Origin: a virus
Lineage: Duplodnaviria; Caudoviricetes
Length of the DNA: 64,000 nt
Reading direction: 5' to 3' (one strand)
Virus record (IMG/VR): IMGVR_UViG_3300025679_000005
In this document: piece after piece, positions 1 to 64,000 of the stretch
Numbering within the stretch: position 1 is the first letter of the stretch
How the letters are laid out: every line of letters begins with the position of its first letter
The notes under the pieces: model-generated
What the model was told of the DNA's origin: nothing
The model's database searches: none
Seen by the model: the letters and a program-made list of their open reading frames with translations, nothing else
Position numbers and translations under genes: made by a program

Positions 1-62
1 TGTGCCAAAGAGCACCACGAGTATTGGGATGAGATGTGGTCCCATGTCAACGGTAGTTACCT

Positions 63-614
63 ATGAGTTACGTCTACTTTATTGCAGGCATTGGCAAGAA
101 CGACAAGATCGTTGCTATCAGCCTGGGGGTCGCCCGAAATCCGGAGGTAGTAATCGCTGCTTGGAAGGACACCATGCCTTTCGGCCTAAAGATTATGGCC
201 TTGCAGGAAGGGACTGCTGAAAAGCTCGAAGAACTCGAAAAGGAGTTCCGACCAGATCTCATTAACGGCTCCTGGTATAAGCCATCCGAGTCTTTGCTAG
301 AGTACATCAAGGGATTGGCGCCGCTGACCCCTAATGTGCACACAACCAGAGTGTCCTTGGACCTGAATCCAGAGGAACTGGCCTCAGTGGAACGTCTGGC
401 AGAGACTCAAAAGATCCCAAGCAAGGCCGCATTCATCCGCCAGGCCCTCCGCTTCTATGGTCTACTTGTAGACCATAAGGATAGGGGGTTCCTCATTCAG
501 GCAGTACGAGGGGGCACTCTCCTCCAATTCCCCGAACTCAACGTTCCCTATCCCCAAGTCATACGGGAACACAAGACTGTCAAACGAAAGAAACTACGTA
601 GAAAGCATGGATAG
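63..614 (+). CDS. Putative GIY-YIG/T5orf172-like domain fused to a ribbon-helix-helix DNA-binding domain
   Basis: N-terminal YVYFI...LGVARNP pattern; C-terminal TRVSLDLNPEELASVERLA...SKAAFIRQAL fits a CopG/RHH pattern. Confidence 0.45.
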   Translation: MSYVYFIAGIGKNDKIVAISLGVARNPEVVIAAWKDTMPFGLKIMALQEGTAEKLEELEKEFRPDLINGSWYKPSESLLEYIKGLAPLTPNVHTTRVSLDLNPEELASVERLAETQKIPSKAAFIRQALRFYGLLVDHKDRGFLIQAVRGGTLLQFPELNVPYPQVIREHKTVKRKKLRRKHG

Positions 615-831
615 GCGCATTATTTGTACGGGCTGTAGCTCCCCCTTCAACTTCAATGAAGCGGACCAGAAATACTACGAAGCTCAAGGATTCCAACCCC
701 CAAAGCGTTGCCGGCAGTGCCGTGTAGAACGTAAGTCAAAGCCAAAGAGGCAGAAGCCGATCCCAATCAAGCCGGTGAAACGACGCGAACCGGAGATCAT
801 CAGGCTTCGGCCTATGCTATCCTCGGGTTGA
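607..831 (+). CDS. Small zinc-ribbon protein
   Basis: DRRIICTGC...F.F...DQKYY...GFQPPKRCRQCR with two CxxC pairs. Confidence 0.7.
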   Translation: MDRRIICTGCSSPFNFNEADQKYYEAQGFQPPKRCRQCRVERKSKPKRQKPIPIKPVKRREPEIIRLRPMLSSG

Positions 832-834
832 TCA

Positions 835-1176
835 ATGTCTGAGCTTGAATTCTTGGAGACCCTGTATGAGATGAACGGTGAAGGCGAGTCTAAAATAGAC
901 GCGACCCTTGACCACATCTTTCAGTGGACTAACACGCAGTTCAGCTCGGGCAAATTCGCCGTCGTTGATTCGATGTTGGCCATGATCGACCCGCAGTACT
1001 TCGGGGAAGACCTGATTGTTGGACTGATCCTTTCTACTTACCCTGGCCGGGACGAACTCCAGCAGTGGGAGGAGTTCGTCTCTCGTTGCAGGTACCAACT
1101 AGATGGCCTCCTAGGACCCGTGGTGGCAAGCGTGATTTTCAGCCAGCTGGACCTGAAGCTGTCGGGATCGGTGTAG
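835..1176 (+). CDS. Hypothetical protein; paralog of the C-terminal domain of 14823-15395
   Basis: Shared pattern F..G.F..V..ML...LVG.....DL....FVSRCR..L...LG. Confidence 0.6.
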   Translation: MSELEFLETLYEMNGEGESKIDATLDHIFQWTNTQFSSGKFAVVDSMLAMIDPQYFGEDLIVGLILSTYPGRDELQQWEEFVSRCRYQLDGLLGPVVASVIFSQLDLKLSGSV

Positions 1177-1184
1177 TTAATGGC

Positions 1185-1733
1185 ATGGAGCCATACGCCA
1201 ATCGCGGTAAAATAGACTTGAAAGGGGTCCTCAAGCGGGATGCCAAAGCCCTTGATGACCTCATGTTCTGGGTCGCCAATCATGTGCACACCTTTGGGAG
1301 GGTCCTAATAGAGGGCCCTGACAACACACCCTACTTGCTACGGGTCTACTTGACCCCCAAGCGTAGCGGGGATAGTTGGTGGCCAGGAGTGTTCTTACAT
1401 CGGTTCTTCCGCTCGGACGCTGATAGGTGGCCTCATAATCACCCATGGTGTGATTCCATGAGTCTGATCCTCACCAATGGTTACCTGGAGAATCGTTGGG
1501 ACTTCAAGCTCAAGGCCTTCCGCAAGATCATGCGGAAACCGTTCCGGCTCAACTTCATCAAGGCCAACGACTTTCACAGGGTCGATTTGGTTGACACCGA
1601 GAATGGCTGCTGGACCCTGTTCATTGCCTTCCAGCGGTCCCAGAACTGGGGCTTCCTCAACTTGGAGACCGGAGAGGTCATCCCCCATCAAGACTATCTA
1701 CCGGCCGGCGCAGACGGCCTAGCTAACGACTAG
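1185..1733 (+). CDS. Hypothetical phage protein with a His-rich cupin-like motif
   Basis: LHRFFRSDADRWPHNHPW...FHRV; start chosen 9 nt after GGTGTA at 1170. Confidence 0.55.
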   Translation: MEPYANRGKIDLKGVLKRDAKALDDLMFWVANHVHTFGRVLIEGPDNTPYLLRVYLTPKRSGDSWWPGVFLHRFFRSDADRWPHNHPWCDSMSLILTNGYLENRWDFKLKAFRKIMRKPFRLNFIKANDFHRVDLVDTENGCWTLFIAFQRSQNWGFLNLETGEVIPHQDYLPAGADGLAND

Positions 1734-2010
1734 ACTTGAACTTCACGGCTGTGAACGTTCCAACGCCGTAACCTAGGACGAAGCAGGCAGCTACTCGCCA
1801 ATCTCGGATGGACTCACCGATCCCAAGGACTTGGGCACAGCCAATGGCCATCGAGCACAAGGCAGTGGGAAGGGCTTTGTTGCGTTCCGAGAAGTGGACC
1901 CAGAAGACGCAGGCGGTCTCAATGACGAAGCCGCTAGCGAAGGCCAGGGGAGTGGCAACCCAAAGGTTCATGTGGTCAGGTAGTCGAACGGGCCACGTAT
2001 TGCCGAGCAC
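1723..2010 (-). CDS. Small membrane protein
   Basis: Three hydrophobic stretches in 95 aa. Confidence 0.5.
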   Translation of the reverse strand: MLGNTWPVRLPDHMNLWVATPLAFASGFVIETACVFWVHFSERNKALPTALCSMAIGCAQVLGIGESIRDWRVAACFVLGYGVGTFTAVKFKSSR

Positions 2011-2516
2011 CCATCCGCCGCAATCTGAGCTGCCTTACGCAAAGCCTTCTCCGGCCTATTGATGGGTCTTTGAGCGGAAAGGGCTGCTGTCCCCGCTGCT
2101 ATGGCCACCGTGTGTCCAGCACCGTCCATGCCATCGGCTGACCGCCAAACCGAGAACTCCGAGTCTACGAAGTACAGCTTTCCACGTAAACCCGCTAGGA
2201 GCTGCCATTCTGTTTCTCCAGCCTCAGCAGCTTCTTTCGCATACCCTTCAGAGGTAAACAACGAACGTATGCTGTCGACCAGTTCTACGTTTACAGCACG
2301 GTCTACGTCATCCGCTGCCGATATTTTAGGGGCCCTCAGTTTGAACTTGAGTAGGGACATAGCCCGCCAGCAACCCGCCACCCCTAGCAGCCATTCCCCA
2401 GACCTGAACACCTTGGCATCTCGGACAACACGGGCTGCGTCACTGGAGTCCACGGAGATACGATCGCCGATCATATGGACTTTGCCACGATGTTCTAGGG
2501 CTAGAATGAGGGTCAT
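1968..2516 (-). CDS. Ntn-hydrolase (HslV/proteasome-beta-like) peptidase
   Basis: N-terminal M-T-L-I, GDR, AKVFRSGEWLLGVAG; paralog of 60481-61014. Confidence 0.65.
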   Translation of the reverse strand: MTLILALEHRGKVHMIGDRISVDSSDAARVVRDAKVFRSGEWLLGVAGCWRAMSLLKFKLRAPKISAADDVDRAVNVELVDSIRSLFTSEGYAKEAAEAGETEWQLLAGLRGKLYFVDSEFSVWRSADGMDGAGHTVAIAAGTAALSAQRPINRPEKALRKAAQIAADGCSAIRGPFDYLTT

Positions 2517-2584
2517 TTAGGTTGATCCTGACGTGTTTGAGGGGTTCTGTCCAAGGCCTGAACGAAACCCCTCAATTCACAGGG

Positions 2585-5500
2585 TCATTTCCGCTTTAAC
2601 GGGCTCGCTTCATCAACCCAAAGCGGCGTATTCATGCATTTGCCGCGCTTGGAATCTAGGATGTACATGGCCTGTTGTGGAGGCTCATAGTCCGCACCGA
2701 TGGACATGGCGTATTCGCTGTAACCAATGAGGGAGTTGTGGACACCTACTCCATTTGCAATGAAGGTGTGCTCTCCTGATACTTGAAGGTCGTAGACTTT
2801 GATGTCACCGGGTACCATTCGACGATGGCAAATTCTTACGAATTTTTCACCAGCCACCCACTTCACGTCTTGTCCTTGGTTGAACAATACCGAGTAGGCA
2901 GTATTCTTTCGCCTACCACCTGGCCGCAAACTCTTTACCGTGGGTTCATAATGAGTGCCGTTGGCCAACATGAACATGCCCCAAGCTAATTGCTGGGATA
3001 TGCTGGTGGCTGTCAGGTATAGGTTTCCATCTTTTGTAATGCGCTGATGACCGTCCCCATCAATCCATCCTTTAACGAGGGCCACCCTCTCTTCTACTGG
3101 CAGAGAGTATGCCCAGTTGGGGAGCTTTTTGCCGATGGACTTGTGCCCAAAACTGTTTCGCCAATCCAATGCGACTTCTCGTCCACATGAGAAAGTCACA
3201 CAACTAGTATTCCGGGACTCTCGTACACTCAAGACTCCTGGGTTATTCATAATTGGATCCAAGATTGTCTTAACGCGCTCCAGGATTGGCAGTTCTCTTA
3301 TATGCATTGTCCAAGTCAAACGGTGATGTTTTCTATCAAAGCCGCCGTCAATCGTTGTATGGCCTTCGGCTAAGAACAGCCCATAGACCCAAGCTAAATC
3401 TGTTCCTATGGATTTAGTCGACTCACCTGTCAAATGTGGGATATGTACCCAATCCCCTGCCGACAGGAATTCAGCAGCAATCCATTTAGGGGCTTCAACA
3501 ACTGGGTCTTTATGGTAACCGTGGGTTGTACAGACACACGTTATGTCAGACCCTTTCATAGCCCATATTTGATGGTTTGGTGTACATTGCAACGATTTGT
3601 AGAAGCCTTTGATCCCCAAGTCGATTAAGCTCTCAGCGTCGCGCTCTAGGTGGGCTTCTACAGTCTGATGCGTACCGTCTCTAGATATTACTGGGGTACC
3701 TACTTGGACATCTTCGATTGGGAGGACCCCCCCAGGAATAGTCACAAGAGTTCCTGCTGGAAAACAACCATTGACAACAGTTCGACCCAAGTCCGTTAGT
3801 TGGTGGAAGTGTCCAATGTGGTGGTAGTCCGCTCGTTTGACGCCATCCCACTTGAAGACGCGCTTATTGAGTGGTACGGACAGGCCGCCGATGCCGCCGC
3901 CGAACTTGACCTCGTCCCCGTGGTGGAAGTGAAGATCGAACTCGTAGGCCTCCACGTACTGGTGAGCACTCTTATCGACAACGAAGCGTACGCGCTTCTC
4001 GTCAGCGAAGTCCTGCTGAAGGACGTTGTAGAGGAGCCACTCATAGGAGTTCTTGGCACCGGTCTTGATCCGGCGCTTGGCCGTTGTGTTGCCGCTTACT
4101 AGAGGTACTCCATTTCTTCTAGTAATCAGGGTGCCGTTCTTGACAGTCCCACACCAGATCACTCCAGAATAGGGTACTGTTTTAAGGGCTTTCTTAGGAA
4201 AGCCTTGCCTAGAGGCAGGTAGAGACAAGATGTGATTGCCCCGGTTATCCTGCCTTACTCGGGCGGCAATTCCATTTGTCACGGCCAAGGTTTGAATTGA
4301 GCCAAGCACATCGGAGTCTCCGTAGATCACTCTTTCTTCGTCCCTAACATTTCTGGGTGGCCTGACAGAGCCGTCCCCACCTAGCAAGCCCTCTAGGAAG
4401 CAGCCAAACTGCCTTTCTGAAAGTTGGTACATCCAACCAGACACCGCACGTTTATTGGGCAGCAATTCAATAAATTTACGACCGCTGTCTACTTCGATGT
4501 GAAATGTAGTGTCTGGAAGTATCCTTTTGACGGTCTTCCCTAAAATGACTGCTTTTTTCCGTGTCCTTGTATGGGCGCTGTACTTGACGCCCAGCCTGTT
4601 CAATAGTGCAGTCAGAACCGCAATCCCATTTTTCTTGCTTTGATATATGCGAAGACTACGTTTACCGTTAGGCAAAGTGGCGTAAGACCCGTCAGTCATA
4701 ATCCACCCAAGCAACCGAAGCTCATCGTCTGAGACTTTCGTGTACTCCTTTGTATGCCCTAAAGAGCACTTGGGGAAACCGTTTGCACCGAACGTGCCCC
4801 TCTTAGCGAGTTCTTGAATCTCAAGAAACCGATCCCGACCAGCGGACCCGCTTCTTACGACCATCCTATGGTGGGGTGTCACCATAAAGTCGGCAGTTGT
4901 TGTCTTGACCTTAACCATAGGCCCTTGATACTCAGCTACATAGACATCCTCAAGAGGCTGCCATTCAGTCTGAGAGGTGTCCATGTTATAGGTTGCCACT
5001 ATGTCCCCAACTGCGATCTGGGTGTACTTCTTCCAGCCGTCGACAGTTAGAAGCTCTGTCTGGTCATCGTGACAACGACCATGATTACCAAATGAGCAGG
5101 GGATAGTGATCGTCTCTATTTTTGGGTCAAGGAGCAGAGTCTTGATGCCCTTCGTGATGAGCCTCTTGGCAAAGAGGACGGCCTCAATGGGGGACAGGTC
5201 GTTGTCCTCCTCTAGTTCGTCGTGGATGTAGCCTGTGATGAGGTCACCACCAAGCCATAGGATCACATCACGAAGCGAGAACTCGTTCCGGCCAAAGTCG
5301 AGCAGCCATTCTATTCCAGTGAAGAAGCGCTCAGCTCTAGCCTCAGCTATTTTCGGATTGTAGGAGTTCCTACCCGCAACCGCCTCCGCGTAAACGTTTT
5401 CCTCTACGTGCCAGTCAGATGCCATGATGACGGCTGTGCCCTCACGAATACCGGACTTCGTCTCCCGACGCTTGATCTTCGGGATGTTGATGGGGCGGTC

Positions 5501-5875
5501 TATTTCCGTGATAAAGCGGTGACGCGCCTCAGACTCACGAAGACGGTCTACGAGGTCCGCATGCTCAGATCGTAGCCTTTTATCCCGATCTTTGGCTTCG
5601 AAGCGCTCCACCGGATCGGTGTACTCTTCTTCGTCCTCCTCCTCTTCTTCAGGAGAGCGCAAGTATTCCGAGGGCGGCTTCAAGTTGAAGCGCTCGAACG
5701 ACTTGAGCAGAGAAGATCGGGAAATGTCCTCTTGAAGGACCCGGCCTATTTCTACGAGGGCTTCTTGAACGGTGTCGTATTTACCGCTCTCCAAAATCCT
5801 CTGGGCAGTCTTTACTCGCTTGTCGTTCCATTCCATGGATGAGGCACCTTCCGTCTCAGCGTACTGAGCAATCAA
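2585..5875 (-). CDS. Calcineurin-like metallophosphoesterase interrupted by two inteins (about 423 aa after splicing)
   Basis: Extein motifs SDWH, GGDLITG, GNHG, HHGD, GHFHQ. Confidence 0.8.
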   Translation of the reverse strand: MIAQYAETEGASSMEWNDKRVKTAQRILESGKYDTVQEALVEIGRVLQEDISRSSLLKSFERFNLKPPSEYLRSPEEEEEDEEEYTDPVERFEAKDRDKRLRSEHADLVDRLRESEARHRFITEIDRPINIPKIKRRETKSGIREGTAVIMASDWHVEENVYAEAVAGRNSYNPKIAEARAERFFTGIEWLLDFGRNEFSLRDVILWLGGDLITGYIHDELEEDNDLSPIEAVLFAKRLITKGIKTLLLDPKIETITIPCSFGNHGRCHDDQTELLTVDGWKKYTQIAVGDIVATYNMDTSQTEWQPLEDVYVAEYQGPMVKVKTTTADFMVTPHHRMVVRSGSAGRDRFLEIQELAKRGTFGANGFPKCSLGHTKEYTKVSDDELRLLGWIMTDGSYATLPNGKRSLRIYQSKKNGIAVLTALLNRLGVKYSAHTRTRKKAVILGKTVKRILPDTTFHIEVDSGRKFIELLPNKRAVSGWMYQLSERQFGCFLEGLLGGDGSVRPPRNVRDEERVIYGDSDVLGSIQTLAVTNGIAARVRQDNRGNHILSLPASRQGFPKKALKTVPYSGVIWCGTVKNGTLITRRNGVPLVSGNTTAKRRIKTGAKNSYEWLLYNVLQQDFADEKRVRFVVDKSAHQYVEAYEFDLHFHHGDEVKFGGGIGGLSVPLNKRVFKWDGVKRADYHHIGHFHQLTDLGRTVVNGCFPAGTLVTIPGGVLPIEDVQVGTPVISRDGTHQTVEAHLERDAESLIDLGIKGFYKSLQCTPNHQIWAMKGSDITCVCTTHGYHKDPVVEAPKWIAAEFLSAGDWVHIPHLTGESTKSIGTDLAWVYGLFLAEGHTTIDGGFDRKHHRLTWTMHIRELPILERVKTILDPIMNNPGVLSVRESRNTSCVTFSCGREVALDWRNSFGHKSIGKKLPNWAYSLPVEERVALVKGWIDGDGHQRITKDGNLYLTATSISQQLAWGMFMLANGTHYEPTVKSLRPGGRRKNTAYSVLFNQGQDVKWVAGEKFVRICHRRMVPGDIKVYDLQVSGEHTFIANGVGVHNSLIGYSEYAMSIGADYEPPQQAMYILDSKRGKCMNTPLWVDEASPLKRK
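2735..3766 (-). mobile_element. Intein 2 (344 aa) with LAGLIDADG-type homing endonuclease
   Basis: Starts CFPAGT; block B CTPNHQ; YGLFLAEGH and VKGWIDGDGH; ends VYDLQV...GVHN followed by S. Confidence 0.9.
4088..5074 (-). mobile_element. Intein 1 (329 aa) with LAGLIDADG-type homing endonuclease
   Basis: Starts CHDDQTELLT after GNHGR; block B VTPHHR; LLGWIMTDGS and LEGLLGGDGS; ends SGN followed by T. Confidence 0.85.
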
Positions 5876-5983
5876 GTAGGACTACTACACCAGGGTTGGA
5901 GCATAAGTTGACTAATAAATCAGCCCAAAATGCGATAGATCTTTGATACCTCTGCTCGACCGCCCATCGGAGATCAGGTATTT

Positions 5984-6241
5984 TCAGCAGAACTCCTCGC
6001 CTAGCAAGCGCTCCCACTGAGTGGGACGATGCTCAGAAGCAGGGGATTTGTACTGTTCACTAAATGACTCGATGGCGATTGAGGTAGTTGAACGTGGGTG
6101 CTCACTCACTACCTCTAGGGTTATGAAACGCATGCGCATTGCTTCGATAAGTTCGGTTCCTTGGACTTGCCAGCGCACCCCTGGCGCATCAACATGAACC
6201 CATACAGACCCGATTGCGGGTATCTCGAAGGAGTCAGACAT
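5984..6241 (-). CDS. Hypothetical protein with C-terminal TQWERL tail
   Basis: Ends RPTQWERLLGEEFC. Confidence 0.6.
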   Translation of the reverse strand: MSDSFEIPAIGSVWVHVDAPGVRWQVQGTELIEAMRMRFITLEVVSEHPRSTTSIAIESFSEQYKSPASEHRPTQWERLLGEEFC

Positions 6242-6515
6242 GGCAGACCATCCTCATTGCGACCAGAATATTCTTCATTCGCCGAAATCCTGTGACTTTT
6301 GTGATCAATTTTCCGCCCGTCAGGAGCAACGCATATCCGACGGCGTCAACTTCACGGGTGATAAAGACCCTAACAAGGCACCCTGCCCATCCGAGGCTCT
6401 TCGTCCTACCTACGTTGCTCATCGCTGGGTGGGAAACCAGCCGACGAATATCCCGTTCCAGACTGAAGCAGAGTCTTTCTCAGAACGCCTAGAAGAGATG
6501 AAGAAGCTTCCCTAA
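6240..6515 (+). CDS. Small Cys/His-containing hypothetical protein
   Basis: PHCDQNILHSPKSCDFCD. Confidence 0.55.
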   Translation: MADHPHCDQNILHSPKSCDFCDQFSARQEQRISDGVNFTGDKDPNKAPCPSEALRPTYVAHRWVGNQPTNIPFQTEAESFSERLEEMKKLP

Positions 6516-6537
6516 GCTGGTGTAAGAACAGCCACCA

Positions 6538-7839
6538 ATGCCTCTATACGAGAAAATACGAGACGACCAAGCACACATCGTGGTCATGGGCCTAGGCTAT
6601 GTTGGCCTGCCTTTGGCTATGGAATTCACCAGAGCGGGGTTCACAGTCACTGGCTTAGACCCCGACAAGTCCAAGATCGAGAGTCTGATCAACGGCGAAT
6701 CCTACGTTGACCGGCCTACCTCGGAAACACTCCAGATGCTTACGGATAGGGGCCGTTTCACAGCCACCTGGGACGCTAGTGTCCTAGACCTAGCGGACAT
6801 CGTCATCGTCTGTGTCCCCACCCCATTGAGTAAGACTCGAGACCCGGACCTCTCGATCGTCAACCAAGCCATTGACCAGATTGTCCAGCACCAACACAAG
6901 GATATGCTGGTGATACTGGAGTCGACTTCTTACCCAGGCACGACCCGTGAGCTACTGGTGCCTCACCTAACCCAAGGATACAAGCTGGGGGAAGATGTCT
7001 TCGTAGGGTATTCCCCCGAACGTATCGACCCAGGTAATCCCGTATACCACCTTACGAATACCCCAAAGATCGTCTCTGGGATCACGAAGCTCTGTGCTCA
7101 GTTGACTCAGAGGCTCTACATGAAGATCAATGAGGCCTTGATCCCGGTGTCGAGCCCTGAGGTGGCGGAGATGGCCAAAGTCCTGGAGAATACCTTCCGG
7201 GCAGTAAACATCGGTCTGGCCAACGAAGTCGCCCTCATCAGCAAGAAGCTGGGCATTGATCCCTTCGAGGTCATCGAAGCCGCTGCCTCCAAGCCCTTCG
7301 GCTTTATGCCCTTCTACCCCGGGCCCGGCCTGGGTGGACACTGCATTCCCGTCGACCCCTTGTATCTGTCGTGGAAGCTCCGAACTTTGAACGGCCAAGC
7401 TCGCTTCATTGAATTGGCAGACACCATCAATAGCGGGATGCCAGACTACGTTGTCGGGATCTGCACTGAGGCCCTGAATTCACAGTCGCTGGCGGTTCGA
7501 GGCTCTAGGATTCTACTGCTTGGGGTGGCCTACAAGCCGAACGTGGCGGACATGCGTGAGAGCCCGGTCATCCCCATCATCCAAAAGCTCAAGGCCTTGG
7601 GTGCTAGCGTGTCCTACGAAGACCCCCACGTTCCGGAGTTCTCCGAGCACGGCCTGACTCTGGGCTCTCTCAAACCTATGGACTATGGGGACTTCGACCT
7701 TGTGGTCGTGACCACGCCCCACAAGGAATTTGACCTCAAGCGCCTCATCCAAGAGGCGACATTGATCGTCGATACCCGCGGTGTACTGAGGGACGAGCAC
7801 AACCGTTCCCTGAACAGCCCCAGAATCTTCCGTATCTGA
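6538..7839 (+). CDS. Nucleotide-sugar dehydrogenase (UDP-N-acetylhexosamine 6-dehydrogenase family)
   Basis: GLGYVGLP Rossmann motif, CVPTP, ESTSYPGTT, SPERIDPG, KVLENTFR, catalytic GGHCIPVDP, GVAYKPNVADMRESP. Confidence 0.93.
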   Translation: MPLYEKIRDDQAHIVVMGLGYVGLPLAMEFTRAGFTVTGLDPDKSKIESLINGESYVDRPTSETLQMLTDRGRFTATWDASVLDLADIVIVCVPTPLSKTRDPDLSIVNQAIDQIVQHQHKDMLVILESTSYPGTTRELLVPHLTQGYKLGEDVFVGYSPERIDPGNPVYHLTNTPKIVSGITKLCAQLTQRLYMKINEALIPVSSPEVAEMAKVLENTFRAVNIGLANEVALISKKLGIDPFEVIEAAASKPFGFMPFYPGPGLGGHCIPVDPLYLSWKLRTLNGQARFIELADTINSGMPDYVVGICTEALNSQSLAVRGSRILLLGVAYKPNVADMRESPVIPIIQKLKALGASVSYEDPHVPEFSEHGLTLGSLKPMDYGDFDLVVVTTPHKEFDLKRLIQEATLIVDTRGVLRDEHNRSLNSPRIFRI

Positions 7840-8072
7840 TGCTTCGTTGGAAAGTCACAATCCTGTACAGCCTGGGCTTCTACTCAGGCTGTATGTTCAG
7901 CTTGTTCCGTCGCCACGGAACGTTTCACGGCATGACCCTAGTCTACGGGCTGCTGCTGGGAATCGTGGTCCACCTGGGGGAGCGCCTTCTCAAGGCCCGT
8001 CAACGAGAGCGGGCTCTGACCATCCGTCGGTTCAAACGACGGGTTCGTCTAGGCGATTCCAAGCGGACTTAG
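7839..8072 (+). CDS. Small membrane protein
   Basis: Two hydrophobic segments and a basic tail; overlaps the upstream stop. Confidence 0.45.
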   Translation: MLRWKVTILYSLGFYSGCMFSLFRRHGTFHGMTLVYGLLLGIVVHLGERLLKARQRERALTIRRFKRRVRLGDSKRT

Positions 8073-8286
8073 GCTTGTAGGGGTCTTCCTTGTGAACCCG
8101 TCCACATTCAGGGCACTTCTCGCCGACTTCCATCGGATTGACGTAGCCGCCCACTCTGAAACAGCGGACAGTGCAGGGGATCTCCATCGACAACTGGAAG
8201 CGTTCGGCCTTCGAGAGCTTGTTAGGGTCGATCCCGTTATCCACGCAGTATTTCGCAAGCCATTCCTCGCCCGTGATGTATGCCAT
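8032..8286 (-). CDS. Small zinc-binding hypothetical protein with SAWNRL tail
   Basis: CxxxC and CPEC motifs; ends KPKSAWNRLDEPVV; GGTGTA 9 nt upstream. Confidence 0.65.
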   Translation of the reverse strand: MAYITGEEWLAKYCVDNGIDPNKLSKAERFQLSMEIPCTVRCFRVGGYVNPMEVGEKCPECGRVHKEDPYKPKSAWNRLDEPVV

Positions 8287-8290
8287 GGAC

Positions 8291-8317
8291 GTGTTTACAC
8301 CGAGCTGGTGTAAACAC
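8291..8317. promoter_or_regulatory. Palindromic divergent promoter pair (two back-to-back GGTGTA motifs)
   Basis: GTGTTTACACC-GAGCT-GGTGTAAACAC; each GGTGTA is 9 nt from an ATG (8286 on minus, 8322 on plus). Confidence 0.7.
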
Positions 8318-8321
8318 GGGG

Positions 8322-8843
8322 ATGTCCCTAGGTGTGTACGCCGGCAGTTTCGATCCTTTCACGTTTGGTCACTTGAGCATCCTCAATGGAGCCCTCAAGG
8401 TATTCGATCGCGTCATCGTCGCCGTTGGCGTGAATTCCGCCAAGAAGGGCCTCTTCGAGAATGACGAACGTATGGCCATCATCGTGGAATATCTTAAGGA
8501 ATTCCAGTGTGCTGGCGCGACCGTGGACAGCTTCGAGGGTCTCCTGATCGATTATTGTGATCGGATGCGTACTCCTGGGGTCTACCCCACTATCATCCGC
8601 GGACTTCGAGCTGTATCCGACTTCGAGCAGGAGATGGCCATCGCCGACATCAATCACAAGATGGACCCGACCATCCAGACTATATTCATCCCCGCTGAGG
8701 CGCCCCACGTCTACGTGAGTTCAAGCACGGCCAAGGAGCTGGTCAAGCATGCTAAAGACTCCGATACTGCGGCCCGTTTGGAGCACTACGTTCTTCCCAG
8801 TGTCGCACTGAAGATGCACTCCAAGATCAGGCGTGGCCATTGA
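8322..8843 (+). CDS. coaD: Pantetheine-phosphate adenylyltransferase
   Basis: YAGSFDPFTFGHL, IIRGLRAVSDFEQE, VSSSTAKEL. Confidence 0.93.
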   Translation: MSLGVYAGSFDPFTFGHLSILNGALKVFDRVIVAVGVNSAKKGLFENDERMAIIVEYLKEFQCAGATVDSFEGLLIDYCDRMRTPGVYPTIIRGLRAVSDFEQEMAIADINHKMDPTIQTIFIPAEAPHVYVSSSTAKELVKHAKDSDTAARLEHYVLPSVALKMHSKIRRGH

Positions 8844-9580
8844 AGTCCGTCATTCTAGCCCCACTGCATCGACCTGAGGACGCGGTTAATCTAGCGGCCA
8901 ACATCGAGCGCCAAAGTATTCGGGCGGATGTCATCGTCGTCGAGAATGGCCCAGGAATCGATTCCTATAAGGGGCGGGGCAAGGTCCTCAGGATCGACTC
9001 AAAAGGTGTAGGAGCGGCTAGGAACGCCTGCATTGAGGCAGCTCGTGAAGACGGTCAGAAATGCTTCTTCTTCTTCTTCTTCGATGCCGACGACTACTAT
9101 GGCCCTGATTACGTCAGAGGGTGCCTGAACTTCTTGATCCGTAATCCGGTGTCCGCCGCCGGGCGTTCCCAAGGCTGGACGATTCTTTCCGACGGCCTCT
9201 ACCGATTCGACCACGTCGAGACGATATTGCCCAGTGGGGGGACCCTCATGGGGGTCCTAGCCGACGCCTTGCCGTTCCCTGAGGATGTCGTGATTGGAGA
9301 GGATCACGCTTGGTGGCAGGCCATGATCGCCGCTGGCAAGTCTGTGGCCTTGACGGGTGACCAAAGGGATTACTGCTATATCCGACACTCCCACAACACC
9401 TACGTGATGGACGAAACCTTGTTTCGGCTAGGGCGAGGCCCCGTTCATTACTACGGAAAGTTGCCACCAGAGGCAATATCAGGTACTCTCGAAGCCATCG
9501 AGACTAGGCCACACCCCTCCAATGCCGAGGTCATGGCCGCCTTGAAGAGGGTGGGCTCCAGGCCTTCTTTGGTGTACTAG
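8840..9580 (+). CDS. Glycosyltransferase family 2-like
   Basis: VIVVENG, GVGAARNACI, FDADDYY (DxD motif), GEDHAW. Confidence 0.8.
   Translation: MKSVILAPLHRPEDAVNLAANIERQSIRADVIVVENGPGIDSYKGRGKVLRIDSKGVGAARNACIEAAREDGQKCFFFFFFDADDYYGPDYVRGCLNFLIRNPVSAAGRSQGWTILSDGLYRFDHVETILPSGGTLMGVLADALPFPEDVVIGEDHAWWQAMIAAGKSVALTGDQRDYCYIRHSHNTYVMDETLFRLGRGPVHYYGKLPPEAISGTLEAIETRPHPSNAEVMAALKRVGSRPSLVY
9065..9082 (+). repeat. (TTC)6 triplet repeat encoding six Phe just before the DxD motif
   Basis: Direct reading: TGC TTC x6 GAT GCC GAC. Confidence 0.9.
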
Positions 9581-9585
9581 CAAAG

Positions 9586-10149
9586 ATGTTCCGCCTTGTT
9601 ACGCTGTACACCCCAGACTACAAGCCAGCCTCCAGCTGTGTCCCCACGGTGAGGGCTTACGCCGAGAAGCAGGGGTACGCCTTCACAGAACACACGGAGG
9701 CCATCTACAAGGAGATGGCTCCGGCCTGGAGCAAGATCCCCGCTGTGTCTATGGCTCTGATCGGTACCGAAAACGATTGGGTCGTCTGGGTGGATGCTGA
9801 CATCAAGATCACCGATCCCAGCGTCCGTTTGGAGGACATCTGGCCAAAGGACCCCAAGCTGGAGATCGTATTCTCCCAAGACAAGGACGGGCTGTGTTCG
9901 GGGTTCTTTGGGGTCAGGAGGACCTATAGAACCTTGGGGATCTTCCTTGAGGCATTGAACCGACACTCCTTCACTGAGGACGCTTGGCCTTGGGAGCAGA
10001 AAGCCCTCAAAGACCTGTTCGCATTCTACGGTTGCTACGAAGACATCATAGGCTACATCCCAGAGTCCGTGGTCAGCAACCCATTTTCCGGCCCTCAAGG
10101 GACTTTTGCCCACCACTACTGGGGAAATGGAATGCATGTCCCTACGTAA
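9586..10149 (+). CDS. Glycosyltransferase GT34 (GMA12/MNN10-like)
   Basis: PAWSKI, WVVWVDADIKITD, WEQKAL, FAHHYWG. Confidence 0.75.
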   Translation: MFRLVTLYTPDYKPASSCVPTVRAYAEKQGYAFTEHTEAIYKEMAPAWSKIPAVSMALIGTENDWVVWVDADIKITDPSVRLEDIWPKDPKLEIVFSQDKDGLCSGFFGVRRTYRTLGIFLEALNRHSFTEDAWPWEQKALKDLFAFYGCYEDIIGYIPESVVSNPFSGPQGTFAHHYWGNGMHVPT

Positions 10150-10855
10150 GGTCTACATCCGCCACAAGGAGAGCTACCCGGCCAACGTCAATACCTTCAC
10201 AGCTTACGAAGGCTTCTGGGACCTGGCTGTGGAGATCGCCCCGTTCTACGGCTTCGGGGACATCGAGACGCTGACTGACCTTAGTCCTGAGGTGGGCTTG
10301 GTCGGATTCATTGGAGACATCTGGGCGGCTCTCAAGGTGTTGGGCAAGCCCCTACCAGCAGCCCTGGACTATCCAGAAGAACTGACACCCTGGATTGGCC
10401 GCAAGATCTGGAAGGGCACCCTCAAAGAGGTCCGGGAGTCCACAGCCAAGGTCTTCATCAAGCCAGTGTTCCACAAGCTGTTCACGGGGTACGTTTGGGA
10501 CGGTTCCCGTGAAAGCCGCTGGCGCACGCTTACTTGCAGCTCAGACACGGAGCTGTGGATCTCCGAGGTAGTTGATTTCGAGTCGGAATATCGCTGTTTT
10601 CTTCAAGACAGGGAGATCGTCGGCGTTCGTCACTACAAAGGGGATTGGTCTAAAGTCCCCTATCGCCCAGTTGTCGAAGCCGCAGTCGCAGCATACAACG
10701 GACCTAGGGGATGCTCCCTAGATTTTGGAGTGACTTCTACGGGAGAGACCAAGCTCGTGGAAGCCAATGACGGATTCTCTTTGGGGTCCTACGGCTTGCC
10801 GGCAGTGACATACGCCAAACTCATTGAAGCTCGCTGGGAGGAATTGACTACATGA
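10136..10855 (+). CDS. ATP-grasp protein (DUF4343/R2K-like)
   Basis: VFIKPV..KLFTG, SEVVDFESEYRCF, LDFG, LVEANDGFSLGSYG. Confidence 0.8.
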   Translation: MSLRKVYIRHKESYPANVNTFTAYEGFWDLAVEIAPFYGFGDIETLTDLSPEVGLVGFIGDIWAALKVLGKPLPAALDYPEELTPWIGRKIWKGTLKEVRESTAKVFIKPVFHKLFTGYVWDGSRESRWRTLTCSSDTELWISEVVDFESEYRCFLQDREIVGVRHYKGDWSKVPYRPVVEAAVAAYNGPRGCSLDFGVTSTGETKLVEANDGFSLGSYGLPAVTYAKLIEARWEELTT

Positions 10856-11100
10856 ACGGACTCGCCATTGCCCAAGAAGAGGCAGCTAAGCTCGAAGTTG
10901 TCCTCGATGACACCTCTTTGGATTACATCCTCTGGGAGGAGACAGGGTGGCCCTCGTTCTTCGAGGGAGATCCCGAGGTCACTCTGAGGAAGCAGCTTCA
11001 GACAGCCCTAGCTCCTGTTGCAGAGCGTCAGAGGATACGCCGTAGGGCTGAGCTTCACGAGACTCTCCCAACCAGCTGGGAGCGCTTGGGAGAGGATTAA
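10852..11100 (+). CDS. Hypothetical protein with TSWERL tail
   Basis: Ends LPTSWERLGED. Confidence 0.65.
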   Translation: MNGLAIAQEEAAKLEVVLDDTSLDYILWEETGWPSFFEGDPEVTLRKQLQTALAPVAERQRIRRRAELHETLPTSWERLGED

Positions 11101-11423
11101 TACCCTCGCATGTTCCGATACATGTTGACCAGGTCTCCTGTGCCAAAGGCCTTCAGGAGGTCCAGTTCAATCTCTCTGAACTGTTCGACGGCAGCCCAGG
11201 CCAATTCGGCTGCTGACACTGCCTGACCCTGTCGCCACTTGTCCTCAGTGCCCTGTTGGATGATGTAAAGTGGGACGCCGCATGGCTTGAAGAGCGGAGC
11301 CACCTCCGCTGCGAACACTGCTGCGTAGATGGCCTGCTCTCCTGGGGTCAATCTCTCGGTCATGGTCCGGTCACTCGTTGTACTTGAATTCACTCTTGGG
11401 GATCCCGAATACCTCACCGACAC
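11097..11423 (-). CDS. Hypothetical protein
   Basis: ORF in a minus-strand gene run; true start uncertain. Confidence 0.5.
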   Translation of the reverse strand: MSVRYSGSPRVNSSTTSDRTMTERLTPGEQAIYAAVFAAEVAPLFKPCGVPLYIIQQGTEDKWRQGQAVSAAELAWAAVEQFREIELDLLKAFGTGDLVNMYRNMRGY

Positions 11424-11661
11424 GACCGCTCAAGTAGGCGGACACCCACCAAGTATGGGTGTAGTGCTGATCTGGTTTCTCTGGATTCTCCTTGGCATCC
11501 CCATTGGCTTCACGCATGGCTGACCTAAGAGCGAAGGACTCCTCTGGGGTCAATCCCAGGTCCTTCACCAGGTCAATGTCAGTGCAACCTCGCTGGCCAA
11601 GCACTGAGGAGCATTGGCTGAGGAAGTACTTGGCGAGGCGAGCTTCAATAGATGTGAGCAT
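11371..11661 (-). CDS. Hypothetical protein
   Basis: Start MLTSIE chosen because GGTGTA (11671-11676, minus) lies 9 nt upstream. Confidence 0.55.
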   Translation of the reverse strand: MLTSIEARLAKYFLSQCSSVLGQRGCTDIDLVKDLGLTPEESFALRSAMREANGDAKENPEKPDQHYTHTWWVSAYLSGRVGEVFGIPKSEFKYNE

Positions 11662-12265
11662 CCCCTGATCTACACCGGTCGAGGAACTCCCGTGCTTCGA
11701 GGAAATCCAACGCTTGTCCACGGAGATGCTCCACATCGCTGTCATTGCGGATGAGGTAGTCGGCGTGGGCAACCGCTCGTCCAGGGCTCTGTGAAGCCAG
11801 ACGAACCCGGGCATACTCCTCAGTGAAGCCGCTCCTGGCCATCAGGCGTTGAAGCTGAAGCTCTGGATCAATCTCCACGACCACCAGCGGGCGGAATTGG
11901 GCCCACTGCCCAGACTCGACAATCTGAGAGGCTTCATAACAGATGAGCCCATCCAATGCCAGGGACTTGTCCACGAAGCGTTGCTGGATGTGTTTCCACT
12001 GGATCTGCTCCAAGGTTCTCAGCAAGGGGTTCTTACCCTTGAACACGAATTCTCCCAGCTTTTTGCGATCGATGTGCCCGTCCCCGGTGAGGAAGTTGAC
12101 CCCGAAGATGTTGCTGATCTCGTAGTAGCAGGCCTCTCCAGGCTCCATGACCTCACGGGAAAGCTGGTCCGCATCAAGGACGTGGACGCCTTGCTCAGCG
12201 AAGAACTTGCCGACGGTGCTCTTGCCCGAGGCGATGCCGCCAGTCAGTCCGAATACGGTTCTCAT
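11645..12265 (-). CDS. coaE: Dephospho-CoA kinase
   Basis: GLTGGIASGKSTV, VLDADQLSREV, IDRKKLG..VF, ADYLIRND. Confidence 0.92.
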   Translation of the reverse strand: MRTVFGLTGGIASGKSTVGKFFAEQGVHVLDADQLSREVMEPGEACYYEISNIFGVNFLTGDGHIDRKKLGEFVFKGKNPLLRTLEQIQWKHIQQRFVDKSLALDGLICYEASQIVESGQWAQFRPLVVVEIDPELQLQRLMARSGFTEEYARVRLASQSPGRAVAHADYLIRNDSDVEHLRGQALDFLEAREFLDRCRSGDAHIY

Positions 12266-12747
12266 TAGTACGTCCAGGGAAGTTGTTCGGGGTCGTGGTT
12301 GGGGTCTGGTGGAAGGACGATTTGCTGAGGAAGCAAGGGTCTGAAGAGCGCCTCCTCTTCAGACGTCAGTTCTACATCAAAGAACCCCAGGGCTCCTTTG
12401 AGAGGTCGGAAGGGTAGGGGGATGACCTGCTCCAACTTATAGCCATGTTGTTCGCGCATATGCCAGATTCCGCCCTCGGTCGACCCAGGCGGGTAGATAT
12501 GGGTGATAACCGCCGCTCCGATGATCCCGCCCTTGAGGTACACCTTGGAGTGACGGTCGGGTAGAGGGGTTCCGCACCATATCTGGGCGAAAGAGTGGTC
12601 TGCTACGGTCATTGTCGAAGCGGCGTGGATCAGGAAGGGGAGCGGGAGGCTCAGCTTCGTCTTCCACTTTCTGTTCTCGATCCGCTTCTCCCCATCAACC
12701 ACAATTCTTCCCCAGGGCTGTCTTAACGATAGGGCCTTCACGATCAT
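12265..12747 (-). CDS. ASCH domain protein
   Basis: ALSLRQPW...G.KRIENRKW, IHA, GGIIG, KGALGFF. Confidence 0.85.
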   Translation of the reverse strand: MIVKALSLRQPWGRIVVDGEKRIENRKWKTKLSLPLPFLIHAASTMTVADHSFAQIWCGTPLPDRHSKVYLKGGIIGAAVITHIYPPGSTEGGIWHMREQHGYKLEQVIPLPFRPLKGALGFFDVELTSEEEALFRPLLPQQIVLPPDPNHDPEQLPWTY

Positions 12748-12757
12748 GTACAGCTAG

Positions 12758-12774
12758 TACACCGGTCCGGTGTA
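12758..12774. promoter_or_regulatory. Divergent GGTGTA promoter pair
   Basis: TACACC-GGTCC-GGTGTA, 10 and 12 nt from the starts at 12747 and 12787. Confidence 0.65.
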
Positions 12775-12786
12775 TAGACAGCGACC

Positions 12787-13458
12787 ATGGCATCCTCTGC
12801 AAAAATCCGCGAAGCGCACCAAGGAACCGCCCACACGCTCAGCGAGCGAGCTTACCTCACGCTGTTGATGATCTGGACGATGCTCGGCTTTGCCAGCACT
12901 ACCTGGGGAGCCTTGATCACCTACCATTCCAAGTTCTCCGGCTGGGGTACTGCGGGGTTGGTCGTTCTAGTATTCATTGGAGTCCTCGTAGCCACCTCTG
13001 AAATATTACCACTGGCCCTGATCGGTTACGCCCTCATCACTTTCCCATTTGGGCTGATGTTGGGTCCGGTAGTTGCCACCTACACGAAGGCCAGCGTCAC
13101 CCACGTCCTAGGGATCACCAGTATCCTCAGCGTCGGTCTCAGCGGCATCGGCATTATCTACCCGAAATCCCTGCGTTCCTGGGGAATTGTCCTGTTCGCC
13201 GGCCTGATTCTCCTGATCTTGAGCCAGTTTGGCCTCCTGTTCCTATCGGCCTTTGGCGTTCCCGTAGGATCGGCCCTGTCCTTCTTCGACTGGGTGGGCA
13301 TCATCCTTTTCAGCGGATTCGTCATATACGACATGAATCAGGCCATTCGCAGCGAGCGGACCCTAGTCAGCAGCCTTGCGTTCGCCATCGCCTTGTACCT
13401 GGATATCCTCAACCTGTTTATTCGGTTATTGAGTGTCTTTGGTAGTAAGGACGACTAA
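12787..13458 (+). CDS. Bax inhibitor-1/YccA family membrane protein
   Basis: About 7 TM segments; FSGFVIYD and ALYLDILNLFIRLL C-terminal signature. Confidence 0.88.
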   Translation: MASSAKIREAHQGTAHTLSERAYLTLLMIWTMLGFASTTWGALITYHSKFSGWGTAGLVVLVFIGVLVATSEILPLALIGYALITFPFGLMLGPVVATYTKASVTHVLGITSILSVGLSGIGIIYPKSLRSWGIVLFAGLILLILSQFGLLFLSAFGVPVGSALSFFDWVGIILFSGFVIYDMNQAIRSERTLVSSLAFAIALYLDILNLFIRLLSVFGSKDD

Positions 13459-13622
13459 TGCTGACCCTGAGTATCAAGCACTACGAATACGCCTCCACTG
13501 AGATACAGAACCCCGGCATGGTGCAACCACCTGACGGCGATGACTGGTTCTTCGTCGCCATGAGCGGCAACCCACACTCCCACACGGTAATCCTTTGGGC
13601 ACGAGAGAAGAAGAAACGCTAG
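13458..13622 (+). CDS. Small hypothetical protein (54 aa, not in the ORF track)
   Basis: ATG overlaps the upstream stop; reads MLTLSIKHY...WAREKKKR. Confidence 0.45.
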   Translation: MLTLSIKHYEYASTEIQNPGMVQPPDGDDWFFVAMSGNPHSHTVILWAREKKKR

Positions 13623-14401
13623 ACGATTCCTTTGGGAAGTGGTCTCATCCGACGCTGATCCTGCCCCCTAGCTACAGCTCCGATTCGAACAACCTCCGAA
13701 AGGTGGCTGAAGCTCGGGGTTGGAACGTTCATCGGGCGATTCGGTACCAGGCGCCGTTCACTGCCGGACCCCTAGCCGTTCACGGCCCCTTAGCTTTCTG
13801 CGACATTATCGCTCAGCAAGTAGGCTTGAGACTTCTGGACCCTCCGGATGCTTGGCTCGCCAACCTACCCAGGGAGTATCTCCTACGCGATGTCTGGGCG
13901 GGTACCGTTGCCGACCTCCACAAGGTCAAGTCAAAGGCGTTCATCAAACCGGCCAATGACAAGGTCTTCCAGTATGGGACCTACGAGCAAGGTCGGGATG
14001 TTCCAACAAGGCATATTGCTAGCACTTGTCCAATCCTTGTCTCCGAGGTTGTAGCCTGGGATATAGAAGTGCGCCTCTGGATCCTTGACCGCAAAGTCGT
14101 GGCCTCCGAATTCTACCGCATTGTTGGGGATCACGAGCCAAAGGTGGTTCTTGCCAGAGCCGAAGCGTTTGGCCAAGGCATCCTCGATGAGCCTGACTAC
14201 GATTTGCCCTCAGCAGTGGTCATAGACGTGGGACACATTGAAGAACGCGGCTGGGCGGCAGTGGAGGCCAACCAAGCCTATGCCTGCGGCATCTATGGGG
14301 AAGAGAACCACTCAGAGATCCTCGATGTAATCCGACGGTCTAGTGACGGCTTCGAGGTGTTGCAGCCGGAAGACGCTAAATATGTTAGGACGTACGAATG
14401 A
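13595..14401 (+). CDS. Second ATP-grasp protein (DUF4343/R2K-like)
   Basis: AFIKPANDKVF, SEVVAWDIEVRLW, VIDVG, AVEAN. Confidence 0.78.
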   Translation: MGTREEETLDDSFGKWSHPTLILPPSYSSDSNNLRKVAEARGWNVHRAIRYQAPFTAGPLAVHGPLAFCDIIAQQVGLRLLDPPDAWLANLPREYLLRDVWAGTVADLHKVKSKAFIKPANDKVFQYGTYEQGRDVPTRHIASTCPILVSEVVAWDIEVRLWILDRKVVASEFYRIVGDHEPKVVLARAEAFGQGILDEPDYDLPSAVVIDVGHIEERGWAAVEANQAYACGIYGEENHSEILDVIRRSSDGFEVLQPEDAKYVRTYE

Positions 14402-14826
14402 CCTCTGCGCTCAAGCCCTCCCCAAAGCCCGGGCAATACTGGGCCAGAGAAGCCGACACCTGCTTGTGCTACGTGACGGAATTCTGGCCTGGAGACAATT
14501 ACAGCACCGTCAGTATAAAGACCTGGACAGGATATGACTTTAACCCAGACACCTTCGTACTACCTGCTACGGGTCTCCTATGGCTTTGGCACGAAACCCA
14601 CATAGACCGTGCCCTCATTCCTTGGGACATGTTACCAGGAGACGTAGGCATCCACATGCCGACACGGCAACTGTTCTTCATCGGGCCAGGGACTGACAGG
14701 CACCTAGTGCATATCCTCAGTGACTGGTACTTCGAGAAAGATCATATCCGCTTGTTCTATGCGATCAGGCGTGATGAGACTGAGGGTGTCGCCCTCGTAA
14801 AGCGACTATCCGATCCAATTGTCTAG
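14398..14826 (+). CDS. Hypothetical protein
   Basis: Overlaps the upstream stop (ATGA). Confidence 0.5.
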   Translation: MTSALKPSPKPGQYWAREADTCLCYVTEFWPGDNYSTVSIKTWTGYDFNPDTFVLPATGLLWLWHETHIDRALIPWDMLPGDVGIHMPTRQLFFIGPGTDRHLVHILSDWYFEKDHIRLFYAIRRDETEGVALVKRLSDPIV

Positions 14827-15395
14827 CCCAGGCGAGAGTAGATGTTGACGACCCTGGCTTCTCCCAGCTCAGCTACAAGGAATGGGCGGCAGCGAGATAC
14901 TAAGTCAGCTCGGGCCTGACCCAAGTCCTCCTTGGCAACAACTGTCGCTGACAGCCAACCAACTAGGATGTCAGCAGCCTCCTCTTCTACGAGTAGTTGG
15001 GCCAGCATCATCGCAACGTCCTCGAAGTTTCCTGCCATGAAAGCCCCACGGCACTTACGGTGAATCACTTGGAGTTCGACATCAATGGGATCCCGAATAG
15101 CCTTGGCTTTGGCGTAGGCTTCATCCAGAATTGCTGCGATGTGCTCGGCCATTGACTTGCGTTGCTCAACCGAGCCGTAGCGACAGCACCGTCTACAGCC
15201 GGCGCTCATGCCAGGGTGGGCGCATGTGCACTGACTATGACAGGGAGTGGTCAGGAGGCAGGGGCAGCCACGATCATCTTCCTTGCCCTCCAAGAGGGTG
15301 GTCTTGAGGATCTCATCCTGCTTGGCGTAAAAGCAGGTGTCACAGACGCACCCCTGTATATGGATCTGATTGGTTATGCCCGAATACTTGGTCAT
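14823..15395 (-). CDS. Cys-rich N-terminal domain plus a domain paralogous to 835-1176
   Basis: CVCDTC, CPC...CHSQCTC...CRRCCR; C-terminal alignment seen by eye. Confidence 0.6.
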   Translation of the reverse strand: MTKYSGITNQIHIQGCVCDTCFYAKQDEILKTTLLEGKEDDRGCPCLLTTPCHSQCTCAHPGMSAGCRRCCRYGSVEQRKSMAEHIAAILDEAYAKAKAIRDPIDVELQVIHRKCRGAFMAGNFEDVAMMLAQLLVEEEAADILVGWLSATVVAKEDLGQARADLVSRCRPFLVAELGEARVVNIYSRLG

Positions 15396-15715
15396 GCCCG
15401 ACTCCCTTGAGTGACCCGGGCTCGCTGCGTCAGGAACTCCTCGTGGAGGTTCCCTGTCCAATGCCTAGAGAACTCCCGATCAGTGGGGACGAAGTACCAC
15501 TTGGGTCGCACAACGTAGGCAAGGTAGGTAGTCCGTGTCGTGATGTACCCCGCCATCGCCAGCTCTTCCTTTGACGCACGCCGGCTAGCTTCCGCCCAGC
15601 CAGGGTTCGAAGTGAAGAAAAGCGCCTCACATTGGTCATCGGTAACGGTTAGGATGACCGCAGCGTGCCCCATTCCGTCGTCGTAAATGGCCACAAGACC
15701 GGGGTATAGGTCCAT
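15392..15715 (-). CDS. Hypothetical protein
   Basis: GGTGTA 10 nt upstream. Confidence 0.55.
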   Translation of the reverse strand: MDLYPGLVAIYDDGMGHAAVILTVTDDQCEALFFTSNPGWAEASRRASKEELAMAGYITTRTTYLAYVVRPKWYFVPTDREFSRHWTGNLHEEFLTQRARVTQGSRA

Positions 15716-15778
15716 CGTCTAAGTATACACCAGGCCCTAGGGCCGAACCATGAAATTCCTTTATTGAATCGCTAGGGT

Positions 15779-16264
15779 GTGCGAGAACCCGATCTCCGAG
15801 GGCCGGTGGGCCGAGCATGGCTTTTTAGGAAGCCTGCGAATGAGGTCGAGCCCGAATATGAGGCTTGCTTGGCGACCTGGCTGGTCAATCGGCCGGGCTT
15901 AAACGTAGATTGGGCGTGGTGGCTGGTAGCAGTGATCCATCTTCGAGACGTTCCAGGCGCGGAACCAGCGTTCCTGGCTTACCCACAGGCGGAGTACGAA
16001 TTCATGATCTATGCAATTGATCCCGAACAGTGCCCAAACCCTGAACCCGATGCTGAAATCGGCTACCCAATCCTCACGCCCTATGAAGTTGTCGAACAAT
16101 TTCATGAGGTCACCGATACCGACGCCTCACGCCTATGCGAACTAGGGGTTCGCACAATTCTTTCAGGGGGTCTTGACCCTGTGGAGGACCATCAGGCATA
16201 CTGGAACCAATTGATTGTCAAAAACGTCGCAGAATTCCGTGATGGCAAGAACCGAACGAACTGA
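15779..16264 (+). CDS. Hypothetical protein
   Basis: 161-aa ORF with plausible composition. Confidence 0.55.
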   Translation: MREPDLRGPVGRAWLFRKPANEVEPEYEACLATWLVNRPGLNVDWAWWLVAVIHLRDVPGAEPAFLAYPQAEYEFMIYAIDPEQCPNPEPDAEIGYPILTPYEVVEQFHEVTDTDASRLCELGVRTILSGGLDPVEDHQAYWNQLIVKNVAEFRDGKNRTN

Positions 16265-16282
16265 TTCGGTGTAAAAGGGAAG

Positions 16283-16468
16283 ATGGCGGAATCAGCCCGA
16301 CCTCCTGACACGCTATTACTCCTAGAACCCGAAGAAGTCGATTGGGCCGAAGGCCATCGACTATTCCATCACCTTTGGGGGAAAGCCCACGACGGACCTG
16401 GCTATGTCAAGGACGAGTGGTATCAGCTACAGCGTTTACTAGAGGCAGCGGAGAGGAGGTCCCGCTGA
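16283..16468 (+). CDS. Small hypothetical protein
   Basis: GGTGTA 9 nt upstream; FHHLWGKA motif. Confidence 0.55.
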   Translation: MAESARPPDTLLLLEPEEVDWAEGHRLFHHLWGKAHDGPGYVKDEWYQLQRLLEAAERRSR

Positions 16469-16474
16469 TACCCT

Positions 16475-17716
16475 ATGAAGAATCGTGACAGAGTACATAA
16501 GAAGCTCAATGCTGAGCATCAAAAGGCAATTCGCAAACAGAATGCGGACTCTAAAAAAGCCAGACAGAGAGCTATCGAGATCGCCACCATCGAAGCGGTC
16601 GAGAAACGGATTGTCGAGATCCGTAAGTGCACATATGTCAAGCCTATTATCGGCGAAGACTTCATCAGCCAAGTCAAGTTCAAAGCCCCCAAGCTCTTTG
16701 ACTACCCGTACAATGAAGCGGTGGCCAAAATACCCAGGACCGGTTGGATTCGGGACATCAGTACCTGGAAGCCCTTGGGCAAGTCCAGGTATACTCAGTT
16801 TATTTCCTTGGTCGAGCACCTACTGTCCAAGTACAAGACCCCTCAGTTTTTGTGGTCGGCCTTCTTCGATAGGGAGCACGCAGAGAAGACTGTCCCCCTC
16901 GCGGTCCACGTAGCTGGTGGAGGCAGCCTTTACGAGAAAGTCCAGGACGGTTCCTTCCCTGTACCCTTCACACGGAAGCTCTGCCACGAGTTCCTGAAGA
17001 CTCCGTCCGACTATGCCTTCATGTCGGCTGTTCGCAAAATCCAAGTGGAAGCCGCTGGAGGTGACCGTAGGCTATTTCAGATTTGGCATCAGACTAGGCA
17101 CGCTCTTCGTCTAGGGACTGTTGCCGAAGAAGCCTTCTCGGCCACGGTCCTGCACTTCTTCGCCAAAACCACGATGTTGGATCCAGCGCAAATCCTACCC
17201 ACTATCGATTACATCTACAACAGACACCGTGAAGACCCCACTTTCTCAATGAAGGGTCGTTCGATGTTGGCCTTAATGCGAGACCGGGACGAATGGCACA
17301 CTCATTTGTCTCGGGTCAAGGTCCTCAAGAAGCAGACGTACGCTCCCTCTGGCTTCAAGCCTAGGGAGTACACGAAGACCTACCCTGACAGCAGAAAGGG
17401 CGGGCACTACCAAATCGTCTGGCGTATCTTCGAAATCCTCAAATCCAATGACTTGGCGGATGAGGGGCGGGCCATGCGGCACTGCGTTTACTCCTATGCT
17501 CCTCGTATCGAAGAGGGCAAGGTGTCCATCTGGTCGCTCTGTGGCGAATCCAGGGGCCAAGACCTTCGGTACCTCACTATTGAGGTCAACAACATATCGA
17601 AGCAAATCGTCCAGCTCCGAGGGATCTGCAACTCCAAGGGCGGAGCACAAGACTTGCAGATCGTGGCTCAATGGGCCGCAGACAATGGGCTTACGATCAA
17701 CACAGGACGGTGGTGA
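16475..17716 (+). CDS. PcfJ-like protein
   Basis: C-terminal LADEGRAMRHCVYSY...LTIEV...IVQLRG.CN. Confidence 0.8.
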   Translation: MKNRDRVHKKLNAEHQKAIRKQNADSKKARQRAIEIATIEAVEKRIVEIRKCTYVKPIIGEDFISQVKFKAPKLFDYPYNEAVAKIPRTGWIRDISTWKPLGKSRYTQFISLVEHLLSKYKTPQFLWSAFFDREHAEKTVPLAVHVAGGGSLYEKVQDGSFPVPFTRKLCHEFLKTPSDYAFMSAVRKIQVEAAGGDRRLFQIWHQTRHALRLGTVAEEAFSATVLHFFAKTTMLDPAQILPTIDYIYNRHREDPTFSMKGRSMLALMRDRDEWHTHLSRVKVLKKQTYAPSGFKPREYTKTYPDSRKGGHYQIVWRIFEILKSNDLADEGRAMRHCVYSYAPRIEEGKVSIWSLCGESRGQDLRYLTIEVNNISKQIVQLRGICNSKGGAQDLQIVAQWAADNGLTINTGRW

Positions 17717-17717
17717 C

Positions 17718-18077
17718 ATGGGCCTAGAAGTCTGGAGTGCCAGGATCTCGACAAGGGATAAAGATGCGTTCGACATCACGAGAAAGAGCGGGACCACCGC
17801 TTTTGCCCCGTCCTGGGGGACCCTGCGTCCCATCATCGAGTTGAATCAGGCCAAACTCGAAGTCTCCGAGCGTGACTGGCGCATCTACGCCAAGGCGTAT
17901 TTGGACGAAATGTCGAGGTCTTACAAGCTCAATAGAGGTGAGTGGGACAGGCTATTGGCCAGGGAACGAGTTGTCCTGGTATGTTTCTGCGTTACCCCAA
18001 AGCGTTGCCATCGCACCATCCTCGGTAAGATCCTGAATCGTTTGGGAGCTACGTACTACGGTGAGCTTGAGGCCTAG
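17718..18077 (+). CDS. DUF488-like small protein
   Basis: DITRKSG..AFAPSW, LVCFC.....CHRTIL. Confidence 0.6.
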   Translation: MGLEVWSARISTRDKDAFDITRKSGTTAFAPSWGTLRPIIELNQAKLEVSERDWRIYAKAYLDEMSRSYKLNRGEWDRLLARERVVLVCFCVTPKRCHRTILGKILNRLGATYYGELEA

Positions 18078-18547
18078 AGTTCGTCGATGTCGTCATCATC
18101 ATCTTGAGGGATGACTACCATGTCCTCATCGTAAGCATCGAGGGATAAGCCGGCCGTTCCAACCATGATCGAATTGCTCACGAAGGTGGCCTCGGCCCTG
18201 ATTCGATGGATCTGGCACTTTAGGACTTGCTCCAGGACATCATGAGTACAGGAGCATCCTTTGGGTAAGGGTGCTCGGAAACGAGTGACCCCACGGATAG
18301 CATCCCAATCGTCTTCCATGTTGACGGGGGCATTGGGAAGTCGGTACTCTGGGAGCTGAATCCGACGAAGGATCTTGCAGTAGGTCGAACGCTTCGTGAT
18401 GAGCCCGTCTAATCTTGAATCTTTGTTGCCGATGAACGCCAGGGTTCCGTTGGGTAGGGCGAGGAAGCGGTTACCATCCCCATGTTCGATGACATCCCCG
18501 GGTACGCTGTCCAGTTCTGTAAGTGGTTTGTCGTCAGATTCGGTCAC
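18074..18547 (-). CDS. Hypothetical protein
   Basis: GGTGTA 10 nt upstream; acidic tail. Confidence 0.55.
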   Translation of the reverse strand: MTESDDKPLTELDSVPGDVIEHGDGNRFLALPNGTLAFIGNKDSRLDGLITKRSTYCKILRRIQLPEYRLPNAPVNMEDDWDAIRGVTRFRAPLPKGCSCTHDVLEQVLKCQIHRIRAEATFVSNSIMVGTAGLSLDAYDEDMVVIPQDDDDDIDEL

Positions 18548-18582
18548 CTAGACTCCATACACCAGGCGGTGTAGAAGGGGCC

Positions 18583-18909
18583 ATGCACCCCATTCACGTT
18601 GACGGCCTAACCCCCAAAGAGCTGGCCAAGGCCGTAGGGAATCTGCGCTACGATGCCCTGAGAGACTTCGTCGAGGCTCTGTCCGTCGAATTGCAAGAAC
18701 AATCTCACAACGACGTGCTCAAAGACAGGCGCAAGTTGGCAGGGGAACTTGATCAAGCTGGGCATCGGCTGGCCATGGCTTGCTTCAGCATCGACGATGC
18801 CTGGCTAATCTGCAAGCCGTTCATGAATGAATCGGAACCGCCTGCCATTTCCGATGACGAGGCCGAGGGCATGCTCAAGCGGCTGACTGCCCATGGGCAC
18901 CTGAAGTAA
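18583..18909 (+). CDS. Hypothetical protein
   Basis: Start MHPIHV 9 nt after GGTGTA at 18568. Confidence 0.55.
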   Translation: MHPIHVDGLTPKELAKAVGNLRYDALRDFVEALSVELQEQSHNDVLKDRRKLAGELDQAGHRLAMACFSIDDAWLICKPFMNESEPPAISDDEAEGMLKRLTAHGHLK

Positions 18910-18961
18910 GGGGGGTCCGCTATACCGGGTTTTGCAGTTTTACTTATGCAACACCCAGGGT

Positions 18962-19618
18962 ATGGAAACAGAGAAGTGCATACGGTGTGACAGGGTGCCA
19001 GAACCGGGGCTGGTCACTTGCCGGCCCTGCTTAGATAAAGCCAACCAGGCAGCTCTGGCAAAAGCCGCCAAGGCTATTCCAGGGAAGGTCTGTCGTTGTG
19101 GGAAGGCTATCGATCGCGAAGATCGTAAGACTTGCTCCTCTTGCCGTGGCCACGGAAGAAGAACTTACCGCAGGGCTCTAGCCACTACAGCCAATCTTGG
19201 GGTGTGCAGATCGTGCGATAACGAGACCATGCCTGACTACACCCAGTGCAGGGACTGCTGGTGGAAGAAGAAATCTCTAGCGCACTTCAAGACGGTCACT
19301 TTGGCCAAGGCCTTACAGCAATTGTGGGAGAGTCAGAACCGTAACTGTGCTCTCAGCGGCTTACCCATTGATGTGCCTTACATGGAATTAGACCACATCC
19401 TGCCCCTGGCTCGTAGCGGAGAAAACACAATGGATAACGTCCAATGGACCCTATCCATTGTCAATCGCATGAAGGGAAGTCTGACTCCTAAGGAATTCTT
19501 GGAACTATGCCAAACGGTGGCGTCCGCTAAGCCAAACCTTGTAAGTGATGCAGCCCTTCTAGAGGGGGCCTCTCAGCACCAGAACAGAGTTTGGAAGCGT
19601 AAGCAGAAGGGAACTTGA
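18962..19618 (+). CDS. HNH endonuclease with Cys-rich N-terminus (pair 1, gene A)
   Basis: CALSG...MELDHILPLARSGENTMDNVQWTLSIVNRMK. Confidence 0.85.
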   Translation: METEKCIRCDRVPEPGLVTCRPCLDKANQAALAKAAKAIPGKVCRCGKAIDREDRKTCSSCRGHGRRTYRRALATTANLGVCRSCDNETMPDYTQCRDCWWKKKSLAHFKTVTLAKALQQLWESQNRNCALSGLPIDVPYMELDHILPLARSGENTMDNVQWTLSIVNRMKGSLTPKEFLELCQTVASAKPNLVSDAALLEGASQHQNRVWKRKQKGT

Positions 19619-20262
19619 AGATGCCGACATACAATAGTAAAGCACGCTACGCTGCCTGCCGAACGGCGGGAGTATGTCTGTGTGGAGTTCCTGTTATGGC
19701 GCCTCACGTCAAATGTGACGAGTGTCGAGCTGACGACAGAAAAAGGGCCGAAGCCAGAGAAGCTAAACGAGACTCCAAAGTCTGTCGTTGTGGTAGGAAA
19801 ATAGAGCGAACAGACCGCCTTGTGTGTAACCTGTGCTTAGAAAGGGGCAGTGAAGCAGGGAGAACCAAATACAAGAAAGCCAAAGAGCTTTGGTTGACTG
19901 AACCCGAAAAGGCTCCTTGCCTGAGATGCCTGAAAGCAGACCCTATGCCAGGTAGATCAGAATGTGTGCCATGCTGGTGGACTCAAGTAGCCAACTCCAA
20001 CTTCAGGTCAGTGAAAGTGGTGTCAGCCTTACAGAAGATGTGGTCGGCTCAAGGCCATCGTTGCGCAATCACTGGCTTGTTCATTGAACCAGGAGCCATG
20101 GAACTAGACCACAAGGTACCCTTGAGCAGAGGTGGGGCCCGTACTGTCGACAACGTTCAATGGGTGCTCCCCATTGTCAACAGAATGAAATACAGCCTCC
20201 GAACAGAGGAATTTGTATCTCTCTGCGCGAGAATCGTCGAGCACAACGATCACCACGACTGA
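19615..20262 (+). CDS. HNH endonuclease with Cys-rich N-terminus (pair 1, gene B)
   Basis: CAITG...ELDHKVPLSRGG..TVDNVQWVLPIVNRMK. Confidence 0.85.
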   Translation: MKMPTYNSKARYAACRTAGVCLCGVPVMAPHVKCDECRADDRKRAEAREAKRDSKVCRCGRKIERTDRLVCNLCLERGSEAGRTKYKKAKELWLTEPEKAPCLRCLKADPMPGRSECVPCWWTQVANSNFRSVKVVSALQKMWSAQGHRCAITGLFIEPGAMELDHKVPLSRGGARTVDNVQWVLPIVNRMKYSLRTEEFVSLCARIVEHNDHHD

Positions 20263-20954
20263 TTGACAGCGTAGGACCCGTTCTTGGTGTCTAGGCTCAA
20301 GAAGCTGAACTCTCCCTCGGAGCAGGATCCGCTGTTGAGGTACAGCCGCTGACCGTGCTCATGCTTAGCCGCTACATGGGTATGGCCTGTCACCACCACG
20401 TCGACCTCACGCATGGACGCTTCGCCAATGGCCCAACGCTGGAAGGCACACCGGGCTCCGTCGAGGGATAGCCCAGAGCGGCCTTCGTCCAGCCTTGCAC
20501 AGAAATCGTAGAAGGCCTTGAGTCCTATCCGTCGAATCCAACCACCTAGCCAGACGCCTAGGTCTGTAAGCCAGGGTCTAGTTTGAATTAGGTCGTCGTT
20601 TTGATGGCCGTGAGTGAATAGGAAGCGGGTGCCGTCCACGGATAGGGTCAGCTCCTCGGGAACGCCCAAGGACCCCGCAACAACATCGTGGTTGCCGTGA
20701 ACGTAGTGATAGCGAGGCAGCAAAAACCTCTTGGCTATCTCCGGATGAGCTATCTTGGCCAACTCCAATTCGAACTTTGGATTGCCGGGAATGCGGGGTT
20801 GAAGGGTTTCCCAGATGTCCCCTAAGAGCACGACCCTCTCAAAGTTAGCCTCCAAAAAGCTCAGGAACCGAAGGAATTCGGTATCACTGTGCCCGAAGCT
20901 ATCTGCCCGATCCCCAGCTCCCAGATGCAAATCCGAAATCACGGCAATGTGCAT
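20250..20954 (-). CDS. Metallophosphoesterase (LpxH/UDP-2,3-diacylglucosamine hydrolase-like)
   Basis: ISDLHLG, LLGDIWE, GNHD, HGH, GHTH, NSGS. Confidence 0.82.
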   Translation of the reverse strand: MHIAVISDLHLGAGDRADSFGHSDTEFLRFLSFLEANFERVVLLGDIWETLQPRIPGNPKFELELAKIAHPEIAKRFLLPRYHYVHGNHDVVAGSLGVPEELTLSVDGTRFLFTHGHQNDDLIQTRPWLTDLGVWLGGWIRRIGLKAFYDFCARLDEGRSGLSLDGARCAFQRWAIGEASMREVDVVVTGHTHVAAKHEHGQRLYLNSGSCSEGEFSFLSLDTKNGSYAVNQSW

Positions 20955-21037
20955 GATCGCTCCTTGGCCTACTATAGCTTACGCATGAGAGGTAACGCCT
21001 AGGTGCCGGTTCTGAAACCTCGGTGTAATAACCGCCT

Positions 21038-21619
21038 ATGCCTGACCTAGAACCACCCATTGCCCTCATCGACATGGATGGGACCGTTGCGAACATGTCC
21101 TCAGCCTTGGTCACTGCCTTGAACTCGATGCGAAGTCCCGGAGAGCCGCTTCTCACAGAGGCCACTATTGAAGATCCTCCTGAGTGGCTCGATACGAGGA
21201 TGGACTACATCAAGCAGCGACCCGGCTTCTGGCAGGACCTCCCGGAGATCCCCGAGGGGATGCGAGTCGTCCAGATGATGCGTGACGCTGGCTTTACCTT
21301 GAACATCCTCAGTAAGGGCCCCAGGAAAGCCACCAATGCCTGGACGGAAAAACTTTTATGGATCCAGAGCCACATCCCTGACGCGGATGTCTCGATAGTC
21401 CATGTCAAAGGCCGTCATTACGGTCGGGTCTTGTTCGATGACTGGCCCAAGTACATCGAACCTTGGCTGAAGTATCGCCCTAGGGGTCAAGTGCTGATGC
21501 TCGACCAACCCTGGAACCAGGGCTACAGTCATCCTCAGGTCATGAGGATTCCCAAGGGCGAGAGGTTCGAATCTTCCTTGGTTGCCCTGGCTTTGAAGGA
21601 GGCCGCTGATAGACCCTGA
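21038..21619 (+). CDS. 5'(3')-deoxyribonucleotidase, HAD family
   Basis: IDMDGTVA, WTEKLLWI, LFDDWP, PWN. Confidence 0.85.
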   Translation: MPDLEPPIALIDMDGTVANMSSALVTALNSMRSPGEPLLTEATIEDPPEWLDTRMDYIKQRPGFWQDLPEIPEGMRVVQMMRDAGFTLNILSKGPRKATNAWTEKLLWIQSHIPDADVSIVHVKGRHYGRVLFDDWPKYIEPWLKYRPRGQVLMLDQPWNQGYSHPQVMRIPKGERFESSLVALALKEAADRP

Positions 21620-21729
21620 TAATTCCGCCCACAACGGAAGTTGCCTGAGCCCCGCAGCCTCTCTTGGGGTCTGAATCGGCAGAAACCATTTATCTCGATT
21701 TCCTTAGAGAGACCACCGAGGAAACCTAG

Positions 21730-22983
21730 ATGCCCTATTTTACCGCGCCACTCATTGCACCCAACGGTAGCCAGGTTAACGGTTACATCTCACCGCGCGT
21801 GTACGGCGCCAAGGGTGACGAGAACACTGACGACACTGTCGCGATTCAAAACGCTATCAACGCAGCCAAAGCTTTCAACGGCGGCATAAATGGCGGTACT
21901 GTGGTGCTGGATGGCGCTTTCCGCATAACGAACACGCTGTCCGTGGACGCAAGCGTCTCGTTCTCAGGGGTTGGCGCTGGGGTTGGCGGTGGCGGAGACG
22001 GTTCCGCTATCTTCATGGACCATCCCACACGTGGGATATTCTCGTGGACTACGACACAGGGTAGCTACAAGACCAAGTCGCGGATATCGAACCTGCTATT
22101 GGCCGGAATTCAACCAAACTCGGGCAACGTGCTCGACTTCACTGGCGGCCTTCTGATGAACTTGCTGCTCGACAACGTGACGTTGAACCAGAATGTCTCT
22201 GGGAATCTGAATGGTCGTCTCTTTGGCTTCAACAGCACTGCTGGCAGGCTGGCGCTACGTAACTGCAGGTTGCATGCAACTGGCGCGGCTGCCCACCTGA
22301 TCACTGAAGACAGCACTGGCGCGGACCTGAGCTTGGACCATTGCGAGGTCATCACAGCTACCAACAGAACCGCCACCGTGTTCAACCTGTCGTCAGGGCA
22401 GTTCGCTATCACGGACACTGAGTTCTTGTCGGGTCTGAATCCAGGAGCGTCTTGGATTGACCTGGGGGCTTCTGCAACAGGGAAGTCGTGCCGAAACACG
22501 TTCTACAACCTAGACACTACGGCCATTGTCGCACACACCTACGCCAACGGCGCCGGGTTGATCGCCAAAGACAACTTCTACGACCAAGACACGTACCCAA
22601 CCCTGCTTAGTACCGGAGGTCATGTACTTAGCAATGGGTCCAAGATCGAACTGCTGCCTTACGGTAGCTTCCCGAACAGCTCTTCTTCTACCTCTTTGAA
22701 ATCAATATATGACGTATTGACGTTTGTTGAGTCCTCGACAACCGCTCCAAGCTACATCCTGCCTTCCATACAATTCCAAGGCCAACGGTTCACTTTCAAC
22801 CTCACTAACATCAGCTTGACGACATGGGCGCCGACCTTCGTTGGCGTTGGCGCGGGCGCGTACTTGGCGACAATTGTCTCACTTGCTGGCGGTGGTGACC
22901 ACGGCATTTACCACTTTGAGGCCAATGATGTATACACGCCGGGCGTGACCGAATGGGCCCTGGTGGCTGTCGCTCACACCTAA
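21730..22983 (+). CDS. Right-handed beta-helix protein (pectate lyase 3-like; candidate tail spike or depolymerase)
   Basis: YGAKGDENTDDTVAIQNAINAA start motif; G/S/T/N-rich body. Confidence 0.65.
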   Translation: MPYFTAPLIAPNGSQVNGYISPRVYGAKGDENTDDTVAIQNAINAAKAFNGGINGGTVVLDGAFRITNTLSVDASVSFSGVGAGVGGGGDGSAIFMDHPTRGIFSWTTTQGSYKTKSRISNLLLAGIQPNSGNVLDFTGGLLMNLLLDNVTLNQNVSGNLNGRLFGFNSTAGRLALRNCRLHATGAAAHLITEDSTGADLSLDHCEVITATNRTATVFNLSSGQFAITDTEFLSGLNPGASWIDLGASATGKSCRNTFYNLDTTAIVAHTYANGAGLIAKDNFYDQDTYPTLLSTGGHVLSNGSKIELLPYGSFPNSSSSTSLKSIYDVLTFVESSTTAPSYILPSIQFQGQRFTFNLTNISLTTWAPTFVGVGAGAYLATIVSLAGGGDHGIYHFEANDVYTPGVTEWALVAVAHT

Positions 22984-23012
22984 ACCAGCCGGTTGGTGTA
23001 TAGTCTGGATAG

Positions 23013-23435
23013 GTGGCCGAGCTTTCACCCTATCAAATTCAGGACCTTCGGGACACACGAGACGACGTGGACCAGAGCGGCACGCTCATCTGTCCTGACT
23101 GTTTCGGGTCGGTTCGGCTCTCCGAGAGCAAATTCGGCAGGTTCTACCGTTGTAGGAGGGGCTACCGGGTCTGTCCGGGAGCGATTTCGGCTTTTGATGA
23201 TGGCTCCCCAAAGGGAGTGCCCGCGAACAAAGCCACCAGGACTCACCGTCGGATGGTCTTCTTTCTGATGGAACAACGGTCAGTTAACCTAGACTACATA
23301 GAGGCCATCGTCGGCCATGAGCTGGCTATGGGCATCGGCTCCTTGACCAAAGAAGAGTGTGAGCTAATCCTCAGGCGGCATGAAGAGTACGTCCCGAAGA
23401 CTTTTGGAGAACGCCTCGACGACCCTCTGGTGTAA
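23013..23435 (+). CDS. Zinc-ribbon protein (DUF3268-like) with TFGERL tail
   Basis: CPDC...FYRC...CPG...PKGVPAN; ends PKTFGERLDDPLV. Confidence 0.6.
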   Translation: MAELSPYQIQDLRDTRDDVDQSGTLICPDCFGSVRLSESKFGRFYRCRRGYRVCPGAISAFDDGSPKGVPANKATRTHRRMVFFLMEQRSVNLDYIEAIVGHELAMGIGSLTKEECELILRRHEEYVPKTFGERLDDPLV

Positions 23436-23444
23436 GCAACCAAA

Positions 23445-23630
23445 ATGCTTCAGAAGATTGTTTCCAGGAAGACCCGTAGCATTGAAAGCATTAGCCTGTC
23501 GGCCAAGCATTTCAACTACAATCAGAAGTTCAGAGTCCTCTGTACTCTAGCGTGCGGTCATACGAAGGACTTCTCTGAGATGGCGGTTCCTAAACACAAG
23601 ACAACTTGCAAACAATGCTCAAAGACTTGA
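23445..23630 (+). CDS. Small zinc-binding hypothetical protein
   Basis: LACGH and CKQC; GGTGTA 10 nt upstream. Confidence 0.55.
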   Translation: MLQKIVSRKTRSIESISLSAKHFNYNQKFRVLCTLACGHTKDFSEMAVPKHKTTCKQCSKT

Positions 23631-23938
23631 AGACCATTTTCCTAGTCACAGCCGTTTGCTCTAATCGTGAGGGAGGCAACCGATGTTGGGGGTGGTACCC
23701 GTCCAAAGACGACGCCTGGACGGACCTAGAGGCCAACACAGACATGTTCTGTGAGAGCGGCACCTTCGACTATCTGGTCATTGAGGAGTGCGGCCCCGGG
23801 ATCATGGCCTTGGTCGATGCACCATCGGAACCCATCTGGGTCAGAGCTTTCTTCGAAGCGGATACCCACAAGTACAGCCTGCTCGCTGTGAAACGGCCAG
23901 AGTTTGCTGAAGGCGTCGTCTGCTGGGGAATGGGCTAG
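23606..23938 (+). CDS. Hypothetical protein; probable 5' half of a gene split by tnpB element 1
   Basis: Stop TAG is the first 3 nt of the inferred element; joins in frame to 25198. Confidence 0.55.
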   Translation: MQTMLKDLKTIFLVTAVCSNREGGNRCWGWYPSKDDAWTDLEANTDMFCESGTFDYLVIEECGPGIMALVDAPSEPIWVRAFFEADTHKYSLLAVKRPEFAEGVVCWGMG

Positions 23939-25197
23939 CGCATAGCTTTTGCTCAAAAAGCCATTTTGTGCTAAACTTAGCTCGATGATCCGCTCTTACC
24001 GATACCCACTGCACCCCACGAAGAATCAGGAGGCGACTTTGACCTCCTGGCTCCTAGCATGCGGTAGTCTGTACAACGGAGCATTAGAAGAGAAGAAATC
24101 CTCGTGGGCAAAGCTCAAAAAAGGCGTTTCCTGTTACGAGCAGTATAGGTCTCTGACCATCATTCGTTCTCAGGACCCTGAATTCGGAGCGATACCCGCA
24201 ACTATCCTTCGATCTGCTCTCAAACGACTTGAACGATCCTTCGACGGATTCTTCCGTCGCGTGAAATCTGGAGAGGCCCCTGGTTATCCACGGTTTCGTA
24301 GTCAAAAGCGATATGACTCATTCTCATTGATGGGCTGTTTCTATTCTGGAGTCATTGTCGATAAAGCCAGAGGCTCCTCAGCTCAGGTCAAAATCCCCAA
24401 GCTTGGCCTCGTGAAGTTCAACCAGTACCGACCTCACAAGGGTGAGGTCAAAGACATCCTAGTCAAGCGAGAGGCTGATCGATGGTTCGTGATCTTCCAG
24501 TGCGACCTCGGAGCGGCACCCAAGGTCGCGGCCGACCTCACGAAGTCTGTCGGCATTGATCTAGGGCTTACCCACTTCGCAACCCTCGATTCCGGTGAGA
24601 CGATCGAGAACCCTAGGTTCTTCAAGGCCGGACAAGACCTATTGGCTAGGCGGCAGCGTGCTCTAGGGCGTAAGCGCCGGGGCAGTGCCTCTATGAGACG
24701 TGCTAAGATCCTAGTCCAGCGGGCTCACGCTCACATCAAGAACCAGCGCCTAGACCACGCTAGGAAGCTCGCCAAGAGTCTTTTCGATCGCTTCGACGTG
24801 GTCTGCTATGAGGATCTTTCGATCCAGGACATGATCTCCGGACCTCCCAGAGACGGAAAGCCTAAGCTCAATCTAGCCAAATCAATCTCAGACGCTTCCT
24901 GGTCAATTACAATCCACTGCCTAAAATGCAAAGCGGAAGAAGCTGGCAAGATCGCAGTGGGGGTTGATCCAAGAGGAACCACACAGAGGTGTAGTGGGTG
25001 CGGGGAGATCGTCCGTAAGGACCTTTCTATGCGCATTCATGATTGCCCCGCATGTGGTCTCATCATGGATCGTGACCAGAATGCAGGATGTAACATCAAA
25101 GCGCTCGGTTTGAGCGCGGTCTTGGGGATGAAGTCCCAGCCGAAGTTCATAGTCAGGGCAGCTTAAAATGAGCCGTCAAGACTTTTTGGGTAAAACC
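23936..25197 (+). mobile_element. Non-autonomous tnpB-only IS element, copy 1
   Basis: Left and right ends shared with copy 2; preceded by ATGGGC; right end ATGAGCCGTCAAGACTTTTTGGGTAAAACC. Confidence 0.75.
23985..25166 (+). CDS. tnpB: RNA-guided endonuclease TnpB
   Basis: RSYRYPLHPT N-terminus; RuvC GIDLG, YEDL, DRDQNA; zinc finger CSGCG and CPACG. Confidence 0.93.
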   Translation: MIRSYRYPLHPTKNQEATLTSWLLACGSLYNGALEEKKSSWAKLKKGVSCYEQYRSLTIIRSQDPEFGAIPATILRSALKRLERSFDGFFRRVKSGEAPGYPRFRSQKRYDSFSLMGCFYSGVIVDKARGSSAQVKIPKLGLVKFNQYRPHKGEVKDILVKREADRWFVIFQCDLGAAPKVAADLTKSVGIDLGLTHFATLDSGETIENPRFFKAGQDLLARRQRALGRKRRGSASMRRAKILVQRAHAHIKNQRLDHARKLAKSLFDRFDVVCYEDLSIQDMISGPPRDGKPKLNLAKSISDASWSITIHCLKCKAEEAGKIAVGVDPRGTTQRCSGCGEIVRKDLSMRIHDCPACGLIMDRDQNAGCNIKALGLSAVLGMKSQPKFIVRAA

Positions 25198-25680
25198 CGG
25201 CAACGTCCTCTTGATGCCAAGATGATCCCCGAAAAACAGCACGAATGGGCCTATTGCGAACACTGCCAAGTCTGGATGGTTCGCTGTGGGGCCTGTCGTA
25301 ACAACACCTGCAATGGCGGGTACGGGACAACTGCCTCGGGATCGCCCTGTCCCAGTTGCCCATCAGCCTATGAGCTGATGAAGATCTTCTACGAGACGAA
25401 GCACACCCTGGACTTCAAGGAACTGGATGGCTTATCCAAGGAGGAGTACAGGGCGAAGCTTCGATCCATCACTCCGATCCCGACGCCGATTAAGCTCGCT
25501 GAGTTGGATGCCAAGATCGAAGCCTACGAGGCGGGTCACGGCCTGAATTCGGACACGATGCTGTCCAGGCTGACCAATGGGGATATCGAAGAGACCCCAG
25601 AAATCTGCGACTGGCTGATGGATCTCGACCTGCGAAAACGCCTGCTCGGTGTAACTACGGGGCATGCCCAATGCCCCTGA
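25168..25680 (+). CDS. Cys-rich hypothetical protein; probable 3' half of the split gene, with an ATG supplied by the element end
   Basis: CEHC, CGAC, CPSC; first 10 codons lie inside the conserved element right end. Confidence 0.6.
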   Translation: MSRQDFLGKTRQRPLDAKMIPEKQHEWAYCEHCQVWMVRCGACRNNTCNGGYGTTASGSPCPSCPSAYELMKIFYETKHTLDFKELDGLSKEEYRAKLRSITPIPTPIKLAELDAKIEAYEAGHGLNSDTMLSRLTNGDIEETPEICDWLMDLDLRKRLLGVTTGHAQCP

Positions 25681-27001
25681 GCCCAACGTTTCGATCTACG
25701 CCAAGCTAGCTTTCCACGCCCTATTCGACGGTTTCGAGAAGCTCAATCTAGGCTCGGTCGGTACCTTCATGTTCTTTGGAGTGAGCGAGGTCCTGAATGA
25801 GTCTGTTATCAATGGGCGAGACATCCTCCGCTTCAAACGCCTCTCCAAAGATGTGATCTTAGAGGCGAACGAGGAGTTTCTCTTCACCCAAGGCGTCTCA
25901 CCCATACTCAGCAGCCTGACCAGCATCTTGGAGGCTGAGGACCCTCCGGCCCCGAAGTCTAAGGCCCCTAGCTGCCGCAGTGAGTGGTATCAGAATGTTC
26001 TGGGGAGTTTCTTCGATGTTTACGACCAGCGGTACTCCCAACGTGAGCCGGTAGCGAAATTCCTCGCCAATTGGCTCAAAGCATACTTGGCCTGTGTGAG
26101 TGATGAACCCGAGCGCAGTGTCTTCGTGTCTCGTTTCAAGGAAGCCTTTGACCCCATCAACAAGAGGTATCGAAGCCCTGTCCCTTTCAAGGCAGCCAAG
26201 ACGGCCCCGGCTCAACTGGCCTTGGCTCTACCGGAGCCGGTAGCGCTTCCAGTGCCGGACCCTCATCGGGAGCACTGGGAGCTGCTCGCTCAGCCAGTGT
26301 ACGAGGTAGAGGAGACGATCATTCAAGAGCAGCCTCCCGTAGTCGAATCCGACCTCTCCGTGGAGTCGATGGAAGCTGCGGTCCAGGATGTGATGGCAGG
26401 GTTCAGCAAAACTCCTGAGCCCCTTCCGCCTCCGCGTGTACATAGGGAGCGGACCGTAGAGGAGTTCCTGGAGCTTAGGATCCAAGATACACTGGTGATA
26501 GACCCCATCGTGCACATTGGCGAGGAGCGCAATTGGCGGGAATTTGCACCCACTTTTTGCAGATACCCCAGCGTAGGCCTCTATGAGGGTAGGTTCCTCA
26601 TGGCGGCCATCCACTACTACGATCCAAAGCGAGGCATGCGGGCGATCCAAACAAACGGCTTCATTCGCATCAACGGGGGAGGGCCCATCAACCAGTCCGG
26701 CATGGGGAAGTTGATGCATATCGAGGCGAGGATGGACCCGTTTCCCTCTTGCTTCATCAACTACGTCTCTTTTCAAGAGGGCGTCAGTGGAAAAACCTGG
26801 TGTCATGTCGATGGCGAGGGTGACAAGCCTGGGTCCCACCAGTGGTTCATTGTCCTGAAGCGTGGTGAGACCCCGCCCGGGATTGTCTTCGAAATCCTTG
26901 ACTCCAACAAGCATTTTGAGCTGAGGCGTGTGCCTGAGGCTACGTTTAACGTCTTCAACAACAGGCTGATTGCTGCTCAGGCGAATAGGTTCCGGCCCTG
27001 A
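25664..27001 (+). CDS. Hypothetical protein
   Basis: 445-aa ORF with a Pro/Glu-rich linker. Confidence 0.7.
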   Translation: MPNAPEPNVSIYAKLAFHALFDGFEKLNLGSVGTFMFFGVSEVLNESVINGRDILRFKRLSKDVILEANEEFLFTQGVSPILSSLTSILEAEDPPAPKSKAPSCRSEWYQNVLGSFFDVYDQRYSQREPVAKFLANWLKAYLACVSDEPERSVFVSRFKEAFDPINKRYRSPVPFKAAKTAPAQLALALPEPVALPVPDPHREHWELLAQPVYEVEETIIQEQPPVVESDLSVESMEAAVQDVMAGFSKTPEPLPPPRVHRERTVEEFLELRIQDTLVIDPIVHIGEERNWREFAPTFCRYPSVGLYEGRFLMAAIHYYDPKRGMRAIQTNGFIRINGGGPINQSGMGKLMHIEARMDPFPSCFINYVSFQEGVSGKTWCHVDGEGDKPGSHQWFIVLKRGETPPGIVFEILDSNKHFELRRVPEATFNVFNNRLIAAQANRFRP

Positions 27002-27059
27002 GACCTAATTTCACCTAGGGGTTAAGTACGCCCCTAGGTGGCCGTTAGGGATAGTAACC

Positions 27060-28829
27060 ATGACGGATGAATCCCCCACTGAGCTTGAAAAAGAGCTGGC
27101 TACTCCCTACCCTACGGTAGAGTCCAGCTCCTTTTACCATAAGCTAGGGGAGCTACACACCCAGGCCAGCTCACGTGAGGAGGCACAGGTAGCTCTAGCT
27201 ATCTCAGCTTTGAAGCGCCTCAGCACCCCCTCCAATGAGGGCTGGGCTCGCAGTCTTCTGCTGGATCCAGGCAGCTATTCTAAGCCAAACGCCTACATCA
27301 AAAAGGAGCGTCTGGCAAAGGAATGGTTCCGTAGCTTCCTGGAAATGCTGGTCGATGCCGGCGCAATCGACACGCAAGTCCAGGACTCTGGCGTGCTCTA
27401 TCGAGCCACAACGACAGAGCAGAAGAATTTACTTCAAACGATCTCAAACAACGCGGTGTATCAAAATGGTTCGCAAGTGTTACGGCCAGAAACCTACAAA
27501 ATGACCCAACAAAATCCTTTCGAAATCGACGCCTTCGTGGCCTCCTCAGAGGATGTCCCGCAAGAAGCACGCACTTTGGAGGCCTTCGTCCGCATCCGTT
27601 ATGCATCAGCAGACGATAGGGCCAAGGCGCGTTTCATCATCGCGTTCACGGCCCTAGATCGCCTCCTGCAAAAAACTAGGGCGTATGACCGGAGGAACCT
27701 ACTGGCTACTCCCACCATTTTGGCCAAAGTCCACAGGCAGATCCAGAAGGAGGTTGCTTCCAAAGAGTGGTCCCGGGCCCTTTTGGACCGTTGGGTGGCG
27801 AGCGGGATGGTTTCCAGGCAAGGCTCTGGTGCCAGCACTTACTTCCGAACGACCACGGATGAGCAACGGAACACGATCAAGGACCTCATCATCAACTGTC
27901 TGTATGCCGATGGGGTAGAGCTGAAGAAGCTCATCTGGCCGGAGAACTACGCCTCGATCGATGCGTCGGAAGAGGAAGAAGAGACGGAAGAGATTCAACA
28001 AGAAGAAGAGGATGCTGCTCAAATGACTCAGGACGCAATGGAACAGTTCTTACAGGAGCGCCTGGCAGGAGCTACGGATCGAGATGAGGCACGTTATGTG
28101 CTTGCTTTCAACGCACTTCGAATTTTGGCTCTAGGAAAGGACAGCCCTGATAGGAAGACTCTCATGACCGTTCCTGCGGCCAAGAGTAAGATCGCGAAGG
28201 CCGTTCAGAAGGAAAACATGGGGAGTTGGTTCTCGACATTCCTCAATAGTTGCGTCAATCTTGGCCTATTCAGTCAAACGAAATCGGGCGTAGTCATCAT
28301 CTACCAGGTGTCCGAGAGCCAAAAAGCTGACCTTTTCGAAATCATCGAGGATGCGGTGCTATCTGAAGGCGTCAAGCTCAAGCGCATTCTGTGGCCCCAA
28401 GAATTCCCGACGGGTCAAGAATTGGCCAGTCTCGGCGAATCCGATGAATCAGAGCAGGCTGATGGCCAGGGCCTGGATTTGATTCAGGAGCTGACGACAC
28501 AGCTCAAGAGCGTGGCCGAACATCTGCAAACGATGACGGACAATCTCCAGTCGTTGAACACCAAATTCGACGATAAGATGAAGCTTCTAGACACCCGCCT
28601 CGAAGACATGGGGCTGCTCAAAGAAGCGGTGGCGGGGTCGTTCGGGCAATTGATGGAAGCCATCAAGAATGACGATCGGGCGAATCTACTCCAGCTCTCC
28701 GACAAGTTCACCGAGATGCAATCCCGGCGCAAGAGCCTGAGCAACCAGCTCGAACAGGAGTCTCTCAAGACCGAGAAGCTTGCTGATCAGCTGGCGGTGT
28801 ATGTGAAGAAGCTAGGACCAACGTCATGA
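27060..28829 (+). CDS. Protein with three tandem repeated domains and a C-terminal coiled coil
   Basis: EAQVALAISALKRL, KARFIIAFTALDRL, EARYVLAFNALRIL; each domain ends near LY.DG..L. Confidence 0.7.
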   Translation: MTDESPTELEKELATPYPTVESSSFYHKLGELHTQASSREEAQVALAISALKRLSTPSNEGWARSLLLDPGSYSKPNAYIKKERLAKEWFRSFLEMLVDAGAIDTQVQDSGVLYRATTTEQKNLLQTISNNAVYQNGSQVLRPETYKMTQQNPFEIDAFVASSEDVPQEARTLEAFVRIRYASADDRAKARFIIAFTALDRLLQKTRAYDRRNLLATPTILAKVHRQIQKEVASKEWSRALLDRWVASGMVSRQGSGASTYFRTTTDEQRNTIKDLIINCLYADGVELKKLIWPENYASIDASEEEEETEEIQQEEEDAAQMTQDAMEQFLQERLAGATDRDEARYVLAFNALRILALGKDSPDRKTLMTVPAAKSKIAKAVQKENMGSWFSTFLNSCVNLGLFSQTKSGVVIIYQVSESQKADLFEIIEDAVLSEGVKLKRILWPQEFPTGQELASLGESDESEQADGQGLDLIQELTTQLKSVAEHLQTMTDNLQSLNTKFDDKMKLLDTRLEDMGLLKEAVAGSFGQLMEAIKNDDRANLLQLSDKFTEMQSRRKSLSNQLEQESLKTEKLADQLAVYVKKLGPTS

Positions 28830-29932
28830 GCGCAAAAGACCGAATCCACCCCAACTGGCATCGGAAAGAGAAGGGGGGACTCGACTACGAACCCTACTAC
28901 CAGGCCATCCTGGATGCCAAACAGCTAACCCAGTCTGCCATCGACGAATACAGGCAAAACCCCCCTCAGACCCAAAAGGGGCTGGCAGAAGCTGAACAGA
29001 AACTGTGGGAGGCGGTTCCGAAGGATTTGGTGTACGCCATCCGCAACTCGCCGTTGGGGGATAAATGCTACGAAAGGTACGTGGCGATGGTGACCGCAGA
29101 CTTAGTGGGGAAGGGCGAGACGACCCTGACTCCCTTTCGAAATCGGGCCCGTATTCTAGTGGCCTCTAAGGGGTGCCCCACGGATCTGATCTTTGAGTAC
29201 CTCGATCAGCACCCGGATCTAGTCAGCAAATCCTCCACAATGGATGTGATCAACGCTGCAAAGCGGGATTACATCAAAAACGGGGACACCGCCCAATGCC
29301 TTCAGACATTCGTTAACGGGGTAGCGAAAGCACCACTAGCCAAGCAAATCCGCAATAAACGTCGGTCCCAACCTGGACCAAAGACCCCCAAATCCGTCAA
29401 GGAAGAGCCTCCGATCGTCCAGCCGCAGCCCGCTCCGAAGGCTATCCCTCCAAAGGAGAGCAAGCGCTCCTCTGCTACAGAGCTGGCCATGAAGGAGTCC
29501 AAGGATCTCTGGCTAAATATTCAGGATTCGGTGATGGGGCCCTTAACGAAATTGGTGCACGACCGTTTGGATGATCGAAGCATCAATGAGAACACCATCA
29601 CAGAATTGCTGGAGGATTTCCAGATCGGTGTACATGTCTGCTACCAGAACGTTCTGGTAAAGATCCGGGATATGCAAAGGCGCGGGCCCACTCAATTGAG
29701 CGGGGTCAGCCAAGAAAAGGTGCTCTGGGCGGGCGAAATGCTTTACCTGGACGGTATACCTCCACCCCACACCAAAGGTCGTGGAAGTTGGCGGCCTGAT
29801 CCAGACAAGGTGAAGAAAGCCTACTGGAAGCTCTCTGTCCGTTACCACCCCGACAAAGTTGGGGACGACCCTCAGTACAAAGAACGCTACTTGGCCATCC
29901 AAGAAGCCTACCAATATCTACAACAAATCTGA
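28826..29932 (+). CDS. Protein with C-terminal DnaJ (J) domain
   Basis: VKKAYWKLSVRYHPDK...IQEAYQYL with intact HPD. Confidence 0.82.
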   Translation: MSAKDRIHPNWHRKEKGGLDYEPYYQAILDAKQLTQSAIDEYRQNPPQTQKGLAEAEQKLWEAVPKDLVYAIRNSPLGDKCYERYVAMVTADLVGKGETTLTPFRNRARILVASKGCPTDLIFEYLDQHPDLVSKSSTMDVINAAKRDYIKNGDTAQCLQTFVNGVAKAPLAKQIRNKRRSQPGPKTPKSVKEEPPIVQPQPAPKAIPPKESKRSSATELAMKESKDLWLNIQDSVMGPLTKLVHDRLDDRSINENTITELLEDFQIGVHVCYQNVLVKIRDMQRRGPTQLSGVSQEKVLWAGEMLYLDGIPPPHTKGRGSWRPDPDKVKKAYWKLSVRYHPDKVGDDPQYKERYLAIQEAYQYLQQI

Positions 29933-29948
29933 AATCTAAGGAAACTAA

Positions 29949-30485
29949 ATGGCTACTCGAAAATCGGCTATCACTGCGGAGGTGTACTCGCTCGAACACA
30001 CCCCGGACATCAAGATGAATCGTGCGCAACGGATGGCGCAATTTTTGCTGCAAGCGGCCAAGGACCATCCCCAGATGTTCTTCAAAAAGGCGCATCTCCT
30101 ACGGATCGCGAACCTTGACCCGAGCCTCCCTCGTGGGGAAAAGCAGCTCAAGGAGTTCAATGGCATCAAGACGGCTGCCAAACTGATTCTCGAAAGGGAT
30201 CACAAATGCACCATCCACTCTGAGCGGGCGTCGGGTTATCGCGCCACGCATGGGGATGAGGACATGGCGAAGACCCAGCTCCGCATTCACAATGCCCGTT
30301 TGGTGGCACAGCACACGCGGACCACCAGGATAGCGACTGCAATCGAGCCTCGCAACATCCACAATGCGGCCATCCGAGAGGAAGTGGCGAACGCCAGGCG
30401 AGCCCTGACCAACATCGGAGGCCAGTTGGGCAGCTTGACTTTGCCCCAACTGAAGGCAAAGCTGCCGGAAGAGAATCGGACCTGA
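29949..30485 (+). CDS. Hypothetical basic protein
   Basis: FLLQAAKDHPQMFFKK resembles the next gene. Confidence 0.6.
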   Translation: MATRKSAITAEVYSLEHTPDIKMNRAQRMAQFLLQAAKDHPQMFFKKAHLLRIANLDPSLPRGEKQLKEFNGIKTAAKLILERDHKCTIHSERASGYRATHGDEDMAKTQLRIHNARLVAQHTRTTRIATAIEPRNIHNAAIREEVANARRALTNIGGQLGSLTLPQLKAKLPEENRT

Positions 30486-30763
30486 TGGCTGATCCCGTTT
30501 CAGATTGTGAAGCGGGAACGCCTCCCCACGTTCGTATCGCGTCCTTTCTAAGCCAGGCGGCCATTGTTTCGCCTGGCTCTTTCTTCAAAAGAGATGCCCT
30601 CATCAAGATGGCCTTTGGCTCTGAGCCAACGGAGGATGACTTCCGAGCGACTATCTGCAAGGCCTCTATTCTGATTGAAGAGGGGTCGGGGATCGCTGAA
30701 GACAAAAGGGGCCTCCGAGTCACAAAGACGCCCAAGTGGGTCCAACGTAAAAAGAAGGCCTGA
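30485..30763 (+). CDS. Shorter paralog of 29949-30485
   Basis: FLSQAAIVSPGSFFKR...KASILIE. Confidence 0.55.
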   Translation: MADPVSDCEAGTPPHVRIASFLSQAAIVSPGSFFKRDALIKMAFGSEPTEDDFRATICKASILIEEGSGIAEDKRGLRVTKTPKWVQRKKKA

Positions 30764-30766
30764 CCC

Positions 30767-31762
30767 TCAAAAGCACATATCGATCCCAGCAAGCCGTGCT
30801 TGCTCCAGAACGCCTTGGGCTTCCGTAGTCTCAAGGCGTTTTTGGATTTCAGCGGCTGACTCGGGATTGATTTCGATCCCCAGGTAGTCCCGCCTCAATC
30901 CCTGAGCCTCCATCAAGGTGGTTCCGGAGCCGGCGAAAGGATCCAGAACCAGGCAAGACTCGATGGGGCCTTCGGGGCATTTACAGGTTCGCTGCCAGCC
31001 CTTGGTCAAATACTCCGGAGGGGCGATTGAAGGCATCGAGTACCCCTTTGAAGATCCCGTCCCGACAGCAGCATAGCTACCGGGATGGCCTTCCCGTTTG
31101 GGGGATGGCGGCGACACTCGTTCGAGTATTCTCTCTAGAGGGGCCCCGCAGGCTTCGCAGGCGCCTTCCTGGGACGTTGATAGGCGGATGCACCTCCTGG
31201 GCAGTGCCGGAGGGAATACCGCCGGATGCGCCTCTCCGTAGCGTTCTGTTGGCAGGCGCCAGACACTCCTGAGGTTGGCACCTGACTCCTCGCGTACCGC
31301 TTCGGAGTCATAGTAGTACTTCCGGCCTTTGGTCAGAAGGAATAGCGGTTCGAAGGACCTGGTTGGCCGATCGTGGACGTTCTCTGGCATGCCAGAGCCC
31401 TTATCCCAGCAAATCTCTGATCGGAGGATGAACCCTATTTCTCGGAGTCTGCTTACGAACCTCGACGGCATCTGTAGCAGTTCCTTGTTGGCATAGGTGT
31501 CCCCCAGATTAAGCCAAAGGCTGCCATCACTCCTGAGTACTCGATGTACCTCGGAGAATATTTCCGTCAAATGATCGAGGTAGGCTTCGGGGGTGCTCTC
31601 TAGGCCCAGTTGAATCTGACTGCCGTCGCCCCAAGTAGCCGAAGGCTCTCCATAGTCCCGAAGTGCAAAATATGGGGGTGACGTAACCACACAATGGGCA
31701 TGTTCCGAGGGGACGAGTTTAAGCTGTTGGAGGGCAGACCCGATGAGGACCGTATTGCGCAT
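30767..31762 (-). CDS. Beta-class N4-C/N6-A DNA methyltransferase
   Basis: VTSPPY (motif IV) precedes VLDPFAGSGTT (motif I); HPAVFP. Confidence 0.92.
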   Translation of the reverse strand: MRNTVLIGSALQQLKLVPSEHAHCVVTSPPYFALRDYGEPSATWGDGSQIQLGLESTPEAYLDHLTEIFSEVHRVLRSDGSLWLNLGDTYANKELLQMPSRFVSRLREIGFILRSEICWDKGSGMPENVHDRPTRSFEPLFLLTKGRKYYYDSEAVREESGANLRSVWRLPTERYGEAHPAVFPPALPRRCIRLSTSQEGACEACGAPLERILERVSPPSPKREGHPGSYAAVGTGSSKGYSMPSIAPPEYLTKGWQRTCKCPEGPIESCLVLDPFAGSGTTLMEAQGLRRDYLGIEINPESAAEIQKRLETTEAQGVLEQARLAGIDMCF

Positions 31763-31831
31763 CTTCGATCACCTTACACCAGATTCAAAGCGTATTTCTA
31801 AAGATAGTGAGGCGGTACTCCGGTAATTCGC

Positions 31832-32563
31832 TTGTGTCCGCACCATTGTATGTGGACACAAGCGAAAAAAGAGGCTCGGGGAAAAAGGATCGCTCAATAC
31901 AAGGCTGAAGGGAAGTGTGCGTGTGGGGGTGTGCCTAAACCGACTTATGCTACCTGCGACAAGTGCCTAGCAAAAGCCAAAAGAGTTCGTGACAGATTAG
32001 CGGCTCAAGCCGTCCCTGGAAAGGTGTGCTGGTGTGGTAGGCTCATTGATCAGGGAACTTCTAGTACTTGCGCGACTTGTCGAAGTATCGGCCGCAAAGC
32101 CGATAAGATTAGGTATGCCAAGTCTTTAGAGCGTCATGCCAAGGAAGGGATTTGCGTCAAACGCTGTGATAACCTGGCAATGCCTGATCGGACAGAATGC
32201 GAGGAGTGCTGGTGGAAGGTAATGGCACAGCACCATCTTCTGTCGGCCTCAAGGGCGACAGACCTTCAGAGCCTGTTGAAATCTCAGGAGGGCCGCTGTG
32301 CCCTAACAGGGTTTCCTTTGGAGCCCCCATTCATAGAGTTGGATCACATCGTGCCCTTGGGTCAAGGAGGGAGCACGGAGCTGGAAAACATGCAGCTAAT
32401 GTTACCCATAGTGAATCGAATAAAAGCGCATTTGCGTCAAGACGAGCTGTTTGCTTTTTGCCGATTGGTGGTAGCTCACAACGAGGGCAAAGTGAGTGAA
32501 GAGGCTGCTCTCAGAGGGGCCGCTAAACAACCTAATGTAGGTTGTAAGACAGGTCGAAAATGA
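31832..32563 (+). CDS. HNH endonuclease with Cys-rich N-terminus (pair 2, gene A)
   Basis: CALTG...ELDHIVPLGQGGSTELENMQL...VNRIK. Confidence 0.85.
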   Translation: MCPHHCMWTQAKKEARGKRIAQYKAEGKCACGGVPKPTYATCDKCLAKAKRVRDRLAAQAVPGKVCWCGRLIDQGTSSTCATCRSIGRKADKIRYAKSLERHAKEGICVKRCDNLAMPDRTECEECWWKVMAQHHLLSASRATDLQSLLKSQEGRCALTGFPLEPPFIELDHIVPLGQGGSTELENMQLMLPIVNRIKAHLRQDELFAFCRLVVAHNEGKVSEEAALRGAAKQPNVGCKTGRK

Positions 32564-33045
32564 GATGCGATCGATGCCCTAACGAGGCCGCCCCTGAACG
32601 CTCTATGTGCATACTCTGCCTAGCGAGGACTAACGAGAGAGTGAAGGAAAGGTACAGGCTGAATCGAGAGGCCAGAGCCGCTAACCCTGATGCTGAACAT
32701 CCCTGTGCGAGATGCTTCAAACAGATGGCCGTACAGGGTCGGATTGAGTGTCTTGATTGTTGGTGGAAAGCAACTGCCAACAGGTACTTCCAATCAGTCA
32801 AGTTTGCGCCTGGCCTACGAGAAATATGGGAATCTCAAGACTGTCGCTGTGCCCTTACTGGAGTGTCAATTGAGCCACCGAACATGGAACTGGATCACAT
32901 CGTTGCCCTAGCCATTGGTGGCTCCAACACCCTCGATAATATGCAGTGGGTGCTGCCTGTGATCAACTCGATGAAGCACACCCTCATGACAGACGAGTTC
33001 GTATCGCTGTGTGCTGTCATCTTGAAGCACAGCCAGAAGTGTTAG
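32560..33045 (+). CDS. HNH endonuclease with Cys-rich N-terminus (pair 2, gene B)
   Basis: CALTG...ELDHIVALAIGGSNTLDNMQWVLPVINSMK. Confidence 0.85.
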   Translation: MRCDRCPNEAAPERSMCILCLARTNERVKERYRLNREARAANPDAEHPCARCFKQMAVQGRIECLDCWWKATANRYFQSVKFAPGLREIWESQDCRCALTGVSIEPPNMELDHIVALAIGGSNTLDNMQWVLPVINSMKHTLMTDEFVSLCAVILKHSQKC

Positions 33046-33059
33046 GCTCATGGACGGTG

Positions 33060-33653
33060 TTACGCAAGAGTGTGCCTAGAGGTGTTGAACGTGGCTTCTC
33101 GTGAACAGCCCCGGCTCTTCAGGCACGTAAAGGCTAGATCCGAACCCTGTGCGGTTATGTAGTCCGAGAATCTCTCTACCCTATGCCAGAGGAAGTGTCT
33201 GAGGCGGACCTCCTCTGCGGGCATGTCGTGAGGTAGGTCCGTCACCACGAGTACCGGCACATTGTGATGTATTGCAAGGAATTTCGCCTCCATGTAGACG
33301 ACTGGAAATTGGTGCAAGTTACTGAAACGTAGCTCAAGAACCACCAGCTTGAAATCCGGCTGTACTTCGAGTCCTCGAATATTTTCCGCAGCCTGCAATT
33401 CCGACCCCGCATTCTCTGGGAAGTAGCGAAGGGTGGGGGTAAGTACCCCCACCCCGTAAGGCTTGCCCACCCCGTAAGGCTTGCGTAACCCCGGGGATGC
33501 GCCATGCACCCACAGGTCTCCAGGACGAATCCTCCTTCCGAGGACCTCGTCGAAGGACTTGGGACTCTTTGACGAGGCCAGTGCAACCTCGGGCATTACA
33601 GCCAAGGTCAGTGGGATTGAAGCGAGGGCGGTGACGAAGGTTCGACGATCCAT
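33060..33653 (-). CDS. Protein with a twin-arginine (Tat)-like signal peptide
   Basis: MDRRTFVTALASIPLTLAVMPEVALA; C-terminal half weakly recalls the DnaB C-terminus. Confidence 0.55.
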   Translation of the reverse strand: MDRRTFVTALASIPLTLAVMPEVALASSKSPKSFDEVLGRRIRPGDLWVHGASPGLRKPYGVGKPYGVGVLTPTLRYFPENAGSELQAAENIRGLEVQPDFKLVVLELRFSNLHQFPVVYMEAKFLAIHHNVPVLVVTDLPHDMPAEEVRLRHFLWHRVERFSDYITAQGSDLAFTCLKSRGCSREATFNTSRHTLA

Positions 33654-33872
33654 GCGTGGTCCTTACACCAAAAGGAGGGCCTCGGAGGAGTTTACGCCGA
33701 AACCTACGATATCCCTTAACTTTGAGCAGGAAATGGACGTACCGATGGTGTATTCCATGACACGGCTTGCGAGAGGTTCGGTGCCAGCAAAAAGGCCGGG
33801 ACCGCTCGCAGTAACCGCAAGCTCTCTGAAAACCTAACGATTTTTACCGACACTGGCCCGAGGTGCGTTCTC

Positions 33873-33898
33873 TGTGTAGACTCTCACTGAGTTGAAAC
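33873..33898 (+). promoter_or_regulatory. Array promoter (TGTGTAGACT) followed by an isolated 11-nt repeat handle TGAGTTGAAAC
   Basis: One mismatch to the GGTGTA motif; handle starts 10 nt after the motif A. Confidence 0.55.
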
Positions 33899-33958
33899 CG
33901 GAGGCTCTCGCAAAACCAGTGCCAGGTATTCGTATTCATACGACCAATCTGAATACGT

Positions 33959-36900
33959 CCTCAGAGGCTATTGGCTTCTGAGGTGAATTGAAACGTCTGC
34001 GTAGGTGCTCGTGGCGAGCGTGACCGATTCCGCCTCAGAGGCTATTGGCTTCTGAGGTGAATTGAAACGGGTTGTTCGCAAAACACAGCTAGACCGGCTC
34101 CGCCCCTCAGAGGCTATTGGCTTCTGAGGTGAATTGAAACAAGGAAGTTGAGCGGGACGCGGCCGATACCATGAAGCCTCAGAGGCTATTGGCTTCTGAG
34201 GTGAATTGAAACGTGTCAATCGCATCCAATTGCAGTTGGGCCTTGCTCCCTCAGAGGCTATTGGCTTCTGAGGTGAATTGAAACCGGCTGGATATCGGCC
34301 AATGCCTCGATGTCTCCAATCCTCAGAGGCTATTGGCTTCTGAGGTGAATTGAAACCAGAGCGGGGACACTGTCGCCTCGATTGCTACGGGGCCTCAGAG
34401 GCTATTGGCTTCTGAGGTGAATTGAAACGCCAGCACTACCGATCCAACCGCTTTGACGGTTAGGGCCCTCAGAGGCTATTGGCTTCTGAGGTGAATTGAA
34501 ACTACTGGGTGCGCGATCTTGAGCGCCTCCTAATCCAGCCTCAGAGGCTATTGGCTTCTGAGGTGAATTGAAACCTGGACGGCTATCAGCTCGCTCAAGC
34601 AGACCGAGCCAACCTCAGAGGCTATTGGCTTCTGAGGTGAATTGAAACTCCATGGACACGGCAATGTGTACTTGCCAGCCGTTGCCCCTCAGAGGCTATT
34701 GGCTTCTGAGGTGAATTGAAACCAAACCTATAGCGAGATCACAGCCGCTGTCAGGGCCCCTCAGAGGCTATTGGCTTCTGAGGTGAATTGAAACATCATG
34801 ACCTCTACATCGGGGCCTACAAATCCGTTGCCCCTCAGAGGCTATTGGCTTCTGAGGTGAATTGAAACGTTAGCCGGGGCTTGATTTGGGACGCAATGTC
34901 GGAGCCTCAGAGGCTATTGGCTTCTGAGGTGAATTGAAACAGCGTGAGCTTGTCGGGATGATCTAAGGCCCAACGCCTCAGAGGCTATTGGCTTCTGAGG
35001 TGAATTGAAACGAGACGGAAAGCCGTTTAACGATTTGATCCCCGCTCAGCCTCAGAGGCTATTGGCTTCTGAGGTGAATTGAAACCTACAGTCAGGACTG
35101 ACGTATAGGCGGGCTACCTCGACCTCAGAGGCTATTGGCTTCTGAGGTGAATTGAAACACCATCGAGAGGTTGACCCAGCGGTTTGGCTTGAGCCTCAGA
35201 GGCTATTGGCTTCTGAGGTGAATTGAAACAGGGTGGGGCAGGCGCACACCAGCTGCGTGCGCAGCCTCAGAGGCTATTGGCTTCTGAGGTGAATTGAAAC
35301 CAAAGCCCAAGAAAGCCAAGAGGAAGTAGTGGATTAGCCTCAGAGGCTATTGGCTTCTGAGGTGAATTGAAACGTCTGCAGCTCCTCGATTTTCTCTGAT
35401 GCGATCGATCCTCAGAGGCTATTGGCTTCTGAGGTGAATTGAAACAGGCGGGGAATGCCAAGTTGATCGCGCGGATCCAACCCCCTCAGAGGCTATTGGC
35501 TTCTGAGGTGAATTGAAACCATGGTGGGTTGCTTCGCCGGCCGTATGCTGGGGAGCCTCAGAGGCTATTGGCTTCTGAGGTGAATTGAAACGGGGCGTCA
35601 ACAGGGGACGGAACGAGAGTGAACGATTCCTCAGAGGCTATTGGCTTCTGAGGTGAATTGAAACTTGGTAACGTCGGTCGGCAGCTAGGCCGAACACACG
35701 GAGCCTCAGAGGCTATTGGCTTCTGAGGTGAATTGAAACTTGGCCTTTGAGGTCTTGGCCCTGTGCCTATCTTTGCCTCAGAGGCTATTGGCTTCTGAGG
35801 TGAATTGAAACAGCTACTATTTCCCGCTCTACATCCCAGCGGGCTCGACAGCCTCAGAGGCTATTGGCTTCTGAGGTGAATTGAAACTGGGGGATGCGTT
35901 TGGTCTTGGGCTTGCCCTTGGCATCCTCAGAGGCTATTGGCTTCTGAGGTGAATTGAAACCAAGAAGCGTTTGAACTTGATCGGATCCGCACTGTGCCTC
36001 AGAGGCTATTGGCTTCTGAGGTGAATTGAAACACTTACAACACGTTGCCGGAGACCTGGGAGAGCACCCTCAGAGGCTATTGGCTTCTGAGGTGAATTGA
36101 AACGCGGGGTTTGCGGGGGGCATACCCTCAGCGGCTGACCTCAGAGGCTATTGGCTTCTGAGGTGAATTGAAACCAAGAGCGTCGGGTCATGAATCTGCT
36201 CAAGAAGACATCCTCAGAGGCTATTGGCTTCTGAGGTGAATTGAAACGGCCAGCTTCGGAGCCGCTCTTGGATGTCCTCCGACCAAGCCTCAGAGGCTAT
36301 TGGCTTCTGAGGTGAATTGAAACGCTACGAGGATCCAGGCTAGCTGGCGAATGAACCACCTCAGAGGCTATTGGCTTCTGAGGTGAATTGAAACTAGGGC
36401 AGCCCCTGAGGGGACGGAGCATCCCGTGAGGCCTCAGAGGCTATTGGCTTCTGAGGTGAATTGAAACGCGAACTGCTTGGCCAAGGGAGCGACAGCCTGA
36501 GCGACCCTCAGAGGCTATTGGCTTCTGAGGTGAATTGAAACGAGCTGCAACTGAGCTGCCTGGGATGGCCCAGTAGAGCCTCAGAGGCTATTGGCTTCTG
36601 AGGTGAATTGAAACGACCAACGACCCTCGCCGAAGTGTCGGGACTTCCCGGCCTCAGAGGCTATTGGCTTCTGAGGTGAATTGAAACAGTCCTTGGCGTT
36701 GCCATTCGAGGCAGCCATCGACCCCTCAGAGGCTATTGGCTTCTGAGGTGAATTGAAACATGTAATATAATACGGTATGGAACCTACACACTTAACCTCA
36801 GAGGCTATTTGGCTTCTGATGTGAATTGAAACAAAGACCTCGACACTGGTGGTCGTCGTCGACCCTCAGAGGTCTCTGATCTCTGAGGTGCGTTGAAACG

Positions 36901-39599
36901 ATCGAAAGCGTGAGGTGCTATCAGAGGGTCTATGATCTCTGATCTCTGAGGTGGATTGAAACACACGGATTCGGACCTCATGCTCCGTGTTGACTTCCCT
37001 CAGGGTCATTGATCTCTGAGGTGAATTGAAACCTCCGAATGCTCACGCCGGCAGAGCGTCGTCATGGGGAGCCTCAGAGGTCTCTGATCTCTGAGGTGAA
37101 TTGAAACGAGACGATCCAGGTCGTGGTCGCCACGTGCGGACAAGCCCTCAGAGGTCTCTGATCTCTGAGGTGAATTGAAACGCTCACCTAGTGACCGAGG
37201 AAAAGAAGGTCGATGGCCTCAGAGGTCTCTGATCTCTGAGGTGAATTGAAACGATTCTGCCGCTCCCCCTAAGCGCTCATGTCGAGCGCCTCAGAAGGCT
37301 CTGATCTCTGAGGTGAGTTGAAACGATTCCCGTGTGCCCCGCTACGTCCAATCACGGACGCACCTCAGAGGTCTATGATCTCTGAGGTGAATTGAAACTG
37401 GTAAGAGCCGGTGGCGTATACCTCGAAGTCCGCACTCCTCTGATCTCTGAGGTGAATTGAAACAGGCAGGGGTCACAGAGCTTGCGACCGACCTTGACCT
37501 CAGAGGTCTATGATCTCTGAGGTGAATTGAAACACTTGCTTCGTGGTCATGCCAGGTCGGGGGACACTCAACCTCAGAGGTCTAGGATCTATGATCTCTG
37601 AGGTGAATTGAAACGAATGGGCACGTTGGAATGCACTAAGATGGTTGGCGGCCTCAGAGGCCTATGATCTCTGAAGGTGTATTGAAACAAGGCACTGCGA
37701 GTCTTTGACGCTTCCGCGAAGGCTGTCTCAGAGGTCTATGATCTCTGAGGTGAATTGAAACCTCACGAGCAACAAGAGGCCACGGGCGCAGCCCCGGCCT
37801 CTTTGGTCACTGATCCCGGAGGTGAGTTGAAACTTCAGGAGAACTCAGAGGCTATTGGCTTCTGAGTTGAGTTGAAATTCCTGCTGAATCGTGATGCCTG
37901 TAGCCTAAGTGAGTTGAAACAGCCGTAGCGAATAGCCATGTGAGTAGAGAGGCTACCTGAGGTCAATGATCTCAGAGTGAGTTGAAACGTCGTGATGGAG
38001 CGTGTGCACTCGACGGTCAGAGCCATCCTCTGAGGTCTTTAATCCCCGGAGGTGAATTGAAACGCCAGCGCGACCGTTACGAACGATGCCCGGAGGTCCC
38101 TCTGGGGTCTTTGATCCCGGAGGTGAGTTGAAACACAGACACTCTTGGGCTTTAACATCGTTCCTCAGAGGTCTATGATCTCTGAGGTGAATTGAAACAC
38201 TTCGGAGGCGGCCTTTGGAGGTCACATGTCTACTACCCTCAGAGGTCTATGATCTCTGAGGTGAGTTGAAACAGGGCGGCGCTTCGACAGATGCTCCAAG
38301 ACAACGCACCTCAGAGGTCGTTGATCTCAGAGGTGAATTGAAACGGAGTCTGCTGAAGCAGATCGTCAATAGCGATCTTGGTGCCTCAGAGGTCTCTGAT
38401 CTCTGAGGTGAGTTGAAACACGTGGAGCGGCAGGCCAGCTAGGCTTCTCCGGATCCCTCAGAGGTCTCTGATCCCTGAGGTGAATTGAAACCAGGTACGG
38501 CCAACGTACCCCTTGGCGTGGGACTTCTGAGGTCTCTGATCTTAGAAGTGAATTGAAACATGAAGCCCAGCTCGTCCAGCGCCTTGATGTGCGGGGCCTC
38601 AGAGGTTCTGAGGTGAGTTGAAACGACTCCATCAGTGGACGCTGCGTCCACGCCGGATCCTCTGTGGTGTCATTGATCTCAGAGGTGGATTGAAACCAGG
38701 CCGCTCAGCGGTGTACCTATAGAGGTCTGAGGTCGGGGATCTCGTGAATTGAAACCTGAGCCAACCTCGTTGGACTGCTGGGTATCGAAGGCTTCTGAGA
38801 TCAATGATCTCAGAAGTGAGTTGAAACGCGAGCTGCTCTCACCGTGTCTGACAACCCCGCGGATCCTCTGGCTCACAGAGGTGAGTTGAAACATCAGAAC
38901 TGGCCTGCGAAGGTCGAAGGTCGTCTAGTCCTCTGGGGTCATTGATCCTGGAGGTGAGTTGAAACGTCTGGTCGGAACCCTATAGTGATCGTCAGAATTG
39001 GCCTCCAGGGTCTTTGGATCCTGGAGGTGAGTTGAAACATCGACGACGGCCCGGGAATGCTACCAGATGGCAACCTCAGAGGTCTCTGATCTCTGAGGTG
39101 AATTGAAACGCCGTGGTGGGCGCGTAGTCGCCAGCCTTGATCAAACCTCAGTGGTCTCTGATCTCTGAGGTGGATTGAAACGTTGGGGTGCGATGGGCTG
39201 CATCGGTCCTCAGAGGTCTATGATCTCTGAGGTGAATTGAAACCTCTGAGCTGAGCCGTACGGGTGCAAACCGATCCACTCCTCAGAGGTCTATGATCTC
39301 TGAGGTGAATTGAAACGCGGGTCAGGAATCCGTAGAACAAGCGCTCCAGGAGCGGCCTCAGAGGTCTCTGAGGTGAATTGAAACAACGGTCTGGTGTGGG
39401 ACTGCAAACCGCGGGTGGCTGCCTCAGAGGTCTCTGATCTCTGAGGTGAATTGAAACGTGAGCGAACACAAAGTGCTCTCAACCGCGACCGAACACCTCA
39501 GAGGTCTAGGATCTCTGAGGTGAATTGAAACAGAGGTAGTCGGCAGAGAAGATAGAATTCGGCTTCAGGGCCGACTTTCTTCCTGAAGTGTATTGAAAT
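33959..39599 (+). CRISPR. Type I-C-like CRISPR array, about 80 repeats: 40 near-identical (33959-36832) then about 40 degenerate (36864-39599)
   Basis: 36-nt repeat CCTCAGAGGCTATTGGCTTCTGAGGTGAATTGAAAC (hairpin plus 11-nt tail); distal consensus CCTCAGAGGTCT(C/A)TGATCTCTGAGGTGA(A/G)TTGAAAC; spacers mostly 34-40 nt. Confidence 0.98.
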
Positions 39600-39620
39600 A
39601 TTCTTGGAGTTTGACCAAAA

Positions 39621-39646
39621 GTACCGGGAGGGCCTCCTCCCGGTAC
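39621..39646. terminator. GC-rich hairpin at the array 3' end
   Basis: GTACCGGGAGG-GCCT-CCTCCCGGTAC, 11-bp stem; no downstream U-tract on plus. Confidence 0.5.
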
Positions 39647-39710
39647 TCCCAGAATGAACTTTCGGTGTATGGGGCCTTAAGCAGTTCGCGCCCCAGCCGT
39701 TAGGAAGAGC

Positions 39711-40352
39711 ATGGTCGAAATCAAAAGCAAAATGTACAACATCGAGATGCGAGGCCGCTTGGCCTGCTTCACAGCCGTCGAATCGAAGATCGAGCGGGTC
39801 TCGTACCCCATCCCCACCCCCTCAGCAGTAGAGGGCGCCTTGAGTGGCGTCATGGGGAAGCACGAGATCCAATGGCACTTGTCCCAGTGCCGCGTGCTCT
39901 CCAAGATCAGGCATACGCCCGTTCGTCGCAATGAGCTGAAGGAGTTCGGCAACAATCCTGTCTACATTGAGAACAACCGCGCCCAACGCACCACCCTGTA
40001 CCTGAAGGACGTGCACTACGTGTTCTCGGTCTTCATGACGATTCGGCCCGATGCCTTCACCAGGGACATCGTCAAGTACGAGTCCATGTTCGAACGTCGC
40101 ATGGAAGGCGGGCAGTTCGAATACTACCCGTATTTCGGCTTACGGGAACTCGCGGTCAGTCGTTACGCTTTGGTGGACGACCTGAGCCAGTTCACGCCTA
40201 TCCCGTTCTCACAGAACTTCGGTCGGATGTTCTACGGCCACCAGTATCGTGATCGTCGAGTCGTTTCCAGTAAGTTCTGGGAAGCCAAAATCGTCAGAGG
40301 CATCGTCAACTACCCATCGCGAGATGAGATCTTCGGAGAAATTGAAACATGA
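39711..40352 (+). CDS. cas5: Type I-C Cas5 (Cas5d)
   Basis: ACFT...KIERVSYPIPTPSA, RRNE, LKDVHY, MFERR..GGQ...PYFGLRE. Confidence 0.92.
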   Translation: MVEIKSKMYNIEMRGRLACFTAVESKIERVSYPIPTPSAVEGALSGVMGKHEIQWHLSQCRVLSKIRHTPVRRNELKEFGNNPVYIENNRAQRTTLYLKDVHYVFSVFMTIRPDAFTRDIVKYESMFERRMEGGQFEYYPYFGLRELAVSRYALVDDLSQFTPIPFSQNFGRMFYGHQYRDRRVVSSKFWEAKIVRGIVNYPSRDEIFGEIET

Positions 40353-42154
40353 GCCAGTTACTCAGCAGCCTATACAGTTACGCGGTGGCCCACTCTCTAG
40401 AGGCTCCGTCAGAAGAGCGCGACTTCCCGCTCAAGTTGGTCTTGAACGAGAGCGGCTTCGTTGGCCTGGAGATCCTGAACCAGGCACTATGCGTTCCACC
40501 ACAAGTCATGATGAGAGGTAACAAGACGAAGCCAAATTTGGGCTACGACAATATCAGCTACGTTTTGGGCATTGGCCTCGTAGAACGAGCAGAGCGCTTC
40601 CCAGCGTTCTGGAAGCACACAATCGAGCAGTTGACCCGGGCCGGGGCACCGGAAGGAGTCCTCACCGCTGTCAAAGCTTTCCAAGACACGCGGGAATCGT
40701 GGAGGGAAGCGGCCCTGGCCTGCACCAGAGCATTTACCGAGGCGGACCCGAAGTTGGTGTTCGAGGGCGGGGAGTGGGTTGTCATTGAAGTTCAAGGCCA
40801 CGGCTATCTGCACAATACTCCAGGTCTTAGGCAAGACATCGAAAATATTGATGTCTTCGAGACAACGGGGATTTGTGCCGTATCGGGAGTTGCCTGTAAC
40901 CCCACACGATTGCATCCCGCCATCAAAGGGGTGCTAAAGGATGCAGTACCACTGGTCTCTTACAACGGCACTGCATACGAATTTGAAGGTCTCGAACAAG
41001 GGGCTAACTTTCCCACCAGTGCGACCGTAGCCCAAGGGTACACGAACGCCCTGAACGACTTGCTGTTCTATGTCCCCGATCGCCCGGGGCGTCGCAAGAA
41101 CGGGATCAATCTTCCCAGTGGTGCCGTTCTGGTGCTGTGGTCCAACGACCCAGAGGTGGATGTACAGCCTCTCATTGATGTCCTGTACGCCTCCAACAAC
41201 AAGGAGGACCGCGAGGTCGTGTCCAGGACTTGGGCCGCTTTTGAAGCCCTCAAGGAGTCTGAGGCAGAGGTCCACGTCTTGCTACTAGTCGGATACAGGG
41301 GTCGGATCTCCATCAATCGTTGGACGACTGTCTCCCTCACGGAGCTGCTGGTCAACCTGCGTAGCTATCGTCAAGCCTTCGCCAAGTTCTCGGAGTTCCC
41401 CAGCATGTACGAGCTGCTGGAGAACCTCAGCTCGGAAAAGCCTCAGATGGAGAATCCGAAGAAATACCTGCCGAAGCAAATTCTGTCGGAGACCCTTAAG
41501 AGTTCCCTCTACGAGGCCGTACTGTTCGGGGAACCCATTCCAAAGTCTGTCTACCAGTACGCTGTCAACCGCATGGTGCGGAGCAACCCCAACTCATACC
41601 CCTCCGAGCACGGATGGTTCCGCCAAATGGCGATCCTAAATGCTTGGATCAGCTTGAATCAACAACAAAAGGACACAATGACTGAGCCCACAAATTCTGA
41701 CGGCCCCCAGGGCCCGCAACGTTGCAACTACATTCCGAAGGACGCCTCCCCTGCTTTTCATGAGGGGCGCTTCCTGGCATGCGCCGAAGAGTATCAGTAC
41801 ATCTATGCCGGCCAAAAACCTGGCACCACAGCAAAAGTCGGCACGCCATTTGGCAGCAAGCTGAGTGAATTCTCGACAAATACTACCCGTTCAAAAGTGG
41901 CCATCCAAAGTGTACTCGTGATTTTCCAGAGAGGGTGCTCTGGACCCAGCGCCAATGTGGTCAGGGAAGAGCTGGATGATGTGACGTTTCACCTGGCTCT
42001 GCATCAGACCCCTGGCCGGGCCACCCCCAAACAACGCCAGGACATCTGTCAAGGCTACTTCAGCGAAAAACTCTACCTTAAGGATCGCAAGGGGTACCGT
42101 GCCCCGCTTCCCCCCACAACTGATGGAGACGAGAACACCTCGTCATCCGTTTGA
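40349..42154 (+). CDS. cas8c: Type I-C Cas8c (Csd1), short variant
   Basis: LHPAIKGV...LVSYN...QGANFP...Y.NALNDLL; GRISI; C-terminal F..GRFLA..E..Q; position between cas5 and cas7. Confidence 0.82.
   Translation: MSQLLSSLYSYAVAHSLEAPSEERDFPLKLVLNESGFVGLEILNQALCVPPQVMMRGNKTKPNLGYDNISYVLGIGLVERAERFPAFWKHTIEQLTRAGAPEGVLTAVKAFQDTRESWREAALACTRAFTEADPKLVFEGGEWVVIEVQGHGYLHNTPGLRQDIENIDVFETTGICAVSGVACNPTRLHPAIKGVLKDAVPLVSYNGTAYEFEGLEQGANFPTSATVAQGYTNALNDLLFYVPDRPGRRKNGINLPSGAVLVLWSNDPEVDVQPLIDVLYASNNKEDREVVSRTWAAFEALKESEAEVHVLLLVGYRGRISINRWTTVSLTELLVNLRSYRQAFAKFSEFPSMYELLENLSSEKPQMENPKKYLPKQILSETLKSSLYEAVLFGEPIPKSVYQYAVNRMVRSNPNSYPSEHGWFRQMAILNAWISLNQQQKDTMTEPTNSDGPQGPQRCNYIPKDASPAFHEGRFLACAEEYQYIYAGQKPGTTAKVGTPFGSKLSEFSTNTTRSKVAIQSVLVIFQRGCSGPSANVVREELDDVTFHLALHQTPGRATPKQRQDICQGYFSEKLYLKDRKGYRAPLPPTTDGDENTSSSV
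41678..42154 (+). CDS. Probable internally translated Cas11 (small subunit) within cas8c
   Basis: In-frame ATG with upstream AAGGA just before the AFHEGRFLA domain. Confidence 0.55.
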   Translation: MTEPTNSDGPQGPQRCNYIPKDASPAFHEGRFLACAEEYQYIYAGQKPGTTAKVGTPFGSKLSEFSTNTTRSKVAIQSVLVIFQRGCSGPSANVVREELDDVTFHLALHQTPGRATPKQRQDICQGYFSEKLYLKDRKGYRAPLPPTTDGDENTSSSV

Positions 42155-42183
42155 TCGACTCTCAAAACACAAATAGGAACAAA

Positions 42184-43131
42184 ATGGCACCGAAAAAAGC
42201 TACTGCTGCTGCAATTCTCGAAACCCCGTCCAACACAGCTGTCGAGAAATCCCACTCCGACACCGTGGTCGATCGTCGCATCGACATCTTCATCGTGTGG
42301 GACATCACCGCAGGGTCTCCTCAAGGGGATCCTGCTCAACTCAACAACCGTCCTCGTGAGGACATCGACACCGGCAACGGCATGTTCACGGATGCTGGCT
42401 GGAAACGCCACATCCGTGACTACATCATGATGGCCTACGAGGGCAAGGAAGGTCTGGACATCCACATCCGTCAGAAAGCGATCTTGTCAGAGGGCGTTCT
42501 CGATGCCCAAACCAAGCTCGGGATCAAGCCCGCGGATGCCCAGAAAGACGCAAATCAAACTCGTGTCCGCGACGCCATGTGCAAAAGCTACTTCGATGTC
42601 CGAGCATTCGGCGAAGTTGTAGCCCACAGCACCGCCACCAACTCCGGCAAGATCACTGGCCCTGTCCAGTTCACGCACTTCTGGAGCCAAGATCCCTTGG
42701 ACACCATGGAGATCAAGGGGACCCGCGTGGCGGTCGCCAACCAAGAGCGCTCGGACAGCATGGCCGGGTTCAACCAGGACTTCAGCATCAAGTACGTGGT
42801 CCCGTACGCCCTGTTCCACGGAAACGGCTTCGTGTCCCCCTTCTGGGCCAAGAAGACGGGATTCACCTGGGGCGACTACGAAGTGCTGATCGAAGCCATG
42901 AAGAACCTGTTCGAGAATCGTCGAACATCTTCGAGCGGGCTTCGGACTACCCGAAAGATCATCGCTTTCGAGCACAGCACCCACTTGGGCTGCGCTCCGG
43001 CGGCCGATCTCTTCGATCTGGTCAAGATCGTCAAGAAGAACCCCGACAAGCCGGCTCGTGCCTACTCGGATTACGAGATCACGATCGACGAGGCGAATCT
43101 GCCTGCCGGTGTAACCGTCAAGGTGTACTGA
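42184..43131 (+). CDS. cas7: Type I-C Cas7 (Csd2)
   Basis: PQGDP...N.PR.D, TDAGWKRHIRDY, YFDVRAFG, GPVQF, VVPYALF, AKKTGFT. Confidence 0.93.
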   Translation: MAPKKATAAAILETPSNTAVEKSHSDTVVDRRIDIFIVWDITAGSPQGDPAQLNNRPREDIDTGNGMFTDAGWKRHIRDYIMMAYEGKEGLDIHIRQKAILSEGVLDAQTKLGIKPADAQKDANQTRVRDAMCKSYFDVRAFGEVVAHSTATNSGKITGPVQFTHFWSQDPLDTMEIKGTRVAVANQERSDSMAGFNQDFSIKYVVPYALFHGNGFVSPFWAKKTGFTWGDYEVLIEAMKNLFENRRTSSSGLRTTRKIIAFEHSTHLGCAPAADLFDLVKIVKKNPDKPARAYSDYEITIDEANLPAGVTVKVY

Positions 43132-43147
43132 TCCCCTGACGGCTCTT

Positions 43148-43190
43148 GCAGGGGGAGGGTATGACACCTTCCCCCTGCTTCCTTCTATTT
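43148..43190 (+). terminator. Intrinsic terminator-like hairpin after cas7
   Basis: GCAGGGGGAGGGT-ATGAC-ACCTTCCCCCTGC followed by a pyrimidine-rich tract. Confidence 0.6.
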
Positions 43191-43209
43191 TCACACACGA
43201 AAGATTTAA

Positions 43210-45588
43210 ATGACTCGCTGTCTACCGTCTCGACACCAGCCCTCCGTGGGTGCGGTGCCTTTTTGTCTGCATACTCGATACTATCAGCCAGATGTCTTCA
43301 AGGAGCTGACAGAGCTAGTGCCCTCAGAGCCACAGGTGGCATTGCTGTTGCCTACAGGCAGCGGTAAGACAACGCTGATTCTGTCTTTCATCGCCTGGGT
43401 GTTCGAGCAGCCAAAGCCACCTTTCTCCGAAGTCTACGTCATCGCCCCTCAGAAGACCGTCCGCGATGGCTTCAAAGGCAATAAGGGGGAGAACCGTCAA
43501 TTCCAAGTCAATCCAGGAGAGGCCTGCTATGAGCTTGTGTCCGCAGAGGATCTGGATTCGAGGACTTCTCTGGACGAAACGGGGGATCTCGATACCAAGC
43601 TTTTAGAAGTGCCCAAACCTGGAACAAAAGTGTGGTTCGCAGAGACTCATGCCAAATTCGCACTTGAGAAGCTGCTCTGCAACTTGCAGAACCACTGCTG
43701 TACTGCTGACTTCCACGGCAAGCTATTGGTGGTGGATGAGGGGCACCACGCCAAGCTGGGCAACAACATCCGAGCCTTCATCGACTATTGGGTGGCCAAT
43801 GGTGGGCACGTACTGTACGCCACTGCCACTCCGGGAGACGGTATCCCTGAGACCGCCAAACTGATCCAACGCACTCTCACTGAGCTAATGGCGCCGCCAT
43901 ACGACCTCCCGCCGTGTGCCCCCACAAGGATCCTATCTAATTTCATCGATACGGGGTTGGCGGAGGACTCCGAGCAAGACGCTGATGGGACTCATTGTGC
44001 TCCTATCGGGACTGAGGCCGAGTTGCGCAATGTCTTCGAGGACATGGCCACTCGCTGGAATGACGCTGGTCGTCCCAAGACTATTGTCCGGATCAAGCCT
44101 AAGCAAGACACTCAGCACAACATCAAAATGCTTCTTATGGCCAAAAAAGCCTTTGAGGACGTAGGTGCGAGAGCTTTTGCCGTCAGAGCTGATGTCAACT
44201 TGAAAACAGGATCCGAAATCAAACGCATTGACGGCTTGATTTCCTCCGAGGACCTCTCAGAAAAGCTGGCTAAGGAGCGCCGTCGGTCGTATTCAGAATC
44301 CGAGTGCGACGTGATCATCACGCTCAACACAATGATTGAAGGTGCCGATTGGCCCCTTTGCAGTCATGTCTACTTGTGGGGCGTGCCCGGCAACTGTCAG
44401 ACCACTGTTCAGGTACTGGGGCGAGCCACTCGTCTAAGGACCGGTATCTCAGACTACCCGCAGCAATGGTGCGAGACCACTCAGATCGTGTTCTTTGTGG
44501 GTGGTGTCTCTGATCTTCGTAATACCCACGGCACTACCATGCTTTTGGTAGGGTGCTCACTAGCTAACTACACTCTAGGTGCTCAATGGTCTACGTTCCG
44601 AGAGCATTTGAAGCTGGTCAAGGAACACCCACAGATCTTGGAACCAGCTCGTGAAGAGGCAACGGCGGTCCCCGCGGAACGTGAGAGAGAGATCAGACTG
44701 GGTATTTCGGGGCTGTCAAAAACCATTGAAAAGTTCCAAAATACCAAGGAAAGGGTGGAGAACTCCGAAGTTCACGAGAGGCGCAAACGGATAATCGAGA
44801 AGCATCTGTCCACTCTTCCAGACGGACCCGAGCGCCGATTTGGCATAAGCTTTGCCCTAGGGGAGTATCCTGGGTATCAAGAGAAATACCGCAAAGCATT
44901 GAGGGGACGCCTTCAAACGGAGAGCTTCAGCGAGGCCCATAAGGCTGTCCTGGATGAACTCCTGGAGCACTTCCTGAACTCAACTGAGGTGCTCCCTAGA
45001 GCGGGGTCCCTAATGGACCTGGAGGATATGGGACTACTCCAGTTGACTGCCCCTGTTCTTGAGGGATTGAAGGACAAGATGCTTAAGGAGTGTCCTCCTA
45101 GGTTGTACCGGAGTAAAGTCATTAACAACACTCAGAGCTTCGTTATCTCGAATCCACACCTGTCCATTTCAGAATTGCTGGATCAACCGGACCCCGCAAG
45201 CCCTGACGGGTACACCTTCAGGGCATACGACGAGGCCATTCGAGCTGGCTCACGTGGCCTGGAGAGGCACGATGACGGCCTAGGCGGTATGGTCTGTGAG
45301 CGAAGCTCGTGGTCCAAGGAATGGGTGACATCAGCTCATCTGGACCAGCTAAAGGGTGGGACTAGTCAAAAGAGGTTCGCTTCAGAGTTTAAGAAACACC
45401 CTTTGGGGTTCTTTTTCGGGCCTCCTATCACCAATCTCCTGAAGGGTCTACCCTTGGATGTCTGTGCCCGTCTGACTGTCGGCGAAGCGGTCCGCATTGG
45501 TCGTTCAGAATGGACTAAGGAGCAATACGCCTCCTTTAAGGGCCGTCTTCAGCACATGACTGTGCAGGAGGCGCTAGATGGCGTCTAA
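43210..45588 (+). CDS. SF2 helicase with no HD nuclease domain
   Basis: LPTGSGKT, VVDEGHH, TATP, MIEGADWP, QVLGRATR; Walker A is only about 45 aa from the start. Confidence 0.85.
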   Translation: MTRCLPSRHQPSVGAVPFCLHTRYYQPDVFKELTELVPSEPQVALLLPTGSGKTTLILSFIAWVFEQPKPPFSEVYVIAPQKTVRDGFKGNKGENRQFQVNPGEACYELVSAEDLDSRTSLDETGDLDTKLLEVPKPGTKVWFAETHAKFALEKLLCNLQNHCCTADFHGKLLVVDEGHHAKLGNNIRAFIDYWVANGGHVLYATATPGDGIPETAKLIQRTLTELMAPPYDLPPCAPTRILSNFIDTGLAEDSEQDADGTHCAPIGTEAELRNVFEDMATRWNDAGRPKTIVRIKPKQDTQHNIKMLLMAKKAFEDVGARAFAVRADVNLKTGSEIKRIDGLISSEDLSEKLAKERRRSYSESECDVIITLNTMIEGADWPLCSHVYLWGVPGNCQTTVQVLGRATRLRTGISDYPQQWCETTQIVFFVGGVSDLRNTHGTTMLLVGCSLANYTLGAQWSTFREHLKLVKEHPQILEPAREEATAVPAEREREIRLGISGLSKTIEKFQNTKERVENSEVHERRKRIIEKHLSTLPDGPERRFGISFALGEYPGYQEKYRKALRGRLQTESFSEAHKAVLDELLEHFLNSTEVLPRAGSLMDLEDMGLLQLTAPVLEGLKDKMLKECPPRLYRSKVINNTQSFVISNPHLSISELLDQPDPASPDGYTFRAYDEAIRAGSRGLERHDDGLGGMVCERSSWSKEWVTSAHLDQLKGGTSQKRFASEFKKHPLGFFFGPPITNLLKGLPLDVCARLTVGEAVRIGRSEWTKEQYASFKGRLQHMTVQEALDGV

Positions 45589-46360
45589 CAATAGGGCTTC
45601 CAAGACAACTGCAAAGAGGCAGGATGACATCTCGGAGCACGACAACCCTGAGAAGCAGAAGTCCAGACAACGGAATTTGGATTTCTTGATCAAGTACGGT
45701 CAGGCTATCTGGGAAGACCACCCAGGCGGTATCCTCAAGCCCCATGTCATTGAATTGATCGGCAAATCCGGTCATCTGTCCTACGAAACCTTCAAGGGAC
45801 ATCTAGCGAATCCTGACCTCGATTTCATTGGTGTTGAGTGGGCTCGCGAGGTTTTCTATCATGCGTGGGACAAACTCGACACATCAGGCCAACCATACAA
45901 ATTTCCATTGGAGCGCGGTGAGATCAGTAAGTACCTTGTGTCCAATTGGAGCAAGAAACCGGCCAGCGTGATCATATGGGACTCTACAAATTCTATGGGC
46001 AACCGTAGATGGTGGTCCAGTCAGGGACGCCGGCTCCAAGAAGCTCTTAAGGGGCACTCCAAAGCTTTTGGGGAAGTCGCTCTCCTACTGACAATGAGCT
46101 TGAGAGGCCGCCTAGACACTCATCAAAAGCACGTTGAAAACCTAAAGATATTTCGGCAGAAGCTGATGGACATTTTCAGAGTGCCCGAAGGGGCCATCAT
46201 CAAAGACCACACAGTAGTAGAGGCCTCCAACCCACTGGGCGAATTCGAGAGTCTCGAATTCTACAAGGCCAAAAGTACCTCAATGGTGACTTTCAGAGCT
46301 ATCTACAGCGCAGACGGGCACCACCGTATGCGAGGCCTACCTTCAACGGAGATCAAATGA
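45578..46360 (+). CDS. Hypothetical protein, possibly a degenerate SAM-methyltransferase fold
   Basis: VIELIGKSG, FIGVE, VIIWDS; overlaps the helicase stop. Confidence 0.5.
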   Translation: MASNNRASKTTAKRQDDISEHDNPEKQKSRQRNLDFLIKYGQAIWEDHPGGILKPHVIELIGKSGHLSYETFKGHLANPDLDFIGVEWAREVFYHAWDKLDTSGQPYKFPLERGEISKYLVSNWSKKPASVIIWDSTNSMGNRRWWSSQGRRLQEALKGHSKAFGEVALLLTMSLRGRLDTHQKHVENLKIFRQKLMDIFRVPEGAIIKDHTVVEASNPLGEFESLEFYKAKSTSMVTFRAIYSADGHHRMRGLPSTEIK

Positions 46361-46776
46361 GCACAATCCAAACAAAAATGGCTCGTGAAGCCATCAAAGC
46401 CTGCGTCTACAGTCAGGCCACCACCTCAGAGACCATTCGAACTCTCATCGAGGTGATCCGTCACGAGTATCCTGGTAAGACCGACACCGAGATCTTGACG
46501 ATTCTCGCTGAGGAGACCGACTCTGCTCCCATCGTCACGGCTTCGATCAAAGTCGAGAAACACCTGAAGAAGTCAGGGGGCTCCACTCCCGAGGCGGTCC
46601 TTGCTTTCGCCAAGGCCAAGACGACCTTCAGCTCGAAAGAGGCCCAGAACTACTTCAAGGTGACTGCCCAGAAGTTGGCGGGCTCCTTGGCCGTCCTGAC
46701 CAAACGAGGGGTGATCCGTAAAGCTCCCAAGATGAGCGAAGATGAAACTTCACTCTACAACCTAACGCACCCTTAA
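46357..46776 (+). CDS. Putative winged-helix DNA-binding protein
   Basis: STPEAVLAFAK..TTFSSKEAQ..FKV..QKLAGSLAVLTKRG. Confidence 0.6.
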   Translation: MSTIQTKMAREAIKACVYSQATTSETIRTLIEVIRHEYPGKTDTEILTILAEETDSAPIVTASIKVEKHLKKSGGSTPEAVLAFAKAKTTFSSKEAQNYFKVTAQKLAGSLAVLTKRGVIRKAPKMSEDETSLYNLTHP

Positions 46777-46844
46777 CTCCCCAGCTACCTAGGCCGTAAC
46801 AACACCCACATCCGGAACACTTCCCTCCGGTGTATAAGGAACCA

Positions 46845-47249
46845 ATGCCCACTCTCAATAGCTCGATTCTCAAGTCCGAGGCCGCTCGCATCAAGCGGTC
46901 CATCATCAACCTCCAACCCTTGTTTCCCGGCAAGAACGAAATCGAGATCCTATCGAACGTACTCGCTGAGATCAAGATGAGCCCCATCGATGCGTCCCTT
47001 TCCAAGATCAGCCGTGCCGTCAAAGGCTGGGCAGGTAAGAACGGTGAGTCCACCCCCGAGGACGTTCTCGCCTACGCCAAGGAAGAGAAGACCTTCAGCT
47101 CGAAGGAAGCTCAAGATCGCTTCAAGGTGAGTCCCCAGAAGATGGCCGGCTCATTGGCCGTTCTAACTCGCCAAGGACTTCTACGCAAGCTAGACGATGC
47201 TGCTGAGGACGGGACATCCGCCTGGCGCTACGGCAAGCGCAAGAACTGA
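46845..47249 (+). CDS. Tandem paralog of 46357-46776
   Basis: STPEDVLAYAK..KTFSSKEAQ..FKV..QKMAGSLAVLTRQG; GGTGTA 10 nt upstream. Confidence 0.65.
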   Translation: MPTLNSSILKSEAARIKRSIINLQPLFPGKNEIEILSNVLAEIKMSPIDASLSKISRAVKGWAGKNGESTPEDVLAYAKEEKTFSSKEAQDRFKVSPQKMAGSLAVLTRQGLLRKLDDAAEDGTSAWRYGKRKN

Positions 47250-47267
47250 CCTCACAGACAGGCACCA

Positions 47268-47320
47268 CGGAAAAAGAAAAGGCCGGATCCTCAAAAGGGA
47301 TCCGGCCTTTTCTTTTTCCG
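47268..47320. terminator. Perfect 23-bp inverted repeat; bidirectional terminator-like
   Basis: CGGAAAAAGAAAAGGCCGGATCC...GGATCCGGCCTTTTCTTTTTCCG. Confidence 0.8.
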
Positions 47321-47336
47321 GTGTAATTGTAGACCA

Positions 47337-47600
47337 ATGAAGATCACGCACCTCATAGCGGACGCATTCGCTCTAGTAGAAGCCGGAGGTTTCATGGTCG
47401 GCACCATTCGAGTGAACCCCTCAGATTTGGCTTTGATTCAAGGCTCGGACCAGTTCTCACAGGAAAATGGCCGCCTCTGGACGGCTGCTGTGATCGCTGA
47501 CCAAACCGTCGAAGCAGGTACGTTCGTGACCGGCGAGATGAACCCGAAAACTCTGAAAGTGGAGAAGGAATCCACCCATTCTCTGTGTCTTCCAAATTGA
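47337..47600 (+). CDS. Small hypothetical protein
   Basis: GGTGTA 11 nt upstream. Confidence 0.6.
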   Translation: MKITHLIADAFALVEAGGFMVGTIRVNPSDLALIQGSDQFSQENGRLWTAAVIADQTVEAGTFVTGEMNPKTLKVEKESTHSLCLPN

Positions 47601-47626
47601 TTCTTTTTCCGGTGTATGATCAGGGC

Positions 47627-47715
47627 AGAGGCCGAACCCTAGTCAAGTGCACTTGACTGAACCCGGTTATCTCCCTGGGCGCCCTGCTTCGAAACTGGGG
47701 GCCCAGGACTTTTTT
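47627..47715 (+). ncRNA. Candidate small RNA or regulatory element
   Basis: GGTGTA at 47611, 18-bp palindrome at 47641-47658, hairpin plus T-tract ending about 47715. Confidence 0.35.
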
Positions 47716-47842
47716 GATCTTCGCCCTTATGTCCCACCGTCGGTCGACCGTATAGATAGGTGTTCGGCTTCTGTTGGCTGGGCCCCTTGGTGGTTCTTGG
47801 GTGATTTCGGTTGCTTGTTTCTTGGTGTTTCTGGTTAGGTTA

Positions 47843-47886
47843 GAAAGCCCCGTAGGTTGAAAGACTTACGGGGCTTTCGCCTTTTG
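47843..47886 (+). terminator. Intrinsic terminator-like hairpin
   Basis: GAAAGCCCCGTAG...TTACGGGGCTTTC followed by GCCTTTTG. Confidence 0.65.
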
Positions 47887-47925
47887 TGCTTAACTTCCGC
47901 CCCGGAGTGGGCGTAGATAGGCTGC

Positions 47926-48513
47926 ATGACCCAAAATTTGTTTGAGATGCTGCAAGAAGTCCCCGACGACAACTGGCGTGACCCGAATTTCTTCGACACT
48001 TTCGTCGGGCACCTTGAAAGTGATTACTTCAAATTCGAAACGACCACTGAAGTGCTCAGTGAAGACATAGCTGAGGTAACAGACATCCCGAGCCTTCCAC
48101 GCGAGTATGATTTAAGTTTTGAGGCGTTGGACGAACTCCTATTCGTTGCTTTTCTTCATCGGAAGGTTCCTGATTCTTTGTGGATGAGCTACGATCGTTA
48201 CAACGAGCTGACTGACGCACCTCCCTTGGATGCAGACGGCAAGCCTACCTTGATTGTCCTCGAAGATGCCCAAGTTAAGCCTGGGTCCAACGCAGTCCTT
48301 GCAAGGTATAGGGGCTTAGATGTGTTCGTGTGCAGCGTCAATACAGACGATTATCCAGAAGGGGCGGACATTCTTGTAGCCGATAGCAGAGGGAATCTGG
48401 TGGCCTTCACCGAGAAAATCGATCCTACACCACCACAAGAAAAGCCGGTGATTCGACGTTCCCAATGGGACATCCTCAAGACAGAGGACATCCTCAAGGC
48501 CAGCCAAGAGTAA
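47926..48513 (+). CDS. Acidic hypothetical protein with SQWDIL tail variant
   Basis: Ends VIRRSQWDILKTEDILKASQE. Confidence 0.65.
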   Translation: MTQNLFEMLQEVPDDNWRDPNFFDTFVGHLESDYFKFETTTEVLSEDIAEVTDIPSLPREYDLSFEALDELLFVAFLHRKVPDSLWMSYDRYNELTDAPPLDADGKPTLIVLEDAQVKPGSNAVLARYRGLDVFVCSVNTDDYPEGADILVADSRGNLVAFTEKIDPTPPQEKPVIRRSQWDILKTEDILKASQE

Positions 48514-48660
48514 CCCTGGGACCAAGAGGACAAAATTGCGGCTCTGAGCCCTATGGGCCTCACCCTCTCGCTATGGGCGGGGAGCGATGAACTGTCCCAC
48601 CTCAAGAGACGGATTGGCTTGAAGCTGGGTAAAGAAGACTAGCCTTCCCACACTTTGCAG

Positions 48661-48706
48661 GCGAAAGCCCCTCCGAGGAAACACTCCTTCGAGGGGCTTT
48701 CGCCTT
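48661..48706 (+). terminator. Intrinsic terminator-like hairpin related to 47843
   Basis: GCGAAAGCCCCTC...GAGGGGCTTTCGC. Confidence 0.65.
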
Positions 48707-48727
48707 CCATCGGTGTAGTAGAGGCAT

Positions 48728-48792
48728 ACGTGCGGGCCCCTCGCCTGCGGTCACACCCTACGCGGTCTGCCTAAATCCTGGGGCCTGCACGT
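48728..48792 (+). ncRNA. Candidate 65-nt structured small RNA
   Basis: Begins about 10 nt after GGTGTA (48712); 13-bp closing stem ACGTGCGGGCCCC/GGGGCCTGCACGT. Confidence 0.4.
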
Positions 48793-48801
48793 CCTCCACC
48801 C

Positions 48802-49080
48802 TCAAGGGCGCACTAGCAAAGCTTCGAGGTCGCTTAGCGTCAGCGTCGTGGCTCTGAGATACTGTTCTGTGTCCGTGTGTGGCTCCCCTCTGTTCCAGCC
48901 CTCAAAGTAATGGCTGATGTGCACGGCCTGGAGAATCTTGCGAGCGGTCTCCTCATCACGAACAAGGAGGACGGTCTCATGCTTCTGGGTTGGTTCGTTG
49001 AAGTCCGGCATCTGGAAGAACAATGTGTAGAGTGTGCCCTCTGATTTGCCCCACTCTCTCACCGCCCACCTATTGTTCAC
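48802..49080 (-). CDS. Hypothetical protein
   Basis: 92-aa ORF. Confidence 0.5.
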   Translation of the reverse strand: MNNRWAVREWGKSEGTLYTLFFQMPDFNEPTQKHETVLLVRDEETARKILQAVHISHYFEGWNRGEPHTDTEQYLRATTLTLSDLEALLVRP

Positions 49081-49226
49081 CCTTCGATTAGCCCAGAAAG
49101 CAATGCGTTCCTTTGCCTCAAGGACAGTCAGGCCAATGTCTTGATCGACCCAATAAAGCGCAGAATCCCGATAAATCCACAGACTTTCGCTATGAAACTG
49201 CGGGACAAGAACCTAGGAGCCACCGC

Positions 49227-49685
49227 ATGCTAGAAGTATCGCAAACTGACAAAGACGGCTTCACTATCACGATAAAGGCTCCCGATCAGGCAACGGAAAA
49301 AACGGGAGGGGTACTGGGCCGTCGAGGTCGAATATACCTCACCTCTCCGTCTGGAGAAACTGTGGAAGGGGGTTACTGGATGGACTTCCCGGAAGAAGGC
49401 TGGACCTTCGAGGGAGTGGACCTCTATGCTGACTACACTCGCAACGGAAGATCTAGAAAGACAGTCTACTACGGCATCCCGCAAGAACAGCGAATGATGA
49501 TGGAGGCTGTAGAGCAAGCGACCACATACCAGCTGAGAGAGACGTTCGAATTTCATAAGTTGCACCCAGAAGAGCCCGAGGACAGGCGTCTAGCACGGGT
49601 ATTACAGGCCAAACTCATGGATAGCGCTGCTATCGCTGTCGGCCTCACGGCTCGCCAACGGTTCGTTCTAGGGACGTTAGTCTAG
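49227..49685 (+). CDS. Hypothetical protein
   Basis: ATG start MLEVSQ within a longer frame. Confidence 0.55.
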   Translation: MLEVSQTDKDGFTITIKAPDQATEKTGGVLGRRGRIYLTSPSGETVEGGYWMDFPEEGWTFEGVDLYADYTRNGRSRKTVYYGIPQEQRMMMEAVEQATTYQLRETFEFHKLHPEEPEDRRLARVLQAKLMDSAAIAVGLTARQRFVLGTLV

Positions 49686-49811
49686 TGCCCTCATCAGGTA
49701 GCGGACATTGCTGGGATCCTAGCTGAGGAATACCCCTCAGAACCCGACGGCTTAACAGAGGCTTACTTCGAAAAATTCCTGCGCCCGTCATCGGTGTAGG
49801 ATCCGGCCTCG

Positions 49812-50417
49812 ATGAGTAAGCTTCCGAAAGAAGTCCGCGCCTTCTGTAAGCATCCGAAGCGTCTGGTGGGGACCTATTGGGCCCACAGTACCGTGGTGAA
49901 GGTCCTTCACGTCACCAAAGGGAAAGTGATTTGCGTGACGATCCCGGCATTACAATCGTTCCTAACGGACACCCATACCCTTACCCATCAGTTCTCGTAT
50001 GTGGGTACGAAAGTACCAACCAGAACAGATTATGTCGTGGACAAGATGAGCGGCACTGTGGCGGAGGTCACTAACATTGACGAAGCCCAGGTAAGCCTGT
50101 CAATAGTCAAGGGAGACATGTCCGGGTGGGACACGACAGATCTGTGGCGTCCTATCATATCTTGTGCAGTGGTCGATTTCTTTAAGACGTATCGTCCCGC
50201 TACCCCAGACGAAGCAGAAGAGGCGGCGGGCATTTACGCTAGATGGACAGCATGGTCAAGACTGTGCCTATTAGAGTCGGAAGCCACTGTCCGCCAGATC
50301 TGTGACACCTCTTGGGTAGAACCCGCTTCCGAGGGTCCCAAGCTACCTCCAGCTCCCACATCTGCTCCAGAGCCCATCCGAATCTCCTCCTGGGAACGCC
50401 TTGACGGTAACCTATGA
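49812..50417 (+). CDS. Hypothetical protein with SSWERL tail
   Basis: Ends EPIRISSWERLDGNL; N-terminal K.PKRL...YW is shared with the next gene. Confidence 0.7.
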   Translation: MSKLPKEVRAFCKHPKRLVGTYWAHSTVVKVLHVTKGKVICVTIPALQSFLTDTHTLTHQFSYVGTKVPTRTDYVVDKMSGTVAEVTNIDEAQVSLSIVKGDMSGWDTTDLWRPIISCAVVDFFKTYRPATPDEAEEAAGIYARWTAWSRLCLLESEATVRQICDTSWVEPASEGPKLPPAPTSAPEPIRISSWERLDGNL

Positions 50418-51106
50418 GGGTCCGGCCCAACAACTCGATGGAGGCCAAGCTTTACAAGAGGTTCACCAAGAACCCGAAGCGCTTGATCAACAGCTATTGG
50501 CTCATTGACACGGCCAAAGACGGGGCCAAAGACGGGCGATTGAAGTATCCAAAAAGGATGGGCTACGCTATCTCCGGGAAAGCCCTCTGTCGAGTCTCCC
50601 ATGTAACCAAAAAGTTCGCCATTTTCAACGATGCTGACTGGGAGACCTACCGAATCCCTCTGGAGTTCCTGCTCCTTGGAGACTCCTGCACATACTTGGG
50701 GGACGAATTCCTGCACTCCACCTACGTAGAGGACACGCGCAATGGATGGCTGTACTCGATAGAACGCATCAGCTCACAGCACATCTACCTAGAGCTGATC
50801 AGAGCCAACCTCACGCAGCCCCTTGGGGAATGGATCGAGTACCCCGATTTTAACGCAGTTCTGCTAAATGACTACATTCGGTACTTCAGAGCCGCTCCCA
50901 TGAGCAATGCCGATAGCCTTCAAGGGAACCTCCGGAGTCGCATCCGAGACATCGTCGGCCAGGAAGCGCTGCATCGACTGCTTCTAGGCACCTACGACGC
51001 CCCTAATCCAGAGCCCATTCAGCTAGGGGAGGTTGCCGTGAATCGAGTGGCGGAGCCGGAGCCCGTTCGTACATCCTCCTGGGAGCGCCTGACCGCCGAT
51101 GACTGA
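50414..51106 (+). CDS. Hypothetical protein with SSWERL tail
   Basis: Ends EPVRTSSWERLTADD. Confidence 0.7.
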   Translation: MRVRPNNSMEAKLYKRFTKNPKRLINSYWLIDTAKDGAKDGRLKYPKRMGYAISGKALCRVSHVTKKFAIFNDADWETYRIPLEFLLLGDSCTYLGDEFLHSTYVEDTRNGWLYSIERISSQHIYLELIRANLTQPLGEWIEYPDFNAVLLNDYIRYFRAAPMSNADSLQGNLRSRIRDIVGQEALHRLLLGTYDAPNPEPIQLGEVAVNRVAEPEPVRTSSWERLTADD

Positions 51107-51689
51107 ACAATACGTACCCACCTACATCAAGCGTCTGGACGAATTCCTAGGAGGCGGGTTCCCACGTAAGGCGATCTCTCTTGTCAGTGGCAATCTCGAC
51201 ATTGTCAAGCAATGCGTGGACATCTCCGGACGAGCCGGCAAAGTCGTCGTCTGGCTCAAGTCCAGTGCGGGAGTCCCCAATCTCATGACCCTCCTGGAAC
51301 AGGCGGACCTCGTACTCATCTCAGACATCGGCAGGTTCTTACCCCCGCCTCCCCCTGACAGCGGCCCCGCTGCTGGGACACTTGCTGTGTCCCGTCTAGG
51401 CAGGGAGATTCAGCGCAATCTGTACGACTCTCCCGAAGGTCCGGCGGTCATCCTCGTGAACCCTCCTCAGACCTTGGAGCTGAGCTACCTGTCTTCCCTG
51501 ACCTTGGACATCCTCCCCAATAGATCGGCCCCAAGCGTGCTCGATGTCGTAGTCAAAAAGAACCGTGACGGGAACCAAGGCGCTATCATCCTCGGGCCCG
51601 ACGAATACAAGCTGAACATCGCCTTCCCACCGGATCCCACGCCGTTGAAGTCCGCCTGGGAACGGCTCGTTGATGGAATTGGGCTATAA
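51099..51689 (+). CDS. Degenerate RecA/DnaB-fold-like protein with SAWERL tail
   Basis: PTYIKRLDEFLGGGFPRKAISLVSG without a Walker A; VVVKKNRDG; ends PLKSAWERLVDGIGL. Confidence 0.6.
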   Translation: MTEQYVPTYIKRLDEFLGGGFPRKAISLVSGNLDIVKQCVDISGRAGKVVVWLKSSAGVPNLMTLLEQADLVLISDIGRFLPPPPPDSGPAAGTLAVSRLGREIQRNLYDSPEGPAVILVNPPQTLELSYLSSLTLDILPNRSAPSVLDVVVKKNRDGNQGAIILGPDEYKLNIAFPPDPTPLKSAWERLVDGIGL

Positions 51690-51726
51690 GTCCGGTCGAA
51701 GGCATCGGGCTACGGCCTGATACAAC

Positions 51727-53148
51727 TCAGGGAGTCGTATCTTCGGCGTTTGAGGCTGTGCCAGTACTCTTTGCAGAGATTGCCCTGGTAGTAAGCCTAC
51801 GGCTAGAAGCTGCTAGCTCGGTAGTAGACCTTCCTGAGGAACTGTCCCCGGCCCGAAGGGCTAGGTATCGCTGACTCAGGAGGGTTTTCACTTCGGAGGG
51901 ATGATCATAGATCCCAATCTCTTTGTCCTCGGAACGTCCGAGCAGATTGCGACCTCCTACCACATCCGCATGAGAAATCCTGCCGCACCCACGGCATTGA
52001 AACTTGATCCCACTTCTGTTGGATCGTGAAACGTAGCCACAGGATGGGCACATCTGAGAAGTGTATGCCGGATTCACAACAATGACCGGAGCCTTGGTGG
52101 CTAACGACTTGTGCAGAGCCTTATAAGCGAATCGCTTTTGCCCCTTACAACCCCTGAGATCCAAGTCCTCGATGACGAACGCATGTCCTGGGTAGTCTCT
52201 AACGAGCGAGTTGGCAACGAACCCTGTGCTTGTTTTGATGAGACCGCTGAGGTGCTCTTCCAAGCGATCTAGGCGAGGAGAATTGATCCTCAATCCCTGA
52301 CGTTGCCTATTGGCTCTGAGGGTTTTGACCTTGGCATAAAGGGTATCGAACTTGGGCTTCAGATCAGCTCCGTAGATTCGACCGGCCGACGTAGCCGCGA
52401 TCACGTTGAGGCCGACATCCACTCCTACGCGAGGTGCTGACAGGTCAAGCTTAGGCTCCTCAATTAGCTTCTTCTCAAGGACTTCGACTCGCCATCGGCC
52501 CCGGCGGTCTTTGCGGATCATACAGCCATTGACGATCTCGTCAGGGGATTTGACGTGAGGGTTGGCGACGATCGGGACTTGGATCCTACGACCCTTCTTG
52601 AGATTGGAGAAGCCCAGCCACCAGGCACTGATTTTGGTATCATCGATCTTGCGGATGGCACTAGTATGCACCGAAAGGCGTATTCCAATTCGATCAGAGA
52701 TCGTGGGGGTCTTACCTACTAGGTCCTTGTCAAGAAGGAACGACCAGTACTGATCGAGAACTTCCTGAGAGATCAGGTCAGTGGCATGGTCGTAACTGTA
52801 TTTTCCGATAGTGAGAAGGGCGATTTTGGTCGATTCGGTGATCAAGCCCTCCTTAGCCAATCCCTTGATGTGTCGCTTGAGCTTCCTGACGTAGGTGGTT
52901 GTAACCCAAGCTGAAACAATCTCGATGGCATGCTGCTGGCAAGCCATTACAATGTTAGTGGAAAGAACCCTCTCCCTGGGAAAGAACCTGAGAAGTTCTC
53001 CTCTAGGAATCCCCATCCTCATGGACGAGATCATAGCTTCGACGCAAGCCTGGAGATACAGAAGGTATTCTACGTGAAGGGCTTCGAGCGCACGGATCTT
53101 CCCTGGGTTTGCTTGGGGGTGAAAGAAAAGGACTCGTGAGCGTTTCAC
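51727..53148 (-). CDS. tnpB: Divergent, longer TnpB/Cas12f-like RuvC nuclease
   Basis: GVDVG, IEDL, NPAYTSQMCPSCG, CRGCG..HADVVGGRNL. Confidence 0.85.
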   Translation of the reverse strand: MKRSRVLFFHPQANPGKIRALEALHVEYLLYLQACVEAMISSMRMGIPRGELLRFFPRERVLSTNIVMACQQHAIEIVSAWVTTTYVRKLKRHIKGLAKEGLITESTKIALLTIGKYSYDHATDLISQEVLDQYWSFLLDKDLVGKTPTISDRIGIRLSVHTSAIRKIDDTKISAWWLGFSNLKKGRRIQVPIVANPHVKSPDEIVNGCMIRKDRRGRWRVEVLEKKLIEEPKLDLSAPRVGVDVGLNVIAATSAGRIYGADLKPKFDTLYAKVKTLRANRQRQGLRINSPRLDRLEEHLSGLIKTSTGFVANSLVRDYPGHAFVIEDLDLRGCKGQKRFAYKALHKSLATKAPVIVVNPAYTSQMCPSCGYVSRSNRSGIKFQCRGCGRISHADVVGGRNLLGRSEDKEIGIYDHPSEVKTLLSQRYLALRAGDSSSGRSTTELAASSRRLTTRAISAKSTGTASNAEDTTP

Positions 53149-53218
53149 ACTTAAGTGTAGACAATAAAGGAATTATTGGACTGCACCAGGAAACCTCTGT
53201 TCGGTGTATGAACACTAG

Positions 53219-53905
53219 GTGATCAACTGGTCTGACCTCTCTCCCAAAGAGCTGGCCTCTGCCATGAGGGCACTCAAGCAGAAGATCCTGTACGCTTGGA
53301 GCCAGAACGAGAACGGTTCCTGGTGTCGCCGTTCTGCCTGGGAGTATGACACCGACCGCTACCCTATCCTCACCGTCAATGACGCTGGCTTGTTCAGAGG
53401 GAAGACAGCCAAAGGTGTCGATGAGCCGTACCCTACCTTAGAAGAAGCTAAGGCCTCTTGGGACAAGTACTACCTAGCCGCCGGCTGGCTGCTACTAGCC
53501 GCCGACGATGGCTCAGGAACGCCTCTGCCCCCGCCCCACACTGACTGGCCTTCCTTGACCGGAAGCGAGTTTGCAGGGGCCATTAGGACGATTCCCAAGC
53601 TGATAGCCTACGCCTGGACGATCGAGTACTACCCCTACTCTGATTCACCTGAAACGCCGTCGTGGGTTCGCCATGACTGCGAAGAATACGGCTATGCTCA
53701 AGCCGCCCACATCAATCTCAATGAAGATGGTCTCTACCGTGGGCCTAGCTACGATCCCGCCACGGGATCCGCACATCCGAATTTCGCTGACTTGGATGAC
53801 TGCAAAGCCGCCCACGATCGCTATTTGATCCAAAACGGCTGGATTTTGAACGACGCTGAAGTAAGGCCCGCGTTAGCCCGCCTCATAGAAGGGATCGGTA
53901 TCTGA
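53219..53905 (+). CDS. Protein made of two tandem repeats of about 110 aa
   Basis: WSDLSPKELA...YAW...AKASWDKYYLAAGWLL versus WPSLTGSEFA...YAW...CKAAHDRYLIQNGWIL. Confidence 0.7.
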   Translation: MINWSDLSPKELASAMRALKQKILYAWSQNENGSWCRRSAWEYDTDRYPILTVNDAGLFRGKTAKGVDEPYPTLEEAKASWDKYYLAAGWLLLAADDGSGTPLPPPHTDWPSLTGSEFAGAIRTIPKLIAYAWTIEYYPYSDSPETPSWVRHDCEEYGYAQAAHINLNEDGLYRGPSYDPATGSAHPNFADLDDCKAAHDRYLIQNGWILNDAEVRPALARLIEGIGI

Positions 53906-54216
53906 TGAACATTGACTGGAATAGCATCGCCGGGCTCATCAAAATAGCCAGGATCTCGCAAATACCTAAGGCCGCTGTCTTCAGTCGCATGAAGGAAGTG
54001 GCCGACCGACGAAAAGGCCTCGACGAAGACCCCGAGGACGCCGATACCAGGCTCCACGGCATCATCGAAGAAGTCTACGCCATCCCCGTGGCGGAACTAT
54101 CCGCGGTCAAGGAGTGGTTCCTCAGGGAGGCCCAGAAGCTGGACCCCGAAAGTGATGACGAAGACGAGGAAGCTGAGACGCTTCTGAATGAACTAGGACG
54201 CCGAGGGGCGAACTAA
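53905..54216 (+). CDS. Acidic hypothetical protein
   Basis: Abuts the upstream stop. Confidence 0.55.
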   Translation: MNIDWNSIAGLIKIARISQIPKAAVFSRMKEVADRRKGLDEDPEDADTRLHGIIEEVYAIPVAELSAVKEWFLREAQKLDPESDDEDEEAETLLNELGRRGAN

Positions 54217-54307
54217 ATTCTCCGGCCTGGTGTATATGACCCAGCAACACCCGCTCAGGGGTTCCAATACTGTGACCAGATCCCAGAGCTATTGCTCTGC
54301 AAGTTCC

Positions 54308-57300
54308 TCAGTCATCATCATTGATCAGAGCCCACAGCTGCCGACCAATGCTCATCCCCGACAGATGTTGGCTCCCCACACCCGCCGAGGCCAGCATGCT
54401 CTCATTGTCGAGCCCGTCAGTCGATATCGAGATCTCGACTTTACGCATGAGCAACTCGTACATCTGCTCTTGTAGGGTGTCCTTGAAGACAGCGAAGTGG
54501 ATGCGGGTGTCCTTCTTCTGACCAATACGGTCTACTCGACCGACTGCCTGCCGGAACATGATCGGGCTACACATCGGGTTCTCCATCCACAATTCTGTGG
54601 AGAAGTGGACCAACGAATTCAAACCCGTGCTCACGGAGGCGGGGTTGACAATCAATACCCGGGAATTCTTCTTGACTACGTGCTGCTCTATCCACGTTTG
54701 GCGCTTACTCGTGGGGACGCGGTCAGCATAAAGGATCGGGGCCTTCACCCCTAGGCGCTCCTCAATGAGGCGGGCAATCCTAGGAAGCAACGTCGTGTGC
54801 CAAGCAAAGACCATGGCATTGCGACCCTCGGCCAGTTCCGCCTTGAGGGTGTCGAGCATCCACTGCTCCTTGGCAGAGACCTCGGAAGCTGAGAACTGCT
54901 TACCAGTCGCCACGATCCCAGCGCCCACGGACTCGGGATACCGGATCTCGTAGGTCCCGTCATCGTTATTGCCAGTGTCCGCCGTTGATCGATCCAAGTA
55001 GCTGGGCAGCTCTGACAGCTGGCCGAACAGCTTCCCCGACAGGTCCGGATCGAAGCGATCCTTCTTGATCTGATCCCTCAATGAGGCCAGAAGGGATTTG
55101 TAGCTGCCCAGTAGCTCGGAATCAGCTTCCACCACATGCTTCGTGACAGTGCAGGGCGGGATGTCAATGGCTAGGTCTGCCTTGTGCAAGGTCACAGACA
55201 CGGGCAGGAGGTGCCGGAACAAGAACAGGGGGAGAATGCCAGGGGCATCTCCGGCTGTGCGTTCGCTTCGCTGCACACGATCGGACATGGCCCCGAAGGC
55301 TACGACCTCCCCAGACTCCTTATCCTTGTCAGAAATGATTCGCTTCCGGTAGCCGTAGCGGTCAATGAACCGTTGGGCATCTTCCCTGGCGAACTCATGC
55401 CGGAAGTCCGGAGACAGCGCCCACATGTTCGTGTACAAGGACTTCGCGTAGCCGTTCATGACAGAGCCGGTCATGAACAGGGTGGGGATACCAAGGCCGG
55501 TTAGAGAATGGTAGGCTTGCGATTGAGCTGAGTCCGCATTAGCTGCCTCATGGCTTTCGTCTAAGCATATGAAGTCAAACAGATTCGGAGAGTATTTGGC
55601 GATGTGCTTCGCCAACGCCACTCGACGGGGTTCGGGTACCGCCTGGAACAAAGCCTCTCCGCATTCTGGGGTCAAGTAGATCTTACCACAAGCAATAAGC
55701 CCCGTAAGGATGGCCTCAGCAAGGTCTAGACTGTTGGCCTCCTTGGCATCTAGGGTCAAAACCCCGTCAGTCCACTTGAGCATCCCCAAATGGGTGTTGT
55801 GACCGTAGGACCTGGCCGCCTTGTAGTACATGTCCCAGCTCTGCCAATTGCTGGTCTCAAATAGTCCGGTCAGCTCCTTTTGGAGTTCCGTTCCCTCTTC
55901 AAGCAGGTAAACCAGGTTCTTCGCCATGTCCTTGATGTAGTATTCCTGGTGTTGGGACAGGATCCGAACATAGCGAGCAATTCGAGCAGGGTCGTAGGCG
56001 GCCATCAACAGCTTGGCGAACAGCTTGGGCAGCTCACCTTCGTTGGTCGAGTTGAGCATCATCTTGGCGAACACGAGATCGGTCATGTGCTCGACGTTGG
56101 CTGGCTGGAACACCCACTCGGGGCGTTCGTCTTTCGGAACCAGTGCGTTCTTGTCGAGGATCCTGTTCAAGTGCACCGTCCTCAGAATGCCCCGAAGGCG
56201 ATGACTCTCAGGGAGGTGCTCTAGAAGCTGCAAGCCGAACGAGTAGGCGGCTAGGCCCAGATCATCCTTGATCGAAATGTCTCTGTTCTCGCAACGAAGG
56301 CGCTTCTTGACGGCATCTTCCTTGGGCAGCTCACCGCCACACTTCGGGCAGCTCTTGGTAACGGCTTCCCAGCCATGGCCTAGCTTGGCCGTTTCCCGGG
56401 ACAGAATCGCCACCAGAAAGCGTTCCGCTGGAATGTCAGCCAATGCCTCGATGTCTCCAATGTCCTTCAAGACCCGCACCTCAGCGTCAGGAAACGTGGC
56501 CGAGGTCTCATTGGTCCAAGAGGTCAGAAGATGAGGCGGGCAAAGGACAAGCATTCTCTTGGCGATTGTCCTAGCGACCGTTAGTGCCAGGCAGCTCTTA
56601 CCACTGCCGATTTCGCCCAAAAGCTGGGCAGATCGATACTTTCTGTCCTTGGCCTTGTTCCCACCCAAAAGCATCACCAACGCCTTGGCTGAGTGCTCCT
56701 GAGCTTTGAAGAGTTTTCTCGCCGTTGGGGCCAAGGTCACCGAGTCCGCATCCCGCTTGGGATCGTACATGACAGGGCACTGTTGCTGCATAACCCCCAT
56801 GAGGCTAGGCCCGTAGTGCTTGAGCAAGTCCTCAATGGTCATTTTCTCGACATCGAGGACTTTCGACTCCCCACCGGATCCCAGGGTCGTGTACTTTTTG
56901 GTACTCAAGTCCAAGATCGTCGTAATCAGCTTCGGCTGCTGAACCTGAACAACCGAGGTCACATCCCCGTCCTTGTTTTTCTTCTCCTCGACGGTGACGA
57001 ACTCCCGATCGAACACTCCCTTGACCAAGAGGTCGGGGAGGCCTTCGGTTTCTGAAGATACCCGGCGACCATTGAACAGCCCTGAGGCGATCCCCGCGGC
57101 AATGTGGGCGGGCCTAGGGGGCGTAGCCAACTTGTACGTCCGGAACATCAGCTCTTCTACGGGAAGCTCAGGGATGATGTGAGGCACCGGGACGTAAGAG
57201 CCCAGGCGATTGCTTTGGGTCCAAGGACGAACCTTCTTCAATAGCCCAATGCGGTCGAAGGCCCGCATGCCCCAATCGGTCGTGTAGACGTTGCTCTGCG

Positions 57301-64000: not shown

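Follow-up and report, generated by a model that had tools for sequence, protein, structure and literature searches.

Upstream of the type I-C CRISPR array of a huge phage (genome of ~465 kb), 60 nt before the first of its ~80 plus-strand repeats, stands a stray copy of the 11-nt repeat tail. Does the transcript of this array begin exactly at a ready-made crRNA 5' handle? An earlier note on this DNA had proposed so, with an atypical first crRNA-like RNA arising without processing. We analysed the stretch of 64,000 nucleotides that contains the array (hereafter the window), together with ~8 kb of DNA of the same phage beyond the window's end (L082) and four related phage loci (L073, L074, L076 and L079) that were reached via Cas5d homologues of 61-65% identity. 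Part of the proposal stood, as the handle is intact and hairpin-less and a promoter look-alike lies at the right spacing from it; but the 60-nt 'guide' turned out to be a leader module, the look-alike, TGTGTA, is weak and no PAM-flanked target was found in the DNA searched. The reading that we prefer, with about even confidence, is that the orphan handle is the stranded tail of a decayed repeat beside a conserved leader module and that transcription starts upstream of both. The features concerned are collected in Table 1.

Table 1. Features of the array, its upstream region and the related arrays (window positions unless a locus is named)
Feature	Position	Strand	Remarks
Intact phage promoter core GGTGTA	33747..33752	+	8.5 bits; 126 nt upstream of TGTGTA; predicted start near 33762
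Weak repeat-like fragment CACTGGCCCGAGGTGCGTT	33851..33869	+	similar to old repeat variants in loop, 3' arm and the first 6 bases of the handle
TGTGTA, 5/6 look-alike of promoter core	33873..33878	+	9 nt before handle
Orphan 11-nt repeat tail (crRNA 5' handle) TGAGTTGAAAC	33888..33898	+	G variant, as in older repeats
Conserved leader module, not spacer	33899..33958	+	contains GGAGGCTCTCGCAAAAC at 33900-33916; CTCGCA begins 52 nt before repeat 1
8-bp stem with 11-nt loop	33931..33957	+	one base before repeat 1
Type I-C array	33959..39599	+	40 identical new-type repeats first, diverged older repeats after
Second hairpin-less unit with intact TGAGTTGAAAC	37885..37920	+	within array; body fold 0.0 kcal/mol
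cas5d	39711..40352	+	product predicted to cleave repeat 1 and to bind the handle; cas8c and cas7 lie downstream
I-C arrays of the relatives	L073 16941-17242; L074 9365-10416; L076 16785 onwards; L079 11774 onwards
Distance of CTCGCA(A/G)A to repeat 1			window 52; L074 51; L073 53; L076 51; L079 53; L082 CasPhi-type array 53

The array and its orphan repeat tail

Each repeat of the array is 36 nt long, with a 10-bp hairpin and, after it, the 11-nt tail TGAATTGAAAC; repeat 1 covers 33959-33994. In the older repeats the hairpin varies and the tail often takes the form TGAGTTGAAAC, a G variant that is absent from the 40 newest repeats. On the 3' side of the array follow cas5d, cas8c, cas7 and an SF2 helicase gene, with Pfam matches to PF09704, PF09709 and PF05107 in the cas5d-cas8c-cas7 stretch, and a scan of 19 ORFs around the array detected no adaptation genes. 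The I-C array comes before cas5d in the window but after the helicase cassette in the four relatives; the array or its leader module has been relocated. Within the old part of the array we also observed a new-type repeat ending GAAAT (37843-78), with a hairpin-less unit 6 nt further on; the stretch 37843-37920 looks like the junction of two once-separate arrays.

The region before the array reads as the earlier note had described it, with TGTGTAGACT at 33873-33882, the first A at 33878 and TGAGTTGAAAC starting 10 positions on. This orphan handle is identical to the G-variant repeat tail at 11/11 positions. TGARTTGAAAC occurs in 74 copies in the 64-kb window, 73 of them in the array and one, against 0.08 expected, at the orphan site, and a shuffle test over the 170 nt preceding repeat 1 gave p = 0.006. 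The absence of a hairpin was borne out as well: the 25 nt before the handle fold at -1.2 kcal/mol, compared with -16.7 kcal/mol for repeat 1, and the handle is without the directly preceding stem-loop that type I-C Cas5c cleavage needs. Cas5c-type enzymes require a stem-loop for their cut and leave an 11-nt 5' handle (PMC8524198), in agreement with the handle length that had been given for Cas5d cleavage. Since the orphan handle has no hairpin, only a transcription start could expose it.

Handle-like 11-mers (at most 2 mismatches) were found within 250 nt upstream of repeat 1 in none of 37 bacterial I-C arrays, against a background rate of 0.035 per 250 nt, so the orphan handle is not routine leader debris. 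The leaders of L073, L074, L076 and L079 contained no significant handle-like relics. Three assemblies of this phage were identical over the locus. In viral_contigs no close relatives came up, whether the query was Cas5d, a Cas5d alignment, the repeat tail or the neighbouring gene upstream, and a metagenome scan for the repeat tail returned only single chance matches. Among the INPHARED phages the leader was unmatched and the sole Cas5d match was one of 28%; Rfam gave nothing relevant.

The 60 nt before repeat 1

The 60 nt between the handle and repeat 1 (33899-33958) do end in an 8-bp stem, as had been pointed out, in which the paired arms are CGTATTCA (33931-38) and TGAATACG (33950-57), with the single base T33958 between stem and repeat. 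As a special structure the stem was rejected, the fold of the 60 nt being ordinary (z = -0.62). At the same place in the relatives a hairpin is clear, though unrelated, in L074 only; it is less clear in L073 and L076, and L079 has none.

What identifies this segment is the leader motif GGAGGC-N-CTCGCAAA, which lies 51-53 nt before repeat 1 in the I-C array of the window, in the I-C arrays of the four relatives (in the form (G)AGG(C)-N-CTCGCA(A/G)A) and in the CasPhi-type array of this phage. Both sequence and distance are conserved in these six arrays, five of which are without any handle. As the proposed guide opens with 18 nt that also stand in arrays without a handle, these are to be read as a conserved leader signal and not as a guide, which counts against an RNA born with its handle. 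In the CasPhi-type array (L082 6093-6146, about 65860-65913 in window numbering) CTCGCAAA is followed by a 13.2-bit GGTGTA that lies 40 nt before repeat 1; with this promoter between motif and repeat, the motif lies upstream of the start, is not transcribed and acts as DNA there. At the -40 position L073 and L079 keep the degenerate forms CTGTAAGT and GTCGTAAGT, and the I-C leader of the window has lost the promoter.

A relationship of the leader module to a spacer was considered and rejected, the stretch TCGCAAAAC that it has in common with spacer 2 giving p = 0.41. The leader contains an imperfect direct repeat, 33813-33835 against 33896-33918 (AACCGCAAGCTCTCTGAAAACCT and AACCGGAGGCTCTCGCAAAACCA, 18/23 positions), whose upstream member gives the leader motif a second time, in degenerate form; the motif is also repeated in L079 and L074. 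An HU/IHF-like protein (PF00216) is encoded at 4333-4623 of L082 and is a candidate partner of the conserved leader module.

If the 60 nt served as a guide, a target might be expected next to TTC, the canonical I-C PAM. The use of TTC in this phage is supported by a near-copy of spacer 5 in one of its own genes (56423-56461), which has a 5'-TTC flank and whose differences from the spacer, an indel among them, fall in the PAM-proximal part. The search that the earlier note had suggested, for TTC followed by a partial match to the 60 nt, found no TTC-flanked seed match to 33899-33958 in the window, in the ~8 kb beyond its end or in the loci of the relatives, and none at the cas5d promoter; this again speaks against an RNA born with its handle. 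The best match (8/10) lay inside a gene, with mismatches at positions 1-2. A guide aimed at the leader motifs of other arrays was rejected, the related motifs being mismatched at seed positions 1-2 and lacking TTC, and this too weighs against such an RNA.

Promoter signals and the start of transcription

In the window this phage uses the promoter signature [CT][CT]GGTGTA, followed after 9-14 nt by the start codon of a leaderless gene (~28 cases); the GGTGTA motif is not of the sigma-70 type. The commonest spacings between GGTGTA and the start are 9 and 10 nt, with 9 nt ranking second. The distance from TGTGTA to the handle is 9 nt, so that the match in spacing with the leaderless start codons, on which the proposal had been built, was upheld, and a transcription start at 33888-33890 is a fair prediction from it. 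Palindromic promoter pairs, TACACC and GGTGTA placed back to back, were also observed at 8300/8308, 12762/12770, 18562/18569 and 63766/63774, where they drive divergent leaderless genes.

With a promoter weight matrix built from 31 gene starts, the site at 33873 scored 4.7 bits, compared with a median of 14.9 bits for real promoters, and ranked 160 of 127,952 positions. It is without the first G of the core, which is present in 34/36 gene-start sites of the window and the four related loci. Sites at gene starts make up 7% of those scoring 4-6 bits but 92% of those at or above 13 bits. The chance of finding a site of at least 4.7 bits at one of the five usual spacings is p ~0.006, a coincidence that is notable but does not amount to proof.

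Transcription from TGTGTA that started at 33888-33890 would give an RNA born with a 10-11-nt 5' handle; a Cas5d cut of repeat 1 would set its 3' end, and the resulting RNA of ~95 nt would load a nuclease-free Cascade as a regulator or decoy. We regard this as possible but on balance improbable. The perfect, hairpin-less handle argues for it, as do the spacing that fits the leaderless genes, the identity of GTGTAGACT to the core of the real leaderless promoter at 63774, the lack of any such feature in the 37 bacterial I-C leaders and a layout that parallels CreR (see below), whose first pseudo-repeat keeps mainly handle bases. It can also draw on a second locus at 54229-54300, where an intact-core promoter (GGTGTA, 10.3 bits) drives a solitary copy of the CasPhi-type repeat, followed by a short tail and a hairpin; because the predicted start (~54245) falls on the first bases of this repeat, promoter-coupled repeat units do exist in this phage genome. 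Besides the leader identity of its 'guide' and the lack of a target in the DNA searched, the weak core, about 10 bits below typical promoters and devoid of the near-invariant first G, stands against it, as does the absence of the handle from the four relatives. In a related version, which we think unlikely, a phage promoter was inserted at the boundary of hairpin and handle of an old repeat, and the leader transcript, with a handle made by initiation and a 3' end made by cleavage at repeat 1, would load the nuclease-free Cascade as a long-guide regulator or serve as a subunit buffer.

A start further upstream is suggested by the intact GGTGTA at 33747. This core scores like the site before cas5d (39665, 8.7 bits) and faces no gene, and its predicted start falls in non-coding DNA that runs into the array. 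No terminator-like site was detected between it and the array, and a start well upstream of the handle is for that reason the more likely prediction. The core at 33747 is the likeliest candidate for the main pre-crRNA promoter.

TGTGTA might instead be a weak second promoter that merely boosts transcription of the array, the handle being incidental and the leader fragment discarded, which we consider quite improbable. The loss of the -40 promoter of the CasPhi-type leader from the I-C leader means that upstream promoters are needed, and other GGTGTA-like cores do lie within the array, at 38710 and 37676; but the TGTGTA motif is weak and the intact core at 33747 would suffice by itself. The cores inside the array (38710-38715, 37676-37681 and 39587-39592) are a GGTGTA in a spacer (6.7 bits), a GGTGTA created by the repeat variant AGGTGTATTGAAAC and the AGTGTA of the terminal repeat. 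They may serve the distal part of the array as internal promoters. Two further readings are very improbable. One is a match by pure chance, since the probability of an exact 11-mer this close to the array (within 200 nt) is ~1e-4. The other is a leaderless ORF of 29 codons from TTG 33892, which is 13 nt downstream of the A of TGTGTA; its frame runs on to a TGA in repeat 1, so that it would end inside a repeat, and it consists of a non-coding leader motif common to other arrays.

A proposed decayed repeat, and the known systems compared

If the handle is the remnant of a repeat, traces of that repeat might be sought upstream of it. The 10-mer GAGGTGCGTT (33860-69) recurs unchanged in the repeat at 36864-99, where it spans the junction between 3' arm and handle (p ~0.02-0.05), and 33851-69 aligns with the repeat at 37798-833 over 17/21 columns of a gapped alignment (p ~0.06-0.1). 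The 38 nt immediately before the handle, compared with repeat bodies, gave p = 0.65. The repeat-like similarity upstream of the handle is to be taken as only marginally significant. In a post hoc reading, dropping the 24 nt between the two copies of TG(C/A)GTT would restore the 3' half of an old-type repeat. The 18-nt segment between the two repeat-like pieces was rejected as a copied element, there being no second copy in the window. Hairpin-less units with an intact handle occur elsewhere, at 37885-37920 of the window and at 9420-55 and 10030-65 of L074. The unit in the window carries TGTAGCCT 3 nt before its handle; outside their handles the two orphan units (TGTAGACT and TGTAGCCT) showed no significant homology when aligned without bias (p = 0.35).

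We favour the decayed repeat because the leader motif is conserved in six arrays, five of them handle-free, because the handle is the G variant typical of older repeats, because repeat-like remnants stand a short way upstream of it (p ~0.02-0.1) and because hairpin-less units with an intact handle are present elsewhere in these arrays. The weakness of TGTGTA (4.7 bits against a median of 14.9), the intact upstream GGTGTA that serves no gene and has no terminator before the array, and the lack, in the DNA searched, of a TTC-flanked seed match to the 60 nt point the same way. On the other side stand the spacing coincidence (p ~0.006), the 0/37 bacterial I-C leaders with a handle and the upstream similarity, which is only marginal. 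Also against a relic is the chance of ~0.01-0.09, at 20-35% per-site decay, that a handle stays intact at 11/11 positions beside barely recognisable repeat flanks; the intact handle amid decayed flanks hints at selection.

According to the decayed-repeat reading, TGAGTTGAAAC would be the surviving 3' tail of an old-type repeat, stranded directly upstream of the leader. The leader module would be a portable signal of ~55-60 nt, placed at the head of arrays of more than one CRISPR type in this group of phages, and we infer that it most likely acts on DNA, as a site for docking or for control in spacer integration or in transcription of the array. The pre-crRNA would probably begin near 33762, from the intact GGTGTA at 33747, so that the handle would sit inside a leader RNA of ~220 nt, freed by the Cas5d cut at repeat 1. 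TGTGTA would be a weak look-alike born in the decayed hairpin region, which may fire at a low level. The sequence can be explained without any dedicated function.

If the handle is a relic only, its value is historical: it would mark the joining point of a portable leader and an older array and help to explain how arrays are founded anew in phages that have no adaptation genes. If transcription truly starts at the handle, the product would be the first type I guide-like RNA with a promoter-set 5' end and a natural Cascade RNA with a 60-nt body, and it would bear on the regulation of nuclease-free phage Cascades and on the design of processing-free type I guides.

Several known systems resemble this locus in part. 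Degenerate or truncated repeats have likewise lost the hairpin and kept the tail, as at 37885-37920 of the window and 9420-55 of L074. Such repeats are usually found at the trailer end or inside old arrays, whereas the orphan handle lies upstream of the leader, and 0/37 bacterial I-C leaders were alike. As to the leader module, the integration signals of the E. coli I-E leader include an IHF site and an integrase-anchoring site; the module is like them in that its motif is conserved and keeps a set distance from repeat 1, on the upstream side, but around the phage array no adaptation genes were detected in the 19 ORFs scanned.

Racr are solitary repeat units of phages that give crRNA-like anti-CRISPR RNAs. 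The orphan handle would be similar to these, and to Cracr, a crRNA-like anti-CRISPR RNA (bioRxiv 10.1101/2024.10.29.618823), in that a phage-encoded RNA with handle bases derived from a repeat could occupy Cas proteins. Racr and Cracr, however, mimic host repeats and disarm the host system, with the hairpin kept or the RNA matured by Cas proteins, whereas the Cascade to which the orphan handle belongs, like the array that it heads, is the phage's own.

The locus shares with the CreR/CreA RNAs a first pseudo-repeat that keeps the handle, a 'spacer' that was not acquired, a second repeat that gives the 3' end and a position inside a CRISPR-cas locus. CreR/CreA are cas-regulating degenerate mini-CRISPRs, in which ~11-15 nt of the spacer match a PAM-flanked site at the promoter of a cas or toxin gene (bioRxiv 10.1101/2023.03.10.532045; survey 10.1101/2023.03.03.530964). 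In the phage locus, by contrast, the 60-nt leader module stands in the place of the 'spacer', the second repeat is repeat 1 of the array itself and the DNA searched yielded no PAM-flanked target. Seen as a member of this family, the locus has the handle (11/11), falls short as to the target and shows, where a promoter of its own would be expected, only a weak motif. The phage pseudo-repeat has no hairpin, and Cas processing could therefore not make its 5' end, which is a further difference from CreR/CreA.

For a 5' end of this kind a comparison can be made with the type II-C system of Neisseria meningitidis, in which Zhang et al. (2013, Mol Cell 50:488) reportedly found processing-independent crRNAs, with a promoter in every repeat and starts that were mapped experimentally. 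The phage locus differs in having one weak site in a type I system, with a start predicted from sequence; the proposed RNA would be like the N. meningitidis crRNAs in that its 5' end is set by transcription initiation and not by nuclease cleavage.

What the first reader, a model, noticed from the sequence alone, without database searches (positions are those of the whole stretch)
34285..34320. Spacer 5 targets a sister allele of the window's own methyltransferase-helicase gene
Seen: spacer CGGCTGGATATCGGCCAATGCCTCGATGTCTCCAAT versus 56426-56461 CGCTGGAATGTCAGCCAATGCCTCGATGTCTCCAAT: 30/36 identical, with the last 23 nt perfect. The site is directly preceded by TTC (56423-56425). Mismatches fall at positions 3, 4, 5, 7, 10 and 13. 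In the gene's frame the spacer reads IGDIEALADIQP and the gene reads IGDIEALADIPA, and three of the differences are synonymous. Known: TTC is the canonical I-C PAM, and the PAM-proximal seed governs binding. Inference: the array is aimed at a closely related competing phage while self is spared by seed mismatches. This also supports the array orientation and PAM.
Basis: partly seen in the sequence, partly recalled or inferred. Interest (0 to 1): 0.85.

Follow-up and report, generated by a model that had tools for sequence, protein, structure and literature searches.

The report
Phage CRISPR spacer resembling own gene
One guide in a huge phage's own CRISPR array is a near-copy of the phage's own methyltransferase-helicase gene but differs at exactly the bases that CRISPR recognition depends on, which fits a known pattern in which viruses carry guides against close relatives while sparing themselves; the relative itself could not be found.

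Summary
Spacer 5 (34285-34320) matches 56426-56461 at 30/36 positions. The last 23 nt are exact, TTC lies directly 5' of the site, and the mismatches fall at positions 3, 4, 5, 7, 10 and 13. The match is in frame with a 1226-aa DUF6094 methyltransferase/SNF2-like helicase gene, and no shuffle reproduced it.

The array belongs to the type I-C variant already described in CasPhi-bearing huge phages: Cas5c-Cas8c-Cas7 plus a non-Cas3 helicase, with no cas1/2/4.

- No perfect protospacer or "sister allele" was found in IMG/VR, JGI metagenome contigs, GTDB genomes, GenBank phages, plasmids, 5.8 billion proteins or the one public run that holds this phage.
- The nearest homologue is 64% identical and differs completely at this site, so the source must be a much closer, unsampled relative.
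- Only 1 of about 65 usable spacers resembles any of 113 kb of the phage's own genome.
- The spacers average 59.5-60% G+C against 54.5% for the genome, so the array as a whole is not visibly aimed at a near-twin.

All six mismatches lie in the PAM-proximal 13 nt (P about 9e-4). This fits selection against self-targeting.

The closest precedent is virus-borne arrays with mutated orthologous self loci (Medvedeva 2019). I class this as a new member of a known kind, of moderate interest.

The parts
33959..39599 (+). CRISPR array of about 80 repeats. It holds 39 identical 36-nt repeats (33959-36759, 38 spacers of 35-40 nt), then about 40 degenerate repeats with a different loop. Every repeat ends in the handle TGAATTGAAAC.
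34285..34320 (+). Spacer 5 (36 nt), the fifth from the leader end. Its crRNA has the + strand sequence.
56423..56425 (+). TTC directly 5' of the look-alike site. This is the canonical type I-C PAM position on the non-target strand. It is the GAA (Glu) codon of the gene on the minus strand.
   Evidence: TTC as the I-C PAM: PMC5602111
56426..56461 (+). Near-protospacer in the phage's own gene: 30/36 identical, PAM-distal 23 nt exact, mismatches at positions 3, 4, 5, 7, 10 and 13.
54308..57988 (-). 1226-aa gene carrying the site at residues 510-521. It has an N-terminal DUF6094 methyltransferase and a C-terminal SNF2-like helicase. The family is widespread on contigs of 200-490 kb.
39711..40352 (+). 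Cas5c/Cas5d
   Evidence: Pfam PF09704; TIGR01876 at 98 bits, above its cut-off of 85
40349..42154 (+). Divergent Cas8c/Csd1
   Evidence: PF09709 at 157 bits; TIGR01863 at 139 bits, below its cut-off of 219; PADLOC Cas8c; no relative above 28% identity
42151..43131 (+). Cas7/Csd2
   Evidence: PF05107; TIGR02589 at 226 bits, above its cut-off of 182
43210..45588 (+). 792-aa SF2 helicase in the Cas3 position, with no HD nuclease and no Cas3 model hit.

Best explanation
Spacer 5 is a genuine spacer taken from a close, still unsampled homologue of the phage's own DUF6094 methyltransferase/SNF2-helicase gene. That homologue sits in a related phage or other mobile element. The array is transcribed on the + strand and is presumably cut by Cas5c, which leaves the 11-nt 5' handle. 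The crRNA is loaded into the phage's own Cas5c-Cas8c-Cas7 Cascade. This complex would bind a TTC-flanked perfect protospacer in the relative by pairing with the coding strand of that gene. It would then block or damage it through the associated helicase, possibly without a nuclease. The outcome would be exclusion of the relative from a co-infected cell. The resident copy escapes because six mismatches fall at paired positions in the PAM-proximal 13 nt, where type I Cascades need pairing to start an R-loop. Spacers that matched self better would have been lost, which explains why the mismatches cluster in the seed. Shown: the homology, frame, PAM-like flank, orientation, cas content and mismatch clustering. 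Inferred: the identity of the source, the route of acquisition (in trans or by recombination, since no cas1/2/4 lies within 143 kb), and the binding and interference outcomes.
For: The match is far above chance. It is in frame, with three consecutive synonymous differences followed by two replaced codons, which is the signature of a diverged coding homologue. The site is not conserved in the family: the nearest homologue (64.5% aa identity) reads LQDLDDLSTVPA there, and only 3 of 119 homologues come within 5 of 12 residues. The source must therefore be a much closer relative than anything sampled. TTC precedes the site on the side predicted by the orientation. All 6 mismatches lie in the first 13 of 36 positions (P = 8.8e-4), and synonymous third positions differ at 3/3 versus 0/7 (Fisher P = 0.008). 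The Cascade genes are intact. The system type has been described in CasPhi huge phages (PMC7162821). Precedent for virus-borne spacers whose orthologous self loci are mutated: PMC6858448.
Against: No perfect protospacer or closer allele was found anywhere. The phage is known from a single peat data set, and all three public copies are identical. No other spacer resembles 113 kb of the phage's own genome, and the spacers are G+C-richer than the genome, so a near-twin is not the array's main source. PAM and seed rules are assumed from canonical I-C/I-E systems, while this Cas8c is very divergent. No nuclease was identified. Another array in the same genome keeps a 39/40 self-match, so self-matching spacers are not always purged here.
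Confidence: 0.55

Rival explanations
1. Fossil of autoimmunity. The spacer was taken from this phage's own ancestor and matched it perfectly. The resident gene then escaped by seed-proximal changes or by replacement of a short tract.
For: The mismatches are confined to the seed-side 13 nt, while the adjacent 23 nt lack even synonymous change. No second allele exists in any data set.
Against: One PAM or seed change is normally enough to escape, yet the PAM is intact and there are 4-6 mutational events, including two amino-acid replacements. Tract replacement would itself need a sister allele. Purging of self-matching spacers explains the same clustering without any change in the gene.
Confidence: 0.18
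2. Captured array. The uniform 39-repeat block, including spacer 5, was obtained by recombination from a host or another element's I-C array. Spacer 5 would then record that genome's immunity against this phage lineage, and the present phage would be a non-matching variant.
For: There is no cas1/2/4 in 143 kb. The array is a mosaic of two repeat variants separated by an AT-rich pseudo-spacer, with a stray variant-A repeat inside block B. The spacers are G+C-richer than the phage. Recombination with host arrays has been proposed for leaderless phage mini-arrays (PMC6858448).
Against: No genome among 185,579 species representatives, and no IMG/VR contig, carries this repeat. Block A has its own upstream non-coding leader region and exactly fits the phage's own Cascade handle. 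This rival changes who acquired the spacer, not what it matches.
Confidence: 0.15
3. Self-regulation. The crRNA acts on the phage's own gene or mRNA through the 23-nt PAM-distal complementarity. The crRNA is antisense to the mRNA.
For: The crRNA has the template-strand sequence, so it can pair with the mRNA over 23 nt. The system lacks a recognisable nuclease. Al-Shayeb et al. raised hybridisation-type silencing as a possibility. Another array keeps a near-perfect self match.
Against: Known regulatory crRNA-like guides of type I systems pair at the PAM-proximal end, and here that end is mismatched. Nothing indicates that I-C Cascade targets RNA. The three synonymous differences point to divergence, not to a designed partial match.
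Confidence: 0.06
4. Chance resemblance.
For: None beyond the fact that a 23-nt exact run also occurs once between this gene and its 63%-identical homologue.
Against: 0 of 100 shuffles matched. The blastn-short E-value is 2e-8 within the window. The match is in frame.
Confidence: 0.01

Closest known systems
Virus-borne mini-CRISPR arrays of Sulfolobales portogloboviruses SPV1/SPV2 (Medvedeva et al. 2019, PMC6858448)
   Same: A virus carries spacers against close relatives. The orthologous locus in the carrier has point mutations or deletions that prevent self-targeting. The proposed role is heterotypic superinfection exclusion.
   Different: Those arrays hold 1-2 spacers, have no cas genes and rely on host Cas proteins, and the reciprocal targets were actually observed. 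Here there are about 80 repeats with the phage's own Cascade, and the target is not observed.
Type I-C variant of CasPhi-encoding huge phages (Al-Shayeb et al. 2020, PMC7162821)
   Same: Cas5d-like, Cas8c and Cas7, a helicase in place of Cas3, no Cas1/Cas2, and CasPhi elsewhere in the genome. A 761-aa protein with a Cas12f1-like TNB domain lies about 8-10 kb beyond the window end (L013). That paper also states that some phage spacers target other phages.
   Different: In the text I read, that paper does not report a near-self spacer or seed-clustered mismatches for this system. This array is far longer than the median of six repeats reported for phage arrays.
Type IV-A3 plasmid CRISPR-Cas (bioRxiv 10.1101/2023.06.23.546257; PMC11519345)
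   Same: Encoded on a mobile element, no adaptation module, a helicase (DinG) instead of a nuclease, used against competing elements, and spacers acquired in trans.
   Different: The Cascade lineage (Csf) and the helicase family are different. Here neither silencing nor trans-acquisition was tested.
Canonical type I-C CRISPR-Cas (for example Legionella, Rao et al. 2017, PMC5602111)
   Same: Cas5c/Cas8c/Cas7, hairpin repeats ending in ATTGAAAC, spacers of 33-37 nt (35-40 nt here) and a TTC PAM.
   Different: No Cas3 HD nuclease-helicase and no Cas1/2/4. The Cas8c is at most 28% identical to any known one.

Membership tests
Type I-C CRISPR-Cas | Cas5c (Cas5d) pre-crRNA endonuclease subunit | tested here: met
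   TIGR01876 at 98.3 bits, above its cut-off of 85; PF09704. Catalytic residues were not examined.
Type I-C CRISPR-Cas | Cas8c/Csd1 large subunit | tested here: met
   PF09709 at 157 bits, above its cut-off of 27; PADLOC Cas8c E = 6e-43. It is below the NCBIfam equivalog cut-off (139 against 219) and at most 28% identical to any relative.
Type I-C CRISPR-Cas | Cas7/Csd2 backbone subunit | tested here: met
   TIGR02589 at 225.6 bits, above its cut-off of 182.
Type I-C CRISPR-Cas | Cas3 HD nuclease-helicase | tested here: not met
   The 792-aa neighbour hits only ResIII and Helicase_C. There is no HD or Cas3 model in Pfam, NCBIfam, PADLOC or PDB sequences.
Type I-C CRISPR-Cas | Adaptation module Cas1-Cas2-Cas4 | tested here: not met
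   None was seen among the Pfam-scanned window ORFs or the precomputed Pfam labels of called genes across 143 kb. About 70% of the genome was not seen.
Type I-C CRISPR-Cas | Repeat with a 3' hairpin followed by an 11-nt handle ending in ATTGAAAC | tested here: met
   A 7-bp stem (CCTCAGA/TCTGAGG) is followed by TGAATTGAAAC in all 39 uniform repeats. This was read from the sequence and not folded.
Type I-C CRISPR-Cas | 5'-TTC PAM on the non-target strand | tested here: inconclusive
   TTC precedes the single near-self site. No true protospacer was found for any spacer.
Virus-borne spacers for heterotypic superinfection exclusion | The array is carried by a virus genome | tested here: met
   The contig is 464 kb and carries a CasPhi-sized (761-aa) protein with a Cas12f1-like TNB domain, PHROG tail-spike-like and exonuclease hits and many ORFans. 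It matches the description in PMC7162821. Capsid and terminase genes were not seen in the 143 kb read.
Virus-borne spacers for heterotypic superinfection exclusion | The spacer perfectly matches a closely related co-occurring virus | tested here: inconclusive
   No match was found in any collection or in the one public run. The data come from one sample at contig level, so absence is not shown.
Virus-borne spacers for heterotypic superinfection exclusion | The orthologous locus in the carrier is mutated so that self is not targeted | tested here: met
   Six mismatches, all within PAM-proximal positions 3-13. Non-binding is inferred from established type I seed rules and was not assayed.

The most novel reading that the evidence does not exclude
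The seed-confined mismatches are a natural footprint of self-avoidance. If so, the nuclease-less, helicase-coupled I-C variant of CasPhi huge phages is active in vivo on DNA, with a TTC PAM and a 5' seed. The phage would then use it, with spacers gained without its own Cas1/2, to exclude close relatives by hitting a clade-wide methyltransferase-helicase gene.
Probability: 0.3. Interest if true: 0.6.

Novelty: new member of a known kind. Interest (0 to 1): 0.4.

Why it matters
The function of the Cas3-less type I-C variant in CasPhi huge phages is unknown. This locus offers a natural matched pair: a spacer and a near-identical self site that differs only in the presumed seed. That pair gives a direct experiment (perfect target versus self target) for PAM, seed and mode of interference. 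If the exclusion reading holds, it extends virus-versus-virus CRISPR conflict with self-sparing mutations from tiny archaeal virus arrays to a huge phage with its own Cascade. As it stands, it is a single spacer whose real target is unobserved.

Tried and rejected
1. The exact 23-nt core shared by the spacer and the self site was absent from IMG/VR, JGI metagenome contigs and GTDB genomes. Even the phage itself is absent from those collections.

2. The whole array searched by blastn against GenBank phages and PLSDB plasmids at E <= 1 gave no match.

3. A protein search around the site gave the best non-self hit at 54-58% identity, and none carries the spacer's peptide. A 161-aa fragment query, meant to catch short contigs, also found nothing close.

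4. A degenerate back-translation of IGDIEALADI gave two hits in metagenome contigs. Both are unrelated genes with no tblastn similarity. There was no hit in viral contigs.

5. The SRA index found one run only, a peat metagenome that is probably the source. Laying its contigs on the gene at 80% likeness returned only the identical self contig.

6. Laying the same contigs on the spacer plus 12-nt flanks laid nothing, not even the array itself. This test is uninformative.

7. Relatives of Cas8c: none in IMG/VR, and none above 28% identity in the protein collection. No sister phage with this system could therefore be examined for reciprocal spacers.

8. The repeat pattern was absent from GTDB genomes and IMG/VR. 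No host or donor array was identified.

I walked the 464-kb ENA contig with seven further look-ups instead, one of which failed on a wrong start codon.

10. I looked for a nuclease in the helicase C-terminus and in the 260-aa neighbour. None was found. The 260-aa protein looks like a class I SAM methyltransferase fold.

11. I rejected similarity between the self-site flanks and the repeat, which would have suggested recombination rather than acquisition. By eye the flanks share about 5 of 10 bases, which is not meaningful.

Full report
**Observation**

Spacer 5 lies at 34285-34320 between two identical 36-nt repeats. On the same strand, 56426-56461 matches it at 30 of 36 positions without gaps. 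Positions 14-36 are exact, and the mismatches are at positions 3, 4, 5, 7, 10 and 13. TTC sits at 56423-56425.

The shared 23-mer occurs only at these two places. No dinucleotide-preserving shuffle of the window produced a match, even with three mismatches allowed. Across all spacers, the next-best ungapped match to the window is 0.68 identity, and shuffled spacers reach 0.67, against 0.83 here.

The site lies in a 1226-aa gene on the minus strand (54308-57988), at residues 510-521. In that frame the spacer encodes IGDIEALADIQP and the gene IGDIEALADIPA. The differences are three consecutive synonymous third-position changes followed by two altered codons. A gapped alignment (two substitutions plus a compensated one-base deletion/insertion) is equally possible.

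**Context**

The array runs from 33959 to 39599 on the + strand, with about 80 repeats.
- The first 39 repeats are identical.
- An AT-rich 36-nt pseudo-spacer follows.
- About 40 progressively degenerate repeats with a different loop come next.
- Each repeat is a 7-bp hairpin followed by TGAATTGAAAC, which is the I-C type 11-nt handle.

The handle, the degenerate far end and the downstream cas genes all give + strand transcription. That places the spacer's 5' end next to the PAM.

Downstream lie these genes:
- Cas5c, above the NCBIfam cut-off.
- A very divergent Cas8c.
- Cas7/Csd2, above the cut-off.
- A 792-aa SF2 helicase that hits no Cas3 or HD model in Pfam, NCBIfam, PADLOC or PDB sequences.

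No cas1, cas2 or cas4 appears in the window or in the 143 kb I eventually read.

The genome is a 464-kb contig from a peat metagenome. A CasPhi-sized (761-aa) protein with a Cas12f1-like TNB domain lies about 8-10 kb beyond the window end (L013). This is the architecture Al-Shayeb et al. 2020 described for two related huge phages: a type I-C variant without Cas1/Cas2, a helicase instead of Cas3, and CasPhi elsewhere (PMC7162821). The system itself is therefore known.

The gene carrying the look-alike site has an N-terminal DUF6094 methyltransferase and a C-terminal SNF2-like helicase. It has at least 189 homologues, many on contigs of 200-490 kb.

**Search for the sister allele**

None was found.
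- The 23-nt core is absent from IMG/VR, JGI metagenome contigs and GTDB genomes.
- The array finds nothing in GenBank phages or PLSDB plasmids.
- The best non-self protein is 54-58% identical around the site, and none encodes the spacer's peptide.
- A fragment query meant to catch short contigs also failed.
- A degenerate back-translated pattern gave only two unrelated chance hits.
- One public run holds the gene. At 80% likeness only the identical self contig lies on it.
- Laying contigs on the spacer itself returned nothing, not even the array, so that test says nothing.
- The three public copies of the locus are base-for-base identical and are not independent.

The closest retrievable homologue is 64.5% identical in protein and 63% in DNA. 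It reads LQDLDDLSTVPA at this position. The segment is therefore not a conserved motif, and the spacer's source must be far closer to this phage than anything sampled.

**Is the whole array aimed at a near-twin?**

I walked the ENA contig to add 26 kb downstream and 29 kb upstream. In 113 kb of non-array sequence, about 24% of the genome, only spacer 5 of about 65 usable spacers rises above chance.

The spacers average 59.5-60% G+C, against 54.4-54.6% for the phage (P = 6e-9). If the spacers came at random from a collinear near-twin, about 16 should have shown similarity.

One caveat applies. Spacers that match self well would be lost, so spacers from regions unique to a twin would be invisible to this test. 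The G+C shift nevertheless argues that most spacers come from other DNA. The general claim is not supported. The claim for spacer 5 alone stands as an inference.

**Mismatch pattern**

All six mismatches lie in the first 13 positions (P = 8.8e-4 for random placement). Synonymous third positions differ at 3 of 3 codons there, against 0 of 7 in the exact part (Fisher P = 0.008). None falls on position 6 or 12, which type I Cascades flip out (established knowledge of I-E/I-C Cascade structure).

Either a spacer filter (only spacers harmless to self persist) or escape by the gene would produce this pattern. Both imply that the system discriminates through a PAM-proximal seed, and hence that it is active. 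I favour the filter:
- The PAM is intact.
- Four to six events are more than escape needs.
- The synonymous changes look like ordinary divergence.

**Mechanism (inferred)**

The crRNA has the + strand sequence, so Cascade would pair with the coding strand of the relative's gene next to TTC. With no nuclease detected, the outcome may be helicase-dependent blocking, as in type IV-A, rather than degradation.

How spacers enter without Cas1/2 is unknown. No genome or viral contig with this repeat was found. The mosaic array is compatible both with acquisition in trans and with recombination.

**Comparison with known systems and verdict**

The closest precedent is Medvedeva et al. 2019. [quoted passage not shown] Al-Shayeb et al. 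2020 had already noted phage spacers against other phages.

The finding is therefore a new instance of a known kind, in a different and poorly understood effector system, and its key partner has not been observed. Interest is moderate, at 0.4. Its practical value is that it supplies a natural perfect-versus-self target pair for testing the I-C variant.

Noticed in passing
L014:6695-6734 (spacer) and L014:7248-7286 (target). These correspond to 83201-83240 and 82649-82687 in extended window coordinates, 18.6-19.2 kb beyond the window end.: A third array (7 identical 36-nt repeats, 82875-83351) has a spacer that matches a neighbouring 140-aa gene about 550 bp away for 39 consecutive nt on the same strand. 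This is a near-perfect self match in the same phage genome.
   Followed up: partly
window 36760-36795: The 'spacer' between the uniform repeat block and the degenerate block is AT-rich, unlike all the others, and contains TATAAT. It may be a remnant leader or an internal promoter that marks a junction between two fused arrays.
   Followed up: no
window 37843-37878: A degenerate copy of the variant-A repeat sits in the middle of the variant-B block, followed by short irregular units. This suggests the array was built from several pieces.
   Followed up: no
window 54245-54277: A solitary repeat-like unit lies about 30 nt beyond the stop codon of the MTase-helicase gene. It matches the repeats of another array at about 64.9-66.5 kb (minus strand) and a further solitary copy about 4.2 kb upstream of the window start.
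   Followed up: partly
window 33995-39562 (all spacers): The spacers average 59.5-60% G+C, against 54.5% for 143 kb of the phage genome (t-test P = 6e-9). This suggests most spacers come from DNA richer in G+C than this phage.
   Followed up: partly
window 5853-5860, and 70142, 74609-74653 and 78432-78481 in extended coordinates: Fragments of the repeat of the array at about 71.0-72.1 kb, which lies next to the CasPhi-sized gene, are scattered as solitary copies. One lies at the start of the intein-bearing exonuclease gene.
   Followed up: no
window 2585-5875 (-): A 1096-aa exonuclease-like gene (PHROG 284/704) is interrupted by at least two Hint/LAGLIDADG intein-like segments.
   Followed up: no
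window 45578-46360 (+): The 260-aa gene that overlaps the end of the helicase gene has no Pfam hit. Its Atlas model aligns with class I SAM methyltransferases at TM about 0.6.
   Followed up: partly
window 23949-25166 (+), 51727-53148 (-), 62463-63677 (-): Three TnpB/Cas12f-like genes lie in one 64-kb window, and more lie in the flanks (L015, L017).
   Followed up: no

What the first reader, a model, noticed from the sequence alone, without database searches (positions are those of the whole stretch)
36864..39599. Distal repeats diverge but keep the hairpin through compensatory changes and arm swaps
Seen: after repeat 40 the loop changes abruptly to a second family, and many copies carry paired substitutions. 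Examples: CCTCCAGG/CCTGGAGG (39002), CTTCTGAGATCA/TGATCTCAGAAG (38792, a perfect 12-bp stem with arms reversed relative to consensus), CCTCTGGGGTC/GATCCCGGAGG (38099) and terminal CTTCAGG/CCTGAAG (39563). The TTGAAA(C) tail is kept throughout. One proximal-type repeat is embedded at about 37844. Inference: either long-term selection to keep old crRNAs processable by structure, or template-switch mutagenesis within the palindrome. The two blocks may be fused arrays of different origin.
Basis: partly seen in the sequence, partly recalled or inferred. Interest (0 to 1): 0.7.

Follow-up and report, generated by a model that had tools for sequence, protein, structure and literature searches.

The report
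Phage CRISPR array with covarying repeats
The older half of an 80-repeat CRISPR array on a probable huge phage is a patchwork of non-identical repeats that still fold into the same RNA hairpin and keep the same 11-base handle; this natural record shows what a type I-C guide-RNA cutting enzyme needs, and a related phage shows it too.

Summary
The array (33959-39599, + strand) has 39 identical repeats plus one degenerate copy, then 40 repeats of a second family. All quoted variants sit at the quoted coordinates.

Stem-preserving changes far exceed chance. Pairing is 96% against 89% in shuffles (0/500). Only 7 pairs are broken, against 23-26 expected from 36 random substitutions. Three assemblies and about 100x contigs of a peat run reproduce every letter, so it is not an assembly error.

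The "arm swap" is one base-pair flip (A5-U21 to U5-A21) in an arm that is nearly its own palindrome.

The evidence favours RNA-level selection for a Cas5c-processable hairpin:
- G-U intermediates occur.
- The transcribed strand folds better.
- The handle is invariant.

Template switching alone does not fit. The variants are linked haplotypes that recur at non-adjacent positions, so they were copied, and the distal block looks like a mosaic. Donor arrays were not found.

The proximal repeat family is also the first repeat of a diverged relative, which supports two origins. Another relative has a 17-repeat array with no two repeats alike.

This scan's earlier notes report the same pattern on other DNA, in type I-E arrays of giant phages. 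I found no paper describing it.

The parts
33888..33898 (+). r1: 11-nt handle (TGAGTTGAAAC) with no hairpin, just upstream of the leader core
33900..33915 (+). Leader motif GGAGGCTCTCGCAAAA. It ends about 43 nt before the first repeat. The same motif lies upstream of the arrays of relatives L010, L011 and L013.
33959..36759 (+). Proximal block: 39 identical 36-nt repeats (r2-r40) with spacers of 35-40 nt
36796..36832 (+). r41: last, degenerate repeat of the proximal family (one inserted T, one G-to-T change in the 3' arm)
36864..39599 (+). Distal block: 40 repeats (r42-r81) of the second family. 28 distinct stem-loops; 12 of 40 spacers are shorter than 35 nt.
37843..37878 (+). r56: proximal-type repeat embedded in the distal block. 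Pair 1 is C-G changed to A-U on both sides. The tail ends in T. Only 9 nt separate it from r55.
37908..37920 (+). r57: remnant that keeps only the handle
38027..38063 (+). r59: candidate chimeric repeat. Its 5' arm is of the type of its upstream neighbour r58 and its 3' arm of the type of its downstream neighbour r60, which leaves an A-C mismatch.
   Evidence: inspection
38099..38134 (+). r60: variant with U5-G21, G6-C20 and G7-C19, all paired
38524..38559 (+). r66: variant with U2-A24, U5-A21 and G6-U20, all paired
38792..38827 (+). r70: variant with U2-A24, U5-A21 and A9-U17, a perfect 11-bp stem
38930..38965 (+). r72: variant with G6-U20, the intermediate between r60 and r73
39002..39038 (+). 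r73: variant with C5-G21, A6-U20 and G7-C19, plus one extra G in the loop
39563..39599 (+). r81: terminal repeat with a 7-bp stem (CTTCAGG/CCTGAAG), a 12-nt loop and a tail ending in T
39621..39646 (+). 11-bp GC-rich hairpin between the array and cas5
   Evidence: read from the sequence
39711..40352 (+). cas5c (Cas5d family), the presumed pre-crRNA endonuclease
40349..42154 (+). cas8c (Csd1), scoring below the curated cut-off
42151..43131 (+). cas7c (Csd2)
43210..45588 (+). SF2 helicase (ResIII and Helicase_C domains) in the place of Cas3, with no Cas3 family match

Best explanation
This is the guide-RNA array of a Cas3-less, Cas1/Cas2-less type I-C variant system on a probable huge phage.

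How it works:
- It is transcribed on the + strand from the leader at about 33.9 kb.
- Each repeat folds into a hairpin.
- The enzyme and Cascade read the handle and the four basal pairs (CCUC/GAGG) by sequence. They read the upper stem only by shape. So pairs 5-7 and the loop are free to change as long as pairing is kept.

How it arose:
- The array is composite.
- The young, homogeneous proximal block was built by repeated copying of one repeat during spacer integration. The integrating machinery is type I-C like (TTC PAM) and must come from outside the window, probably from the host.
- The old distal block is a patchwork of at least three repeat lineages: the consensus, a GGAGG-type lineage and a U5-A21/U2-A24 lineage.
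- Each lineage acquired its compensated stem changes under RNA-level selection. Each was itself copied several times. Recombination within repeats, or internal insertion, then interleaved them.
- The distal block is also eroding in place through small deletions and duplications.

Shown here: the array anatomy, the covariation, the linkage of variant sites, the invariant handle, TTC PAMs for spacers of both blocks, and recurrence in a relative.

Inferred: cleavage by Cas5c, trans-acting adaptation, and recombination as the mixing process.
For: System:
- cas5c, cas8c and cas7c lie next to the array. No cas1, cas2, cas3 or cas4 was detected among the ORFs scanned near the array. Not every ORF of the window was scanned.
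- This layout was published for two huge phages (PMC7162821).

Structure under selection:
- 96.2% of cells are paired against 88.9% in shuffles; 5 pairs changed on both sides.
- 7 unpaired pairs against 23-26 expected under random mutation.
- The consensus helix is confirmed by RNAalifold.
- The r60, r72, r73 series runs G-C, G-U, A-U at pair 6.
- The + strand hairpin is more stable than the - strand one in 23 of 25 stem-loops, P=3e-5.
- Tail positions 26, 27 and 30-35 show 0 changes in 40 repeats. Stem levels 1-4 are almost fixed, while levels 5-7 vary.
- This matches published Cas5c specificity: the cut site, stem base and 3' overhang matter and the loop does not; the handle is 11 nt (PMC8524198).

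Variants were copied, not hit independently:
- Differences per repeat are overdispersed (index 3.7, P=1.5e-9).
- Stem variants are linked to tail G29 (P=0.003) and to loop variants (P=0.007).
- The same double changes recur at non-adjacent repeats. U5-A21 is in r58, r66, r68, r70 and r71. The C19+G21 state is in r55, r59, r60, r72 and r73 (and inspection).
- Divergent repeats cluster along the array (runs test P=0.02-0.03).

Two origins:
- A relative, L013, has nearly the proximal repeat as its first repeat, and the leader motif is shared.

Function of both blocks:
- Contigs of the same peat sample carry protospacers for the spacers after r20, r45 and r69. Each is preceded by TT plus C, that is a TTC PAM.

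Erosion in place:
- 12 of 40 distal spacers are shorter than 35 nt, against 0 of 39 proximal ones (P=0.0002).

Generality:
- In L011, all 17 repeats differ. In 12 hairpins, 90.6% of cells are paired against 72% in shuffles (0/5000).
Against: - No array with any of the variant repeats as its main repeat was found in viral, genome or metagenome collections. The donor arrays are therefore hypothetical.
- Similarity between neighbouring repeats, measured by plain edit distance, is not significant (P=0.10).
- The variable G-U versus A-C count is small (6 against 2).
- Much of the strand asymmetry comes from one inherited G9-U17 wobble.
- The three assemblies may rest on the same reads.
- There are no RNA data.
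- In this Cas5 the catalytic Lys is kept, but the Tyr and His of the published triad are replaced (also noted in PMC7162821). Processing is therefore assumed, not shown.
- The L011 hairpins were chosen and anchored by eye, which favours pairing.
Confidence: 0.6

Rival explanations
1. Pure in-place divergence. The distal block is one old array that stopped being homogenised, because the phage has no integrase of its own. Each repeat has since drifted independently under purifying selection for the hairpin and handle. Nothing was imported or mixed.
For: - In relative L011 all 17 repeats differ while their hairpins are kept.
- Indels and truncated spacers show real erosion in place.
- No donor arrays were found.
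Against: - The same two-sided changes recur in 4-5 non-adjacent repeats.
- Repeats with 6-9 differences sit next to repeats with none; the dispersion test gives P=1.5e-9.
- Stem, loop and tail variants are linked as haplotypes.
- The spacer next to one of the most divergent repeats (r70) still matches a PAM-flanked target at 90% or more over about 31 nt.
Confidence: 0.2
2. A mutational mechanism without selection. Template switching, slippage or gene conversion inside the quasi-palindrome writes complementary changes into both arms. Hairpins are then preserved as a by-product.
For: - The arms are at once inverted repeats and near-direct repeats: CTCAGAG against CTCTGAG.
- Slippage products are present. 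There are 7-nt duplications in r43 and r52, and 7-9-nt deletions in r50, r67 and r78.
- The half-flipped state r63 (A5-A21) exists.
Against: - It cannot make T-G wobble states such as U5-G21, which is shared by several repeats, or G6-U20.
- It cannot explain the linked change at tail position 29, outside the palindrome.
- It does not account for the strand asymmetry or the unchanged handle.
- It needs a first mutation before it can copy anything.
Confidence: 0.1
3. Assembly or sequencing artefact in a repetitive region.
For: Arrays often break or collapse in short-read assemblies. Contigs of relatives do end at their first repeats.
Against: - Two differently made assemblies are identical over the whole array, and a third over its last units.
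- k-mer contigs of a peat run tile the distal block at about 100x, the same depth as the flanks, with no differing letters.
- Heterogeneous repeats are easier to assemble than identical ones.
Confidence: 0.02

Closest known systems
Helicase-associated type I-C variant CRISPR-Cas of CasPhi-bearing huge phages (Al-Shayeb et al. 2020, PMC7162821)
   Same: - Cas5d-like Cas5, Cas8c and Cas7.
- No Cas1 or Cas2 nearby.
- An SF2 helicase in the place of Cas3.
- A contig of about 464 kb.
- Altered Cas5 active-site residues, also noted in that paper.
   Different: - In the text searched, that paper says nothing about repeat heterogeneity or covariation within the array.
- It reports compact phage arrays (median 6 repeats). 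This array has 80.
Canonical type I-C arrays processed by Cas5c (B. halodurans, S. mutans, D. vulgaris; PMC8524198)
   Same: - A stem-loop followed by an 11-nt 3' tail ending in AUUGAAAC. Three distal repeats carry the tail TGGATTGAAAC; from my own knowledge this is the canonical type I-C handle UGGAUUGAAAC.
- A TTC PAM.
- The conserved and variable positions match the published tolerance: stem base and overhang matter, the loop does not.
   Different: - The stem is longer (11 bp against 7) and the repeat is 36 nt.
- Canonical arrays have essentially identical repeats. Internal repeat mutations run at about 4 per 1000 nt in 857 type I-C arrays (PMC12839519). Here they run at about 63-130 per 1000 nt in the distal block.
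Compensatory base changes between CRISPR repeat families of different genomes (Kunin et al. 2007, PMC1896005; CRISPRmap, PMC3783184)
   Same: The same signature of a conserved RNA stem: changes on both sides, G-U pairs and a conserved GAAAC end.
   Different: [quoted passage not shown] Here the covariation is recorded inside one array.
Trailer-end repeat degeneration and its link to spacer retention (PMC12839519; SpacerPlacer, PMC11472070)
   Same: - Mutated repeats concentrate away from the leader.
- The terminal repeat r81 is the most aberrant.
- The literature suggests that mutated repeats reduce misalignment deletions.
   Different: Half the array is affected, not only the last repeat. The changes preserve structure and are shared between repeats.
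All-different-repeat type I-E arrays in other giant phages
   Same: Phage arrays without adaptation genes, in which nearly every repeat differs but the hairpin is kept.
   Different: - Those are type I-E with Cas6e. This one is type I-C with Cas5c.
- Here a homogeneous young block sits in front of the heterogeneous one.

Membership tests
Type I-C CRISPR-Cas (array and effector) | cas5c, cas8c and cas7c genes next to the array | tested here: met
   NCBIfam Cas5c 98 bits (cut-off 85) and Cas7/Csd2 226 bits (cut-off 182). Cas8c/Csd1 scores 139 bits, below its cut-off of 219.
Type I-C CRISPR-Cas (array and effector) | Repeat made of a stem-loop plus an 11-nt 3' tail ending in ATTGAAAC | tested here: met
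   A 25-nt stem-loop plus TGA(A/G)TTGAAAC in both families. Tail positions 26-27 and 30-35 are invariant in 40 of 40 distal repeats.
Type I-C CRISPR-Cas (array and effector) | 5'-TTC PAM next to protospacers | tested here: met
   Three protospacer-bearing contigs in the peat run each read TT before a matched C, for the spacers starting at 35230, 37108 and 38756. This is only three cases.
Type I-C CRISPR-Cas (array and effector) | Cas3 HD nuclease-helicase | tested here: not met
   The 792-aa neighbour matches only ResIII and Helicase_C, with no Cas3 family hit. This is therefore a variant, not a canonical type I-C system.
Type I-C CRISPR-Cas (array and effector) | cas1, cas2 and cas4 adaptation genes | tested here: not met
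   None detected among the ORFs scanned near the array; other ORFs of the window were not scanned. The rest of the genome could not be searched because no genome is held.
Type I-C CRISPR-Cas (array and effector) | Cas5c catalytic triad Tyr-Lys-His | tested here: inconclusive
   The alignment to solved Cas5c chains keeps the Lys (VKY). The His position holds Tyr and the Tyr position is not conserved. Published work says only the Lys is invariant (PMC8524198).
Type I-C CRISPR-Cas (array and effector) | [quoted passage not shown] | not testable with these tools
   No RNA run holds the locus (one search returned one DNA run).
Helicase-associated type I-C variant of huge phages (Al-Shayeb 2020) | No Cas1 or Cas2, a helicase instead of Cas3, and a Cas5d-like Cas5 | tested here: met
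   The text of PMC7162821 was read.
Helicase-associated type I-C variant of huge phages (Al-Shayeb 2020) | Resides on a huge phage that also encodes CasPhi | not tested
   A contig length of 464-466 kb was seen. CasPhi is reported only by earlier scan notes. PHROG hits in the window are weak.
Ordinary trailer-end repeat decay | Mutations confined to the last repeat or two and random with respect to structure | tested here: not met
   40 repeats are affected and the changes preserve structure.
Quasi-palindrome template-switch mutation | Changes confined to the palindrome that give perfect DNA complements | tested here: not met
   T-G wobble states occur, and there is a linked change at tail position 29.
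RNA anti-CRISPR / solitary repeat decoys | Repeats without working guides and without the element's own effector | tested here: not met
   Spacers are mostly full length, some have PAM-flanked targets, and the element's own Cascade genes are adjacent.

The most novel reading that the evidence does not exclude
In phages that carry Cascade but no integrase, arrays are kept as fixed sets of individually maintained guide genes. Repeat divergence is favoured, or simply survives, because non-identical repeats cannot recombine and delete spacers that the phage cannot re-acquire.

Cas5c (and Cas6e in the type I-E cases noted earlier by this scan) would need only the stem base and the handle. Such arrays would then be natural counterparts of engineered non-repetitive arrays, and a general trait of huge-phage CRISPR systems.
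Probability: 0.3. Interest if true: 0.75.

Novelty: new variant of a known kind. Interest (0 to 1): 0.55.

Why it matters
- It gives a natural mutational scan of a type I-C repeat. There are 28 distinct stem-loops in one array and 12 or more in a relative, all apparently tolerated. They separate what is read by sequence (handle positions 26-27 and 30-35, and the four basal pairs) from what is read by shape (pairs 5-7 and the loop).
- That could be tested in vitro and could help in designing stable, non-repetitive multiplex arrays for type I-C tools.
- It shows how arrays evolve when the element has no integrase of its own: there is little homogenisation, repeat lineages persist for a long time, and units become mixed.
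- Spacers of both blocks have TTC-flanked targets in the same peat sample. The old block therefore looks like working memory, not junk.
- Together with the earlier scan notes on type I-E giant-phage arrays, this suggests a general rule for phage-borne CRISPR arrays. I could not find that rule described in the literature.

Tried and rejected
- **Repeat searches.** Exact-pattern scans for the distal variants, the proximal repeat and a two-tail pattern found only single chance matches or unrelated repeats. I ran them on viral contigs, genome contigs and metagenome contigs.
- **Cas7 loci.** A Cas7-based locus search in viral contigs found nothing.
- **Phage records.** The GenBank phage collection has no similar DNA.
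- **Whole genome.** It is not held, so cas1 and cas2 could not be sought genome-wide.
- **More relatives.** The 260-aa accessory protein alone found only itself. As a profile it found only the five known lineages. All extra contigs of one lineage stop at the first repeat.
- **Targets.** PAM plus seed of two spacers found nothing in viral contigs. Spacer BLAST against the window and the relatives gave only the already noted partial self-match of spacer 34285-34320 to 56439-56461. Target classes of the two blocks could therefore not be compared beyond PAM and GC content (0.59 against 0.60).
- **r57 as an internal leader.** The flanks of r57 are no more similar to the real leader than shuffled sequence (P=0.26 and 0.70).
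- **Similarity of neighbouring repeats.** By edit distance this is not significant (P=0.10). Only the cruder runs test is.
- **G-U against A-C.** The count among variable cells is 6 against 2, too few to test.
- **Internal promoter.** The promoter scan gave no more hits than shuffles and did not flag the AT-rich spacer at 36760-36795.
- **Sequencing runs.** Only one run holds the stretch, kept as contigs, so rare deletion variants and RNA ends could not be seen.

Full report
**What is there.**

The stretch is the distal half of one long CRISPR array on the + strand. I parsed units by their TTGAAA tail and found 81 tails with no gap longer than 81 nt.
- r1 (33888-33898) is a bare 11-nt handle in the leader.
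- r2-r40 are 39 identical 36-nt repeats.
- r41 is a degenerate copy of that family.
- r42-r81 (36864-39599) belong to a second family.

Both families share one architecture: a 25-nt stem-loop (11 pairs, 3-nt loop) followed by an 11-nt tail, TGAATTGAAAC. They are identical in the first 9 and last 18 nt and differ at most of the central 9 positions.

Downstream lie cas5c (39711-40352), cas8c, cas7c and an SF2 helicase with no Cas3 signature. No cas1, cas2, cas3 or cas4 was detected among the ORFs I scanned around the array. This layout was published for two huge phages that also carry CasPhi (PMC7162821). The protein look-up places this gene on contigs of 464-466 kb.

**Checking the observation.**

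Covariation is strong:
- On 19 distinct ungapped repeats, the 11-pair helix has 96.2% of cells paired against 88.9% in shuffles (0/500). Five pairs changed on both sides against a mean of 2.0 (1/500). Sliding the partner by one to three columns drops pairing to 35-52%.
- RNAalifold predicts the same helix.
- In a direct random-mutation null, the 36 stem substitutions of the 11 variant haplotypes leave 7 unpaired pairs, while random placement gives 23-26 (none of 20,000 trials as low). Keeping only one haplotype per lineage still gives P=0.0003-0.0006.

The second criterion, assembly error, also fails:
- An ENA contig and a JGI contig are identical to the window across the whole array. A Logan contig is identical over the array's last units and the cas genes.
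- The k-mer contigs of a 2016 peat run tile the distal block at about 95-105x, the depth of the flanks, with no differing letter.
- These data sets may share reads, so this is independence of assembler, not of sample.

- r70 is a 25-nt palindrome with one central base, so the RNA stem is 11 bp, not 12.
- The 'reversed arms' reduce to one flipped pair, A5-U21 to U5-A21. The arm core CTCAGAG is its own reverse complement except at its centre.

**What the variation looks like.**

- The handle is essentially frozen. Positions 26, 27 and 30-35 are unchanged in all 40 distal repeats, even in units that have lost the hairpin (r50, r57, r69). Positions 28 and 29 vary.
- The four basal pairs are almost fixed. 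Pairs 5-7 carry most of the changes, and the loop is free.
- This is the pattern expected from published Cas5c biochemistry. [quoted passage not shown] Recognition centres on the cut site, the stem base and the 3' overhang, and loop changes are tolerated (PMC8524198).
- Repeats r60, r72 and r73 form a textbook path at pair 6, from G-C through G-U to A-U. At pair 5 the series runs between C-G and U-G.
- The + strand hairpin is more stable than its reverse complement in 23 of 25 distinct stem-loops that differ (P=3e-5). Part of this comes from one inherited G-U pair.

Together these points argue that the constraint acts on the RNA of the transcribed strand.

**Selection or mutational mechanism.**

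Template switching inside a quasi-palindrome could write complementary changes without selection. Slippage is clearly active here: there are 7-nt duplications in r43 and r52, and deletions of 7-9 nt in r50, r67 and r78.

It does not explain three things:
- the T-G states shared by several repeats;
- the frozen handle;
- the association of stem variants with a change outside the palindrome, G at tail position 29 (Fisher P=0.003), and with loop variants (P=0.007).

I therefore rate it as a minor contributor.

**In place or imported.**

- Differences per repeat are strongly overdispersed (index 3.7, P=1.5e-9). Repeats with 6-9 differences lie next to repeats with none.
- The same two-sided changes recur at non-adjacent positions. 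U5-A21 is in r58, r66, r68, r70 and r71. The C19+G21 state is in r55, r59, r60, r72 and r73. U2-A24 is in r66, r70 and r81 (and inspection).
- Independent recurrence of identical double transversions is implausible, so these variants were copied. The known copying process is duplication of a repeat at spacer integration. Gene conversion is the alternative.
- Along the array the states alternate (consensus, GGAGG type, flip type, consensus, and so on). A single leader-proximal repeat changing over time cannot produce that.
- Hence the distal block is best read as a mosaic of at least three repeat lineages, mixed by recombination within repeats or by internal insertions.
- r59 looks like a junction. 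Its 5' arm matches the type of its upstream neighbour and its 3' arm the type of its downstream neighbour, which leaves a mismatch.
- Divergent repeats cluster (runs test P=0.02-0.03), but plain neighbour similarity is not significant (P=0.10).
- I found no array elsewhere with these variants as its main repeat. The mosaic reading therefore rests on internal evidence only.

Erosion in place is also real. Twelve of 40 distal spacers are shorter than 35 nt, against none of 39 proximal ones (P=0.0002).

**Two blocks, two origins.**

- The proximal family ends with its own degenerate repeat, r41.
- An old proximal-type copy, r56, lies inside the distal block. It has four differences, including a compensated C-G to A-U at pair 1, and its tail ends in T like the terminal repeat.
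- A relative whose Cas5 is only 61% identical (L013 and sister contigs) has almost the same sequence as its first repeat, behind the same leader motif.

The proximal family is therefore an old lineage of this phage clade, not a recent mutant of the distal one. An internal leader remnant at r57 could not be shown.

**Are the old units still in use.**

In the peat run, contigs carrying protospacers overlap the spacers that start at 35230 (proximal block), 37108 and 38756 (distal block). In each case the letters before the match end in TT and the match begins with C, which gives the type I-C PAM TTC. The spacer at 38756 lies next to r70, one of the most divergent repeats.

Both blocks were therefore filled by a type I-C like integrase, which the window does not encode, and distal guides still have targets in the sample. 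I could not identify the targets.

**Generality.**

Only five lineages of this system exist in the 5.8-billion-protein collection.
- L010 starts with at least 8 identical repeats.
- The L013 lineage breaks assembly at its first repeat.
- L011/L012 have a complete 17-repeat array in which no two repeats are alike (mean stem-loop identity 68%). Twelve of the repeats keep a hairpin of 6 or more bp next to the handle. Pairing over eight levels is 90.6% against 72% in shuffles (0/5000), and seven of the eight levels show two-sided changes. I chose and anchored those hairpins by eye, which favours pairing.

Earlier notes of this scan report all-different-repeat arrays in other giant phages with type I-E systems. 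I did not test those.

For scale, 857 type I-C arrays average about 4 internal repeat mutations per 1000 nt and 55 per 1000 nt in terminal repeats (PMC12839519). The distal block here has 63 per 1000 nt counting substitutions in ungapped repeats, and 130 per 1000 nt counting indels too.

**What is known and what is new.**

Already in the literature:
- compensatory changes in CRISPR repeats between genomes (PMC1896005);
- degenerate trailer repeats;
- the Cas3-less phage type I-C variant.

My searches did not find a description of either of these:
- arrays whose repeats covary within the array;
- the link between this pattern and phage systems that lack adaptation genes.

One paper suggests that repeat mutations may help to retain spacers by preventing misalignment deletions (PMC12839519). 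That fits the more speculative reading, in which divergent repeats persist because they protect guides that cannot be replaced.

**Verdict.**

- Selection for an RNA hairpin is well supported.
- Template switching is not supported as the main cause.
- A composite origin is likely but not proven.

The feature is a new variant of a known kind, of moderate interest.

Noticed in passing
L011:9360-10420 (same array in L012:7710-8765): A relative with 61% identical Cas5 has a 17-repeat array downstream of its helicase cassette. No two repeats are identical, but most keep a hairpin and the TTGAAAC handle. The last units are shortened (43-47 nt).
   Followed up: partly
window 35229-35264, 37107-37145, 38755-38786: Contigs of the same peat run carry protospacers for these three spacers, each preceded by a TTC PAM. 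The targets themselves were not identified.
   Followed up: partly
window 36760-36795: The oldest spacer of the proximal block is AT-rich (GC 0.31 against a block mean of 0.59) and contains TAATATAAT. It may be something other than an ordinary spacer, such as a promoter or a junction remnant. The simple promoter scan did not flag it.
   Followed up: partly
window 33900-33915; L010:11700-11780; L011:9300-9330; L013 last 90 nt: A leader motif (GGAGGC-N-CTCGCAAA) lies about 43 nt upstream of the first repeat in all four lineages. This holds although the array sits upstream of cas5 in the window and downstream of the helicase cassette in the relatives.
   Followed up: partly
window 33888-33898: An 11-nt crRNA handle with no hairpin lies 60 nt before the first repeat, inside the leader.
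   Followed up: no
window 39621-39646: A perfect 11-bp GC-rich hairpin with a 4-nt loop lies between the last repeat and cas5. No T-run follows it.
   Followed up: no
window 34285-34320 and 56439-56461: The 3' 23 nt of this spacer match exactly inside the large helicase-like gene of the same window (54308-57988, - strand).
   Followed up: partly
window 23949-25166, 51727-53148, 62463-63677: One TnpB-family gene (first ORF, NCBIfam) and two ORFs matching PHROG transposase families flank the CRISPR region.
   Followed up: no
window 39711-40352: This Cas5 keeps the invariant catalytic Lys (VKY). It has Tyr where solved Cas5c proteins have His, and no Tyr at the first triad position.
   Followed up: partly

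What the first reader, a model, noticed from the sequence alone, without database searches (positions are those of the whole stretch)
43210..46776. Nuclease-less SF2 helicase cassette in the position next to cas7
Seen: a 792-aa helicase with motifs I, II (DEGH), III, V and VI, no HD domain, and about 300 aa of unknown C-terminus. It is coupled by overlaps to a possible methyltransferase-fold gene and a winged-helix gene. Its motif VI (QVLGRATR) is not Cas3-like. Against linkage: a terminator-like hairpin separates it from cas7. Inference: it may be a recruited effector replacing Cas3, giving RNA-guided unwinding, roadblocking or modification rather than degradation. This is the best candidate for an undescribed system here.
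Basis: partly seen in the sequence, partly recalled or inferred. Interest (0 to 1): 0.68.

Follow-up and report, generated by a model that had tools for sequence, protein, structure and literature searches.

The report
Phage Cascade with helicase-methyltransferase partner
A giant phage-like genome carries a CRISPR targeting complex whose usual DNA-shredding enzyme is replaced by a motor protein, a methyltransferase-shaped protein and a small DNA-binding protein; this arrangement was noted in 2020 but never tested, and it probably blocks rival phages without cutting them.

Summary
The helicase lies after cas5c-cas8c-cas7c and a ~78-repeat array on a ~465-kb phage-like contig. All ten context-checked members of its clade follow cas7 and precede the same ~240-aa gene. 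That gene folds as a class I SAM-methyltransferase (pLDDT 78; Z about 12).

The same gene set is in phage SR-VP_PHAGE_CIR_63_141, the 'type I-C variant with a helicase instead of Cas3' of Al-Shayeb 2020. Its helicase is 28% identical (E 5e-36); its two partner genes were left as hypothetical.

Additions here: helicase plus methyltransferase-fold gene also occur as a pair without Cas, in phages and Planctomycetes. There the helicase usually carries 3-9 C-terminal repeats; Cascade-linked copies keep 0-1. The hairpin after cas7 is conserved in orthologous operons, so it does not argue against linkage. One spacer matches a related phage's gene next to a TTC PAM.

Most likely mechanism (inferred): nuclease-free, type IV-A-like interference against competing phages. 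RNA-guided methylation is not excluded. The scan found this system before on other DNA (e1-5325525).

The parts
33959..39531 (+). CRISPR array, about 78 repeats of 36 nt ending in TTGAAAC; left half uniform, right half degenerate
34285..34320 (+). Spacer matching window 56426-56461 (30/36) behind a TTC PAM; three mismatches are synonymous, so it was probably taken from a homologous gene of a related phage
   Evidence: codon comparison read from the sequences
39711..40352 (+). cas5c (213 aa)
   Evidence: PF09704 E 1.7e-14; PADLOC Cas5c E 1.7e-35
40349..42154 (+). cas8c/csd1 (601 aa)
   Evidence: PF09709 E 7.8e-46; PADLOC Cas8c E 5.8e-43
42151..43131 (+). cas7c/csd2 (315-326 aa)
   Evidence: PF05107 E 5.6e-62; TIGR02589 above cut-off
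43148..43178 (+). Stem-loop between cas7 and helicase, conserved in structure in orthologous operons; probably sets mRNA stability or stoichiometry (inference)
   Evidence: z -4.4; L001 -5.4, L005 -5.0, L006 -5.8; weaker in L003 and L007
43210..45588 (+). SF2 helicase/translocase (XPB/HsdR/RadD-like core, residues ~20-450), then a helical domain, one degenerate copy of the family's C-terminal repeat (~635-695) and a short tail; no nuclease detected
45578..46360 (+). Class I SAM-dependent methyltransferase-fold protein (260 aa); E59, G62, G85 and D135 invariant; near-constant partner of this helicase family
46357..46776 (+). Small winged-helix-like protein, copy 1 (139 aa); C-terminal ~70 aa conserved in orthologous loci
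   Evidence: wHTH assignment weak (MarR 9z72 E 0.019)
46830..47249 (+). Small winged-helix-like protein, copy 2 (44% identical to copy 1)
   Evidence: D10; FeoC E 3.6e-4, HTH_PafC, MarR_2
47245..47340 (.). Region holding a long perfect hairpin with A/U-rich flanks, the likely end of the operon
   Evidence: z -8.6

Best explanation
A phage-borne type I-C variant for nuclease-free interference. SHOWN: cas5c-cas8c-cas7c, the helicase, a methyltransferase-fold gene and a small wHTH-like gene form one conserved cassette next to an array in many large phage-like contigs; it is the same system as the published SR-VP locus. INFERRED: Cas5c matures crRNA and Cascade binds TTC-PAM targets in competing phages. 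The SF2 motor is loaded at the R-loop in place of Cas3 and moves along the DNA without cutting, silencing transcription or replication as CasDinG does in type IV-A. The methyltransferase-fold protein came along as the motor's long-standing partner, and the wHTH is a regulator or DNA-binding adaptor. The pair was captured from a Cas-free helicase+methyltransferase module whose array of C-terminal repeats (probably DNA-binding) shrank to 0-1 copy once RNA guides took over targeting. Spacers must be acquired with host or other Cas1-Cas2.
For: Context: five close homologs (39-44% identical) and four distant ones picked from the tree before lookup (P0011, P0013, P0017, P0033) all follow cas7 and precede the same gene. 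They form a 99/97-supported branch in which 10 of 10 checked members are Cas-linked. Helicase and partner identities track those of Cas5/7/8 across loci. Arrays lie beside L003, L005, L007, L008, L122, L123 and L127. No Cas3 HD or Cas1 in the 92%-complete 618-kb L008 phage; no Cas3 hit in the window. Same gene set in SR-VP_PHAGE_CIR_63_141. All motor motifs are intact; the C-terminal alignment shows no conserved HD- or HNH-like residues. About 29 Cas-free loci, 20 with the methyltransferase-fold gene, and one fusion (P0061, E 4e-31). Repeat counts: 3-9 in most Cas-free members, 0-1 in Cas-linked ones. One spacer matches a phage-gene homolog with a TTC PAM. Nuclease-independent repression by type IV-A is established (PMC11519345).
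Against: No activity was measured and contact with Cascade is not shown. The helicase model is poor (pLDDT 56), so a nuclease of unknown fold in the C-terminus cannot be excluded. Only one spacer target was found. The methyltransferase-fold gene is kept in 12 of 13 Cas-linked loci, which plain roadblocking does not explain. The rest of the 465-kb contig could not be searched for Cas3. A few Cas-free helicases also have a single repeat, with the other repeats in neighbouring genes (L091, L097, L098).
Confidence: 0.55

Rival explanations
1. RNA-guided modification: the methyltransferase-fold protein is the real effector. Delivered by Cascade and carried by the motor, it methylates target DNA (or RNA or protein at the target) to silence it or mark it for methyl-directed restriction.
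For: Confident class I methyltransferase fold. Glycine loop, acidic end of strand 2 and Asp at the end of strand 4 are conserved across about 30 homologs. Translational coupling, one natural fusion, and retention in 12 of 13 Cas-linked loci. The motor's nearest solved relatives include HsdR, which works with a methyltransferase.
Against: No DPPY/NPPY or PC motif of known DNA methyltransferases. Top fold hits are generic small-molecule, RNA and protein methyltransferases, with none standing out. The L127 locus has helicase and Cascade without this gene within 10 kb.
Confidence: 0.2
2. The motor unwinds or moves the target for a nuclease supplied in trans (host Cas3 HD, a phage HNH protein or a co-resident Cas12), so the end result is still degradation.
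For: The published SR-VP phages also carry Cas12j. The window has HNH and TnpB-like genes.
Against: No nuclease gene is conserved next to the cassette in any of the loci fetched here.
Confidence: 0.12
3. The system regulates host or own genes, or directs recombination or replication at chosen sites, rather than fighting other phages.
For: No nuclease; wHTH genes in the cassette; most spacers have no known target.
Against: The one informative spacer matches a homolog of a gene in this genome, with mismatches in the PAM-proximal seed, as expected for inter-phage targeting.
Confidence: 0.08
4. The cassette is an independent module that merely sits next to a Cas3-less Cascade.
For: The module occurs without Cas in about 29 loci, including a complete 133-kb phage with no cas7. 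A hairpin follows cas7.
Against: Linkage persists at about 30% identity, across three gene orders and changing flanks; the hairpin is itself conserved.
Confidence: 0.05

Closest known systems
Huge-phage type I-C variant 'with a helicase instead of Cas3' (Al-Shayeb et al. 2020, PMC7162821, Ext. Data Fig. 9; SR-VP_PHAGE_CIR_63_141/139). From memory, later called type I-X in Al-Shayeb 2022 Cell; that paper is not held, so this is unverified.
   Same: Order cas5(213 aa)-cas8c-cas7-helicase-~230-aa gene, plus array and small wHTH-like gene; helicases homologous (28% over 475 aa, E 5e-36; profile E 2.9e-48); no cas1, cas2, cas3 or cas6 in the cassette; genome about 465 kb.
   Different: Distant lineage. 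Array is upstream here and two wHTH copies follow the methyltransferase-fold gene; in SR-VP one copy lies beyond the array. The paper's text did not annotate the methyltransferase-fold or wHTH genes, nor the Cas-free source module. Cas12j could not be checked on this contig.
Type IV-A CRISPR-Cas with CasDinG (PMC11519345, PMC10450177)
   Same: Mobile-element class 1 effector without adaptation genes or nuclease, paired with an SF2 helicase; closest functional analogue.
   Different: Cascade here is type I-C, not Csf. The helicase is XPB/HsdR-like, not DinG (no DinG family hit for this protein), and brings methyltransferase-fold and wHTH partners.
Canonical type I-C (Cas3-Cas5c-Cas8c-Cas7c-Cas4-Cas1-Cas2)
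   Same: Three-gene Cascade without Cas6; TTC PAM at the one informative target.
   Different: No Cas3 HD nuclease or Cas3-type helicase; no adaptation genes nearby.
Type I/III/ISP restriction-modification enzymes
   Same: SF2 ResIII/HsdR-like motor genetically paired with a methyltransferase fold.
   Different: No restriction nuclease domain, no specificity subunit and no DNA amino-methyltransferase motif.

Membership tests
Huge-phage type I-C variant (Al-Shayeb 2020) | cas5 (I-C type), cas8c and cas7 present, no cas6 | tested here: met
   the cas block holds only these three genes
Huge-phage type I-C variant (Al-Shayeb 2020) | Non-Cas3 helicase adjacent to Cascade and homologous to the published one | tested here: met
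   P0044 equals published locus _169 in length, start, motif V and end; 28% identity, E 5e-36
Huge-phage type I-C variant (Al-Shayeb 2020) | No cas1, cas2 or cas3 in the genome | tested here: inconclusive
   No Cas3 tblastn hit in the 64-kb window; no Cas3 HD or Cas1 in related 618-kb phage L008; the window's whole contig is not searchable
Huge-phage type I-C variant (Al-Shayeb 2020) | Carried by a huge phage | tested here: inconclusive
   464-466-kb metagenome contig with tail-spike-like, exonuclease and methylase PHROG hits; capsid and terminase not seen in the window; relatives L008 and L125 are IMG/VR viral contigs
Huge-phage type I-C variant (Al-Shayeb 2020) | Same accessory genes (_168 and _165) as the published locus | tested here: inconclusive
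   Same positions, sizes and visible motifs by eye; not scored by HMM because the locus could not be fetched
Canonical type I-C | Cas3 with HD nuclease and Cas3-type helicase | tested here: not met
   No Cas3 family hit; E 0.26 against a canonical Cas3
Type IV-A | Csf1-Csf3 subunits and DinG helicase | tested here: not met
   Cas proteins score as I-C; the helicase has no DinG hit in PADLOC
Type IV-A (works-like) | Nuclease-free, helicase-dependent silencing | not testable with these tools
   Needs interference and expression assays
Class I SAM-dependent methyltransferases | Rossmann-like methyltransferase fold | tested here: met
   pLDDT 78, pTM 0.80; Z 12.6, rmsd 3.6, 179 aligned to 5wcj; top 50 all methyltransferase-fold; Atlas TM about 0.6
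DNA adenine/cytosine methyltransferases | DPPY/NPPY/SPPY or PC catalytic motif | tested here: not met
   Strand 4 ends in N-x-D or W-D in the 30-row alignment; no methylase family hit
Class I SAM-dependent methyltransferases | SAM binding and methyl transfer | not testable with these tools
   Conserved E59, G62, E87 (acidic in most homologs) and D135 are consistent with binding only

The most novel reading that the evidence does not exclude
A natural RNA-guided methylation system: Cascade has replaced the protein repeats that once aimed a helicase-methyltransferase module, and now directs the motor and an active methyltransferase to mark or silence competitor DNA over a distance.
Probability: 0.2. 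Interest if true: 0.88.

Novelty: new member of a known kind. Interest (0 to 1): 0.52.

Why it matters
This variant has had one sentence and one extended-data figure since 2020. A keyword search of the main text of the 2025 CRISPR classification did not find it, and I found no functional study. It now appears as a widespread lineage (13 loci here, down to about 30% identity) with a defined gene set, a candidate PAM and a traceable origin, so it can be tested directly. It would be an independent route to nuclease-free CRISPR interference beside type IV-A. If the methyltransferase is active on targets, it would be a natural RNA-guided modifier, which to my knowledge has not been shown for any CRISPR system.

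Tried and rejected
No whole genome is held, and the window's contig is not searchable by handle. The named phage collection holds no homolog of the helicase. Spacers found no match in named phages or plasmids; one spacer found no exact match in viral contigs. Complex prediction of the helicase C-terminus with the methyltransferase-fold protein gave 'no answer' and is not used as evidence. The helicase C-terminus has no family or fold assignment, but the model is weak, so this is not evidence of a new fold. I guessed that the ~250-aa extension of the P0040 clade was a fused methyltransferase; the HMM does not hit it, so this was rejected. Loci L016-L089 are generic helicases pulled in by a loose pattern and were ignored. 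The cas locus 16 kb from L091 is a Cas3-containing I-C system and was not counted. One origin for all Cas-linked helicases was not rejected (AU p 0.43 with P0044 and L008; p 0.08 when P0040 is added), so two recruitments are suggested but not shown. Al-Shayeb 2022 and Pausch 2020 could not be retrieved; searches for 'type I-X' or later work found nothing. The atlas lead PP_RS20740 gave no functional clue. A likeness of the strand-4 motif to Trm1/TcmP is from memory and was not confirmed by any family hit.

Full report
Observation. The 792-aa ORF at 43210-45588 has a full set of SF2 motifs, Pfam ResIII and Helicase_C hits, and no HD domain or Cas3 hit. It overlaps a 260-aa gene by 11 nt, which overlaps a 139-aa gene by 4 nt. 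A second copy of the small gene follows at 46830-47249, then the strongest hairpin tested. Upstream lie cas5c, cas8c and cas7c and an array of about 78 repeats. The protein is recorded on 464-466-kb metagenome contigs, and the window has phage-type genes. A canonical Cas3 finds no tblastn hit in the window.

Linkage to Cascade. The five close homologs (39-44% identical) all lie directly after cas7 and before a ~245-aa gene; where the contig is long enough a ~70-aa gene follows. A profile search found 722 family representatives. I built a tree and looked up four distant relatives that grouped near the window's clade: P0011, P0013, P0017 and P0033. All four follow cas7 and precede the same partner gene. 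In a careful tree this branch has 99/97 support, and 10 of 10 checked members are Cas-linked. Two further loci use other gene orders: L008 (cas7-cas5-cas8c-helicase-partner-array, on a 618-kb phage without Cas3 HD or Cas1) and L127 (helicase-cas5-cas8c-array-cas7, no partner gene found). Helicase and partner identities fall in step with those of Cas5, Cas7 and Cas8. The stem-loop after cas7 recurs with different sequence in L001, L005 and L006 without U tracts, so it is a feature of the operon rather than a boundary.

The partner genes. The 260-aa protein models well (pLDDT 78, pTM 0.80) and matches class I SAM-dependent methyltransferases throughout (best Z 12.6, rmsd 3.6, 179 aligned). Residues at the usual SAM-binding positions are conserved, but no DNA-methyltransferase catalytic motif is present, so activity and substrate are open. 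The small gene is conserved in L001, L003, L005, L007 and L123; its winged-helix assignment rests on weak hits.

Origin. About 29 distinct loci from phages and mostly Planctomycete genomes hold the helicase family with no cas5, cas7 or cas8 within 8-10 kb (some loci are short). Twenty of them carry the methyltransferase-fold gene directly behind or a few kb away, and P0061 is a fusion of the two. A complete 133-kb phage has the helicase and no cas7. Most Cas-free helicases end in 3-9 copies of a ~70-aa repeat. The repeats of one member, and repeat proteins encoded next to two others, score as HNH_repeat or HA domains. Cas-linked helicases keep one degenerate copy or none. I infer that Cascade replaced a protein-based targeting array; DNA binding by the repeats is not shown. 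The nearest solved motors are XPB, HsdR and RadD, so translocation on double-stranded DNA is as plausible as unwinding. Whether capture happened once or twice is unresolved.

Targets. One spacer (34285-34320) matches 56426-56461 at 30 of 36 bases, 23 of them contiguous, directly behind TTC, the known I-C PAM. The target lies in a DUF6094 methyltransferase-helicase gene, and three mismatches are synonymous third positions. This points to a homologous gene in a related phage, with seed mismatches sparing this genome. It is a single case; other spacer searches were empty.

Comparison with what is known. Al-Shayeb et al. 2020 report that two related huge phages have a type I-C variant lacking Cas1 and Cas2 with a helicase instead of Cas3. 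Their table names SR-VP_PHAGE_CIR_63_141 and _139. The deposited annotation shows cas5-cas8c-cas7, a 908-aa helicase, a 231-aa hypothetical gene, a region that reads like an array, and a 78-aa hypothetical gene. That helicase is my hit P0044 and aligns with the window's protein at 28% over 475 aa, E 5e-36. The two hypothetical genes show, by eye, the motifs of the methyltransferase-fold and wHTH families. The finding is therefore a new member of that system. Keyword searches of the 2025 classification and of Altae-Tran 2023 did not turn it up, and I found no functional study. I had reached this reading before consulting the scan's notes, which agree.

Mechanism and verdict. Shown: gene content, linkage, fold of the partner, intact motor motifs, absence of a recognisable nuclease and identity with the published variant. 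Inferred: recruitment of the motor to the R-loop and silencing without cleavage, as in type IV-A, at about 0.55. Rivals are guide-directed methylation (0.2), a nuclease in trans (0.12), gene regulation or recombination (0.08) and mere adjacency (0.05). Novelty: new member of a known but uncharacterised kind. Interest 0.52, held up by the open mechanism, the methyltransferase partner and the traced origin, and held down by prior publication.

Noticed in passing
window 34285-34320 vs 56426-56461: Near-self spacer with TTC PAM and synonymous mismatches in a DUF6094 methyltransferase-SNF2-like helicase gene (54308-57988, minus strand).
   Followed up: partly
window 36800-39531: The right half of the array uses a second, degenerate repeat variant with several short or broken units.
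   Followed up: no
window 18932-20262 and 31832-33045: Two tandem pairs of related Cys-rich genes (repeat families D9, D12, D13 and D16); one was scanned and has an HNH hit.
   Followed up: no
window 23949-25166, 51727-53148, 62463-63677: Three TnpB/Cas12f-like genes (two confirmed by Pfam).
   Followed up: partly
L127:10001-18202: A separate helicase clade (P0040 and about a dozen relatives of ~910-1010 aa) with one repeat and an unassigned ~250-aa extension; L127 lies upstream of cas5-cas8c-array-cas7 with no methyltransferase gene. Possibly a second recruitment.
   Followed up: partly
P0061 residues 951-1149: Natural fusion of helicase, repeats and methyltransferase-fold domain.
   Followed up: partly
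L099-L120 (mostly Planctomycetota MAGs), L009, L011, L093: Cas-free helicase + repeat + methyltransferase-fold module of unknown function; in several genomes unrelated genes lie between the two, and several copies are frameshifted.
   Followed up: partly
L091:9987-13506, L097:9963-14385: Helicase followed by separate genes made of HA or HNH_repeat domains; in L091 the methyltransferase-fold gene follows them.
   Followed up: partly
L122:7155-8953: cas8c appears split into 438-aa and 159-aa genes, possibly a separate Cas11-like subunit.
   Followed up: no
L093:15838-17000: Degenerate CRISPR-like repeats about 5 kb after a Cas-free helicase-methyltransferase pair, with no cas7 in the 41-kb record.
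   Followed up: partly
L128:3458-10920: Cas3-containing type I-C locus with array on a 126-kb viral contig, 16 kb from a helicase of this family.
   Followed up: partly
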